35,115 nucleotides of DNA from a virus (Duplodnaviria > Caudoviricetes): positions 1-35,115 of IMG/VR virus record IMGVR_UViG_3300044667_000048, one strand, 5' to 3'. Made by a program: the position numbers and the translations under genes. The notes beneath the pieces are model-generated. The model searched no databases and was not told the DNA's origin. It saw only the letters and a list, made by a program, of their open reading frames with translations. Within the stretch, counting starts at the first letter, position 1. The number at the start of each line of letters is the position of its first letter. Below are positions 1 through 35,115 of the stretch, piece by piece.

Positions 1-620
1 GCCAGACGACAGCGCCGACGCACCCGAATAGGCGTAACCCTGGTCTAGCGGCTGGCTGCCCTCGACCAGCCCGCCAGGCGGCTTCGGCTTGAGCGGCTGG
101 TTTCCCTCCACAAAGCCCGGCTTGGGCTTGGCCTTGCCCTTCGGCTTGGGGCCAGAGCCTGCGATCATTCCCGGCTCGTCAGCCCCCTTCTTGCCAGTCG
201 CGCTCTGTGCCGCCGCTACCGCCTTCGACAGGCCCTGCACGGCCCCCGACAGGCCGTCCACGCTGCCGGCCACGGTCGAGGACATGTCCGCCACGCCTGA
301 GCCGAGCAGGTCCATCGTGTCGCCGATGATCCGCGATCCGGCCAGCCACGACTGGTCGAGCTGGGCCGCGCTCGCCCCGACCTTGCCGATTGACGAGGTG
401 AGACTGCCCGCCTGCCCCATCGTGGACTGCAGAGAGCCCATGACCGCCTGCAGCCCGCCGGCCACCTGCATGCCGGATCCGTCGATCGTGACCGACAGGT
501 CCGACAGGGAGCGGGCGGCCTCGCGGTTGTTGAGTTGGAGGCCGAAGTCGTTCGCCACCCGTGCCAAGAGGTCGATCGCCCTGGACCTGTAGCGCTGCTC
601 GTACGGGATGAACGCCTCGG
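1..620. repeat. Near-identical direct repeat of the TMP 3' region (partner 16912-17498)
   Basis: Position 1 aligns to 16912. One 33-bp insertion at 262-294. Further near-identical blocks at about 2330-2830 vs 18875-19390 and about 3330-3625 vs 19880-20170. Confidence 0.95.
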
Positions 621-3600
621 TCGCTCCGGTGCCGCTGCTGCCCTCGCCATACAGGACGGTGGGCTTGGAGACCATGTGCGGCGGTTGTGGACGAGTCCCG
701 CCCGCCGCCATCCTCGCGATCCCGCCCTGCGCGTACCGCATGATCGCGCCCGTTGCGGCCTTCAGATCGTCCTGCTTGGCGATGTTCCGGCGCCGCTCGA
801 CGATGTCCGCGATGACCGTTGACTTGACGACCTTTCCGTCCAGGGCGGCGAGCTTCCTCTCATACTCCTTGATCAGCGCGAGCGCTTCCTTGCCGCCCGG
901 CGTCTTGACCTCGGAGTTCACGTTCTCGGGGATGAGCCCGAGCGCCGTGGCGAGGTTGTTCGCCTGCTGCTTGGAGAAGCCCATCTTCTCGGCGAGCGTC
1001 ACGAACGATTCCCGTTGTGCGCCGACCTTCCGGGTCACCTCGTCGAGCGGCGTACCCTGCTCAATCAGCGCCTTCTTGTACGCATTCGCGGAGTCGGCGA
1101 GGCGGATCAGCGCCTCTCTGTTCGCGCGGCCCTTCTCCGTGTTGGTGCTGGTCGCCTGCCCGTTTTCCTTGACCGCCTTGCCTGTCTCGTCGACCGCCCT
1201 CTTGTAGGCGATCTCGGCCGACATGGCGTTGGCCGTCAGCCCGGTCAACTGGTCGATCGCACTGCGTAGCGTGGCCACGTTCCCGGCCGCCGTCGACGCC
1301 GCCGACCCCAGGTCGTGGAGCGCGTCACCGGTCGGTTTCGTCGACTGCTGTGCCGCCGACACCGCGCCTGAATAGCCAGGCAGCAGGCCCTTCAGCTTGT
1401 CCACCTGGTCGCCGGACAGCCCAGCCTCGTGGGCGAGCTCGTTGAACAAGCGAGCCGCCTGCTCGCTGTTGCCCGACTGCACCATCTGCGTCAGCGTCTT
1501 GTCGAAGTTCTCCAGCCGCTGCTTGCCCGTGTCGATCGAATAGAACGAAGGGACCATGCCGGAGATGTTCTTGCTGAGCTGCGCGAACGGGTTGTCGGAG
1601 TTGAGCCGGGAAACAGTCGAGCCCAGCGACTCAAACTGGCCGATTGTCGGGGCGAACCATACCGAGCTGCTAGCCATGTCACCGGCCAGCGTGTCGAGGT
1701 TGGAGCCGAACTTGTTGAGCAGCGCCGGTGCTGCGGACCCCTTCTGTGAGAGCTGGACCATCTGCTTGGCGAGTGCGTCAATGTCGGGGTTCAGGCCGGC
1801 GAGCTCGTCGCCGAGACTGTTCGCCGCGACGGCAGCAGCAGCCAAGACCGCGGCCATGCCGCCCGCCTTGAGCGTCCCCGCGAGGCCGGAAAACGTTCCC
1901 TTGGCGCCGTCCGCCGCCTTGCCCGCCTTGTCGAGACTGCCGGACAGGCCCTGCCACCACCCGACCGCGCTCGAAACGGCCTGGTAGCCCTTCACCGCGG
2001 TAACGGTCGCAGCGATGGCGATTGCCAGCGCCTGGATCTGGCCGGGGCTCATCTTTGACAGCACATCTGCCAGCAGGACCAGACCCCCGAGCTGGATGCT
2101 CGTGCCCAACTTTGCAGCAGCAAAGACCAGACCGACGCCCTTGGCGATCGCCTCAATCTGGGCCGCGTCCATCCCCGCCAGCTTGCCCGACAGGGTGACG
2201 AGGAAGTCCAGGACGCCGGGACCTATGTCCCCACCGGCCTGGGCCACCTTGCCGACGAACCTGGCGATGTTGCCCAGGACTTCGGCCACCTTCGGCCCTT
2301 GTTCGGCCGCGTAGGCCAGGAAGTCGTGGAACTCGGGCGAGTTCTTCAGGTCCTGACCCCACTCGGAGAACGCCAGACTGGCCCGCTCGATACCGCCCAC
2401 GATTGTGGGTGTGAACGGCAGGAAAGCGTCGATGACGCCGGCGACCCCGGTTGAGACGTTGATGAACGAGTTGCCCAGGCCGGTCATCGCCCCTGGGATC
2501 TGGGTGTTGATGTTGGTCAGGAACTGCTGCCAGAACGGGCCGGTCAAAGCGGTCTCGGCGTTCTTGCCGAAGGTCAGCAGTCCGGCGCTGGCGCTTTTGG
2601 CGAGGGGGGTGGCCTCCTGTAGGCCCACACGCATCAGCCGAAGGCCCTGGTCGATGACCGGGAACACGTCCGGCTCCAGGGCGCGCTGCCACTTGATGTA
2701 CTCGTCCTTGAAGCTCTTGATGTTCTTGGCGAGCGCGATCTCCTGCTTGTTCAGATCAGCGAAAGCGTCCCTGGCCTTGGCCGCGCCACCGCCGCCGGCC
2801 ATAGCCTGCTGCTGCTGCAGATGGGCGAGCTTGAGCTGCTGCGCGGCCTGCGCGGCAGCGAGTTCGGCCTGCCGAAGCTTGTCCTGGGCCCGTTCGTACT
2901 CCTCGGTGCCCTTGACTCCTTCACGGTTGGCCTCTGCCGTGTCCTTCTTCGCCCGTGCGGTCTTGACCTCCTGCTCGCGTGCCCGCTCGTGCGCCATGTC
3001 GACGTTGAGCATGGCCCGTTCGAGGTCCAGGTCGGAGGCATCACCCTTCGATCGGAGCTCGGCGAGACGAGCCTCAGCCTCGCGCACGGCCAGCTCAGCG
3101 TCCCTCTGGCTCAGAACGCTGCGTTCAAGGCTGAAATTCATGTCCTCCAGCGCGCGACGGCCGGCCTCGACCGCCCGAGTCAGGTCCTCTTGGGCCTGCT
3201 TGCGGTCCTGCTGGGCCTGCTTGAGCCGGTTCTCGGCCTGCTCTAGCTGCATCGCCTGCTGAGCCGCCTGAGCGGCGCTGCGGCCCGCCCCACCTGTAGC
3301 GCCACCAGCCGCGTTGGCAGCAGCCTCCTGAGCCTTGAGCGCCGTGTTGATGCGGCCAAGGGCAGGAATCGCCACCGCGCCGAAAGCCGCAGCTCCAGCC
3401 CCCGCCGCGGCGAACGCTCCGCCGAGCGCGGTCACGCCGACGGCGATCGTCGTCACCGCAGGCAGGGACGCGAGAGCCGCGCCCACGAGGGCGATGCTTC
3501 GCAGCGCGCCGGCTACGTCGGCATTGACGTCGACTCGGGCGTCCTTACCGTTGAGCTTGGACACCTCAGCGTCCACAGCACGCAGTTCAGCGAGAGCGGC

Positions 3601-3972
3601 GCCGATGTCGGCCTTGACGTCAAGGGTTGCGGACTGGCCCTGCAGCTTCTCCAGCTCCCGCTCGATCTCCTGCAACTGCAACTGAGCCGACGCCGCGTCT
3701 ATGTCGATGCCGATCTTCTTGCTCGCCAGCTTCTCCATCTCCGCCCGAAGCTGCGCGAACTTGATCTCGGCAGGGCTCGAATCGGCGTCTATCTGAATCT
3801 TCGGCAACGCCTTAGTGGCAGCTTCCAGCCGCCGGCGGAACTGGTCGGCATAGGCGCCCGTCTGCACCATCTGCCGCGACAGGTCCTCAGTGCTCTGCTT
3901 GGCCTTCCCCATACCCGCGACGAACCCCGAGACGTTCGCCCGCAGATTGATGCTCACACTCCGGTCAGCCAT
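1..3972 (-). CDS. Satellite tape measure protein, 3'-truncated by the window edge (>=1324 aa; about 1396 aa if it ends like the phage copy)
   Basis: Manual translation from ATG 3972 (RBS GGGGAGG) gives MADRSVSINLRANVSGFVAGMGKAK, homologous to 16693..20520. The same frame at position 1 reads PLDQGYAYSGASALSSG, identical to the phage TMP. Absent from the ORF track, consistent with no stop in the window. Confidence 0.93.
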   Translation of the reverse strand, partial: MADRSVSINLRANVSGFVAGMGKAKQSTEDLSRQMVQTGAYADQFRRRLEAATKALPKIQIDADSSPAEIKFAQLRAEMEKLASKKIGIDIDAASAQLQLQEIERELEKLQGQSATLDVKADIGAALAELRAVDAEVSKLNGKDARVDVNADVAGALRSIALVGAALASLPAVTTIAVGVTALGGAFAAAGAGAAAFGAVAIPALGRINTALKAQEAAANAAGGATGGAGRSAAQAAQQAMQLEQAENRLKQAQQDRKQAQEDLTRAVEAGRRALEDMNFSLERSVLSQRDAELAVREAEARLAELRSKGDASDLDLERAMLNVDMAHERAREQEVKTARAKKDTAEANREGVKGTEEYERAQDKLRQAELAAAQAAQQLKLAHLQQQQAMAGGGGAAKARDAFADLNKQEIALAKNIKSFKDEYIKWQRALEPDVFPVIDQGLRLMRVGLQEATPLAKSASAGLLTFGKNAETALTGPFWQQFLTNINTQIPGAMTGLGNSFINVSTGVAGVIDAFLPFTPTIVGGIERASLAFSEWGQDLKNSPEFHDFLAYAAEQGPKVAEVLGNIARFVGKVAQAGGDIGPGVLDFLVTLSGKLAGMDAAQIEAIAKGVGLVFAAAKLGTSIQLGGLVLLADVLSKMSPGQIQALAIAIAATVTAVKGYQAVSSAVGWWQGLSGSLDKAGKAADGAKGTFSGLAGTLKAGGMAAVLAAAAVAANSLGDELAGLNPDIDALAKQMVQLSQKGSAAPALLNKFGSNLDTLAGDMASSSVWFAPTIGQFESLGSTVSRLNSDNPFAQLSKNISGMVPSFYSIDTGKQRLENFDKTLTQMVQSGNSEQAARLFNELAHEAGLSGDQVDKLKGLLPGYSGAVSAAQQSTKPTGDALHDLGSAASTAAGNVATLRSAIDQLTGLTANAMSAEIAYKRAVDETGKAVKENGQATSTNTEKGRANREALIRLADSANAYKKALIEQGTPLDEVTRKVGAQRESFVTLAEKMGFSKQQANNLATALGLIPENVNSEVKTPGGKEALALIKEYERKLAALDGKVVKSTVIADIVERRRNIAKQDDLKAATGAIMRYAQGGIARMAAGGTRPQPPHMVSKPTVLYGEGSSGTGATEAFIPYEQRYRSRAIDLLARVANDFGLQLNNREAARSLSDLSVTIDGSGMQVAGGLQAVMGSLQSTMGQAGSLTSSIGKVGASAAQLDQSWLAGSRIIGDTMDLLGSGVADMSSTVAGSVDGLSGAVQGLSKAVAAAQSATGKKGADEPGMIAGSGPKPKGKAKPKPGFVEGNQPLKPKPPGGLVEGSQPLDQGYAYSGASALSSG

Positions 3973-4228
3973 GGATGCCGCCCTCCCCGAGCTGGGCGGC
4001 CATCTCCGCCTCGACCTCAGCCACGGACACCCCGCACCGTTCAGCCAGCGCCGCCACCGGCAACTCCCTCAGCCGGTCAAGCACATCCACCAGCGCGACC
4101 GCCGAGGCCGGCAGCGACGCCCGCCACTGCTTCAGCATCTCGAACCACACGCCGAGCTCACGATCGCTCAACTCCTCGACCGCCTCCCAAGCGCGCTCCC
4201 GCGCTCGCTCCGCCTGTCCCCTACTCAC
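3965..4228 (-). CDS. Hypothetical helical protein (87 aa) overlapping the TMP start
   Basis: ORF track; overlaps both neighbours by 8 nt, which suggests translational coupling. Confidence 0.65.
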   Translation of the reverse strand: MSRGQAERARERAWEAVEELSDRELGVWFEMLKQWRASLPASAVALVDVLDRLRELPVAALAERCGVSVAEVEAEMAAQLGEGGIHG

Positions 4229-4529
4229 AAGATCCCCTCCCGAATGCGCCCCTCAGGGCCTCCCACAGCGCCTCACGCGCCGCCGCCGCGTCCCCGGCCT
4301 CCAGCGAGGCCACACCGGGCCCCAAACCGTCCACCAGAGCCGCCAGACGCTCGAAATCAGCCGCCGAACCAACCCCGGCAGCCACCGCGCGAGCCCCGAG
4401 CGCGCGAAGCTGATCCGCCTCATGCACCAGCCGACACCTGAGCACCAGTCCGTCCACCTTCCGGCCCGCTTCCAGGTCCTCAAGCGCACGCGCGAACACC
4501 ACAACCGGGCCGCCGTCAGTCGAAAACAT
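4221..4529 (-). CDS. Hypothetical protein (102 aa)
   Basis: ORF track; GAGGA RBS; overlaps the end of terS. Confidence 0.6.
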   Translation of the reverse strand: MFSTDGGPVVVFARALEDLEAGRKVDGLVLRCRLVHEADQLRALGARAVAAGVGSAADFERLAALVDGLGPGVASLEAGDAAAAREALWEALRGAFGRGSCE

Positions 4530-4995
4530 CGCCGTCCTCGTCCTCCACAGGAGCCACCAGCCGCGACGCGGACGCCGGCGACAGCCCCAGCTCGCCCATC
4601 AACGACCGCCAATGCGCCCGGTACTGGTTGAGCAGCGTCGAATGCGGGTTCTTCACCCACCCGCGCTCCGTCTGCACCACGAGCCCGTCACGCGAAATCG
4701 CCCGCTCGCACTGCCGAATACGTGCCGTCGTCACGCAGAAGTCCGCGAGGCAGTCCTGCTGCGCGACCGTCAGCCCGGCGCACCGCACCAGCACGTCAGC
4801 CGTACGCGCCCACACCTCCGCGCAGTCCTGGCGAACCCGCTCCTCGTCCACGGCCGCGCCCGGTAGCCGATCCGACCAGTCCGGGGCGACCAGCGTGGAC
4901 GGTGGCAGCACCAGGCCGGGAGACAGCGCCTTGTGACCCGGGTTCCCCTCCCGCACCGCGGCAAGGTACGGCTTCGGCTTCGGACCCGGCTTCAA
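4516..4995 (-). CDS. terS: Satellite terminase small subunit, P27 family (159 aa, TTG start)
   Basis: KPGPKPKP..EGNPGHK N-terminus and KNPH..LxxELGLSPASASRL C-terminal motif. GGAG RBS lies before TTG at 4995. Confidence 0.88.
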   Translation of the reverse strand: MKPGPKPKPYLAAVREGNPGHKALSPGLVLPPSTLVAPDWSDRLPGAAVDEERVRQDCAEVWARTADVLVRCAGLTVAQQDCLADFCVTTARIRQCERAISRDGLVVQTERGWVKNPHSTLLNQYRAHWRSLMGELGLSPASASRLVAPVEDEDGDVFD

Positions 4996-5036
4996 GATCG
5001 CTCCACAAGAATCGCCGAACCCCCGCCACCGCCCGA

Positions 5037-5053
5037 CGATCTCCCCCGCGGTC
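5037..5053. other. Second cos-like core (17-bp repeat of 5152-5168)
   Basis: CGATCTCCCCCGCGGTC occurs at 5037 and 5152, immediately upstream of the satellite terS. Confidence 0.6.
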
Positions 5054-5122
5054 TCCACTTGGCCTCTGAGGGGGTCCCGCCCCGGGTGGGGGGTGGGCTG
5101 AGATGTCCTCGCGCGCGTGCGT

Positions 5123-5169
5123 GGGAAGGTCTCAGGTCCTTGGACTGCGAGCGATCTCCCCCGCGGTCC
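5123..5169. other. Putative packaging (cos) site shared with the helper phage
   Basis: Ungapped 40/47 match to 31169-31215, which lies between the phage HNH and terS. Confidence 0.75.
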
Positions 5170-5519
5170 CGGTTGGGGTCTGGGCTTGGGGCCCTACCCA
5201 CCCTGGGGGTGGCATCAGGGCGCGACGCTATGCCAACGGCCATGCCACCATGCCCTTCCCAACGTCGACTTGAAGGGGGGACGGGCTGTGAAGACCATGG
5301 CCTCGACCACGTTGGATGGCATCTGGTGCTGCTCGACCGGGTTCCACCTTGGCTACCTGGAGTACCTGGGTTCGGACCTGGACTCTCTGTTGCCGGCGCA
5401 TGTGTACCGCTGCTTGTTGCATGACGAGCTGGTGGAGTTCGCAGCTCGGTAGGTGGTGCGCAGGCCGGGGCAGTGCAGGAGGTAGAGCCTGCCCCGGCCT
5501 GGATCTTGGTGGCCATGGG

Positions 5520-6308
5520 CTAGAACCCCACGGCCTTGTAGTGGCCTGGCCCGTTGGCGATGGCTTCGGCTACTGCTCTGGCCTGCTCGTCGGGTGTCGG
5601 CATCCACGGTTGGGCGCCTCGCTCGGCCCACATGATGAGCGTCTGTCTGGTGGTGAGTCCGTGCCAGGGGACGCGCGCCATGGCCATGCGACTGGGGGCG
5701 AGTTCGTCGCGGTTGCGGAGTGTGGCGTATCGGTCGCCTGGGTCTTCGGGGCAGCGGATGCCGATGGCCCACAACGCTTGCCGGCCTGCCCGGATGGTGC
5801 CGTAGGTCTCGGCGAGCTGGTCGAGGTCGTCCGATGCCTTGCGCACCTTGGCGGGGGCGGACAGGAGGCGGCGGGGTTCGTTGTCGCCGTGCTTGGCCAG
5901 GGTGGCGCACGCGTCCTGTATGGCCTGCCACGTCTTGTCGAGGGCGGGCGCGAGGTGGCCGGTGATGATGTCGAGGGCGCGTTCGCGGATGCAGCCTTGT
6001 ACGCGACGGGCGGCGATCTCCTGGGCGAGCGCGAGGAGTTCGATGGTGTCTTCGCGGATGCGTTCCTGAGCGCGGGCCTGCTCGATCTGGGCGGGGTCGG
6101 GGAGTGGCTGGCCGGCGTAGAGGGCGTCTACGGTGGCGGTGGCTAGTTCTCCGGTGATCTGCCAGGAGGAGCGGGGCGGGACGGGCCATGGTTCGGCGAG
6201 GAGTTCGGCGTGTACGTCGCGGAGCTTCAGGAGCTCGTCGGGCAGCGTGTAGGCGCCTTGGGCCTGGCCGTGGAACAGGTCGGGGCAGGGGAGGCTGGTC
6301 TCAGGCAT
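5520..6308 (-). CDS. Hypothetical protein (262 aa)
   Basis: ORF track; GAGGAG RBS; protein-like composition; no family recognised. Confidence 0.85.
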   Translation of the reverse strand: MPETSLPCPDLFHGQAQGAYTLPDELLKLRDVHAELLAEPWPVPPRSSWQITGELATATVDALYAGQPLPDPAQIEQARAQERIREDTIELLALAQEIAARRVQGCIRERALDIITGHLAPALDKTWQAIQDACATLAKHGDNEPRRLLSAPAKVRKASDDLDQLAETYGTIRAGRQALWAIGIRCPEDPGDRYATLRNRDELAPSRMAMARVPWHGLTTRQTLIMWAERGAQPWMPTPDEQARAVAEAIANGPGHYKAVGF

Positions 6309-6444
6309 CGGGGGTCTCCTCGCCGGCCTCGACGTCGGTGGCGGCCTCGGATGTGCGGGCCTGCCGGTACAGCTCTGCTCGTATGGCGGTGCGCTGCTGG
6401 GGCGCTTGTTCGGCCATGTCGCGGATGAGCTGGTTCATGTCCAC
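6301..6444 (-). CDS. Small hypothetical protein (47 aa, MDMNQLIRDMAEQ...)
   Basis: Manual translation; AGGAG RBS before GTG; fills the gap and overlaps the next start. Confidence 0.6.
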   Translation of the reverse strand: MDMNQLIRDMAEQAPQQRTAIRAELYRQARTSEAATDVEAGEETPDA

Positions 6445-6453
6445 GCGCGTCTC

Positions 6454-6867
6454 CTACGCTGCTCGGCTGGCCCGGAAGTGCTCCAGGTCCTCTCTGGTGA
6501 TCTGCCATCGGCCGTTGATCTGCTCGGCAGGGAGGCGCCCCTCTGCGATTGCTTTGACTACGCCTCGGGGCGTCATGTCGAGCAGGTCAGCGGCGTCCCT
6601 GGTGGTCACCTGAGGAGAGGATGGGGCTAGTTCCGGTTGGTTCCGGCTATCGGTTCCGGTCGCGGAACTTCGCCATGCGGCGGCGGCGAGCCTGAGCGCG
6701 GTGAGGACGGCGTCGACTTCGGGGTCTTGGCCGCGGCGTTCGATGCGGAGGCGGGTGAGGTCTGCGTGTCGTTCGAGCCAGGCGGCGACCCGGCCGGGCA
6801 CGACGACGGCGGGCGCTCCGATGCCGTGGACGTAGTGCTCGGCGGGTCGCGGCGGCTGATGCTTCAT
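6454..6867 (-). CDS. Excisionase-like HTH (HTH_17) domain protein (137 aa)
   Basis: C-terminal VTTRDAADLLDMTPRGVVKAIAEGRLPAEQINGRWQITREDL. Confidence 0.85.
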   Translation of the reverse strand: MKHQPPRPAEHYVHGIGAPAVVVPGRVAAWLERHADLTRLRIERRGQDPEVDAVLTALRLAAAAWRSSATGTDSRNQPELAPSSPQVTTRDAADLLDMTPRGVVKAIAEGRLPAEQINGRWQITREDLEHFRASRAA

Positions 6868-7040
6868 GGCCTGGCGCTCACAGGGGGGCCGTCCATGGCC
6901 TGTCGTGACCAGACCGGAATCAGGCGACTGTCATGACCTACTCGCGGGCGCACCTTCATGGGTCCGCCGGCGTAGGGCGCCTTGATGGGTCCATGAGGGT
7001 GCGCCGACGTACCGGGGGCCCATGAGGTTCCTCTGGTCAT
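6864..7040 (-). CDS. Small hypothetical protein (58 aa)
   Basis: ATGA overlaps at both ends, with 7037 and 6867. Confidence 0.5.
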   Translation of the reverse strand: MTRGTSWAPGTSAHPHGPIKAPYAGGPMKVRPRVGHDSRLIPVWSRQAMDGPPVSARP

Positions 7041-7480
7041 AGCGTTCCCCTGGGGGGAACCGTGGGCGTGGTGCCCACGGTTGAGATGTCGTGGTTGATC
7101 AGGACGCCGATGTACTGGCCTTCCTCGTCGAGGTAGCCCTGTTGGACCTCGACGCCCACTCGCACCTTGACCTTGTCCGTCATGACGTCGTCCACGAGCT
7201 TGGCCATCTGCCGTATCGCCCAGGTGATGGCGTGGGCGTCGGCGGAGGTGATCGGGCGGGTGAAGACGTCGAGTAGAAGCGCCTGGTGGACGAGGTCGAG
7301 GCCCTTGATGATCTGCCCGTAGCCGCGGGCGAGCCGGTCGGCACAGTCGGGGCACGTCCATTGGTCGCCATCGGTGAACGCGGCCACTGCATGGATCTCG
7401 TACGTCTCGTGGCAGCGCCAGCATTCGCCGTCTGCCGGCCCGGAGAACAGGGTCAGCTCAACCCGGACGGGTACGGTCAT
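7037..7480 (-). CDS. Zn-ribbon hypothetical protein (147 aa)
   Basis: AGGAGG RBS before ATG 7480; CWRC...CPDC motifs. Confidence 0.8.
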   Translation of the reverse strand: MTVPVRVELTLFSGPADGECWRCHETYEIHAVAAFTDGDQWTCPDCADRLARGYGQIIKGLDLVHQALLLDVFTRPITSADAHAITWAIRQMAKLVDDVMTDKVKVRVGVEVQQGYLDEEGQYIGVLINHDISTVGTTPTVPPRGTL

Positions 7481-7494
7481 CGTTCCTCCTTTGG

Positions 7495-7670
7495 AGGGGG
7501 TAGCGTCCGAAAGCGTCCAAGTGTCCGCAGATCGCTTTGACCTGCAGAAACGAGGGGACGGCTCTATTTCGCTGGACGGTTCAAAGCGTCCGGACGTTTT
7601 GATCTGTCCGGCCGTTTTCACTGGTCAGACCCCTTGTCGGACTCTTGGACGGTTCCGGACGCTAGGTACC
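7495..7670. repeat. Putative satellite replication origin (GTCC/GGAC iterons)
   Basis: AAAGCGTCC at 7510 and 7583, TGGACGGTTC at 7573 and 7646, and the inverted pair TAGCGTCCG 7501 / CGGACGCTA 7656, all at the 3' end of the replication gene. Confidence 0.65.
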
Positions 7671-8724
7671 TGGCGAACGCGTCTTGGAAGTGGATGAGCT
7701 GGTATCCGCGAGCGGTCTTGGCCTGGTTGTGTCCGGGCTTCACCCCGTACGGCCGGAGCTTGTCCGACAGGCCGCGAGGGGTCAGCTCAAAGTCCTTCCA
7801 TGGCGACTCCTCGATCTTGTGGAGGCGGGCGAGGAGTTCTTGAGAGGTGAGGAAGGACACCCCGGACAGGTCGGCGAAGATGTCCCGGATGTCGCCTAGG
7901 AGCTTCATTCCGAGAGACGCCTCCGCGTCTGCTTCGCTCTCCGCCGTGACGAGCTTCAGGGCGGCCAGGCGAGCGCGCCGTGGCCACTCGCCGCCTGCCA
8001 GGTCGGCAATGGCGATGAGCGGTTCCCATGTGTCCGCTGCCCGGTCCTCCACGGGCATGTCCGGCTCGGCCTTGGTGAGCCGGTCGAGGTAGCCAGCGGC
8101 CCACTGTCCGAGTCGGGCGCGCAGTTCGCCCAGCGGTACACCGTCCCGGCGGCGCCGGTACGGCTTCACCGTCTCGCCAGGGCCCCGGCGGCGCATCCGG
8201 ACCACCACGGAGCGGTCCATGATGGTGTCCGGCATGTCTCCGATGCCGGCCAGCGCCGCCATGGAGAACGTCGGGCACTCCTCAGCCATCCGCGCTGTGG
8301 CATCCCACCGGATGTACGGCCGGTTGCGCTGGTGGCCAGCGTTGATGATGCCCCGCAGGTCCTCGTTCTGGTCGGCGGCCTTCTTTCCGAAGATCGTGTC
8401 CGCCTCGTCCACAAGCAGCGTGGGAGGCTTGGCACCGATCGACCGGACCAAGGCGGCCGCCGAGATGTTCACCGTAATGAGCGGCTTGTGACACGTCGCC
8501 TCGATCACGTCGAGCAGACGACTCTTGCCGCACCGCTTCTCCGGTGCCGTGATGACCAGCCGCGTGGCGTGCTCCCACGCATCTTGCGCGTGGGTGGCAG
8601 CAGTCCACAGCGTCACCGCGTCCGCCGCGTAGGCGTTCGGCATGATGACGTACTTCAGGAGGACAGCGTGGAGTTCGTCGAGCAGGACTGCCCCGGACTC
8701 GTCACTGACCAGACGCAAGCTCAC
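7618..8724 (-). CDS. DUF3631-type P-loop replication protein (putative helicase)
   Basis: APEKRCGKS Walker A, LLVDEAD Walker B, DRAADTWEPLIAIAD motif; follows prim-pol. Confidence 0.88.
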   Translation of the reverse strand: MSLRLVSDESGAVLLDELHAVLLKYVIMPNAYAADAVTLWTAATHAQDAWEHATRLVITAPEKRCGKSRLLDVIEATCHKPLITVNISAAALVRSIGAKPPTLLVDEADTIFGKKAADQNEDLRGIINAGHQRNRPYIRWDATARMAEECPTFSMAALAGIGDMPDTIMDRSVVVRMRRRGPGETVKPYRRRRDGVPLGELRARLGQWAAGYLDRLTKAEPDMPVEDRAADTWEPLIAIADLAGGEWPRRARLAALKLVTAESEADAEASLGMKLLGDIRDIFADLSGVSFLTSQELLARLHKIEESPWKDFELTPRGLSDKLRPYGVKPGHNQAKTARGYQLIHFQDAFARYLASGTVQESDKGSDQ

Positions 8725-9500
8725 GCGCTTCTCCTGATGGTCCTGAGCGCGGAGCGCACGGTACGAAGGGCCTCGCGCTCGTCGAGGCCGATGGACTTGG
8801 CGACGGTCACCAGCTCGTCGAGGTCGTGTTCACTCGCGCCGTTCTCCAGCGCTCGGCAGCACGCCCAGTAGAGCGAGGCGTTCCTGTTGCCCTCGCCCTG
8901 TCGGGACAGCCACGCGGCCAGGCCAGGGACGCCCGTTCCAATAGCTTCCCGGCGCCGGGAAGCTATGTCCGCGGCAGGCTTAGGCGGGTCGAGTAGCTGC
9001 TTGACCGCACCCCAATTGAGCATGGCCGTACCGGTGCCCTTGTGGACGAGCGTGTACGGTCTGCCGTTGACCTCGGAGCCGGGGGCGAGCACGTACCCGC
9101 CTCGGGCCTTCCAATCGATGTGGTGCGCCTTGAGCTTCCCGCACGGCTGGGAGCTGCCGGCGACGTACACGTGCATGCCGCCGCGCGGGGTGGTGACGAC
9201 CGCGAGCGGTTCGGGGACGAGCCCGGCCCGCTTCAACCTGTTGAACGCCGGGTAGCCGGAACCCTTCTGCGTCACGTCGACGTCGAGCACGTCGAACGTG
9301 GCGGCCCCGGTAGGGATCGCAACGTTCGCGTTCGGGTGCCACGTCCACCAGCGGCGGGCGTGCTCAACATCGAGGGTCGCGTCGAGGAAGCCGCGGGGAA
9401 CGAGGCGGCCAAGCGGCGCCTTGCCTCCGGGCTCGCACGGGAACACCGGCCAGCCCCGTTCGATGTAGGCCAGGGCGGCGGCCATTCTGGTGCGGGTCAT
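8721..9500 (-). CDS. Bifunctional DNA primase/polymerase (prim-pol with PriCT-like C-terminus)
   Basis: GWPVFPC..GKAP, DVLDVD, TPRGGMHVY, GGYVLAPGS, EGNRNASLY. Confidence 0.93.
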   Translation of the reverse strand: MTRTRMAAALAYIERGWPVFPCEPGGKAPLGRLVPRGFLDATLDVEHARRWWTWHPNANVAIPTGAATFDVLDVDVTQKGSGYPAFNRLKRAGLVPEPLAVVTTPRGGMHVYVAGSSQPCGKLKAHHIDWKARGGYVLAPGSEVNGRPYTLVHKGTGTAMLNWGAVKQLLDPPKPAADIASRRREAIGTGVPGLAAWLSRQGEGNRNASLYWACCRALENGASEHDLDELVTVAKSIGLDEREALRTVRSALRTIRRSA

Positions 9501-9850
9501 CAGGCGGCCCGCTTTCCGCGCCTGGTCGCGCGGGGCGCGTGTAACGCCAACTCGTATTTAGCGCCGCATCGGGCGGTGCGCCAGACGAGCGCGGGGGCGT
9601 TGCCGCGAAGCCTGTGGTTGTGCCAGTCGCCGCATTCGCATGGCTGGTCGAGGACCACGAGCGTGGTCACGGTGCCCCAGGCCGGCGGGTAAGCGGTGGC
9701 GCTCCGAACGATGGGCAGCTGCCCGACGAACTTCCGCTTGTCGGACGTACGCGCTATGGTCGAGGTGTCTTCGGCGGCCTTGTGGTCGTTTCTGGCCCTG
9801 GCGGGAGCTGCAACTCCCCCGGGGCCGTTTTGCGTCTTCGGCTTGTTCAT
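9500..9850 (-). CDS. Hypothetical Cys/His protein (116 aa, MNKPKTQ...)
   Basis: TAATG overlap with the upstream gene; CECGDWHNH...C motif; contains a TTA codon at 9542-9544. Confidence 0.7.
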   Translation of the reverse strand: MNKPKTQNGPGGVAAPARARNDHKAAEDTSTIARTSDKRKFVGQLPIVRSATAYPPAWGTVTTLVVLDQPCECGDWHNHRLRGNAPALVWRTARCGAKYELALHAPRATRRGKRAA

Positions 9851-10056
9851 TACGCAGCACCGCCGACGTACCGAGAGTTCTCCCAGTCGATGACATCGGA
9901 CAGCTTGTAGCTGCAGACTCGGCCGATCTTCATGTACTTCGGGCCAGTGCGGGAGCTGTTCCACCGGTAGACGGTCCACACGGTGACGTTGTGGCGCTCG
10001 GCCAGTTCCTCGATGCTCAGGTGCTTCTCCAGCGGAGGCATGGAGATACGTGCCAT
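9850..10056 (-). CDS. AlpA/excisionase-like HTH protein (68 aa)
   Basis: LSIEELAER..VTVWTVYRW...GPKYMKIGR..Y..SDV..W; divergent from the repressor. Confidence 0.88.
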   Translation of the reverse strand: MARISMPPLEKHLSIEELAERHNVTVWTVYRWNSSRTGPKYMKIGRVCSYKLSDVIDWENSRYVGGAA

Positions 10057-10176
10057 GACTGAACTCCTTTAGTTCAAGTCGCACATATAACAGTGACAGC
10101 AGGAGACTAGCGCTCACTGGCGAAGTTTGGCAATATTGGACGCGACTTGAACTGAATTAGTGACATGGAGAACTAA
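10057..10176. promoter_or_regulatory. Divergent switch region with operator-like inverted repeat
   Basis: AT-rich; perfect 12-bp inverted repeat AGTTCAAGTCGC (10071-10082) / GCGACTTGAACT (10142-10153); AGTGACA at 10093 and 10159. Confidence 0.65.
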
Positions 10177-10839
10177 GTGGGCAACGCCGAGCGGCCTAGC
10201 GATGTGCTGGCGCGACAGGTGAAGTACTGGCGTACGCGGCGGAAGCTCTCAGCTCAGGCGCTTGCGGATCGCATCGCCGAGGATCAGGGCACTCTCGACC
10301 GGCCGGCTATCTTCAAGATCGAGAACGGCAAGCGCGGCGTAAGCGTCGAGGAGTGGCTACAACTCGCCTACGCCTTGGCGGTCCCGCCCGCCTTGCTGTT
10401 CCTCGACCTGGCGCGCGGCGACCAAGTTGCGGTCGTGCCCGGCGCCGAGATTCACCCGTGGCTCGCCTGGCAGTGGGTGGCCGGCGAGAGTGAGCCCATC
10501 ACCACAAACCGCCGCGGGAAGCGCACGTCCGAATGGCTGGAAGCACGGCGCTACGTCCGCACGTACGAGCGCGAGGTCGAGGCGTCTGCAGCCGTCCATA
10601 AGGCCTACAGCCGACTGGCTGATGCCGAGTTCACGGGCAAGCCCGAGGAGATCCAGGACGCCCGGGGAAAGCAGGTGGAAGCCCTACGCAACCTCGCGGC
10701 CATCTTCGACGAGATGGTCGAGCTGGAGATGAGCCCTCCCGGAAAGCCGCGTGACTGGGTCGAGATCATGCGGAGCCTGAACATGCTCAAGTACCCCGAC
10801 GCGGTCGAGATCTTCGAGCCAGACGACGACGAGGAGTGA
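10177..10839 (+). CDS. XRE-family HTH repressor (220 aa)
   Basis: RTRRKLSAQALADRI...IFKIENGKRGVSVEEWLQLAYALAV; upstream of the integrase. Confidence 0.9.
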   Translation: MGNAERPSDVLARQVKYWRTRRKLSAQALADRIAEDQGTLDRPAIFKIENGKRGVSVEEWLQLAYALAVPPALLFLDLARGDQVAVVPGAEIHPWLAWQWVAGESEPITTNRRGKRTSEWLEARRYVRTYEREVEASAAVHKAYSRLADAEFTGKPEEIQDARGKQVEALRNLAAIFDEMVELEMSPPGKPRDWVEIMRSLNMLKYPDAVEIFEPDDDEE

Positions 10840-10842
10840 GCC

Positions 10843-12018
10843 ATGGCCCGGGTGAGGGATCTTTGGTACACGAATGGCAAGGACGCTGACGGGAATCTGA
10901 TCAAGGTCCCCACCAAGCGGCATCCCGACCATGGGGGCAGCAAGACCGCTAAGCGGTGGCTCGCATGCTGGTTCGGTCCTACCGGGAAGGAGGAGACCAA
11001 GGCGTTCGCGGTCAAGACGCAGGCCGCCAACCACGCCACCACGATGGAGGCCGATCGACTCCGCGGTGTGTACGTCGATCCGAAGCAGGGCCAACAGAAG
11101 CTGCAGGAGTACGGCGAGGCTCGATGGCTGCCCGCGCAGCTTCACCTCCGGCCGAACTCGGTTGAGCTGTACGGCCAGCACTTACGCAAGCACATCTATC
11201 CCCGGCTCGGAGGCCGGCGCATCGCCACCTTGACGCGGGCCGACATGAAGGCGTTCGTTACAGCCATCTCTTCCGTGCTAGCGCCGACCACCGTGAGTAC
11301 GGTGTTCTCGGTCCTGCGCGCCTTGATGAACTCGGCGGTCGACGATGGGGTGATACCTGCCAACCCGTGTACCCGCGTCCCGCTCCCCCGCACCGAAGCG
11401 CGCGTCGTTGAACCCCTTCCAGGGCAGGCGATCCTCGACCTCGTCGAGGCCATCACCCCTCGATACAGGCTCGCGGTGTGGCTGGGTGCCGGCCTTGGGC
11501 TGCGTGAAGGTGAAGCACTCGGATTGACGCTCGCACGCGTCGACTTCCTGCGCCGCAAGGTTGAGGTGCGCTACCAGCTCCAGCGCGGCAAGCTGGTCGA
11601 GCTCAAGACGCGAGCGTCCAAGCGCACCCTGCCAGCAGACGACCTGGTGTTGACACAGATCTCCGCGCACATGCAGCAGTGGAAGCCGGGCCCTAGTGAT
11701 CTCCTGATCACGAATCGGTCCAACAAGCCGGTCGGACGGTCGGCGTTCTGGGAGTGCTGGCGGAAGGCCGTCGAGGCGGCCGGCCTGCCCAAGGGGACGC
11801 GCTTCCATGACCTTCGGCACTGCTACGCATCCACGTTGATCGCGGCCAACATCGGGCCGAAGGTGATCCAAAGTCGGCTAGGCCACGCCAAGATCGCCGA
11901 GACGTTCGACACGTACGGACACCTGTTCCCGGACGATGAGGACCTTGGTCGCGGAGCCATCGAAACCATGATCGGTAAGGCTATGGCGGAACAGGAACGG
12001 AACAGAGCGGCTGAGTGA
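10843..12018 (+). CDS. int: Tyrosine integrase (391 aa)
   Basis: Catalytic motifs GLREGE, HDLRH and LGH...TFDTYGHL. Confidence 0.97.
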   Translation: MARVRDLWYTNGKDADGNLIKVPTKRHPDHGGSKTAKRWLACWFGPTGKEETKAFAVKTQAANHATTMEADRLRGVYVDPKQGQQKLQEYGEARWLPAQLHLRPNSVELYGQHLRKHIYPRLGGRRIATLTRADMKAFVTAISSVLAPTTVSTVFSVLRALMNSAVDDGVIPANPCTRVPLPRTEARVVEPLPGQAILDLVEAITPRYRLAVWLGAGLGLREGEALGLTLARVDFLRRKVEVRYQLQRGKLVELKTRASKRTLPADDLVLTQISAHMQQWKPGPSDLLITNRSNKPVGRSAFWECWRKAVEAAGLPKGTRFHDLRHCYASTLIAANIGPKVIQSRLGHAKIAETFDTYGHLFPDDEDLGRGAIETMIGKAMAEQERNRAAE

Positions 12019-12203
12019 CCGCGTTTGCCCTGGTCGCGAGGATGAGTGTAGACGAGTCGGCCTGTAGGCCGGGTTCTGCTCACCCCGGCCTTCTGACCTG
12101 CCGATAGACCATCGGCAGGTCCTCTGACCTGCATAAACGTTTGCCGTCGTTTAGCTGTGACTAGCTGGTTCTGGAACCCTGGCACGGAACAGAGACGGAA
12201 CAG
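11987..12203. other. attP-like site: core flanked by paired arm-type repeats
   Basis: CGGAACAG at 11987 and 11998 and at 12185 and 12196 (11-bp period on both sides); 11-bp inverted repeat at 12095-12121. Confidence 0.75.
12050..12078 (-). ncRNA. rnpB: 3'-terminal fragment of RNase P RNA used as att core (not an intact gene)
   Basis: Minus strand reads CAGAACCCGGCCTACAGGCCGACTCGTCT, matching the conserved CAGAACCCGGCnUA of CR-V/P4 plus the 3' strand of P1. The upstream sequence is not rnpB-like. Confidence 0.75.
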
Positions 12204-12205
12204 GC

Positions 12206-12427
12206 TCAGTCGACGGAACGCGGCGCCTCCCCCACGCCCGCATCACGGCAGATCTTTCGGACGCTCTCGCGCGTGTAGCCGGTCGCCTTCACGATGTCCA
12301 CCTGGCGCATGCCGGCGCGGGCCGCCTCGACGATGAGGTCCGCTAGCGCCTGCCGGGCAGCCTCGGCGCGCTTCTGGGCCTCGGCGTACACCCCTGCCGC
12401 CTCTTCAAGCTGTCCCTGCGTAGTCAT
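12206..12427 (-). CDS. Small HTH DNA-binding protein (73 aa)
   Basis: AGMRQVDIVKATGYTRESVRKICR; ATG 12427 chosen over the longer track start. Confidence 0.8.
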   Translation of the reverse strand: MTTQGQLEEAAGVYAEAQKRAEAARQALADLIVEAARAGMRQVDIVKATGYTRESVRKICRDAGVGEAPRSVD

Positions 12428-12449
12428 GCCTTCTATGGTGGCATAGATC

Positions 12450-12510
12450 TCTGGCCAATCAAGTTGGCCAACCCTATTGACAACGCCAACCCGGTAGGCC
12501 AATATAGGTG
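12450..12510 (+). promoter_or_regulatory. Sigma70-like promoter with GGCCAA operator repeats
   Basis: TTGACA (12477)-N17-CAATAT (12500); GGCCAA at 12453, 12466 (within the TTGGCCAA palindrome) and 12497. Confidence 0.6.
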
Positions 12511-12543
12511 ACACAAGCAAGACGGACCGACCAGGGAGACGAG

Positions 12544-12732
12544 ATGCAGGTTCTGGCCAAGGGCAGCCGAGTCGAGTACCACGACCCCGCGTACGGGCAG
12601 GGCACGATCCTCCGGGCCCGCATCGACGGCAAGGGCGAGGACGCCGAGGCCGAATACCTGATCCGCTGGGACAACGACCCCGACCAGGAGGGCCCCACCT
12701 GGTCCTGGTGGATGGAGATCAACGCCCTGTAG
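12544..12732 (+). CDS. Small hypothetical protein (62 aa), possibly SH3-like beta fold
   Basis: GGGAG RBS; KGSRVEYHDPAYGQGTI...YLIRWD. Confidence 0.7.
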   Translation: MQVLAKGSRVEYHDPAYGQGTILRARIDGKGEDAEAEYLIRWDNDPDQEGPTWSWWMEINAL

Positions 12733-12901
12733 GACCTGGCCCCCGGGAGGGGACCCAAGCCCCGCCGGGTGCCCTACATGGGCACCCAGGAGCAACATCC
12801 GGGAGCGATGCCTGGGCGGGGCACGCAAGACGGACGGGCCCGGTGGTGGAACACCGGACCCGCCCTGAGTCCCATCACCTGATCTGAGCAGGGAGAGACC
12901 T

Positions 12902-13474
12902 GTGAGCAATCACATCACGCCCGCCCCCACCCCGACCACCAAACTCCCCGAGTCCTGGGAGAAGGCCGCGCAGATCGCCGCCCAGCGCGCCGACATGAAG
13001 GTGCGTGCCGAGTACGAGGCCACCGCGCAGGCATACGACAAGCAGCGCGCCAGCGACGAGCCCGCCTACTGGCTCGCCGGCGACCCCTGCCCGGCCTGGT
13101 GCACGAACGGGCCGCTTCACAAGAGCAGCGACGGCCCTGCCGACCGCGAGCACGACAGCGACATCATGCGGCAGAGCCTCAACAGCATGCCGCCCATCAC
13201 GGCGTTCGCGGACTTCCGCGCCCCCGAGGTCACGCTGACGCTCACGAAGAAGTACCGCGAGGTCGAGGCCCGCGTCGAGATCAGCACCAGCGACCAGGAC
13301 GCCTACTTCGCGACCCTCGACGAGGCGGAGGGCTTGGCGTTCGCGCTGCTCGACCTCGTCCGGCAGGGACGCGGGCAGGAGCCGCCCAAGCTGCAGCTCT
13401 TCGACTCCACGGGCCGGTGCGTCACCCGCGAGTGCGTGACCTGCCACGCCGAAGCCGAAGGCGCGAGCGCATGA
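12902..13474 (+). CDS. DUF6907-like protein (CPxWC..H motif), 190 aa
   Basis: CPAWCT..H..DREH and TLDEAEGLAFALL. Confidence 0.8.
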   Translation: MSNHITPAPTPTTKLPESWEKAAQIAAQRADMKVRAEYEATAQAYDKQRASDEPAYWLAGDPCPAWCTNGPLHKSSDGPADREHDSDIMRQSLNSMPPITAFADFRAPEVTLTLTKKYREVEARVEISTSDQDAYFATLDEAEGLAFALLDLVRQGRGQEPPKLQLFDSTGRCVTRECVTCHAEAEGASA

Positions 13475-13818
13475 GCGCGGCCCCCAGACCGGCCGCCTGC
13501 CCGCCGTGGTGCTCGGTGAAGCACCTTGACGCGGACCAGCGCACGGCTCACTTCAGCGCCTTCGTCCGCGTGGGTGACGGAGTCCTCAACCTCCTGCGCG
13601 TCGAGGGCAACCCCGACAAGGACACCCGCTACGGCGTGGTGCGTCTCTCGATCATCGGTGGCCTGGTGTACGAGATGACGGAGGGAGTGGCGGCGGACAC
13701 CGCCCAGCTCATGGCGCACGTCGCCGAGGCCGGCATGGACCACCCGCTGATCAAGGCGCTATGGGAGCACGCCGAACTGCTCCGCGTCGACCGCGAGGGC
13801 TCGGAGGGGAAGCAATGA
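13471..13818 (+). CDS. DUF6907-like paralog (115 aa)
   Basis: ATGA overlap; CPPWCSVKH...H. Confidence 0.75.
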   Translation: MSAAPRPAACPPWCSVKHLDADQRTAHFSAFVRVGDGVLNLLRVEGNPDKDTRYGVVRLSIIGGLVYEMTEGVAADTAQLMAHVAEAGMDHPLIKALWEHAELLRVDREGSEGKQ

Positions 13819-14144
13819 GCAGCACTGCCACCGTCTCCTTGGACGAGTTCCACGGCGCGATCGCCCACCTCGGGCTTGCGGTGCCGCGTACGCCGCGCTG
13901 TAAGCCGTGGTGCGTCGTGCACTGCCGGTTCGACGACAACACCACGTTCTGTATGGGGCGCGACATCGTCGTGCCGGTCGTCCCCAGCGGGTATGTCGGC
14001 ATCACCTACTGCCCGGAGGAGGGCGGACAGCCCCACATCGACCTCGGGCACGGAACGGACTCCGCCACCGTAGAAGAGGCCGAGGCGTACGCGCTCGCCA
14101 TCCTCGCTCAGGTCGCCAAGGCGCGCGAGCAGGACAGCTTCTAG
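13815..14144 (+). CDS. DUF6907-like paralog (109 aa)
   Basis: ATGA overlap; CKPWCVVH and TVEEAEAYALAIL. Confidence 0.75.
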   Translation: MSSTATVSLDEFHGAIAHLGLAVPRTPRCKPWCVVHCRFDDNTTFCMGRDIVVPVVPSGYVGITYCPEEGGQPHIDLGHGTDSATVEEAEAYALAILAQVAKAREQDSF

Positions 14145-14166
14145 GGCCTTGGCCCCCCATCTCGAC

Positions 14167-14206
14167 AACCGCCGTCGTGCCACTCCGGTGCGGCGGCGGT
14201 TCTTTT
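14167..14206 (+). terminator. Intrinsic terminator
   Basis: AACCGCCGTCGTGCC-loop-GGTGCGGCGGCGGTT followed by CTTTT, after the operon. Confidence 0.7.
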
Positions 14207-14244
14207 GGTTCCCTTGCCGTTCCCCGGACGGTTCTCGGCGGCGT

Positions 14245-15140
14245 CATGGACGCGACCAACTCGGCGACCGGTCACGGTCGGATTCGTGGTCACGGACGAG
14301 GTCACATACCTGGTCGCGTAGTTTCCGCGTCCACGCAGGTCAAGCAGCATATTTCGGTTTCATTCCGGGTTTCGATTTGGACGCGACCGGCGACCGTGGA
14401 CGCGACCGGTTCGTGACCCTCAGCGTGTCCCTGTTCGTGACACATCACCGGCGCCGGCGCTGACACTTTGTGGTCGCGGGTTGGACGCGACCAACAGTAG
14501 GAACCGCCGGCAGCATCCGCGCGAGGTCTGACACTTCACCGCGTGATCGCGCCCCGACCGGTACACCCCGGTACGACCGCAGTCGAGTCGTCGGCATAGC
14601 GATCCGAGAGTGTCATGCTGACACTCTCCAGCCCTTGGGAGCGAGTTAGATGCGGGGTTACGTCGGCGATCCGGGGTTACTTTCGTAACCAGGCCCGTGC
14701 GCCCACCTAACTCCGCCTCTGGCCTGCGACGAGTTAGCCGAGTTAGGTCCCAGCGCCGAGTTAGGGAGGGAGGCTCGAACGCCCTCCAGAGCGTGTTTTC
14801 GAGGGGGCCGCGCCACCTAACTAACTCTCGCTCCCCCGCCTCCCTGCAGGGAGGTTTGCAGGTCATCATGAGGGAGGCGGCCAGGGAGGCGCGGAGGGAG
14901 TTCTCCCTGACTCTCTGACCGCCTCCCTGCCCTCCGAGGGCCGCTAGGGAGCCGCTAGACCTAGCACTGGAGCCGCGTGGCCTAGCGGCCCTGCAAGGGC
15001 CGTCCGCTTGGCCCCTAGCGGCCTAGCGGGAGGCGTCTAGGGAAGGGTCTAGCCCTAGACGGGAAGGGTCTAGGAGCTAGACGCGAGGTCTAGGAAACTA
15101 GGGCCCTCGGAAGTGGAAGAACGTGGCCCTAGACGGCCTA
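14245..15140. repeat. Non-coding array of consecutive, different short-repeat modules
   Basis: TGGACGCGACC x4; CTGACACT x3; CGGGGTTAC x2; CGAGTTAG x4 plus inverse copies; AGGGAGG/CCTCCCT cluster; CCGCTAG/CTAGCGG; GTCTAG/CTAGAC (14 CTAG in about 190 bp). Confidence 0.9.
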
Positions 15141-15211
15141 AAAGGGGGCCGCCGCTACCCGCTGGATAGAGCCTGCTGTAGCGCTCCAAGAGGGCACACC
15201 GATACCTCTGC

Positions 15212-15616
15212 ATGAATCCTCAGCAGCCCCCGCAGCAGCCGTGGCAGCAGGCCCCCCAGTCGCCGCCGCCCGCATACGGGCCACCCCCGCAGCAGCCCCA
15301 GCAACCCGGCCCGCACGGGTACGGGCCCCCACCACACCCGGCGTACGTCTACCCTCAGCCGCCGCCGTGGGCCTCCAAGCACAACGGGTTCGGGATCGCC
15401 GGCCTCGTGTGCGGGATCATCGCTGTGGTGATGCCGGTCGTGTCCGCCACTTTGGTCATGTTCGTCGGCCTGGCCGCAGTCATCCTGTCCGGTGTTGGGC
15501 TAACCAAGGCGAAGATCGGTACCGCGAACAACCGGGGCATGTCTCGGTTCGGTATGGCCCTGGGGCTGATCGCCCTCATCGGCGGCTTCGTCCTCGCCGG
15601 CGTGTACAAGCTGTGA
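15212..15616 (+). CDS. Pro/Gln-rich membrane protein, DUF4190-like (134 aa)
   Basis: PQ-rich N-terminus, then NGFGIAGLVCGII and two to three hydrophobic helices. Confidence 0.82.
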   Translation: MNPQQPPQQPWQQAPQSPPPAYGPPPQQPQQPGPHGYGPPPHPAYVYPQPPPWASKHNGFGIAGLVCGIIAVVMPVVSATLVMFVGLAAVILSGVGLTKAKIGTANNRGMSRFGMALGLIALIGGFVLAGVYKL

Positions 15617-15647
15617 GCGAACTCCTCGCGTCACGCGAGGAGTTCAG

Positions 15648-15932
15648 CTAGTCCTCTGACGGCCATTCCTCTACAGGCCGTACGAAAGTCCCCTTCGCGG
15701 GCAGCGTGATCAACCAACCGCGCTCGACCAGTTCCCGAATCGCTCGCCGCACCGTGCCCAAGGCGACGCCGTAGTCACCGCTCATCTGACGTTCGCCTTC
15801 CAGCCGCGCACCGGGCGGGAGTTCGCCGGCCTTGATGCGGGCGACGACGTGGTCAGCCATGCGGACGTACACGTACTCGGCGGCGACCAGGTCAGGGTCG
15901 AACGGCTCGATCGCGGGCTTCTCGTCAGGCAC
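15648..15932 (-). CDS. GntR-family winged-HTH regulator (94 aa)
   Basis: Y.RMADHV..RIKAGELPPGARL..ER.M...YGVALGTVRRAI.EL...G......KGTFV. Confidence 0.9.
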   Translation of the reverse strand: MPDEKPAIEPFDPDLVAAEYVYVRMADHVVARIKAGELPPGARLEGERQMSGDYGVALGTVRRAIRELVERGWLITLPAKGTFVRPVEEWPSED

Positions 15933-15952
15933 AACAGCAGCCTAAAGGGGTG

Positions 15953-16018
15953 CTGAGCTGCATAAACGTGTAGGTAGCGGCATGCCGCTGTACACCGCGT
16001 CATACCGCGTCATACGAT
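15953..16018. promoter_or_regulatory. Divergent control region; probable leaderless promoter for 16025
   Basis: Palindrome AGCGGCATGCCGCT 15976-15989; tandem ACCGCGTCAT x2 at 15994-16013; TACGAT -10 box 6 nt before ATG 16025. Confidence 0.55.
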
Positions 16019-16024
16019 CCGGCC

Positions 16025-16195
16025 ATGCCCTCCGAGCCCCCTCCTCACTCTTCCGCCCCTGTGTGTGACGTGGATCGACTCAGACGAGCTGCACCCGAAA
16101 CCGAGCTGATCCGCTTCGAGCAGTGGCGCCGCCTCGCCGCGGCCCGGCTCGCGCCGCCCTCCCCCACCGAGAGACAGGCGGGTGACCTGGGATGA
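16025..16195 (+). CDS. Small hypothetical protein (56 aa)
   Basis: Manual translation MPSEPPPH...; ATGA overlap with the next gene. Confidence 0.5.
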   Translation: MPSEPPPHSSAPVCDVDRLRRAAPETELIRFEQWRRLAAARLAPPSPTERQAGDLG

Positions 16196-16341
16196 CCTTC
16201 GTGTTCTGCCTGGCCTGCGGGGCCACCGTCCAAAAGAACGCCTTCGGCGTCTGGGAGAGCGACAAGGGGTCCGTCTGCCCCCGGCGCGCGGAAGGTCACT
16301 ACGTCGAGCAGGTCGTGCCAGACCCGGAGGAGCAGGAATGA
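16192..16341 (+). CDS. Small Zn-finger-like protein (49 aa)
   Basis: MTFVFCLACG...VCPRRAEGH; ATGA overlaps at both ends. Confidence 0.6.
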   Translation: MTFVFCLACGATVQKNAFGVWESDKGSVCPRRAEGHYVEQVVPDPEEQE

Positions 16342-16652
16342 GCGACCTCCGCTACATCCTCGTGGACTGGGCGCCTGACATGGGCGCGTGGTCGTGGCAG
16401 ATCGACATCGACGCCGAGAACCACTGGTGGCTCGTCCAGCATGGGCGACGCCGCACCCGCTCGCCCTGGCGGCCGGATACCGAAATGGATGCGTACGCCG
16501 TGGTCGCCATCCTGTACGAGCTCAACAAGGCCGGCCCGCTGCCCCTACCTGACGCGATCACAGCGAAGGCGGATAAGCGGGATCAGGATGCGCTCCGGCG
16601 AAACTTCATGACGCAGGGCTACAGCATCCTGATCCGTCACCTGCTGCGCTGA
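16338..16652 (+). CDS. Hypothetical protein (104 aa, MSDLRYILVDW...)
   Basis: GGAGGAG RBS; ATGA overlap; internal start of track ORF 16182..16652. Confidence 0.7.
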   Translation: MSDLRYILVDWAPDMGAWSWQIDIDAENHWWLVQHGRRRTRSPWRPDTEMDAYAVVAILYELNKAGPLPLPDAITAKADKRDQDALRRNFMTQGYSILIRHLLR

Positions 16653-16692
16653 CCCATAGACCTCCTAGCTGCGTTGATGTGATCGGGCGGGC

Positions 16693-19600
16693 TCAGCCGC
16701 GACTGTCGAGGTACTGGCTTGCCTGCGTGAACATCACCTGCGCGTCCACCGTCTCCCGGATGGTGGTGCCGTTGATGTTGAGCGTCTTGTTGACGACCGT
16801 CCCGCCCAGCCCCGTACCTGCGGCACCTCCTGCGGCGGCGCCTCCTCCGCTGGAGGGCGATCCGGAGTACCGCACCTGCTGAGGAGCCGACACCCGACTG
16901 CTGTTGATGGGGCCAGACGACAGCGCCGACGCACCCGAATAGGCGTAACCCTGGTCTAGCGGCTGGCTGCCCTCGACCAGCCCGCCAGGCGGCTTCGGCT
17001 TGAGCGGCTGGTTTCCCTCGACGAAGCCCGGCTTGGGCTTGGCCTTGCCCTTCGGCTTGGGGCCAGAGCCTGCGATCATTCCCGGCTCATCAGCCCCCTT
17101 CTTGCCGGTCGCGGCCTGAGCAGCCGCCACCGCCGCCGACAGGCCCTTCACAGCCCCCGACAGGCCGTCCACACCCGAGCCGAGCAGATCCACCGTGTCG
17201 CCGATGATGCGGGATCCGGCCAGCCACGACTGGTCGAGCTGGGCCGCGCTCGCCCCGACCTTGCCGATTGACGAGGTGAGACTGCCCGCCTGCCCCATCG
17301 TGGACTGCAGAGAGCCCATGACCGCCTGCAGCCCGCCGGCCACCTGCATGCCGGAGCCGTCGATCGTGACCGACAGATCGGACAGGCTCCGCGCCGCCTG
17401 CTGGTTGTTGAGCTGTAGGCCGAAGTCGTTCGCCACCTTTGACAGCAGGTCGATTGCCCTGGACCTGTAGCGCTGCTCGTACGGGATGAACGCCTCCTGA
17501 TCGGCGCCCTCCCCGTACAGGATCGTCGGCCCCGATGCGATGTTCGGGGCGGTGCTCCGCACGCCGCCTACGGCGTACCGCTCGACACCACCCTCGGCGT
17601 AGGCGACGATGCCGCCAGCGCGGGCCTTCAGGTTGTCCTGCTTGGCAATCTGGCGCTTCCGCTCGACGATGTCCGCGATGACCGTCGCGGTGACTGTCTT
17701 GCCGTCCAAGCCGTCGAGGAGCTTGCCGAGCCGTTCTGCCTCGCGGATGCTCTTCTCCGCCCCCTTGGCGGCCACGTCTGTGGAAGCCGACTTCGGGAGC
17801 ACGAGGTACTTCTTGATCAGCTTGTCGATCGCTGACTCAGACAGGCCGGCGTCCCGCATCACGCCGCGCAGCTCGGACGCATGCGTGTTGAGCACGGTGT
17901 TTGCCTTGCCGACGTCCTGGGTCTGCTCGTACACCTTCGCCGCATGGTCGGCTGCAGCCTGGGCCGCCTCGATGAGCGCCGTCCTGTTGGCCCGCCCCTT
18001 CTCGGAGTTGAGGTCGAACGACCTGCCGTTCTCGCGCAGGCTCACGGCCAGTCGATCGACAGTCCCCTTGAACCCGATTGCCGCCTGGTCGGCGGAACCT
18101 GCGGCACTGTTGAACATGCCCATCTTGCTGGTCAGGCCGCCGATCTGCCCTGCCGCGGTCGTCGCGGTGTTCCCGAGCCCGCTGATGCCCTGCTGCGCCG
18201 TCTTCGACGCAATCGCATCCAGCTCTTTCTGGTGCTTGAGCTGAGCGATCTTCTCTTCAAGTGCGTCGATCTTGTCCAGCTCGTTGTCCCACGCGAACGG
18301 GGCGAGGTTCACGACGCCCAGGTCCAGGGACGGGCCCGTGGCTTCCTTCAGCTTGTTGACCTGCTCCGTCATCGCCCGGATCTGGGAGTCGACGTCGCTG
18401 CCGGCAAGCGCCTGAATCTTCTCGGCGAACCGGCCGGCGGCCACGGCGTTCTTGTTCAGGCGGTCCTCAAGTAGCAGCAGACCGCCGGTCAGAACAGCGC
18501 CACCGAGCAGAGTTGAGGCGTTACCGACCTTGTCCTTGAGTCCGCCAAGAGCGTCTCCGAACTTGCCTGTAGCGGTCGTCACCTTGTCGAAACCGTCTCG
18601 CACGGCACCGATCTTGCTGGGGATCTCGGTGAAGAACCTGGCGACGCCAAGCCCGGCCTGAGCTGTTTTGATCGCAACGATGGCCACCGCGATCAGACGG
18701 ATGTGCTCGGGATCCATACCGGCGGTCAGCTTGGCGAGAAGGCCAAGCCCCGAGAACGCGCCGACCCCGAGCGGACCGACTGCCTCACCGATCTTGCCCA
18801 AGGTCTCGGCGAGGTTCTTCGCCAGCTCAAGCACCTCGGGGGCGTTCTCCTTCACAAACAGGATGAACTCATGGAACTCGGGCGAGTTCTTGAGATTCTG
18901 GCCCCACTTGGAGAACGCCAGACTGGCCTTCTCGACTCCTCCCACGATTGTGGGTGTGAACGGCAGGAAAGCGTCGATGACGCCGGCGACCCCGGTCGAG
19001 ACATTGATGAACGAGTTGCCCAGGCCCGTCATCGCCCCGGGGATCTGAGTGTTGATGTTGGTCAGGAACTGCTGCCAGAACGGGCCGGTCAGGGCTGTCT
19101 CGGCGTTCTTGCCGAAGGTCAGCAGTCCGGCGCTGGCGCTTTTGGCGAGCGGAGTGGCCTCTTCAAGCCCCACCCTCATGAGGCGAAGTCCCTGGTCGAT
19201 GACCGGGAACACGTCCGGCTCCAGGGCGCGCTGCCACTTGATGTACTCGTCCTTGAAGCTCTTGATGTTCTTGGCGAGGGCGATCTCTTCCTTGTTCAGG
19301 TCGGCGAACGCATCCCTCGCCTTCGCCGCCCCACCGCCGCCGCCGGACATGGCCTGCTGCTGCTGAAGATGGGCGATCTTGAGCTGCTGGGCTGCCTGCT
19401 CCGTCTTGGCCTGGGCGTCCTTCAGCCTCTCTAGGGCGTCCTGGTATTCCTTCGTGCCCTTGACGCCCTCACGGTTGGCCTCAGTGGTGTCCTTGCGGGC
19501 CCGCTGCGTCTTGACCTCCTGCTCACGGGCCCGCTGCTGGGCCATTTCCAGGGAGAGCTGGGCTCGCTCGATCTCCAGAGCTGTGGCCTTGGGGTCGCCT

Positions 19601-20520
19601 TGGAGCTCGCTGAGCCTCGCCTCGGCCTCGCGCACGGCGAGAGCAGCGTCTTTCTGGCTGAGGATGGACCTCTCCAGGGAGAAGTTCATGTCTTCCAGAG
19701 CCCGTCTGCCAGCCTCGCGCGCCCGGGTCAAGTCTTCCTGGGCAGCCCTCTCCTCGGCCTGAGCGTCCTTCAGCCTGCGCTCGGCCTGCTCCAGTTGCAT
19801 GGCCTGCTGGGCCGCCTGAGCCGCGGACTGGCCAGCGCCACCGGTGGCGGTGCCAGCGCTCTTAGCAGCGGTCTCCTGCGCCTTGAGCGCGTCATTGATG
19901 CGGCCAAGGGCAGGAATCGCCACCGCGCCAAAAGCCGCAGCTCCAGCCCCCGCCGCAGCGAACGCTCCGCCGAGCGCGGTCACGCCGACAGCGATCGTCG
20001 TCACCGCAGGCAGGGACGCGAGAGCCGCGCCCACGAGGGCGATGCTTCGCAGCGCGCCGGCCACGTCGGCATTGACGTCGACCCGAGCGTCCTTACCGTT
20101 GAGCTTGGACACCTCAGCGTCCACAGCGCGCAGCTCAGCGAGAGCAGAGCCGATGTCGGCCTTGACGTTGATGTCGGTCTCGGCGCGCTCCAGCTTCTCC
20201 AGCTCGCGCTCGATCTCCTGGATCTGCGCCATGGCGTCGGCAGCGCTTATGTCGATGCCGATGCGCTTGTCGCTGAGCGAGTCCATCTGGGACCGCAGCT
20301 CCGCGAACTTGATCTCAGCAGCAGTCGAGTCCGCGTCAATCTTGATCTTCGGTAGGGCCTTCGTTGCTGCTTCCAGCCGCTGACGCATCCGGTCAGCGGA
20401 CGCGCCCGTCTCCGTCATCTGACGAGACAGGTCCTGAGCGCCGCCCTTGGCCTCACGCATCCCAGCGACGAATCCGCTGACCCGAGCCCGCAGGTTGATC
20501 GAGATAGAGCGGTCAGCCAC
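16693..20520 (-). CDS. Phage tape measure protein (1275 aa)
   Basis: Long Ala/Gly-rich helical protein directly after the tail chaperones. Confidence 0.95.
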   Translation of the reverse strand: MADRSISINLRARVSGFVAGMREAKGGAQDLSRQMTETGASADRMRQRLEAATKALPKIKIDADSTAAEIKFAELRSQMDSLSDKRIGIDISAADAMAQIQEIERELEKLERAETDINVKADIGSALAELRAVDAEVSKLNGKDARVDVNADVAGALRSIALVGAALASLPAVTTIAVGVTALGGAFAAAGAGAAAFGAVAIPALGRINDALKAQETAAKSAGTATGGAGQSAAQAAQQAMQLEQAERRLKDAQAEERAAQEDLTRAREAGRRALEDMNFSLERSILSQKDAALAVREAEARLSELQGDPKATALEIERAQLSLEMAQQRAREQEVKTQRARKDTTEANREGVKGTKEYQDALERLKDAQAKTEQAAQQLKIAHLQQQQAMSGGGGGAAKARDAFADLNKEEIALAKNIKSFKDEYIKWQRALEPDVFPVIDQGLRLMRVGLEEATPLAKSASAGLLTFGKNAETALTGPFWQQFLTNINTQIPGAMTGLGNSFINVSTGVAGVIDAFLPFTPTIVGGVEKASLAFSKWGQNLKNSPEFHEFILFVKENAPEVLELAKNLAETLGKIGEAVGPLGVGAFSGLGLLAKLTAGMDPEHIRLIAVAIVAIKTAQAGLGVARFFTEIPSKIGAVRDGFDKVTTATGKFGDALGGLKDKVGNASTLLGGAVLTGGLLLLEDRLNKNAVAAGRFAEKIQALAGSDVDSQIRAMTEQVNKLKEATGPSLDLGVVNLAPFAWDNELDKIDALEEKIAQLKHQKELDAIASKTAQQGISGLGNTATTAAGQIGGLTSKMGMFNSAAGSADQAAIGFKGTVDRLAVSLRENGRSFDLNSEKGRANRTALIEAAQAAADHAAKVYEQTQDVGKANTVLNTHASELRGVMRDAGLSESAIDKLIKKYLVLPKSASTDVAAKGAEKSIREAERLGKLLDGLDGKTVTATVIADIVERKRQIAKQDNLKARAGGIVAYAEGGVERYAVGGVRSTAPNIASGPTILYGEGADQEAFIPYEQRYRSRAIDLLSKVANDFGLQLNNQQAARSLSDLSVTIDGSGMQVAGGLQAVMGSLQSTMGQAGSLTSSIGKVGASAAQLDQSWLAGSRIIGDTVDLLGSGVDGLSGAVKGLSAAVAAAQAATGKKGADEPGMIAGSGPKPKGKAKPKPGFVEGNQPLKPKPPGGLVEGSQPLDQGYAYSGASALSSGPINSSRVSAPQQVRYSGSPSSGGGAAAGGAAGTGLGGTVVNKTLNINGTTIRETVDAQVMFTQASQYLDSRG

Positions 20521-20629
20521 GACTCACCCCCCGAACGTCACGGTTTGAGTCGTTTAGCCCCACAGCACGCCTGGTGCGTGCGATCATCCAAGCGAATCGG
20601 GGGGTTCACATCTATCGAGGAGAAGACCT

Positions 20630-20746
20630 ATGAACCTGCAAGGCCCCGAACTGCTGATGATCCTGGTTGTGCTCCTGCTGCTGGGAGCGATCATCTTTGG
20701 CGTTGTCTTCGCTGCCGTGCGGATGGCAAACCGCAAGCGGTCTTAG
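20630..20746 (+). CDS. Antisense-oriented small membrane protein (38 aa), moron-like
   Basis: GAGGAG RBS; MNLQGPELLMILVVLLLLGAIIFGVVFAAVRMANRKRS, a single TM helix with a basic tail. Confidence 0.75.
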   Translation: MNLQGPELLMILVVLLLLGAIIFGVVFAAVRMANRKRS

Positions 20747-21165
20747 CTGACCTGCTCCACAAACCGAATCAGCGCATCTGAGCGGACCGTTGGCATCTTG
20801 GAGCGCTGCTCGTCATCCTTGAGAAGGGCGTCACAGCCGTAGCAGCGGGCCGGTTCTGGCACGCGGTAGCTGTGGACAGGCTCCCCGTTCGCCATCGCCG
20901 TTGTGTCGGCAAGCTGCAGTCGACATGTGGGGCATCGCCCGTTGAGCCACCGCCGCCACGCCTGCGCCCACGACACGTCCTCGGGCAGCCAGCGCGGCTC
21001 CCAAGTCGTGACCGTCCGTACGAGGCGGTCCCCCTCGTACACAAACTCCGTCGTAGCCTGTGATTGGCGTCCCAGCAGTTCACTACGCGGGACGCCAAAC
21101 ATGGCGGCTACTTCGAGTTCTTCCTGGAGCTCTGGAGAATCGCGGAGGCGGCGAACGAGAAAGGG
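20743..21165 (-). CDS. Tail assembly chaperone GT extension (-1 frameshift product)
   Basis: Open -1 frame entered at the slippery heptamer C CCT TTC (21159-21165); CPTC...CYGC. Confidence 0.8.
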   Translation of the reverse strand, partial: PFLVRRLRDSPELQEELEVAAMFGVPRSELLGRQSQATTEFVYEGDRLVRTVTTWEPRWLPEDVSWAQAWRRWLNGRCPTCRLQLADTTAMANGEPVHSYRVPEPARCYGCDALLKDDEQRSKMPTVRSDALIRFVEQVS

Positions 21166-21662
21166 ACGTCCACATCCCTCTTGTTCACGGAGAACGCGGC
21201 GCTGACGAGGCTGTCCCACTGCGCCTGCGTGAGCACGTCCGCAAGCTGCTCGGCCTCCACGACGCTCATCTTGGGCTCGACCGCGCAGGCAGACACGAGC
21301 GCGACCGAGAACGTCTCCCAGTCGACCTCCGCGCCATTCTCCCTGTCCTCGTCGCTCGGAGGGCAGGAGGCGACGATGTCGGAATACTCCTTGCGCGGCC
21401 TGCCCTGGAACCGGAAGACGCGCGTGTGCTCACGCATCCGCTCACGCAGTTCCATGATCTGCTGCGCGATCTGGGTAGCCATCGGGTTGGCTCCGCCCGC
21501 GAGCGTGCCGTCCGCCGGCTGGTCGCGAGCGATCGCGAGATCACGCTCCAGGTCCTCGAACTCCGCCTGCAGATCACCAGCCAGGCAGATCGGAACCGTC
21601 TTCTCCGGGCGCTTGACCCGGCCGATGATGTCCGCGATGGCCTCGGACTTGGTCGAGGTCAC
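21108..21662 (-). CDS. Tail assembly chaperone G (184 aa)
   Basis: Lies between tail tube and TMP; DVPF slippery site near the C-terminus. Confidence 0.88.
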   Translation of the reverse strand: MTSTKSEAIADIIGRVKRPEKTVPICLAGDLQAEFEDLERDLAIARDQPADGTLAGGANPMATQIAQQIMELRERMREHTRVFRFQGRPRKEYSDIVASCPPSDEDRENGAEVDWETFSVALVSACAVEPKMSVVEAEQLADVLTQAQWDSLVSAAFSVNKRDVDVPFSFAASAILQSSRKNSK

Positions 21663-22150
21663 GCCGCCACCGTCGCCTCAGTCGTGTACGGCCCAGAGGC
21701 ATACAGCTTGAGCTGGACCTTCTCGTACGACTCGCGCTCAGGCGCCATCGGCCGGCGCTCGCCGCAGATCACCTCGTAGACCTCGACCTTCTGGCCAGCG
21801 GCATACCCCGTGGTGGCGGCGACGCCGCGGCGGACGACCAGAAAGCCTGCTGTCCCGCGGGTCATGACTGACCACATGCGGTCGGCGCCGGCTGAACTGT
21901 CCCTGTAGTACGTGAGCTCGATTTGAGCCTTGGTGCGTCCGGGACTCTCGAAATCCTGCGTCGAGGCCAGGACGTTACCCTCGACGGTGCCCTCGTCGAA
22001 AGAGATGTCCAGGCCGTCATCGGTGACGGTGTTCTCCAGAGCGATGGCACCCGCCGCGGTCAGCTCGGTTCCCGCCGACGGGCTGCTGATGCTAGCGATG
22101 GCGGGGACGAACGTCGCCTTAGTGTTGCCGTCGGTAAGCCTCTTGCCCAC
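21659..22150 (-). CDS. Major tail tube protein (163 aa)
   Basis: DGNTKATFVPAIA..P...EL and GFLVVRRG......AGQKVEVY, typical of actinophage tail tubes; position. Confidence 0.88.
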   Translation of the reverse strand: MGKRLTDGNTKATFVPAIASISSPSAGTELTAAGAIALENTVTDDGLDISFDEGTVEGNVLASTQDFESPGRTKAQIELTYYRDSSAGADRMWSVMTRGTAGFLVVRRGVAATTGYAAGQKVEVYEVICGERRPMAPERESYEKVQLKLYASGPYTTEATVAA

Positions 22151-22153
22151 GGC

Positions 22154-22369
22154 CTACTCCTTGTCTTCCGAGGCAGGCCGAGATGCCGCCTTCTTGGGCT
22201 TGGGGGAACTGGTCTCTTGCGAGGAGTCGCCGGCGGGCGTGTCGGGCTCATCGCCAGTCTCGGATGGGTCCTCGATGGTGTAGCCCTCACGGCCCTGCCA
22301 GTAGGGCAGGGCGAAGGCGTCGACCTCGAAGGTGTTGCCGTACGGGTCGCGGATGGTCAGCGAGCTCAT
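22154..22369 (-). CDS. Small hypothetical protein (71 aa)
   Basis: ATGA overlap; low-complexity charged tail. Confidence 0.65.
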   Translation of the reverse strand: MSSLTIRDPYGNTFEVDAFALPYWQGREGYTIEDPSETGDEPDTPAGDSSQETSSPKPKKAASRPASEDKE

Positions 22370-22692
22370 GCGCGCATCACCGCGATGGAGATGGTCGTAG
22401 TCGGCGAGCACGCGATAGCCACACGACCATCAGCCGGGTCCACGTAGGCCGGCAACAGCAGGATCGGCACGTCGGCCCCCGCAGCGATGGTCTTGGTCTT
22501 GACCGGGTTGGCCACGCCGTAGGGGGTGTTGCCGGGAACGGTGATGGTGGCGGTCGTGGAACTGCCGGCGCCGTTCCGGATGATGACGAACGTGCCGGGG
22601 GTGTACAGCACTCGGTCGCCCGAGCCGCCGACCGTGCTGTAACTGATCGCCGCCTCGCTGGAGATCGCTTGCGAGGTATCGAGATTGGCCAT
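22366..22692 (-). CDS. Putative structural protein (108 aa)
   Basis: GAGGAG RBS; beta-rich, Thr/Gly-rich; located in the tail region. Confidence 0.75.
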   Translation of the reverse strand: MANLDTSQAISSEAAISYSTVGGSGDRVLYTPGTFVIIRNGAGSSTTATITVPGNTPYGVANPVKTKTIAAGADVPILLLPAYVDPADGRVAIACSPTTTISIAVMRA

Positions 22693-22712
22693 ACGGCTCT
22701 CCTCAGGGCATG

Positions 22713-22735
22713 AAAAAAGCCCGCCGTGGCGGGCT
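22713..22735 (-). terminator. Intrinsic terminator inside the late operon
   Basis: AGCCCGC-CACG-GCGGGCT followed by a T run on the minus strand. Confidence 0.7.
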
Positions 22736-22749
22736 GGGGACAGACGAGG

Positions 22750-23160
22750 TCAGACCGGATCTGACCTGGTCACGTACTGGGAGGTGGCGTAGAACAGCGC
22801 GGTCGAGTCGTCCTCGCGCCTGATGGGCTGAGCGCCTTCCTCAACCGCCGGCCAGACGCGACGACCGGCCAAAGTAGGGACAGAGCCGAGCACCGCGGCG
22901 GCCATCTTGTCGGCCACCCACGCCGCCTGATCGCGGCTCTGGCCGACCGACGTGATTTGGTAGCGCAGTTCGTTCGGGCCGTCGTTTACGAGGTTCCGGT
23001 GGAATCCCGACTTCATGCCGGTATCGAAGTAGGCCACCGCGTATGGCGGATCAGCGTCCGGCAGCGCCTCACCGTCGTGGATGACCAACGTGCTCGGCAC
23101 GGCGGTCCGCCACACGGTGAGGAGTGCATCCACGAGCGGCCTGGACGGCAGTGGCGTCAC
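22750..23160 (-). CDS. Tail terminator/completion protein (136 aa)
   Basis: PPYAV, YQITSVG.SRDQA.WVAD; position. Confidence 0.8.
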   Translation of the reverse strand: MTPLPSRPLVDALLTVWRTAVPSTLVIHDGEALPDADPPYAVAYFDTGMKSGFHRNLVNDGPNELRYQITSVGQSRDQAAWVADKMAAAVLGSVPTLAGRRVWPAVEEGAQPIRREDDSTALFYATSQYVTRSDPV

Positions 23161-23540
23161 AACAGGTCCCGCACGATCTCATCGAGGCTCTTCATGAACT
23201 TGGGCTCCTCGATGACCGCGGCCCCGGCGCCGTCGAGGTGCGGCGGCTGGTTGGCGGACCCGTACTCGAACCCGCGGCCCATCCCGCCCTGCGGCAGGGC
23301 CGACTCTGGGCCGACCGTCCACTCGATCGCGTCCGCCGTAGGCACCTGCTCGGTGGTGATGGTCCGCGGGTACCTCTTGCCGTGCTTCTTCGAGGTCCGG
23401 CGCGCGTTCTTCTGCCACAGGTCGCGCAACGCCTCGGCGTGCTGCTCCACCACCGGATAGGTGCGGCTTGCGGCATCCTTCTCGGCACCGTCGAAGACGG
23501 TGATGAGGCGGTCCAGGTCGCCGGCGTCGATGTCGGACAT
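23157..23540 (-). CDS. Neck protein, HK97 gp10-like (127 aa)
   Basis: VGP......GGMG.GFEYGS.NQPPH motif. Confidence 0.8.
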   Translation of the reverse strand: MSDIDAGDLDRLITVFDGAEKDAASRTYPVVEQHAEALRDLWQKNARRTSKKHGKRYPRTITTEQVPTADAIEWTVGPESALPQGGMGRGFEYGSANQPPHLDGAGAAVIEEPKFMKSLDEIVRDLL

Positions 23541-23941
23541 CAGCCCTCCTTGTCCTCCACAAGCAGCCGCCTAGCTGTGGATGTCCCGGCGAGGCTGATG
23601 CCGATCACTTCGAGGTGTCGGCCGATCAGCCAGGCGTCGTCCGAGGCGGTGACGGTCAGCCGGTCCTCGCGCTGAACTGCCGGTGTGGCATCCCAGGGCA
23701 GCACGGCCACGTACTCACCTAGGGTGACCTCACGCTCTCCCCACTCCGTCTCGGAGGAGGAGCGGGGCTTGATCCGGCACTGTCCGCTGTAGACGGTCGT
23801 GTACGTCTGCTCGTACTGGCCGGTCTCCTCGTTGAGCACCGGCTCGCCGACGCGCCGCTCCACGGTGCAGGTGTCCCGCATCAGGGCAAGCGCCTCGCGC
23901 CTGCCCTCCGCAAGGGCCTGCTCCAGCACCAGATCGGTCAT
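23540..23941 (-). CDS. Head closure protein, DUF6093-like (133 aa)
   Basis: GRREA.ALMRDTCTV.R...VYSGQCRIK...TARRL. Confidence 0.82.
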   Translation of the reverse strand: MTDLVLEQALAEGRREALALMRDTCTVERRVGEPVLNEETGQYEQTYTTVYSGQCRIKPRSSSETEWGEREVTLGEYVAVLPWDATPAVQREDRLTVTASDDAWLIGRHLEVIGISLAGTSTARRLLVEDKEG

Positions 23942-24522
23942 GACAGCCTCGTGGTCGCTGCGGCCCGCCTGTAGTTGGCGAGCGTGAGCTTGTTCGCCGC
24001 TGACAGACTTGCGCCGCCGAACGTCTCACTGGCGTACGTCCTGCTGTAGTCGTCGATCGTGACGCTACGGAGCCCGGACGGATTCGTCAGCGACCTGCCG
24101 GCGATGTCGAGGACCGCGGCCACGATGTCACCCGGCACGGTGGCGTAGCCGTGCGAATAGGTGACCTGTACCCGCGGGGACCAGGTGCCGCAGTAGCGGC
24201 GCAACTCGTCCTGGTACCTGCGGTAGGTGAGGTCCTCTCTCATCGTCAGCGCTGCCCTGCCGTACTCGGCGAGCTCAACCACCGTGATCGGGTTGTCCTC
24301 GTCGACCACGACGGGACGTTGAGGGAGGATGACGGTCGGCCCGCCGCCCTCCAACACCATCACGTCGGAGGCGACGAAGCTGATCTGCTGGCCGGTGTAG
24401 CCGCGCACCACCGCGGACGCGAGCCGCAGCGCCATCTCCGCTTGCCCGGCGTCGATGCTTCGCTGCAGGTACGCCTCCAGGTCGGCCGACGTGGCGAGCG
24501 GAGGACCATCCATGAACCCCAC
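23938..24522 (-). CDS. Head-to-tail adaptor
   Basis: LAT.ADL, ASAVVRGY, VQVTYSHGY..VP.DI, NPSGLRS.TIDDYS. Confidence 0.85.
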   Translation of the reverse strand: MGFMDGPPLATSADLEAYLQRSIDAGQAEMALRLASAVVRGYTGQQISFVASDVMVLEGGGPTVILPQRPVVVDEDNPITVVELAEYGRAALTMREDLTYRRYQDELRRYCGTWSPRVQVTYSHGYATVPGDIVAAVLDIAGRSLTNPSGLRSVTIDDYSRTYASETFGGASLSAANKLTLANYRRAAATTRLS

Positions 24523-24537
24523 GCCGACCTCCCTCCG

Positions 24538-24780
24538 TCAGAAGCGGCCGGCGCGCTCTTCGAGCTCGGCCCTGCGCTTGCGGGACAGTTCGACGTCGGT
24601 TTCCGGGGTGGGCTCACCCGCGACGACGCCGGCGACGGTGTAGGCCGAGTTGGGGGTGGCGTCGACCTCGACGCCGCGAAACCCCTGCTCGGTCTCCTTG
24701 TCCATGGCGGTCTGGATCTCCTTGGCCGCCTTGGTCTCGGCGGGCATGTCCTTCTTCGGGGAGTTGCTACTGGTGGTCAT
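24538..24780 (-). CDS. Hypothetical protein (80 aa, MTTSSNSP...)
   Basis: GGAGG RBS before ATG 24780. Confidence 0.7.
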   Translation of the reverse strand: MTTSSNSPKKDMPAETKAAKEIQTAMDKETEQGFRGVEVDATPNSAYTVAGVVAGEPTPETDVELSRKRRAELEERAGRF

Positions 24781-24782
24781 TG

Positions 24783-25193
24783 CTACCTCCGAGAGATGGT
24801 GACCTTGACCAGGCCGCCCGGGTCCGTAATGCCGGTGCCGACGTGCACCGACCGCCACAGCAGCGTGTCGCCGGCGGTCAGGTTGAGGTTGGCGGCGGTG
24901 CCGGACAGGGTGATCGCCTTCTCGTTGTTGGCGGTCGCGGTGACGCTGCCGCTGTCGAAGGCGAGGGACGCGACGGTGGTCGAGTCGGACCCGGCCTGCC
25001 CCTTGTTCACCAGGGAGAACGTACGGTTGTTCGTCGCAGCACCCGTGATGCCGGCCTCGGGCACGTACTCGACAGCGGTGACGGTGCAGTCGAACGGCGC
25101 CTGAGCGATGACCGTGTCGTCATCGTTGCCTGCAGTCGACACGGCGGGAACGTTGGCCTGGATGACACGGACGAGAGGAGCGGTGTCTGCCAT
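24783..25193 (-). CDS. Putative capsid decoration/structural protein (136 aa)
   Basis: Directly after the capsid gene; Thr/Ala/Gly-rich beta protein. Confidence 0.7.
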   Translation of the reverse strand: MADTAPLVRVIQANVPAVSTAGNDDDTVIAQAPFDCTVTAVEYVPEAGITGAATNNRTFSLVNKGQAGSDSTTVASLAFDSGSVTATANNEKAITLSGTAANLNLTAGDTLLWRSVHVGTGITDPGGLVKVTISRR

Positions 25194-25214
25194 GAGTCTT
25201 GATCCTTTCTTCCG

Positions 25215-26159
25215 TTAGGCGAGGTTGAGGTCGGCGACCGGATACCGGTTCGCTTCGACGGGCTGGTCGTTGTTGATGGTGTTGGCGACCTGCCAGCCGA
25301 CACGGAAGGTGAGACGGATCGCGGTCATGTCCTGCTGGGCGAGGTTGTAGACGATCGCACCGGTGTTGTCCTGGATGACCGCCTGGTCGAGGATCTTCAT
25401 GGTGATGTCCTGGCGGACGCCGACCACGAACTGCGTCCAGTCGCCGGCGAACAGGCGCGGGCTGCCGGAGCTGGAGCCGAACATGCCGCGCATCGGGTAC
25501 ACGATGGGCAGGCCGTCCAGGGTCATCAGGTTGCCGGAGATGCGGCCATCGTCGAGCTTGCGGCCCTGGCTGTCGCGGGCCATGCGGAGCTTCGACTTGA
25601 CGCTGGTGGCGCCGACGAAGCCGGTCACTTCGTAGCCGTCGGCCTCGACCTTCTCGTACAGCTTGTCCACGTCGCCGTAGAAGCCGCCCGCGGTCGCCGC
25701 CGAACCCTCGGTGATGTTGTTGCCCGCAGACGCGATCGCCGAGTGGATGTACGTCGGCCACGAGCTGGGGGCGTTGGTGCCGAAGAAGACCGCGGCGTCG
25801 AGCACCCGGCCGAACGCCTCCACCAGCAGAGGCATGGCCTCGTCCCAGATGTTGGCGTCCACGTCGGCCAGGACGTTGTCCGGGACCGGCATGATCGTGG
25901 CGATCTCTTCGATGTTGAGGTACTTGTTCGACCAGTTGACCTCGGTCGTCTGCTTCAGACCGGTGTCACCCGACACGAAGTACGCGGTCGGCAGCGCGCT
26001 GAGCACCGGGAATCGCACCTGGGCGCGACCGACCGGGACGTGACGGAACAGCGACAGCACAGCACTCGACTCGGTCGCCTTGCCGAGCATCTCCTTGGAG
26101 ACCTCTTCAGGGATGAGCGCGGTCGCGTCAGTCCTGGACGTCAGATTGTCGTAGGCCAC
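25215..26159 (-). CDS. Major capsid protein, HK97 fold (314 aa)
   Basis: LIPEEVS.E, TAYFV.G....KQTT, GDW..FVVGVRQDIT, NLAQQDM.AIR..FRVGWQ. Confidence 0.93.
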   Translation of the reverse strand: MAYDNLTSRTDATALIPEEVSKEMLGKATESSAVLSLFRHVPVGRAQVRFPVLSALPTAYFVSGDTGLKQTTEVNWSNKYLNIEEIATIMPVPDNVLADVDANIWDEAMPLLVEAFGRVLDAAVFFGTNAPSSWPTYIHSAIASAGNNITEGSAATAGGFYGDVDKLYEKVEADGYEVTGFVGATSVKSKLRMARDSQGRKLDDGRISGNLMTLDGLPIVYPMRGMFGSSSGSPRLFAGDWTQFVVGVRQDITMKILDQAVIQDNTGAIVYNLAQQDMTAIRLTFRVGWQVANTINNDQPVEANRYPVADLNLA

Positions 26160-26216
26160 GGGTTACCTCCTGCTAGTTGATCCGCAGCCCCGCGGCCTGC
26201 CGGGTGCGGTCTCAGG

Positions 26217-26744
26217 TCAGCTCAGACCCGCCTTGTTGCGGATCAGCTTGTTCATGTCGGTCGGTTCGCCAGCGGTCTTGCGAGGCCCGCCGTTGAACGG
26301 CGGCGTCTTCTCTGCGGGGGCGACCTTGGCCCACCGCTTGACCGCCTCGGCGATCGCCTTGCTGTCGGGCTCGCTGTCCTCGTTGAGGAACTTGGCGAGA
26401 TTCAGGTCCTCGATGATCGAGTCGATATCGGCGACCTTGCCGGCCGCCGCCGCCTTGATCTCAGCCCTCGCGAGCCGCTGCCCGACTGTTGAGAGGACCT
26501 CGCCGCGCGCCTGCGCGGCGGCCTCCTCGCGCGCCTTGGCGATCGCCTTCTCGCCCTCGGTCTGTGTGGACTCGCGCAGCCTCGCGAGCTCGGCTTCCAG
26601 CGCCTTGGCGCGTTTGGCGTCCTTCTCGAATGCCTTCCGGTCCGCGCGTTCCTTCTCCAGCGCGGAGCGCAGACCTGCCGTCTCGTCGACGGGTTCCTCG
26701 GGCATCACGCCTTCGGGTTCGACGATGTCGTTGTCGTCAGCCAT
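26217..26744 (-). CDS. Capsid scaffolding protein (175 aa)
   Basis: Acidic N-terminus and coiled coil; DMNKLIR C-terminus; upstream of the capsid gene. Confidence 0.85.
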   Translation of the reverse strand: MADDNDIVEPEGVMPEEPVDETAGLRSALEKERADRKAFEKDAKRAKALEAELARLRESTQTEGEKAIAKAREEAAAQARGEVLSTVGQRLARAEIKAAAAGKVADIDSIIEDLNLAKFLNEDSEPDSKAIAEAVKRWAKVAPAEKTPPFNGGPRKTAGEPTDMNKLIRNKAGLS

Positions 26745-26821
26745 GAGGCTGTCCTTCCAACAGCCGCCCGGCGTCTCGCCGTGGCGGTCATCCCCGCGGG
26801 CCTCTCGCCCTGCGGGACGTC

Positions 26822-27733
26822 TCAGGTGATGTAGCCGTACCGGCGTAGCTGCTCGATGGCTGCCGTCCGGTTGTCTCGGTGGGAGCGCATGATCTGCTCG
26901 GCCGTCGGCCTCTGCATGCCCTTGGCTCGCCCACGCCGGGTGGTGCTCGACGTGGTGAACTCCTGCCCGCCCGCCGTGTAGACGCCGCGGCGCGCGTTCA
27001 CCACCTGCCCGATGTCGCCGCCCGCCCGGATCGCTTCCGCAGCGTCCCGGCCGAACGCCTGGTCCTGCTGCTCGCGCGTCAGGCCGGCGAACACCTGCTT
27101 CGGGCTCTCCCCCGGCAGGTCGCCCGTCCCGTCATGGACGACGGGCAGGTGGTAGCAGTCGCAGTTCGGATGCCGCAGGAAGCCCTGCGACCAGGCGTAC
27201 TGCCTGCCGGCCAGGACGATGCACCTGCCGCACGAGGGCAGCTTCAGCATGCGGACGTAGGTGACGAACTTGCGGTTGGCGACAATCCCAGCCCCAACCG
27301 CGGCCCGGCCGGCGTCAGGGATCTCCGTGGTGACGATCCGCATCAGCGACGCCAGCCCCGACCGGAGAGCATCCTGGTCGTCGGCGCCACGCACCAGCAG
27401 GCCCGCGGTCTTGAGAGCGGGCTGCATCAGCAGCCGGGTCAGGTCCCGCCCATCAGCTGCCACACCGGCGAACGCCTCCGGCACGACGACTCCAGACAGG
27501 CGGGACACGCCCTGCTCGCGAGCTGTCGCCCGCAGGTACGGCATAGCCAGCCTGGCCGCGGCCAACTGCCCGGAGACGAGCAGTTCAACAATGTTGGCCA
27601 GCAGAGCCATCCACTGCTGGATCGCCGCCGACGGCTGAACCTCCCGCCACAGGGCTTGCGCCTGCTCCGCGGTGGTGCGGACGATCTGCTGCTGGGCGTT
27701 GTAGTGGGCGGCGGCGATGTCTTCCAGCGCCAC
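26822..27733 (-). CDS. MuF-like minor head protein (303 aa)
   Basis: YVR....SCGRCIVLAGR...F.RHPNCDC; follows the portal. Confidence 0.85.
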   Translation of the reverse strand: MALEDIAAAHYNAQQQIVRTTAEQAQALWREVQPSAAIQQWMALLANIVELLVSGQLAAARLAMPYLRATAREQGVSRLSGVVVPEAFAGVAADGRDLTRLLMQPALKTAGLLVRGADDQDALRSGLASLMRIVTTEIPDAGRAAVGAGIVANRKFVTYVRMLKLPSCGRCIVLAGRQYAWSQGFLRHPNCDCYHLPVVHDGTGDLPGESPKQVFAGLTREQQDQAFGRDAAEAIRAGGDIGQVVNARRGVYTAGGQEFTTSSTTRRGRAKGMQRPTAEQIMRSHRDNRTAAIEQLRRYGYIT

Positions 27734-27736
27734 CTG

Positions 27737-29140
27737 CTACTCCTGCGCTACCGTCTGGGACAGTTGACCCTGCTCGGGCTTAGGGCCGGTGAACGCTGCC
27801 AGATCGCCGGCCAGAAGCCGGTTAGCGGCTTCCTTCTCCCGCTCGTCGCGGATCTTCTTCCAGCGGGCGATCTCCTGCGGCGAGGCGCCCCACCGTTCCC
27901 ACAGGGCTTCGTCCGGGACTCCGAGCGTCTTCATCTGAACGAGAGCAGACACCAGTTCGCCTTCGGTCCTGAACTCGGGGTTCTTCCACACGACCTCGCA
28001 CGAGAAGTCCACCGGGCGCTTGTCGCCGGCGGCCTTCATGTACAGGCGGACGGTGTCCTCGACGGACTCTCCCAGGTACAGCATGTGGTCGCGCACCTTG
28101 GAGATCAGGCCCGCCTCCGCCGCCTTCAGCGCTTCCGCAGACAGGTTGATCAGATCACCGAGCAGGTAGTGCGGCGGAGTCGAAGTGATCGCCGCGATGT
28201 CCTTGATGTCGTCGCGGACCGCATCGAGGAACGGCTTGATGTCGGTGGGGTTGAAGTCACCGAACTTCGTCTGCGGATCCTCCGACACCAGTAGGCGATC
28301 CACAGCTACCTTGAACGGCTCCGTCGGCGCGCCATTCTCGTCGACGGGAATCTCCAGGCCGGTGACCCACTTTTGCCGGAACGCGCCGTACTCCTGAGAC
28401 ATGAGCCGGTCGGCGAGAGTCTTGTTGATGCGGTCCTGAACGTCGGTCACGCCGGCGATTTCGCTGGTGCCCGGTTCGAGCATCTGGGGGCGGTTGGCGT
28501 ACTCGACCAGCGGCACCTCGCCCAGCGGATTCGGGCCGTGCTCCCCCGCCTGCCAGTCGACGGTGACCTGGCCTTGGCGGTAGATCGCTGAGAAGGGGTA
28601 CACCCGGTCGGGCAGGAACAGGTTGGCCATGATGTTGCCGGTCCAGTCGTCCAGCCAGCACTTCAACCCCGCGGCCTTGCGGCGCCGGGAACCGGGCTCG
28701 TACTCGATGATCGCCTGCGACGGATGCTCGGGAGTGACCGTAGGAACCTCGTCGCCGTCGCGGGGCGGATCCACCAGCATGTAACTGGTGCCCAGCTTCA
28801 CCGACTCGGCGAACACCAGCCGCGAATCGGCGTCCAGCCGGTTGGCCTGCCAGATACGCCACGCCCGCTCGTCCGGCTCGTCCGCTGTAGACGACATACG
28901 GATGCCGACGACCTGCAGACGGCCCACCACCGCGTCCACGACCAGCTGCATGTAGTTGGCGCGCGACATAGCCAGCAGCCGCTTGAATTCGCGCCGCGCC
29001 TTCTCCTGAAGGTGAGGCAGGGGGTGGTCGCCGGAGTAGTAGTCCTGCAAGCAGTCCAGCCCGTCCTGCCGGTCGGTTAGCTGCTTGTACAGCCGCTCCA
29101 CCCACCAGTGCGGGGATTGCGGCTCATGCCGACGGGCCAC
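27737..29140 (-). CDS. Portal protein, SPP1 gp6-like (467 aa)
   Basis: YYSGDHPL, WRIWQANRLD, NPLGEVPLV, N.SAEALKAAE. Confidence 0.93.
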   Translation of the reverse strand: MARRHEPQSPHWWVERLYKQLTDRQDGLDCLQDYYSGDHPLPHLQEKARREFKRLLAMSRANYMQLVVDAVVGRLQVVGIRMSSTADEPDERAWRIWQANRLDADSRLVFAESVKLGTSYMLVDPPRDGDEVPTVTPEHPSQAIIEYEPGSRRRKAAGLKCWLDDWTGNIMANLFLPDRVYPFSAIYRQGQVTVDWQAGEHGPNPLGEVPLVEYANRPQMLEPGTSEIAGVTDVQDRINKTLADRLMSQEYGAFRQKWVTGLEIPVDENGAPTEPFKVAVDRLLVSEDPQTKFGDFNPTDIKPFLDAVRDDIKDIAAITSTPPHYLLGDLINLSAEALKAAEAGLISKVRDHMLYLGESVEDTVRLYMKAAGDKRPVDFSCEVVWKNPEFRTEGELVSALVQMKTLGVPDEALWERWGASPQEIARWKKIRDEREKEAANRLLAGDLAAFTGPKPEQGQLSQTVAQE

Positions 29141-29154
29141 GAAACCCCCTCAGG

Positions 29155-30741
29155 TCAGAATCCAGCAGCTCGGTAGTGGCGCTTCTTGCCCCAGCCGTCC
29201 GCGATGGCGTCGGCTCGTGCTTCGTAGGCGAGAGCAGCCCCAACCACGGAGTCGATCTTTCGGGCTGATCCTTCGTGTTCCTTACGGACCAGCAGGTGGG
29301 CGCCCTTTCGGCGGATGTAGGTGTTGCCCACGTGATCAGCGACCACGGGATCGCCGTCGTGGAACACGGTCCCACCGATCAGGTCGGAGCGGAGCCGGTC
29401 CAGCGCCGCGGCCATCTGCACGTCCCGGCGGGTCTCCCACGCCAGAACCCGCTCCACGCCGAGCTCCTCCGACAGCTTGTCGATGTCCGACCGCCACTCG
29501 TGCGGGTCTGCATACATACGGGTCACGTCGTACCGGGCGAACGCCTCCCGCACCGCCTCCAGCACATCCGAGCGGGGAACCTCCCACCAGGAGCCTTCGG
29601 GACCCGCGGGCTTCGCCCAGATCCCGATCGGGAACAGAAACCCGTCCGTCATCCGCGACCCGATCAGCACCGTGGCGTCATCGCGGAGCGAACCGTCGAA
29701 GCCGAGCGCGATCGCCATCCCCGGCGCCACCACCTCGGTACGGGCCTGCCGCTCCCACACGTCCGTCGCCAGCCAGGCGTCCTGCCCCGACATGGCCCTG
29801 TTCAAGTAGTAGCGGGCCGCGGTCGCATCGTCCGGGCATGAGCGCGGGTCACGCATCTCCCGGTAGATCCGCTCCAAGTCCATCCACTCTGCGGCGGCGC
29901 CATACACGTGCCGCAGCTGCGCCAAGGTGTGCGCCTCATCGTCGAGATCGACACGGCCCTTCGCCTCCCGATGATCCACGTACACCGACGGCGACAGTTC
30001 GCCCTTCCGCCACGCGGTCAGCGTCTCCTCAGCGATCGACTGCTCGCCCGGCCGGTACGCCGTCGTGGTCTGCAGCATCCACGGCTCGGCGAGCTTCCTC
30101 TTGCCGAGGTTCCTGCGGACCGTCCCGTACATCGCCTTCAGCTCACGCAGCACGTACAGGTGGGACTCGTCCGCGCACACCCACGTTTCCTTGCCGCCGT
30201 CCTTCGACGCCGACCCCGCCGTGCACGCCCGGATCTCACCGCCGTGCGGCAGGTACAGCGCGGTCGCCGACTGATACTGCCGGATCCCCGACACCCCGCC
30301 GTACACGTCGGGGTGAACGTCGGGCCCCCACTGGCCGGCGATGAACGCGATGTTCTCGAACGTGTTGCCCGCCTGCGACTCTTCCGTGGCAAGGCACTTC
30401 AGCAGCGGGGAACGCACCGGCCTGCCGACCGGCTGGCCGTTCGCGTCCCATCCGTCGAACCGGACCGGCGCGAACGCCTCCGCGATCCCCACGAACCCCG
30501 CAAGCTCTGACTTGGCGCGGCCCTTCGGCCTCGACAGCACACCCTCATCGAACAGGCGCCGGCCCGTCTGCGGATCCAGCCGGTACGCCTCCACCAGGAA
30601 GGCAAGCCACTCGTCATCGAGGTCGATCGGCTCGCCCTGCACATCACCAGGGCCGTGGCAGCAGTACTCGGTGATCCAGTCCGCCACCTCGTACCCGATG
30701 CTGCAGACGTGGCCCGGGAACAACGGCCCAGACCAGCCCAT
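29155..30741 (-). CDS. terL: Terminase large subunit (528 aa)
   Basis: RPKGRAKSE Walker A, ADESH Walker B, GFDGS..DDAT nuclease, RKIDSVV. Confidence 0.95.
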   Translation of the reverse strand: MGWSGPLFPGHVCSIGYEVADWITEYCCHGPGDVQGEPIDLDDEWLAFLVEAYRLDPQTGRRLFDEGVLSRPKGRAKSELAGFVGIAEAFAPVRFDGWDANGQPVGRPVRSPLLKCLATEESQAGNTFENIAFIAGQWGPDVHPDVYGGVSGIRQYQSATALYLPHGGEIRACTAGSASKDGGKETWVCADESHLYVLRELKAMYGTVRRNLGKRKLAEPWMLQTTTAYRPGEQSIAEETLTAWRKGELSPSVYVDHREAKGRVDLDDEAHTLAQLRHVYGAAAEWMDLERIYREMRDPRSCPDDATAARYYLNRAMSGQDAWLATDVWERQARTEVVAPGMAIALGFDGSLRDDATVLIGSRMTDGFLFPIGIWAKPAGPEGSWWEVPRSDVLEAVREAFARYDVTRMYADPHEWRSDIDKLSEELGVERVLAWETRRDVQMAAALDRLRSDLIGGTVFHDGDPVVADHVGNTYIRRKGAHLLVRKEHEGSARKIDSVVGAALAYEARADAIADGWGKKRHYRAAGF

Positions 30742-30744
30742 GAC

Positions 30745-31143
30745 CTACGCTCCCGTCGCGCGCTGCCGCATCCGCTCCAGCGACGACACCGTCCCAGCAC
30801 CCTTCGGCGCCTGCACACCGCGGGCCGGCCGAGTCTGCGGGCGCTTCCCCGACGCCGGGTCAGGCAGCCGCAGAGAAGCGACGAGCTGCTTGAGAAGGTT
30901 CTGCTGCTGCCTCGACTCGGCGAACGCCGGATGCGTGATCAGCCCGCCCTTGTCCGTCTCGATCACCGGCTCCGAGACGCGGCAGATCGCGTCTAGCCGC
31001 TCCAGCCTGTCAGCGACCCGGCACGCCTCCAGGACGACCTCCCGCTCCGGGTCGGACAGTCCGGGGTGCTGCTCGTGGATGGACCGCCACAGGCGCTCTC
31101 CGCGCTCCTCAAGGCCGGCCGGAGGCTCAGGAAGATCAGTCAT
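30745..31143 (-). CDS. terS: Terminase small subunit (132 aa)
   Basis: P.GL...G.RLW, EACR.ADRL..L, HPA..E.RQQ...L..L...LRLPD; GAGAGG RBS before ATG 31143. Confidence 0.88.
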   Translation of the reverse strand: MTDLPEPPAGLEERGERLWRSIHEQHPGLSDPEREVVLEACRVADRLERLDAICRVSEPVIETDKGGLITHPAFAESRQQQNLLKQLVASLRLPDPASGKRPQTRPARGVQAPKGAGTVSSLERMRQRATGA

Positions 31144-31168
31144 GGGGCACCGCCTCTCTCGCGCGTAC

Positions 31169-31250
31169 GGGAAGGTCTCAGGGGTCTGGACTGCGAGGCA
31201 CCTCCCCCGCGGTCCTCTGTTCGCCTGGGGAGGGGGGGGCATACCCCCCG
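31169..31250. other. Putative phage cos/packaging region
   Basis: Intergenic between the HNH region and terS; shared with satellite 5123-5169. Confidence 0.7.
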
Positions 31251-31251
31251 T

Positions 31252-31425
31252 CTAGTGGCCTCGGCTCTTGCGGGTGCGTGCTGCCTTCTTGGCCATGGCT
31301 GAGCGTCCTGCTTTGGTCGCTCCTGCGTTGGCGATCTTTGCTGCTGCTGTCTTGCCTAGCTTGGGCTTGAGTGCGTCGTAGACGTCGTGCCGGCCTTTGG
31401 CTATGTGGCCTCGCTTGCCTGGCAT
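31252..31425 (-). CDS. Small basic protein (57 aa)
   Basis: Manual translation MPGKRGHIAKGRHDVYDALKPKLGKTAAAKIANAG...; AAGGA RBS. Confidence 0.7.
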   Translation of the reverse strand: MPGKRGHIAKGRHDVYDALKPKLGKTAAAKIANAGATKAGRSAMAKKAARTRKSRGH

Positions 31426-31440
31426 GGGTTGTCCTTCCGC

Positions 31441-31806
31441 CTAGCGTGCGTTCCATCCGCCTGGTTGGTCTCGTGCTGTTCGCTTGCTGTGGCATGCGTG
31501 CGACAGGGCTCTGAGGTTGGTGGGGTCGTGGCCTCGTGGCCCGTTGGGTCCTAGGCCATCGATGTGGTCTACGTCTGTGGCGAGGGGGCGTGCCTCGTAC
31601 GGCAGGGTGGCGTGGTCGTCGCACTCGCAGCGTGGGTGGGTTCGGAGGTACTTCTTGCGTGTGCGTGCCCATGTCTTGTCGTAGCCGCGTTCTGCTGCTG
31701 TGCCGCGGGCCTGTTCTGCTTGGCTCTTGCAGGTGGGGCATCTGCCGCCGTCTGTGACGTTGGGGCAGCCGGCTGTGGGGCATACGCTCTTGGCTTTGCG
31801 TGGCAT
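31441..31806 (-). CDS. HNH endonuclease, terminase-associated (121 aa)
   Basis: C...GCP, RGYD..W...R, DVDHIDG, NLRAL.HACHSKRT. Confidence 0.9.
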   Translation of the reverse strand: MPRKAKSVCPTAGCPNVTDGGRCPTCKSQAEQARGTAAERGYDKTWARTRKKYLRTHPRCECDDHATLPYEARPLATDVDHIDGLGPNGPRGHDPTNLRALSHACHSKRTARDQPGGWNAR

Positions 31807-31879
31807 GGGTTCTCACCTGCGCTGATTACGGGGTGCGCATATACGAGCTGCATATATGCGCCACCGTTGTCACGTTGGG

Positions 31880-32212
31880 TTACACGTCTTCGATTTGGAT
31901 CCAGCCGCCGACTGCGGTCTCTGTGTTCGGCCCGCTCGTTACGCGGATCTTGTACCACCAGGATCCTGGCGAGGAAGTGACCGCTGATGGGATGGACAGC
32001 TGGACCTTGCCCTCGGCCGGGGAAGTGACGGTCAGACCGGATCCCTCCGTCAGCGCGTGTACGCCTTGGGCGTTGTCCGCGATGGACGTGTTGGCCTTGA
32101 TGATGGCGACGACTTCCAGCCCGGTCAGGTTGAGGACGGCGCCGGCCTGGGTGATCTGCCACGTGCGGAGGGGCGTGTCGCCTTCGGCTAGGGCGAGGTT
32201 CGCGTGTTCGAT
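31880..32212 (-). CDS. BppU-N-like beta protein (110 aa) with apparent ATC start
   Basis: Manual translation IEHANLALAEGDT...LNLTG...GKVQLSIP...WYKIRV; GGGAGG RBS 6 nt before ATC; no usable in-frame ATG/GTG/TTG. Confidence 0.7.
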   Translation of the reverse strand: MEHANLALAEGDTPLRTWQITQAGAVLNLTGLEVVAIIKANTSIADNAQGVHALTEGSGLTVTSPAEGKVQLSIPSAVTSSPGSWWYKIRVTSGPNTETAVGGWIQIEDV

Positions 32213-32223
32213 GGCGGACCTCC

Positions 32224-33081
32224 CTAAGCCTGCTGCCCGGCGGCGTCTACGTCGAGGAGGGTGCCGCCGAGTTCGGAGCTGAGGAGGACGGCGCCGAGCG
32301 CGGACAGGTTCGTAGGCGTCGACCCAACGACAGGGGCTGGCATCGTGAAGGCGCCTGTAGCTGTGACCTTGGCGCTACCAGTGCCAGCGAGAGAGGGAGT
32401 CGCTGTGGTGATCTCCCCGGTAGCCGTAGCGATGGCCGCGGCTGTGCCAGCCAGTACCGAAGGCGGAAGGGCTGCTGCCCCGCTGGCCGCGTTGGTCAGC
32501 GTGGCCGCGCCCGCGAAGTCGGTGGGCGGCGAGGTGAAGGCGCCCGTCCCGGTGACGGTGTCGACGTACGTGGACGCGCTCGCCCCCGCTAAGCCATCCC
32601 AGCTCGCGCCCGGGGTGTCGCCGTCGAGGTAGGTGTCGAGATCCGCGGTCTGCTCGACCAGCACCATCGTGACGTCGAGGTTGTTGCCTGAGAACGATTC
32701 ACCGTCGATGATCGCGGCGATGAAGGCTGTGCTAGCTGGGGCGACGCCTGTGACGCTGATCCTGGTGACTGCGCCTGCGGTGGTGCTGTAGTCGGCTGAC
32801 GTGTACGACAGGGCGCCATGGGAGGCGTTCTGCCACTCGATATAGATGTGGCCGGACACGCCGAAAGCGGGGAAGCGCAAGCTGACGCTGACGGTGTACG
32901 TGGAGGCCGGCGCCGCCGCGCCGTAGGCGGTGCGGACGAAGGTGCCGTCGCTGTAGCGGGCGGCGAACCCTCGGCCGAAGCCGGTGACGGCGGTCCTCAC
33001 GGGTGCGGTGCCGTTGCCGCCCCAGTTCGCGTTGTCGACGGACAGGCAGGGGTTGATGCAGGTGTTGTGCCTGGTCGCCAC
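32224..33081 (-). CDS. Putative virion fibre protein with carbohydrate-binding-like N-domain (285 aa)
   Basis: N.CINP...W, YTVSV, YLDGDTPGASWDG; Ala/Thr/Gly-rich repeats in the C-terminus. Confidence 0.7.
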   Translation of the reverse strand: MATRHNTCINPCLSVDNANWGGNGTAPVRTAVTGFGRGFAARYSDGTFVRTAYGAAAPASTYTVSVSLRFPAFGVSGHIYIEWQNASHGALSYTSADYSTTAGAVTRISVTGVAPASTAFIAAIIDGESFSGNNLDVTMVLVEQTADLDTYLDGDTPGASWDGLAGASASTYVDTVTGTGAFTSPPTDFAGAATLTNAASGAAALPPSVLAGTAAAIATATGEITTATPSLAGTGSAKVTATGAFTMPAPVVGSTPTNLSALGAVLLSSELGGTLLDVDAAGQQA

Positions 33082-33096
33082 AGCACCTCCCGGACG

Positions 33097-33315
33097 CTAC
33101 ATGCTGCCCTGGACTGGCGGGAGCGAGGTCAGCTCGACCTGCTGGGTGTCGCCGTCGATGGTCAGTTCCCCGTGCAGCGGGTTGTCGTAGACGACCAGGA
33201 CGGCGCCGGGCGTGTGGGCGATTCCCTGGCCCGCCAGCCACGTCATGAACATCTGGTAGGGCGGGCTGCTCTGGCCGGACGGCGGGCGCATGGTGACAGT
33301 CAGGTAGACGGCCAT
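33097..33315 (-). CDS. Hypothetical protein (72 aa)
   Basis: ORF track; AGGAG RBS. Confidence 0.7.
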   Translation of the reverse strand: MAVYLTVTMRPPSGQSSPPYQMFMTWLAGQGIAHTPGAVLVVYDNPLHGELTIDGDTQQVELTSLPPVQGSM

Positions 33316-33329
33316 GTTCGAGGCTCCTA

Positions 33330-33743
33330 TCAGCCGGCGGGCGTCGAGTACGTAAGAGAGGTGATCTGGACCGTGAGGCCCGTCGAGATCGTGGTCGTGG
33401 CCAGTTCGATCTGTCCGCCGCCGCCGGTCGCGGTGACGGAGCCGTCCATGACGACGTTGCCGTCCGAGTCCTTGAAGCGGGCCCAGCCAGCGGTGCCGTT
33501 AGCTACGCCGGCCCCGGACAGGGGGACGCCAGCGAGAGAGGCTGTGCCGGTGCTGGAGGAGCCGAATGCCGGGTCGGACAGGGTGACGGTGGCCAGCAGC
33601 GTGCCTGTCGCCGCGTCCTGCGCTGTGGCGGGCTGAGAGCCGCTCCTGATCTCGACCACGCCCGCGCCTGAACCGGCGTCCAGGAGGTCGACCACAGCGT
33701 TCGTGGCAGCGTTACGGGCGGCGGTGGACAGGCGAGTAGCCAT
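33330..33743 (-). CDS. Putative virion fibre/minor structural protein (137 aa)
   Basis: ARNA......D.G...IRSG.QPA......GTLLA..TL..PAFG and GTAGWARF..S, a common phage structural family. Confidence 0.8.
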   Translation of the reverse strand: MATRLSTAARNAATNAVVDLLDAGSGAGVVEIRSGSQPATAQDAATGTLLATVTLSDPAFGSSSTGTASLAGVPLSGAGVANGTAGWARFKDSDGNVVMDGSVTATGGGGQIELATTTISTGLTVQITSLTYSTPAG

Positions 33744-33752
33744 GGCTCCCCC

Positions 33753-33860
33753 TTACTTGATCCGGATGCGGGTCTTGCCGCACTTCGAGCAGCGGTAGCG
33801 GATGACCCTGCCGAAGGACTCGACCGGGAGCCAGGAGTGCGTGAGAGGCAGGCAGGCCAC
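33753..33860 (-). CDS. Tiny Zn-ribbon protein (35 aa)
   Basis: GGAGG RBS; MACLPLTHSW...YRCSKCGKTR. Confidence 0.6.
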   Translation of the reverse strand: MACLPLTHSWLPVESFGRVIRYRCSKCGKTRIRIK

Positions 33861-33929
33861 GACGCCTCCGACGTTCAGGCGTGGGCGCGGGGTACCCGGC
33901 TGTAGTCCTCGCCCCTGACCGGCTGGACC

Positions 33930-34214
33930 TCAGGCATCGGAGGCACCCGCGCTGTCCCGTGCAGCGATGTAGTCCTCGGCCACCCAGCGGTTCGCCACGA
34001 GCGCGGCATGCGCCGGATGGTCAGCGAAGCGAGCGATCCGCGCAGGAAAGACGTAGTCCTCGTACTCGCGCATCGCCCACCCGAGATCCTCGTTGCCAGG
34101 GCAATACATCCTCTGGCAGTAGTCGTAGCGCTCCAGGAGCTCGGAGTCCCCTGTGTCGGGGGTCTCGGCCAGCCGGGCGCGCAAGAACTCCACGATGGCG
34201 GCTTCACGGTCCAT
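33930..34214 (-). CDS. DUF6221-like protein (94 aa)
   Basis: IVEFLRARLAE...FADHP; GGAG RBS before ATG 34214. Confidence 0.65.
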   Translation of the reverse strand: MDREAAIVEFLRARLAETPDTGDSELLERYDYCQRMYCPGNEDLGWAMREYEDYVFPARIARFADHPAHAALVANRWVAEDYIAARDSAGASDA

Positions 34215-34303
34215 AGGGTGTCTCCGAAGTGAGGGGTTGTTCCGGGCGGGCGCTCCCAGCAAAGGCGCACACGGTAGGTGTGTCCTTATACCCGCCCGGA
34301 GGA

Positions 34304-34729
34304 CTAGGGACCGTCGCGCAGCCTTTCGACGGGCACGAGACGGTAGTGCGCCTCGACGTCGTCGGCGTGCTCGACGGAGAACCGGCAGCCGCCACAGACG
34401 GACCGGTCGTGCCAGTAGCCGTGGTTGAGGTGGCCGCAATTGTGGAGCCACGCGAAGTCCAGCCGCTCCCGGTCTGCCTGCTCTTGGACAGCATGAGCAT
34501 GGGCTGGAGTGCTGGGCGGCGGCGCGGTCTGGTGGACAGCCGCAGACTCGGGGAGGCGGCACATCACGCAGTCGTGCCGCGCTGGCTCTGTCGCCCAGTC
34601 GTGGTAGGGATCGTGGTCGTACGGGTGCGGGTGCTGTCGGTTGTGTTCGATCTGCCAGCCGTCAGCGATCAGGCATCCGCACTCATCGCAGACCCATGTT
34701 CCGTCGATGCCGACTCCTGTGTACGGCAT
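34304..34729 (-). CDS. Cys/His-rich hypothetical protein (141 aa)
   Basis: CDEC, CVMC, CGH, CGGC; TGATG overlap with the upstream gene. Confidence 0.65.
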   Translation of the reverse strand: MPYTGVGIDGTWVCDECGCLIADGWQIEHNRQHPHPYDHDPYHDWATEPARHDCVMCRLPESAAVHQTAPPPSTPAHAHAVQEQADRERLDFAWLHNCGHLNHGYWHDRSVCGGCRFSVEHADDVEAHYRLVPVERLRDGP

Positions 34730-35100
34730 CAGTCCCTCACCCACTCAGGGTTGAAGCCGGGACGGTGGCGGCGAGACGAAGCCAGCAAGCGCAGGGTCAG
34801 ACAAGGGGCGTAGCCGCCGCACGTGAAGCAGTAGCGCTGCTGTGGTTTGTGGAGATCTAGCAGCTCCAGCTCCGCCGTGCAGCGGGCGATCGTGCCCGTG
34901 GGGTCGTGGCGCACGATGTGCTCGGCATCGAGCCACTGCAGGTCGTCGGCCACTCCACGCGCGCCGGGGAAGGTGTGCACGTTGCACGTCCTGGTCGGAT
35001 CGACGGCGTTGCCGATGTGCCAGGGGCCCGGTTGCGCCGCCTCGGCTGCTGCCTTGTCGCCCTCTATCGTCGAGCGAAGCCAGGAGAGAAGATCAGACAT
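34729..35100 (-). CDS. DUF6221-family protein (123 aa)
   Basis: DAEHIVRHDP...ARC, PC.TLRLLA....HRPGFNPEW. Confidence 0.85.
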   Translation of the reverse strand: MSDLLSWLRSTIEGDKAAAEAAQPGPWHIGNAVDPTRTCNVHTFPGARGVADDLQWLDAEHIVRHDPTGTIARCTAELELLDLHKPQQRYCFTCGGYAPCLTLRLLASSRRHRPGFNPEWVRD

Positions 35101-35115
35101 CGGCCTGCTCCTGCC

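Follow-up and report, generated by a model that had tools for sequence, protein, structure and literature searches.

The window, a stretch of 35,115 nt that corresponds to one whole contig (IMGVR_UViG_3300044667_000048; any sequence left of position 1 lies outside it), holds a mobile element without capsid genes, whose source is likely a soil actinomycete resembling Nonomuraea, together with the head, connector and tail-tube genes of a phage (Table 1). The relatives of the element are Streptosporangiaceae. An earlier note had described an integrase, a repressor, a Prim-Pol, a P27 terminase small subunit (TerS), two small ORFs and a tape measure protein (TMP), and all of these genes were found again; in agreement with that description, no capsid, portal, large terminase (TerL) or tail-tube match was obtained among the ORFs scanned in 1-16690. 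The gene that it had called AlpA is indeed a small HTH gene facing the repressor, but the AlpA label derives from position only, the HTH model match being below the cut-off. The replication module carries the domains PF09250 and PF12307.

Table 1 Features of the window (positions counted from its first nucleotide).
Feature	Position	Strand	Remarks
Perfect 108-nt repeat of 16912-17019	1-108		Contig start falls within the repeat
Satellite TMP	1-3972	-	1324 aa in view, open at contig end; phrog_4197, E 2e-46
orfB, 87 aa	3965-4228	-	Overlaps TMP start; family seen only directly upstream of satellite TMPs
orfA, 102 aa	4221-4529	-	No family match
TerS, P27 family	4516-5058	-	TIGR01558, 52.2 bits (cut-off 45.6); likely start 4995
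63-bp non-coding site	5107-5169		79% identical to 31153-31215, just upstream of phage terS
262-aa helical protein	5520-6308	-	Conserved across actinobacterial islands, whether or not these carry a TMP
HTH_17/excisionase-like DNA-binding protein	6454-6867	-	
DUF3631, RepAM-type AICE replication initiator	7618-8724	-	E 2e-59; Table 1 in excerpt of PMC3218068
Prim-Pol primase/polymerase	8721-9500	-	E 1e-36
Small HTH protein, AlpA position	9850-10056	-	HTH model E 3e-5, below cut-off
XRE-type repressor	10177-10839	+	Divergent from main operon
Tyrosine integrase	10843-12018	+	87% and 72% identical to those of rnpB-integrated L078 and L047
att core	12051-12079		3' end of RNase P RNA gene (rnpB) in L047 and L078; attP configuration in the window
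19-nt arm-type repeat	12185-12203		Identical, at the same +134 offset, inside far end of G013 element
Two DUF6907 genes	12902-13818	+	Marker family of the far arm (7 of 10 full relatives)
Non-coding cassette, repeat blocks A-D	14240-15140		Elsewhere, sequence matching C and D directly follows FtsK/SpoIIIE pump genes (3' side)
GntR regulator, KorSA/TraR-like position	15648-15932	-	Located after TMP in all but one of 10 full relatives
Neighbouring phage TMP as assembled, 1275 aa	16693-20520	-	Final 72 codons (16693-16911) possibly belong to the satellite
Phage head, connector and tail-tube module	20743-31806	-	HNH, terS, terL, portal, capsid, tube, chaperone candidates

The 262-aa protein gave no match to family profiles, its gene is absent from the cultured phages searched, and its structural model (pLDDT 90.6) matched generic coiled coils (best Z 7.1), with no viral match below E 0.7; the helical model of orfB (pLDDT 87, best Z 7.9) gave no specific fold match either. 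A Sid/TcaP-like scaffold may be encoded here; as to a capsid-remodelling or chaperone role, generic helical fold matches were all that either of these two proteins gave. PADLOC returned zero matches for 12 accessory proteins, and the ESM Atlas yielded unnamed clusters or nothing.

The layout of the earlier note, in which the satellite ended at about 12203, is probably wrong: element DNA lies to the left as well as to the right of the att core, and sequence comparison matches 12080-16690 to the far arm of related satellites. It is this far arm, not tail-tip or lysis genes, that comes after the 'helper' TMP; Dit/Tal-like genes occupy that place in 27 of the 32 phage loci with downstream DNA. The satellite circle inferred from the window measures 16,911 bp, the G013 element integrated at rnpB 17,034 bp, and att pairs lie 17.0-21.9 kb apart in 6 of the 12 satellite relatives. 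Most likely, to judge from the sequence, the window represents a satellite circle of about 16.9 kb that was joined to a phage at the shared TMP repeat during assembly. Alternatively, the window could be one real molecule, either a circle that entered the phage by recombination between the homologous TMP genes or a tandem array at rnpB. The contig was assembled in this form, perfect repeats of 89-143 nt are substrates for recombination, and tandem arrays exist, with extra att cores beyond attR in G374 and G437. We nevertheless regard a single molecule as unlikely, though far from negligible: the contig begins precisely within the repeat, a satellite arm is joined to TMP in none of the 32 phage loci (0/32), and host DNA is absent from the window. 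Depth in the Logan contigs of one run was 16.4-20.3 for four pieces of the satellite and far arm versus 22.7-33.9 for ten phage pieces, a difference to be read as a hint only (the depth of a contig does not measure copies, and the window itself probably comes from this run); the far arm thus resembles the satellite in depth, which speaks against one molecule, but a mixture of free phage and cointegrate would yield the same step. The circle-in-phage version would place the phage tail-tip genes left of position 1, and the tandem-array version entails a phage/satellite hybrid and a satellite in tandem at rnpB.

For run X1, the Logan pieces represent about 70% of the data; X2 appears to be the same data set as X1, and the stretch is missing from X3 and X4. 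The pieces listed leave 364-3347 and 16610-17470 uncovered, so that neither TMP joint is seen directly; the excised attP form is bridged by a 9045-nt piece. Searches for sequence left of position 1 found no exact match to the shared TMP repeat in the metagenome contigs and no match to the att core in the viral contigs. No terminator-like site was found after the neighbour TMP. Virus catalogues can, on the assembly reading, fuse a satellite and its helper at a shared TMP.

The phage of 20743-31806 is likely the helper. The window does not bear it out as an intact helper, as homologs of Dit, Tal-like and endolysin genes are absent anywhere in it; tblastn with five phage genes of L001 gave no match in the window at E 0.01. 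The tail-tip and lysis genes of the phage are thus absent from the window. The 63-bp site, present in both genomes, is on sequence grounds likely a packaging (cos-region) signal. Its core is repeated near 5036-5052, the site is common to L003, L046 and L073, and it was found in part upstream of terS in two of the nine phage stretches compared. The TerS proteins of satellite and neighbour gave no blastp match to each other.

As claimed before, the 1324-codon TMP frame is free of in-frame stops and runs off the contig, its product is homologous to the neighbouring phage TMP (58% identical over the full alignment), and the offsets of 16911 and 16548 hold, giving a net excess of 121 aa from the start codon to the shared repeat. 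If continued into 16911-16693, the protein would have 1396 aa. The earlier note saw the adaptive point in this extra length, that is, in a longer tail. The excess is real over the interval given, and the tails of EPIPs exceed those of their helper (PMC12822802). However, a swapped segment in the centre accounts for 107 of the 121 extra residues and is best matched by other phages, and greater length is not a trait of the family, with complete satellite TMPs of 955-1490 aa (median 1241.5, n=10) against phage TMPs of 948-1769 aa (median 1322, n=32; p 0.089). PLE11 tails are 10 nm shorter than those of the helper (excerpt of PMC12987554), and the true C-terminus of the helper TMP may lie outside the window; a longer tail as the purpose of the satellite TMP is therefore highly improbable.

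Four TMP blocks (residues 116-210, 396-550, 1131-1220 and 1232-1324) are 94-97% identical to the neighbour, which is the best match in each of them among 165 other TMPs, and pS is 0.11-0.29 in these blocks versus 0.47-0.52 in the flanks, pointing to recent exchange with the neighbour TMP. In cultured phages no close TMP was found (best 38% over 30% of the query). Such near-identical blocks would also permit co-assembly with the helper TMP, and tail assembly is a known target of defence (PMC12987554 and PMC11364771), so that the satellite TMP might mainly poison the helper, its mixed oligomers stalling tails as a defence and not as a structural part. We consider this quite unlikely, as the protein is of full length and retains its two termini as well as the hydrophobic segment 159-205, pN is far below pS within the shared blocks, a 1400-aa gene is needless for poisoning, and the PLE TMP is structural (excerpt of PMC12987554). 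Immediately upstream, orfB sits in the tac position, yet does not align to the neighbour's chaperone candidate. Eight distinct genomes hold it (5 of 401 and 4 of 110), in every case directly next to a satellite TMP; its profile, built from seven members (G329 being the single independent match), also matched 24 unnamed proteins without genomic context.

Elements with integrase, regulator, primase and TMP but without head genes account for 12 of the 50 TMP-homolog loci (L007, a near copy of L006, and the short, weak L008-L010 were left out of the counts). Prim-Pol is present in only two of these 12 relatives; the others rely on Toprim, AAA_25, D5 or DUF3987 proteins, as PICI-like elements typically do. 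In quick trees of 43 of 48 TMP rows (five were too short, four of them satellites), the starred branches force at least six changes between satellite and phage labels, and a single clade of satellite TMPs was rejected (p-AU 3e-65), showing that satellites captured TMPs repeatedly. In the two genomes of the tree that hold both a satellite and a prophage TMP (G228 and G488), these are not close kin. Nor does the TMP define the backbone, since L102, L105, L107 and L137 carry backbone genes without it. One could instead see the element as a decaying AICE/prophage mosaic with a passively acquired TMP: the relatives vary in their late modules, with HNH, neck genes and two families of TerS, and the TMP of L071 is split over two frames. 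This is very unlikely, given that position and coupling to orfB stay the same in independent TMP captures, at different att sites and in different genera, and given the intact frames (GC3 0.8-0.9) and the bridged attP form. Complete members occur in named, culturable strains (L003 and L005).

The far arm carries the cassette of repeats, in which block A consists of GGACGCGAC (four copies), block B of GAGTTAG (six), block C of AGGGAGGC (five) and block D of CTAGAC (eight). Of the 10 full relatives, 8 encode a TraB/FtsK pump, and every one of these has a repeat cluster of its own. The TraB proteins of relatives match NF041214 (E 4e-118 and 2e-112) and TraA is found at E 5e-11; a second pump type carries PF01580. 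The TraB proteins of c30 reach 396 and 377 of 800 bits, below the NCBIfam cut-off, and are below that of PF01580 too; TraB had no match among PDB sequences at E 0.1. Repeats follow the pump type, with GTGGCACC in 6/6 and GGTCTACC in 2/2. Cassette matches occur in 11 of 110 genomes (weak ones in G416 and G439), and in four of the seven new stretches compared at most about 30 nt separate the match from a PF01580 gene at its 3' end; two of the seven (L142 and L143) have no pump beside it. Clusters of at least three copies per 300 bp were found among 173 sequences only beside pumps, on the Streptomyces plasmid CP109096.1, which has a non-coding part that matches block C and encodes FtsK/SpoIIIE and SpdB, or in pump-less elements (the window, L056, L071 and L137). 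Shuffling gave modest support for some clusters (2, 10, 0, 0, 3 and 20 of 200, and 2 of 200 for the window).

No FtsK/SpoIIIE Tra protein is encoded in the window. The match of two blocks to pump-adjacent DNA suggests that the element likely hitchhikes by conjugation as well as in phage particles, blocks C and D being likely clt mimics as far as their sequence tells. The cassette may otherwise comprise replication elements (single-strand origins) or leftovers of a decayed AICE, the element moving by phage only. In keeping with this, RepAM elements have been linked to rolling-circle replication (excerpt of PMC3218068), the match on CP109096.1 lies downstream of rep and not beside the pump gene, and blocks A and B have no pump-adjacent homolog (the family search was at chance level except for G329, and plasmids gave nothing useful). 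Repeats in the window run in both orientations; clt repeats are described as direct (excerpt of PMC4447253). A cassette without a role in transfer is still the less probable case, because in four pump groups the kind of repeat goes with the kind of pump, the unrelated pump-less element of G413 has three of the blocks in unchanged order, and no coding remnant of a pump was found near the cassette.

Taken together, gene content, att core, 63-bp site, mosaic TMP, pump genes and repeats, all read from sequence, are best explained, with somewhat better than even confidence, by a 16.9-kb double hitchhiker that would use its own TMP and a copied packaging site to travel in the helper, likely a temperate siphophage, and TraB pumps in trans. 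Induction of the helper would lift the XRE repressor, whereupon the element would excise from rnpB and replicate by Prim-Pol/RepAM. The helper TerL, with the TerS of either helper or satellite, would package it from the shared 63-bp site, and the satellite TMP, perhaps aided by orfB, would take the place of the helper TMP. The four shared blocks, maintained by recent recombination, may keep this TMP compatible with the chaperones and tail tip of the helper, and the swapped middle may escape factors aimed at the helper TMP, a tail longer by about 13-18 nm being a by-product. After loss of traAB, the element would offer several clt-like arrays to pumps in trans. More tentatively, and slightly short of an even chance, we envision a family between AICEs and phage satellites in which an AICE chassis bears a phage-hijack module (packaging site, TerS, orfB and a recaptured, recombination-compatible TMP); most members would keep TraB and move by hyphal conjugation or phage, and the pump-less ones would collect foreign clt arrays and parasitise both machines. 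The near-identical, recombining TMP pair opens a standing question to test, namely which parts of a TMP determine whether it fits a tail, and what benefit a satellite draws from having one itself.

The earlier proposal of a satellite that depends on a helper and brings a TMP along is supported by the anatomy, the 12 relatives and the precedent of PLE (excerpt of PMC12987554). The strategy is better known than the 'barely known' of that proposal, as PLE, EPIPs and some cf-PICIs carry a TMP; the double route by phage and conjugation is what would be new. PLE of Vibrio cholerae (Mathur, Boyd et al. 2026, PMC12987554, as excerpted) is likewise capsid-less, with its own TMP and a small adjacent gene. 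Its strategy was shown in Vibrio by TEM, mass spectrometry and deletion: the TMP enters virions, and deletion cuts transduction by 96-99.9%. The legend of Extended Data Fig. 10 in the same excerpt records tmp genes in other satellites, including cf-PICIs. The PLE TMP also differs in length from that of the helper, but is 20% identical to the TMP of a myovirus, against 58% here, where the TMP is a recombining mosaic that includes four blocks at 94-97% and the helper is a siphophage; no homolog of the PLE TAC or BhuB was recognised here, and the excerpt reports no conjugation module. EPIPs of Mycolicibacterium aichiense (Qian et al., PMC12822802) are likewise actinobacterial and carry TerS and, as the earlier note said, a TMP, with tails longer than the helper's. 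They differ in their size (11 kb), adaptor, stopper and capsid-like genes, little homology to helper DNA, and a serine instead of a tyrosine integrase (two of the relatives, L045 and L070, do encode serine recombinases, which are 27% like that of Alyssa1). The TMP of EPIP Alyssa1 (651 aa) had no blastp match to any protein of the TMP loci at E 0.01, and among 13 Alyssa1 proteins compared only the terminase matched the window, in its phage part.

PICIs (excerpt of PMC10085698) share the integrase, divergent regulators, primase-replicase, TerS, size and, likely, a helper packaging site. Their SatelliteFinder model makes tail genes 'forbidden', whereas a full-length TMP is present here; such elements would be filtered or mis-called, and satellite finders with this rule will miss the family. 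No capsid-morphogenesis gene was recognised here, the 262-aa candidate being without a family or specific fold match, and the element has AICE-type replication and a transfer arm; cf-PICIs have their own capsid, portal and TerL, none of which lies in 1-16690. The AICE-like backbone is what is new here, and the element likely derives, by its sequence, from an AICE. The earlier note had passed over the AICE nature of the Prim-Pol/DUF3631 pair, the TraB genes of relatives and the repeat cassette. AICEs of the pMEA300/SLP1 type (Ghinet et al. 2011, excerpt of PMC3218068) have an integrase, a replication protein of the RepSA, RepAM or Prim-Pol kind (the window encodes the latter two) and an FtsK/SpoIIIE Tra protein; here a phage late module (packaging site, TerS, orfB and TMP) lies between rep and tra, and the window copy is without Tra and has several repeat types in place of one (excerpts of PMC3218068 and PMC4447253). 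In Streptomyces conjugation, clt consists of 8-bp repeats bound by TraB (excerpt of PMC4447253). Neither an AICE-satellite union nor clt mimicry was found in the open-licence literature; if true, the former would unite two classes of mobile elements studied separately. A parallel exists with oriT-only mobilisable elements bearing several oriTs (excerpt of PMC11389934), which likewise copy DNA signals of others' transfer machines. Theirs are relaxase signals, whereas here they are putative signals for TraB double-strand pumps, on a phage satellite; if true, this would be a first example of clt mimicry, which stands to TraB as multi-oriT hitchhiking does to relaxases.

The element at 1-16690 carries the gene content that the earlier note had ascribed to a satellite with a tape measure protein (TMP) of its own, and our analysis upholds that claim. 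Leftwards from 12018, genes for a tyrosine integrase, an XRE repressor, a small HTH protein, a 116-aa ORF, Prim-Pol and DUF3631 are followed by an HTH_17 gene, a 262-aa gene, P27 TerS, two small ORFs and the TMP frame, which runs for 1324 codons without an in-frame stop and is open at the contig end. No match to capsid, portal, TerL or tube families was found within 1-16690. A satellite carrying its own TMP is a known kind of element. The window, a single virus record of 35,115 nt, has a GC content of 62-71%, and its host likely belongs to the Nonomuraea/Streptosporangium group because the nearest TMP relatives come from these genera. The 262-aa gene has homologs on 15.9-16.9 kb contigs (P0132-P0134, P0137 and P0141), with more in Streptomyces, so the backbone family is likely wider.

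TMP-homologous DNA was sampled from five of five genome matches, one viral locus and the matches in 24 genomes of the family (401 searched) and 23 of the genus (110 searched). Genes were called with a simple custom program, and the cluster labels rest on scans against Pfam and PHROG. Among the 50 TMP-homolog loci (37 phages, 12 capsid-less elements and 1 without class), Dit/Tal-like genes come next after the TMP in 27 of the 32 phage loci having downstream DNA. The neighbouring phage of the window has a complete head, connector and tube module, but the genes next to its TMP are one for GntR, a pair for DUF6907 and one for an HTH protein; none of five genes for tail tip and lysis taken from phage locus L001 has a homolog anywhere in the window. 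A GntR/DUF6907 arm follows the TMP in none of the 32 phage loci, whereas GntR is present in nine and DUF6907 in seven of the 10 satellite loci with downstream DNA, so the stretch beyond the att junction is a satellite arm. The earlier note had ended the satellite at about this junction, a layout that probably has to be redrawn. Its view of the neighbour as a helper phage stands for the head, connector and tube module but not beyond the TMP, where the satellite arm follows, probably through an assembly join. A proline-rich membrane protein encoded in the arm is possibly an exclusion protein acquired from phages.

The integrase family targets rnpB, which encodes RNase P RNA, at its 3' end; in the literature searched, including passages of PMC12540744, rnpB was not described as an att site. 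The att core is this 3' end in two loci whose integrases are 72% (L047) and 87% (L078) identical to that of the window. In genome G013, a second copy of the core lies at a distance of 17,034 bp, and 134 bp past it comes the 19-nt arm repeat found in the window, at the spacing that the window shows. The window therefore has the two element ends joined at the core, the arrangement of an excised circle or of tandem copies. The first bases of the contig fall within a perfect 108-nt repeat of 16912-17019, and closing the circle at this repeat gives 16,911 bp and a TMP of 1396 aa. In sequencing run X1, probably the window's source, one piece of 9045 nt reads through the att junction; with about 70% of the run covered and the listed pieces missing the TMP joints, depth, a hint rather than a copy number, is 20.3, 19.4, 17.6 and 16.4 for satellite and arm pieces and 22.7-33.9 for ten phage pieces. 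That the window is a real molecule, either a cointegrate or a tandem, seems rather unlikely beside the fusion of a satellite circle and a phage during assembly, which we consider the probable origin of the record.

Features of the window and of related loci
Sequence	Coordinates	Feature	Remarks
Window	12051-12079	att core	28-29 nt
Window	12080-16690	far arm	satellite arm
Window	13513-13569; 16611-16623	minor variant contigs	depth 8.9 and 6.8 (run X1); another related element, or an allele, in that run
Window	15212-15616	proline-rich membrane protein gene	134 aa; homologs immediately precede TMP in the phage loci L051, L060 and L069
Window	16693-20520	neighbour TMP	1275 aa; 58% identical to satellite TMP overall
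Window	16912-17019	segment repeated at the contig start	
L047	16748-16775	att core	
L078	9218-9245	att core	
L082	1389; 12407	extra att cores past attR at tRNA-Pro	tandem island array; additional FtsK-like gene
L083	2884; 12401	extra att cores past attR at tRNA-Pro	tandem island array
L071	around 7786-9120	TMP spread over two reading frames	444 and 832 aa
L056	9238-11173	captured neck/head-tail connector genes ahead of TMP	phrog_5, DUF6093 (with L078)
L078	1808-2437	captured neck/head-tail connector genes ahead of TMP	phrog_5, DUF6093 (with L056)
L001	13782-15781	3-4 genes between TMP and Dit, as in most phage loci	about 83, 155, 165 and 230 aa; mostly without named family
L137 (G413:C8)	9245-10390	A, C and D blocks ordered as in the window	PICI-like island with HNH and terS, no TMP, no pump

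Along the protein, identity between the satellite and neighbour TMPs is 69, 95, 73, 95, 29, 65, 94 and 97%, and synonymous divergence is 0.11-0.29 in the four high-identity blocks versus 0.47-0.52 in the flanks. In all four of these blocks, no other of the 166 TMPs compared matches as well as the neighbour's; in the middle of the protein, other phages are best, at 69-83% versus 16-27% for the neighbour. The satellite TMP is thus a mosaic gene recently recombined with the neighbouring phage, which on this account is likely the helper. Alignment sustains the 121-aa excess of the satellite TMP as a net figure, and the swapped middle segment holds 107 of the 121 extra residues. Tail length corresponds to 0.15 nm per TMP residue. 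For PLE11, TMP/tail scaling has been measured at 10 nm per 95 aa (PMC12987554). On these two scales, the satellite TMP would add 13-18 nm to a helper tail. The earlier proposal that the satellite reprograms helpers towards longer tails is weak, since satellite TMPs of the family are not longer than those of phages (medians 1241.5 aa, n=10, versus 1322 aa, n=32; p 0.089). Descent of the satellite TMPs as one lineage was ruled out (p-AU 3e-65; at least six changes forced on a tree including 43 of 48 rows). Overlapping the start of the satellite TMP is orfB, a small ORF whose family spans eight genomes, one of them independent of the search profile, with each copy abutting a satellite TMP; it may be a chaperone or an inhibitor of the helper TMP, its predicted fold favouring neither.

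DUF3631 is the RepAM type of replication initiator, and Prim-Pol adjoining RepAM forms the replication module of AICEs, the actinomycete conjugative elements (PMC3218068). Of the ten full relatives, eight encode a far-arm pump, which is TraB-like and accompanied by TraA in six and has PF01580 in two; two TraB-like pumps that were scanned matched NF041214 with E-values of 4e-118 and 2e-112, both below the cut-off, and seven of the eight pumps retain the Walker A pattern. Directly 3' of each pump lies a repeat cluster that tracks pump type, GTGGCACC in all six TraB-like relatives and GGTCTACC in both PF01580 relatives. The clt transfer regions are described as direct repeats of 8 bp to which the matching TraB responds specifically (PMC4447253). 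No pump gene was found in the window. Its non-coding cassette of 0.9 kb holds four repeat blocks, with 6, 5 and 8 copies of motifs B, C and D versus 0, 1 and 4 in the remaining 34 kb. The cassette is matched in 11 of 110 genomes, including two pump-less satellites (L056 and L071, the latter also carrying a GTGGCACC cluster); of seven further matching stretches, two show no pump, one (G413) is an island lacking both pump and TMP that keeps blocks A, C and D in the order seen in the window, and in four a PF01580 gene is followed at its 3' end by block C or D, a position that, unlike the presence of these window-selected motifs in the matches, is not given by construction. Blocks A and B are without a known pump partner and cassette repeats occur in both orientations; the repeats may instead serve replication. 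The plasmid record CP109096.1 (L136; 16,404 bp) lists its gene set twice and seems to be dimeric, with an 8.2-kb plasmid as the unit.

Cohesive ends usually lie between HNH and terS. Ahead of the satellite terS lies a site of 63 bp that shares 79% identity with the stretch immediately preceding the phage terS; its location between these genes makes it a putative cos. The site is kept in three relatives (L003, L046 and L073), no terS being seen in two of them, and partly kept before terS in two of nine phage stretches; HNH genes are present in L071 and L073. The satellite and phage TerS proteins gave no alignment with each other. The 262-aa helical protein, for which structure and family comparison found no match, is a candidate for remodelling the helper head to a 17-kb genome.

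Each of the families compared differs from the window's element in one defining feature. The element would work like a PLE in its tail strategy; the TMP mechanism of PLEs is established by experiment (PMC12987554). EPIPs are actinobacterial elements with a TMP (PMC12822802) and have an adaptor and stopper akin to the connector genes ahead of the TMP in L056 and L078, but blastp at E 0.01 found no counterpart of the TMP of the EPIP Alyssa1 among the proteins of these loci. The element is built like a PICI, for which SatelliteFinder forbids tail genes (PMC10085698), but on an AICE chassis. Mycobacterial PICIs (PMC10654092) and the Streptomyces satellite Ando (PMC13587820) have capsids, and 'tape' is absent from the accessible text of both papers. 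What appears novel here is the likely AICE origin, the recombining TMP and a cassette of multiple putative clt, and we tentatively entertain double hitchhiking by this element.

Follow-up and report, generated by a model that had tools for sequence, protein, structure and literature searches.

TraB-driven conjugation of double-stranded DNA ranks among the main routes by which genes move between filamentous actinomycetes, and a clt locus can work with TraB supplied in trans. The C-terminus of TraB recognizes the repeats of its own clt, and the protein pumps dsDNA (PMC4447253); in pWTY27, TGACACC repeats are bound by TraA (PMC3583192). Helper-dependent mobilizable elements are treated in reviews nearly always in terms of relaxases and T4SS. 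Non-conjugative plasmids of Staphylococcus aureus, served by a relaxase-in-trans of the pWBG749 family, carry two to three oriT variants, mostly of different subfamilies (PMC4652767), and multiple oriTs broaden the range of helpers (PMC11389934). For TraB, action in trans on chromosomal clt-like DNA (clc) has been proposed (PMC11571958, PMC3218068), as have helper-dependent derivatives of AICEs, namely DAICEs and Frankia elements without tra or rep (PMC11571958, PMC9513070, PMC3218068). In the accessible portions of these texts, clc, DAICEs, and Frankia elements figure as single sites scattered about, or as elements that still have traB or were called remnants, none with stacked clts of several specificities. 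The open literature, in its accessible parts (including PMC9513070, PMC5704250, PMC2440964, PMC12282955, and bioRxiv 10.64898/2026.01.13.699239), describes neither a hitchhiker with multiple clts nor a satellite that has a TraB locus, although a precedent may be contained in clt papers behind subscription or in supplements. Among phage-dependent elements, the EPIPs of Mycolicibacterium aichiense are 11 kb in size, carry a serine integrase as well as small terminase, tape-measure, and head-tail adaptor and stopper genes, and have a prophage partner (PMC12822802).

The DNA analyzed here (the window, 35,115 nucleotides) contains an array of seven repeat blocks (Table 1) that resembles the clt loci of pSVH1, pIJ101, pJV1, and pWTY27, that is, clusters of short repeats as they occur right after traB-like genes; with the clt of pWTY27, block 2 has TGACAC in common (PMC3583192, accessible text). 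Whereas each of the natural loci examined has one array beside its own traB, five to seven different words are stacked here in a satellite that has neither traB nor spd. As in the S. aureus multi-oriT plasmids, several distinct predicted transfer sites reside, without transfer genes, on an element that is not self-transmissible. According to the text available, however, those plasmids are moved by single-strand relaxase/T4SS systems and have two to three scattered sites, whereas here dsDNA transfer by TraB, an integrative satellite, and up to seven adjoining predicted sites would be involved. By analogy, the array is best read as a putative dsDNA counterpart of the staphylococcal plasmids, with more keys, and located in a phage satellite.

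Table 1. Features of the window and, in the last row, Spd-like genes at other loci.
Feature	Position	Strand	Remark
Small terminase (4516-5058) and tape-measure gene (3972 to contig start)	1-5058	-	
Prim-Pol, DUF3631 Rep, and the satellite's putative own origin (GGACG words, ~7500-7664)	7500-9500	-	
Repressor and tyrosine integrase	10177-12018	+	
Attachment core, putative attP	12054-12081	+	At both ends of the 17-kb G313 relative
DUF6907 gene, DUF6907-like gene, small gene	12902-14144	+	
Terminator-like hairpin	14167-14201	+	Ends the upstream operon ahead of the array
Repeat array, seven blocks, 0.9 kb	14245-15140	.	Non-coding
Block 1, GGTC(A/G)CG/TGGACGCGACC words	14245-14496	.	Both strands, around GCAGGTCA octamer (14335); AT-richer middle
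Block 2, TGACAC words	14436-14628	+	Perfect inverted repeat 14606-14628
Block 3, GGTTAC/GTAACC words	14653-14691	-	Nested within block 4; best alignment traB flank L174
Block 4, CTAACT/AGTTAG array	14640-14826	-	Collinear with traB flank L311
Block 5, AGGGAGG-type array, full-length copy	14759-14935	-	Overlaps block 4 at 14762-14826
Block 6, CCGCTAG/CCTAGC array	14941-15029	+	Resembles traB flanks L178, L197
Block 7, GTCTAG/CTAGAC array	15030-15135	-	Resembles traB flanks L182, L212, L201
Small membrane protein	15212-15616	+	Weak DUF308/DUF4190
GntR-family regulator	15648-15932	-	
Head and tail genes	16693-35115	-	Probable helper prophage
Spd-like genes with internal arrays	L283:4574-6100; L305:6838-7689; L307:8209-9177; L315; L357		

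The window is one viral contig whose left part consists of satellite-type genes and whose right part consists of prophage genes. Bases 1-108 are identical to 16912-17019, a 108-nt tape-measure stretch, and the contig therefore reads as a 16.9-kb loop to which the phage is joined via the common tape-measure end. The carrier of the array is likely a phage satellite from soil actinomycetes, ~16.9 kb in size and encoding a tape measure but not TraB; the host probably belongs to the Streptosporangiaceae, and the named homologs of DUF6907 come from Nonomuraea. The depth of the Logan contigs, a weak measure and a hint only, from a run that is possibly the source sample, was 20.3 (3550-12594), 17.6 in the array, 16.4 beside it, and 23-30 in the phage tape measure. 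As expected of a phage satellite, the element has an integrase, a repressor, replication genes, and a small terminase and tape measure, and lacks capsid, portal, and large terminase genes; its relative in G313 is bounded by two att copies. An excisionase-like HTH protein is also encoded in this part. Integrase plus replication genes likewise characterize AICEs, but the TraB that an AICE would have of its own is missing. With EPIPs, the element shares integrase, small terminase, tape-measure gene, small genome, and prophage partner; it differs in its size of ~17 kb, its tyrosine integrase, Prim-Pol/DUF3631 replication, and a predicted transfer locus, whereas a transfer module is not mentioned in the accessible EPIP text (PMC12822802). 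Identity with EPIPs was therefore rejected: small terminase and tape measure fit, serine integrase and ~11 kb do not. On the minus strand, the attachment core is similar to the terminal part of the gene for RNase P RNA (RF00010, E 0.011, below the gathering score), and integration of the satellite at rnpB is a possibility. A search with the integrase among viral contigs found nothing. Co-assembly and tape-measure similarity point to the prophage as the probable helper. The tape-measure genes of satellite (1-3972) and phage (16693-20520) share ~82% identity in their two terminal parts but not in the middle, which suggests that the satellite may hijack tails by means of a tape measure matched to its helper.

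The array stands out from the window by its repetitiveness: it is the highest-ranking 900-nt bin for local repeats, and locally repeated 7-mers cover 67% of it, compared with 26 ± 5% (maximum 42%) in 200 dinucleotide shuffles. The repeats noticed in the first-pass annotation were largely recovered. Direct copies of TGGACGCGACC lie at 14247, 14378, 14397, and 14482 (four in the entire window), CTGACACT at 14460, 14528, and 14618 together with a 23-nt inverted repeat at 14606, CGGGGTTAC at 14653 and 14672 with GTAACC at 14685, CGAGTTAG at 14642, 14730, 14739, and 14757, and CACCTAACT at 14704 and 14814; the palindrome is present at 14839, CCGCTAG/CCTAGCGG words span 14941-15022, and GGGAAGGGTCTAG occurs at 15040 and 15061. 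The inverse copies claimed for block 1 turned out to be shorter words (GGTCGCG at 14312 and 14472, CGTCCA at 14328) and not full inverse 11-mers. That the region holds no credible coding sequence was borne out by the GC3 of its ORFs (0.56-0.75 versus 0.80-0.95 in the adjoining genes), and the codon-position GC skew of the flanking genes is absent from them. The two array ORFs scanned had no match in Pfam or PHROG. A translated region or decayed gene was ruled out on these grounds, and candidate RNA families or tRNAs were rejected, as none reached its gathering score. Also in agreement with the annotation, TraB was not found in the window by either HMM or tblastn searches, nor was Spd. A Logan contig, from a run that may be the source sample, spans 13570-15223 without differences. 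The borders of the array are formed by the terminator-like hairpin on one side and the small membrane gene on the other. In BLAST searches with the whole array, only block 5 matched a plasmid, and nothing credible was found in phages; searches of the family genomes gave short matches in 10 of 251 (best two candidates per genome), and the genus-level search covered two genomes. No second copy of the exact array was found in the plasmids, phages, or 251 family genomes searched.

The plasmid matched by block 5 is from Streptomyces (77% over 96 nt, E 2e-9). A pattern common to both was found at four viral and at least 120 GTDB genome loci, and it adjoined TraB at all four viral loci and, among the matches listed, at 110 of 120 genome loci. 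At 74 of 80 long loci (again among the matches listed), it lies 19-55 nt after the stop codon of a TraB-like gene and always on the opposite strand, whereas at the short loci a TraB C-terminus was seen in 36 of 40 of the matches listed; two further loci were judged by eye to be TraB ends truncated by the contig border. A profile of 115 natural copies matched 14759-14921 of the window with an E value of 1e-22. Block 5 agrees with this profile in 78 of 92 strongly conserved but only 10 of 44 variable columns, 24 of the conserved bases having been fixed beforehand by the search pattern; it keeps the conserved columns, and its spacers have diverged. Its score of 74.6 bits is low for a natural copy, exceeding that of only 2 of the 115.

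For the other blocks, flanks of 110 TraB-like loci from 121 family genomes (among the 150 matches listed, of 180) were sampled; the family is taken to be the Streptosporangiaceae on the basis of a 16S primer motif. The joint database consisted of 129 traB flanks and, as a control drawn from one Rep family, 33 DUF3631-Rep flanks. Every block match reported from it was to a traB flank, and no block aligned with any of the 33 DUF3631 flanks. The satellite's own origin, used as a control, matched the Rep flanks (E 4e-18); the test can therefore separate the two classes. None of 100 shuffles each reached the observed score for blocks 3, 5, 6, and 7, and 5 of 100 did so for block 4; for blocks 1a, 1b, and 2, the numbers were 19, 56, and 73 of 100. 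Blocks 3, 4, 6, and 7 aligned best with 3′ flanks of traB genes from groups other than that of block 5. The collinearity of block 4 with its counterpart, one of the pairwise targets chosen for shared words, begins at the traB stop codon, and blocks 4 and 5 have a spacer in common. Thus, repeat clusters like those beside traB are found in blocks 3-7, the best matches of which adjoin traB, whereas block 2 conforms by its word alone, which occurs after a TraB-like gene; to this extent the annotation's idea of clt mimicry was upheld. By their position, the natural counterparts of the blocks would be clts.

The flanks of traB bear group-specific words. With at least three copies required, CGCGACC, GTTAC, GTTAG, CGCTAG, and GTCTAG were found in 5, 3, 4, 10, and 5 of 107 traB flanks, respectively, and in none of 107 coding controls; TGACAC and AGGGAG were absent from the 107 family flanks, and GTCAC showed no enrichment there (6 vs 4 and 4). 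Among the 33 Rep flanks, GGACG occurred in 19 and GTTAC, the word of block 3, in 4, whereas AGGGAG, GTTAG, CGCTAG, and GTCTAG occurred in none. In a quick tree built from 83 TraB rows, the words clustered (30 changes vs a shuffled mean of 57.7, reached in 0 of 200). The cognate TraB proteins are mostly 19-41% identical to each other (one pair, 58%), and up to six TraB-like matches, among those listed, came from a single family genome. A triple GTTAG pattern was rejected: 11 of 151 Streptomyces-family genomes matched, the reversed control matched more, and no TraB was found beside the matches in these 151 genomes.

The annotation had offered foreign origins or decoys as its alternative; in this reading, the array would mainly comprise foreign replication origins or iteron decoys, borrowing or titrating Rep or primase-helicase proteins of phages and AICEs. 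Origins have the same layout of words plus TGACCTGC as clts do. The octamer TGACCTGC/GCAGGTCA, perhaps the site of a host factor, is located at 7538, 12094, 12125, 14335, and 14858 of the window and turns up at many loci, within clt-like arrays and Rep origins as well as close to att sites; its enrichment in traB flanks is modest (28/71 vs 19/71 coding and 10/69 downstream). Because words and octamer are common to clts and origins, an origin role is possible for blocks 1-3. The layout of block 1 (forward words, AT-richer middle, reverse words) is like that of the L785 array, which is contained in an initiator-like gene of a phage, next to a DnaC-like ATPase; TGACAC and GTAAC arrays are present in phage rep-like genes, and the sibling array L144 bears a clear DUF3631-origin block (E 6e-14). 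The C-terminus of one TraB (L307:9024-10991) weakly matches DUF3631 (E 0.002), the family of the satellite's Rep, so that the readers of both kinds of site may overlap and may share a winged-helix ancestor. On the other hand, traB flanks gave the best alignments for blocks 3-7, no match was found among Rep flanks (one Rep family as control), and the satellite already has an origin. The alternative applies to L144 and is possible for block 1 and in part for blocks 2 and 3; as an account of the whole array, it is unlikely.

Block 1 scored alike against a CGCGACC-type traB flank, an array in an Spd-like gene, and an origin-like array of a phage, the targets having been picked afterwards for shared words. 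Its cognate may accordingly be any of the three types: a CGCGACC-type traB flank, iterons of a phage initiator gene, or an Spd-gene array. A metagenome scan for block 1 returned 103 loci, all unrelated tandem repeats except for phage L283, and neither block 1 nor block 2 had a copy in 11 tape-measure loci. Six copies of the word of block 2, TGACAC, are located just after a TraB-like gene on plasmid p1 of Nonomuraea gerenzanensis (NZ_CP084059.1), the product of which is 38% identical to a satellite TraB; TGACAC and GGTCAC words also occur in phage initiator-like genes. Viral scans for TGACAC/GGTCAC patterns yielded some origin-like arrays and no traB-adjoining match among the loci examined, one of these scans taking in the 64 loci above 60% GC. 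Matches in pAL5000 and ReqiPine5 were discarded, being inside genes and without arrays.

Relatives of the satellite were drawn from searches for DUF6907 (13 of 251 genomes) and the tape measure (16 of 301 genomes). The context of the tape measure, examined in 13 of the 16, revealed four satellites, eight prophages (five with a TraB-like gene as well), and one unclassified locus. All four satellites carry spd, traB, and one repeat array on the same side of the tape measure. In G313 (C11, ~240500-257600; L307, L321), 17 kb lie between two copies of window 12054-12081; integrase and repressor are 72% and 62% identical to those of the window, head genes have no match, and the order is DUF6907 genes, DUF2637 (Spd-like), TraB, one GGTCTAC array, and GntR. 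The other three, G396:C17 (L305, L324), G679:C14 (L345, L346), and G681:C1 (L347, L348), have Spd, TraB, and one GTGGCA array; TraB of G396 has an in-frame stop near its C-terminus. DUF6907 genes directly precede spd/traB in the relatives, and the GntR regulator comes after the traB array in three of the four. These integrated copies back the placement of the window's element among satellites, and the comparison of module content that the annotation had called for gave one array each with traB there versus seven blocks here. As the relatives have spd/traB at this site and the window has none, the array occupies the place of the transfer cassette. Judged from gene content, the four ~17-kb elements are candidate self-conjugative phage satellites. 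Spd/DUF2637-like membrane genes themselves contain internal word arrays (GACGCGACC, CGTACC, TGACAC) and often have a helix-turn-helix-like C-terminal end.

The type of TraB differs among the relatives at this site, the blocks have diverged from known copies, and the searches turned up no conserved second copy of the array, all of which would suit functionless debris, left behind as transfer cassettes replaced one another at a hot spot of recombination. Against debris, there is no traB or spd remnant between the blocks (scattered matches with E 0.01-0.05 appeared in a relaxed search only), which lie edge to edge or nested. Moreover, an extra block near an AGGGAG array is more common at loci scored TraB-less (5 of 10) than at traB-adjoining loci (8 of 115) in an automated count, though most of the five are related elements; because the ten loci are a mixed set (a pIJ101-type plasmid, a truncated TraB locus, and an unpublished locus are among them) and several are related, the count serves as a lead rather than a statistic. 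Debris is improbable. The same sequence evidence that speaks for docking sites would also fit decoys that soak up TraB or Spd of rival elements and hinder their spread; satellites commonly interfere with their helpers, and block 1 matches arrays within the Spd-like genes L283 and L357. Blocks 4 and 5, however, retain entire clt layouts including spacers, which is beyond the need of a bare sink, the array sits where relatives have the transfer cassette, and TraB, once docked, is expected to pump the DNA it has bound. A decoy function is very unlikely; it and debris are the weaker readings.

The array is probably a key ring of several clts, permitting mobilization of the satellite in trans by several TraB pumps. 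Most blocks resemble likely docking sites of different pumps, so the satellite likely hitch-hikes on several unrelated mating systems. Presumably, an ancestor possessed a transfer cassette, of which the genes were lost, and gathered trimmed clts of several specificities. The excised circle would replicate from its Prim-Pol/DUF3631 origin, and a foreign pump in the same hypha, encoded by another plasmid, AICE, or prophage, would dock at one of the borrowed clts and move the circular DNA into other cells; re-integration would be by the integrase of the satellite. Block 1, in contrast to this role, may serve as a site of the origin or Spd type. The helper phage would probably also package the circle, using the TerS and tape measure of the satellite. 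Evenly balanced, in our judgment, is the broader proposal of a double pirate, which would use helper phage particles as well as any of at least five TraB pumps, including those on helper-type prophages. It would belong to a widespread class of actinomycete hitchhikers that collect clt and origin blocks, within a family spanning self-conjugative satellites to gene-free multi-key derivatives. If true, TraB systems have dedicated hitchhikers invisible to gene-based surveys, one element parasitizes phage packaging and conjugation alike, and the pairing of word and TraB is a readable code for who mobilizes whom, from which helper range could be told by sequence. The blocks also constitute a ready panel for TraB specificity and possibly a multi-helper transfer cassette for actinomycete vectors.

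Arrays of more than one block exist elsewhere. L046, L053, L062, and L120 are small int-xis elements of Streptomyces without TraB, in which an AGGGAG block is accompanied by one or two others, as it is in L114. On the pIJ101-type conjugative plasmid CP109096.1 (L001:8930-9160), a foreign AGGGAGG block is followed by GTAACC/GGTTAC words. L144 (G513; L144:1380-2570, L320 4206-~10670) is a tRNA-Arg element of ~6 kb that has genes for an integrase and an excisionase-like protein but lacks TraB. Its array combines clt-type and DUF3631-origin-type blocks; besides the latter, there are a CTAG block resembling blocks 6-7, CCGCACA-like blocks, and a GGGTCTAC block. The element is thus a candidate for a minimal hitchhiker in transfer as well as replication.
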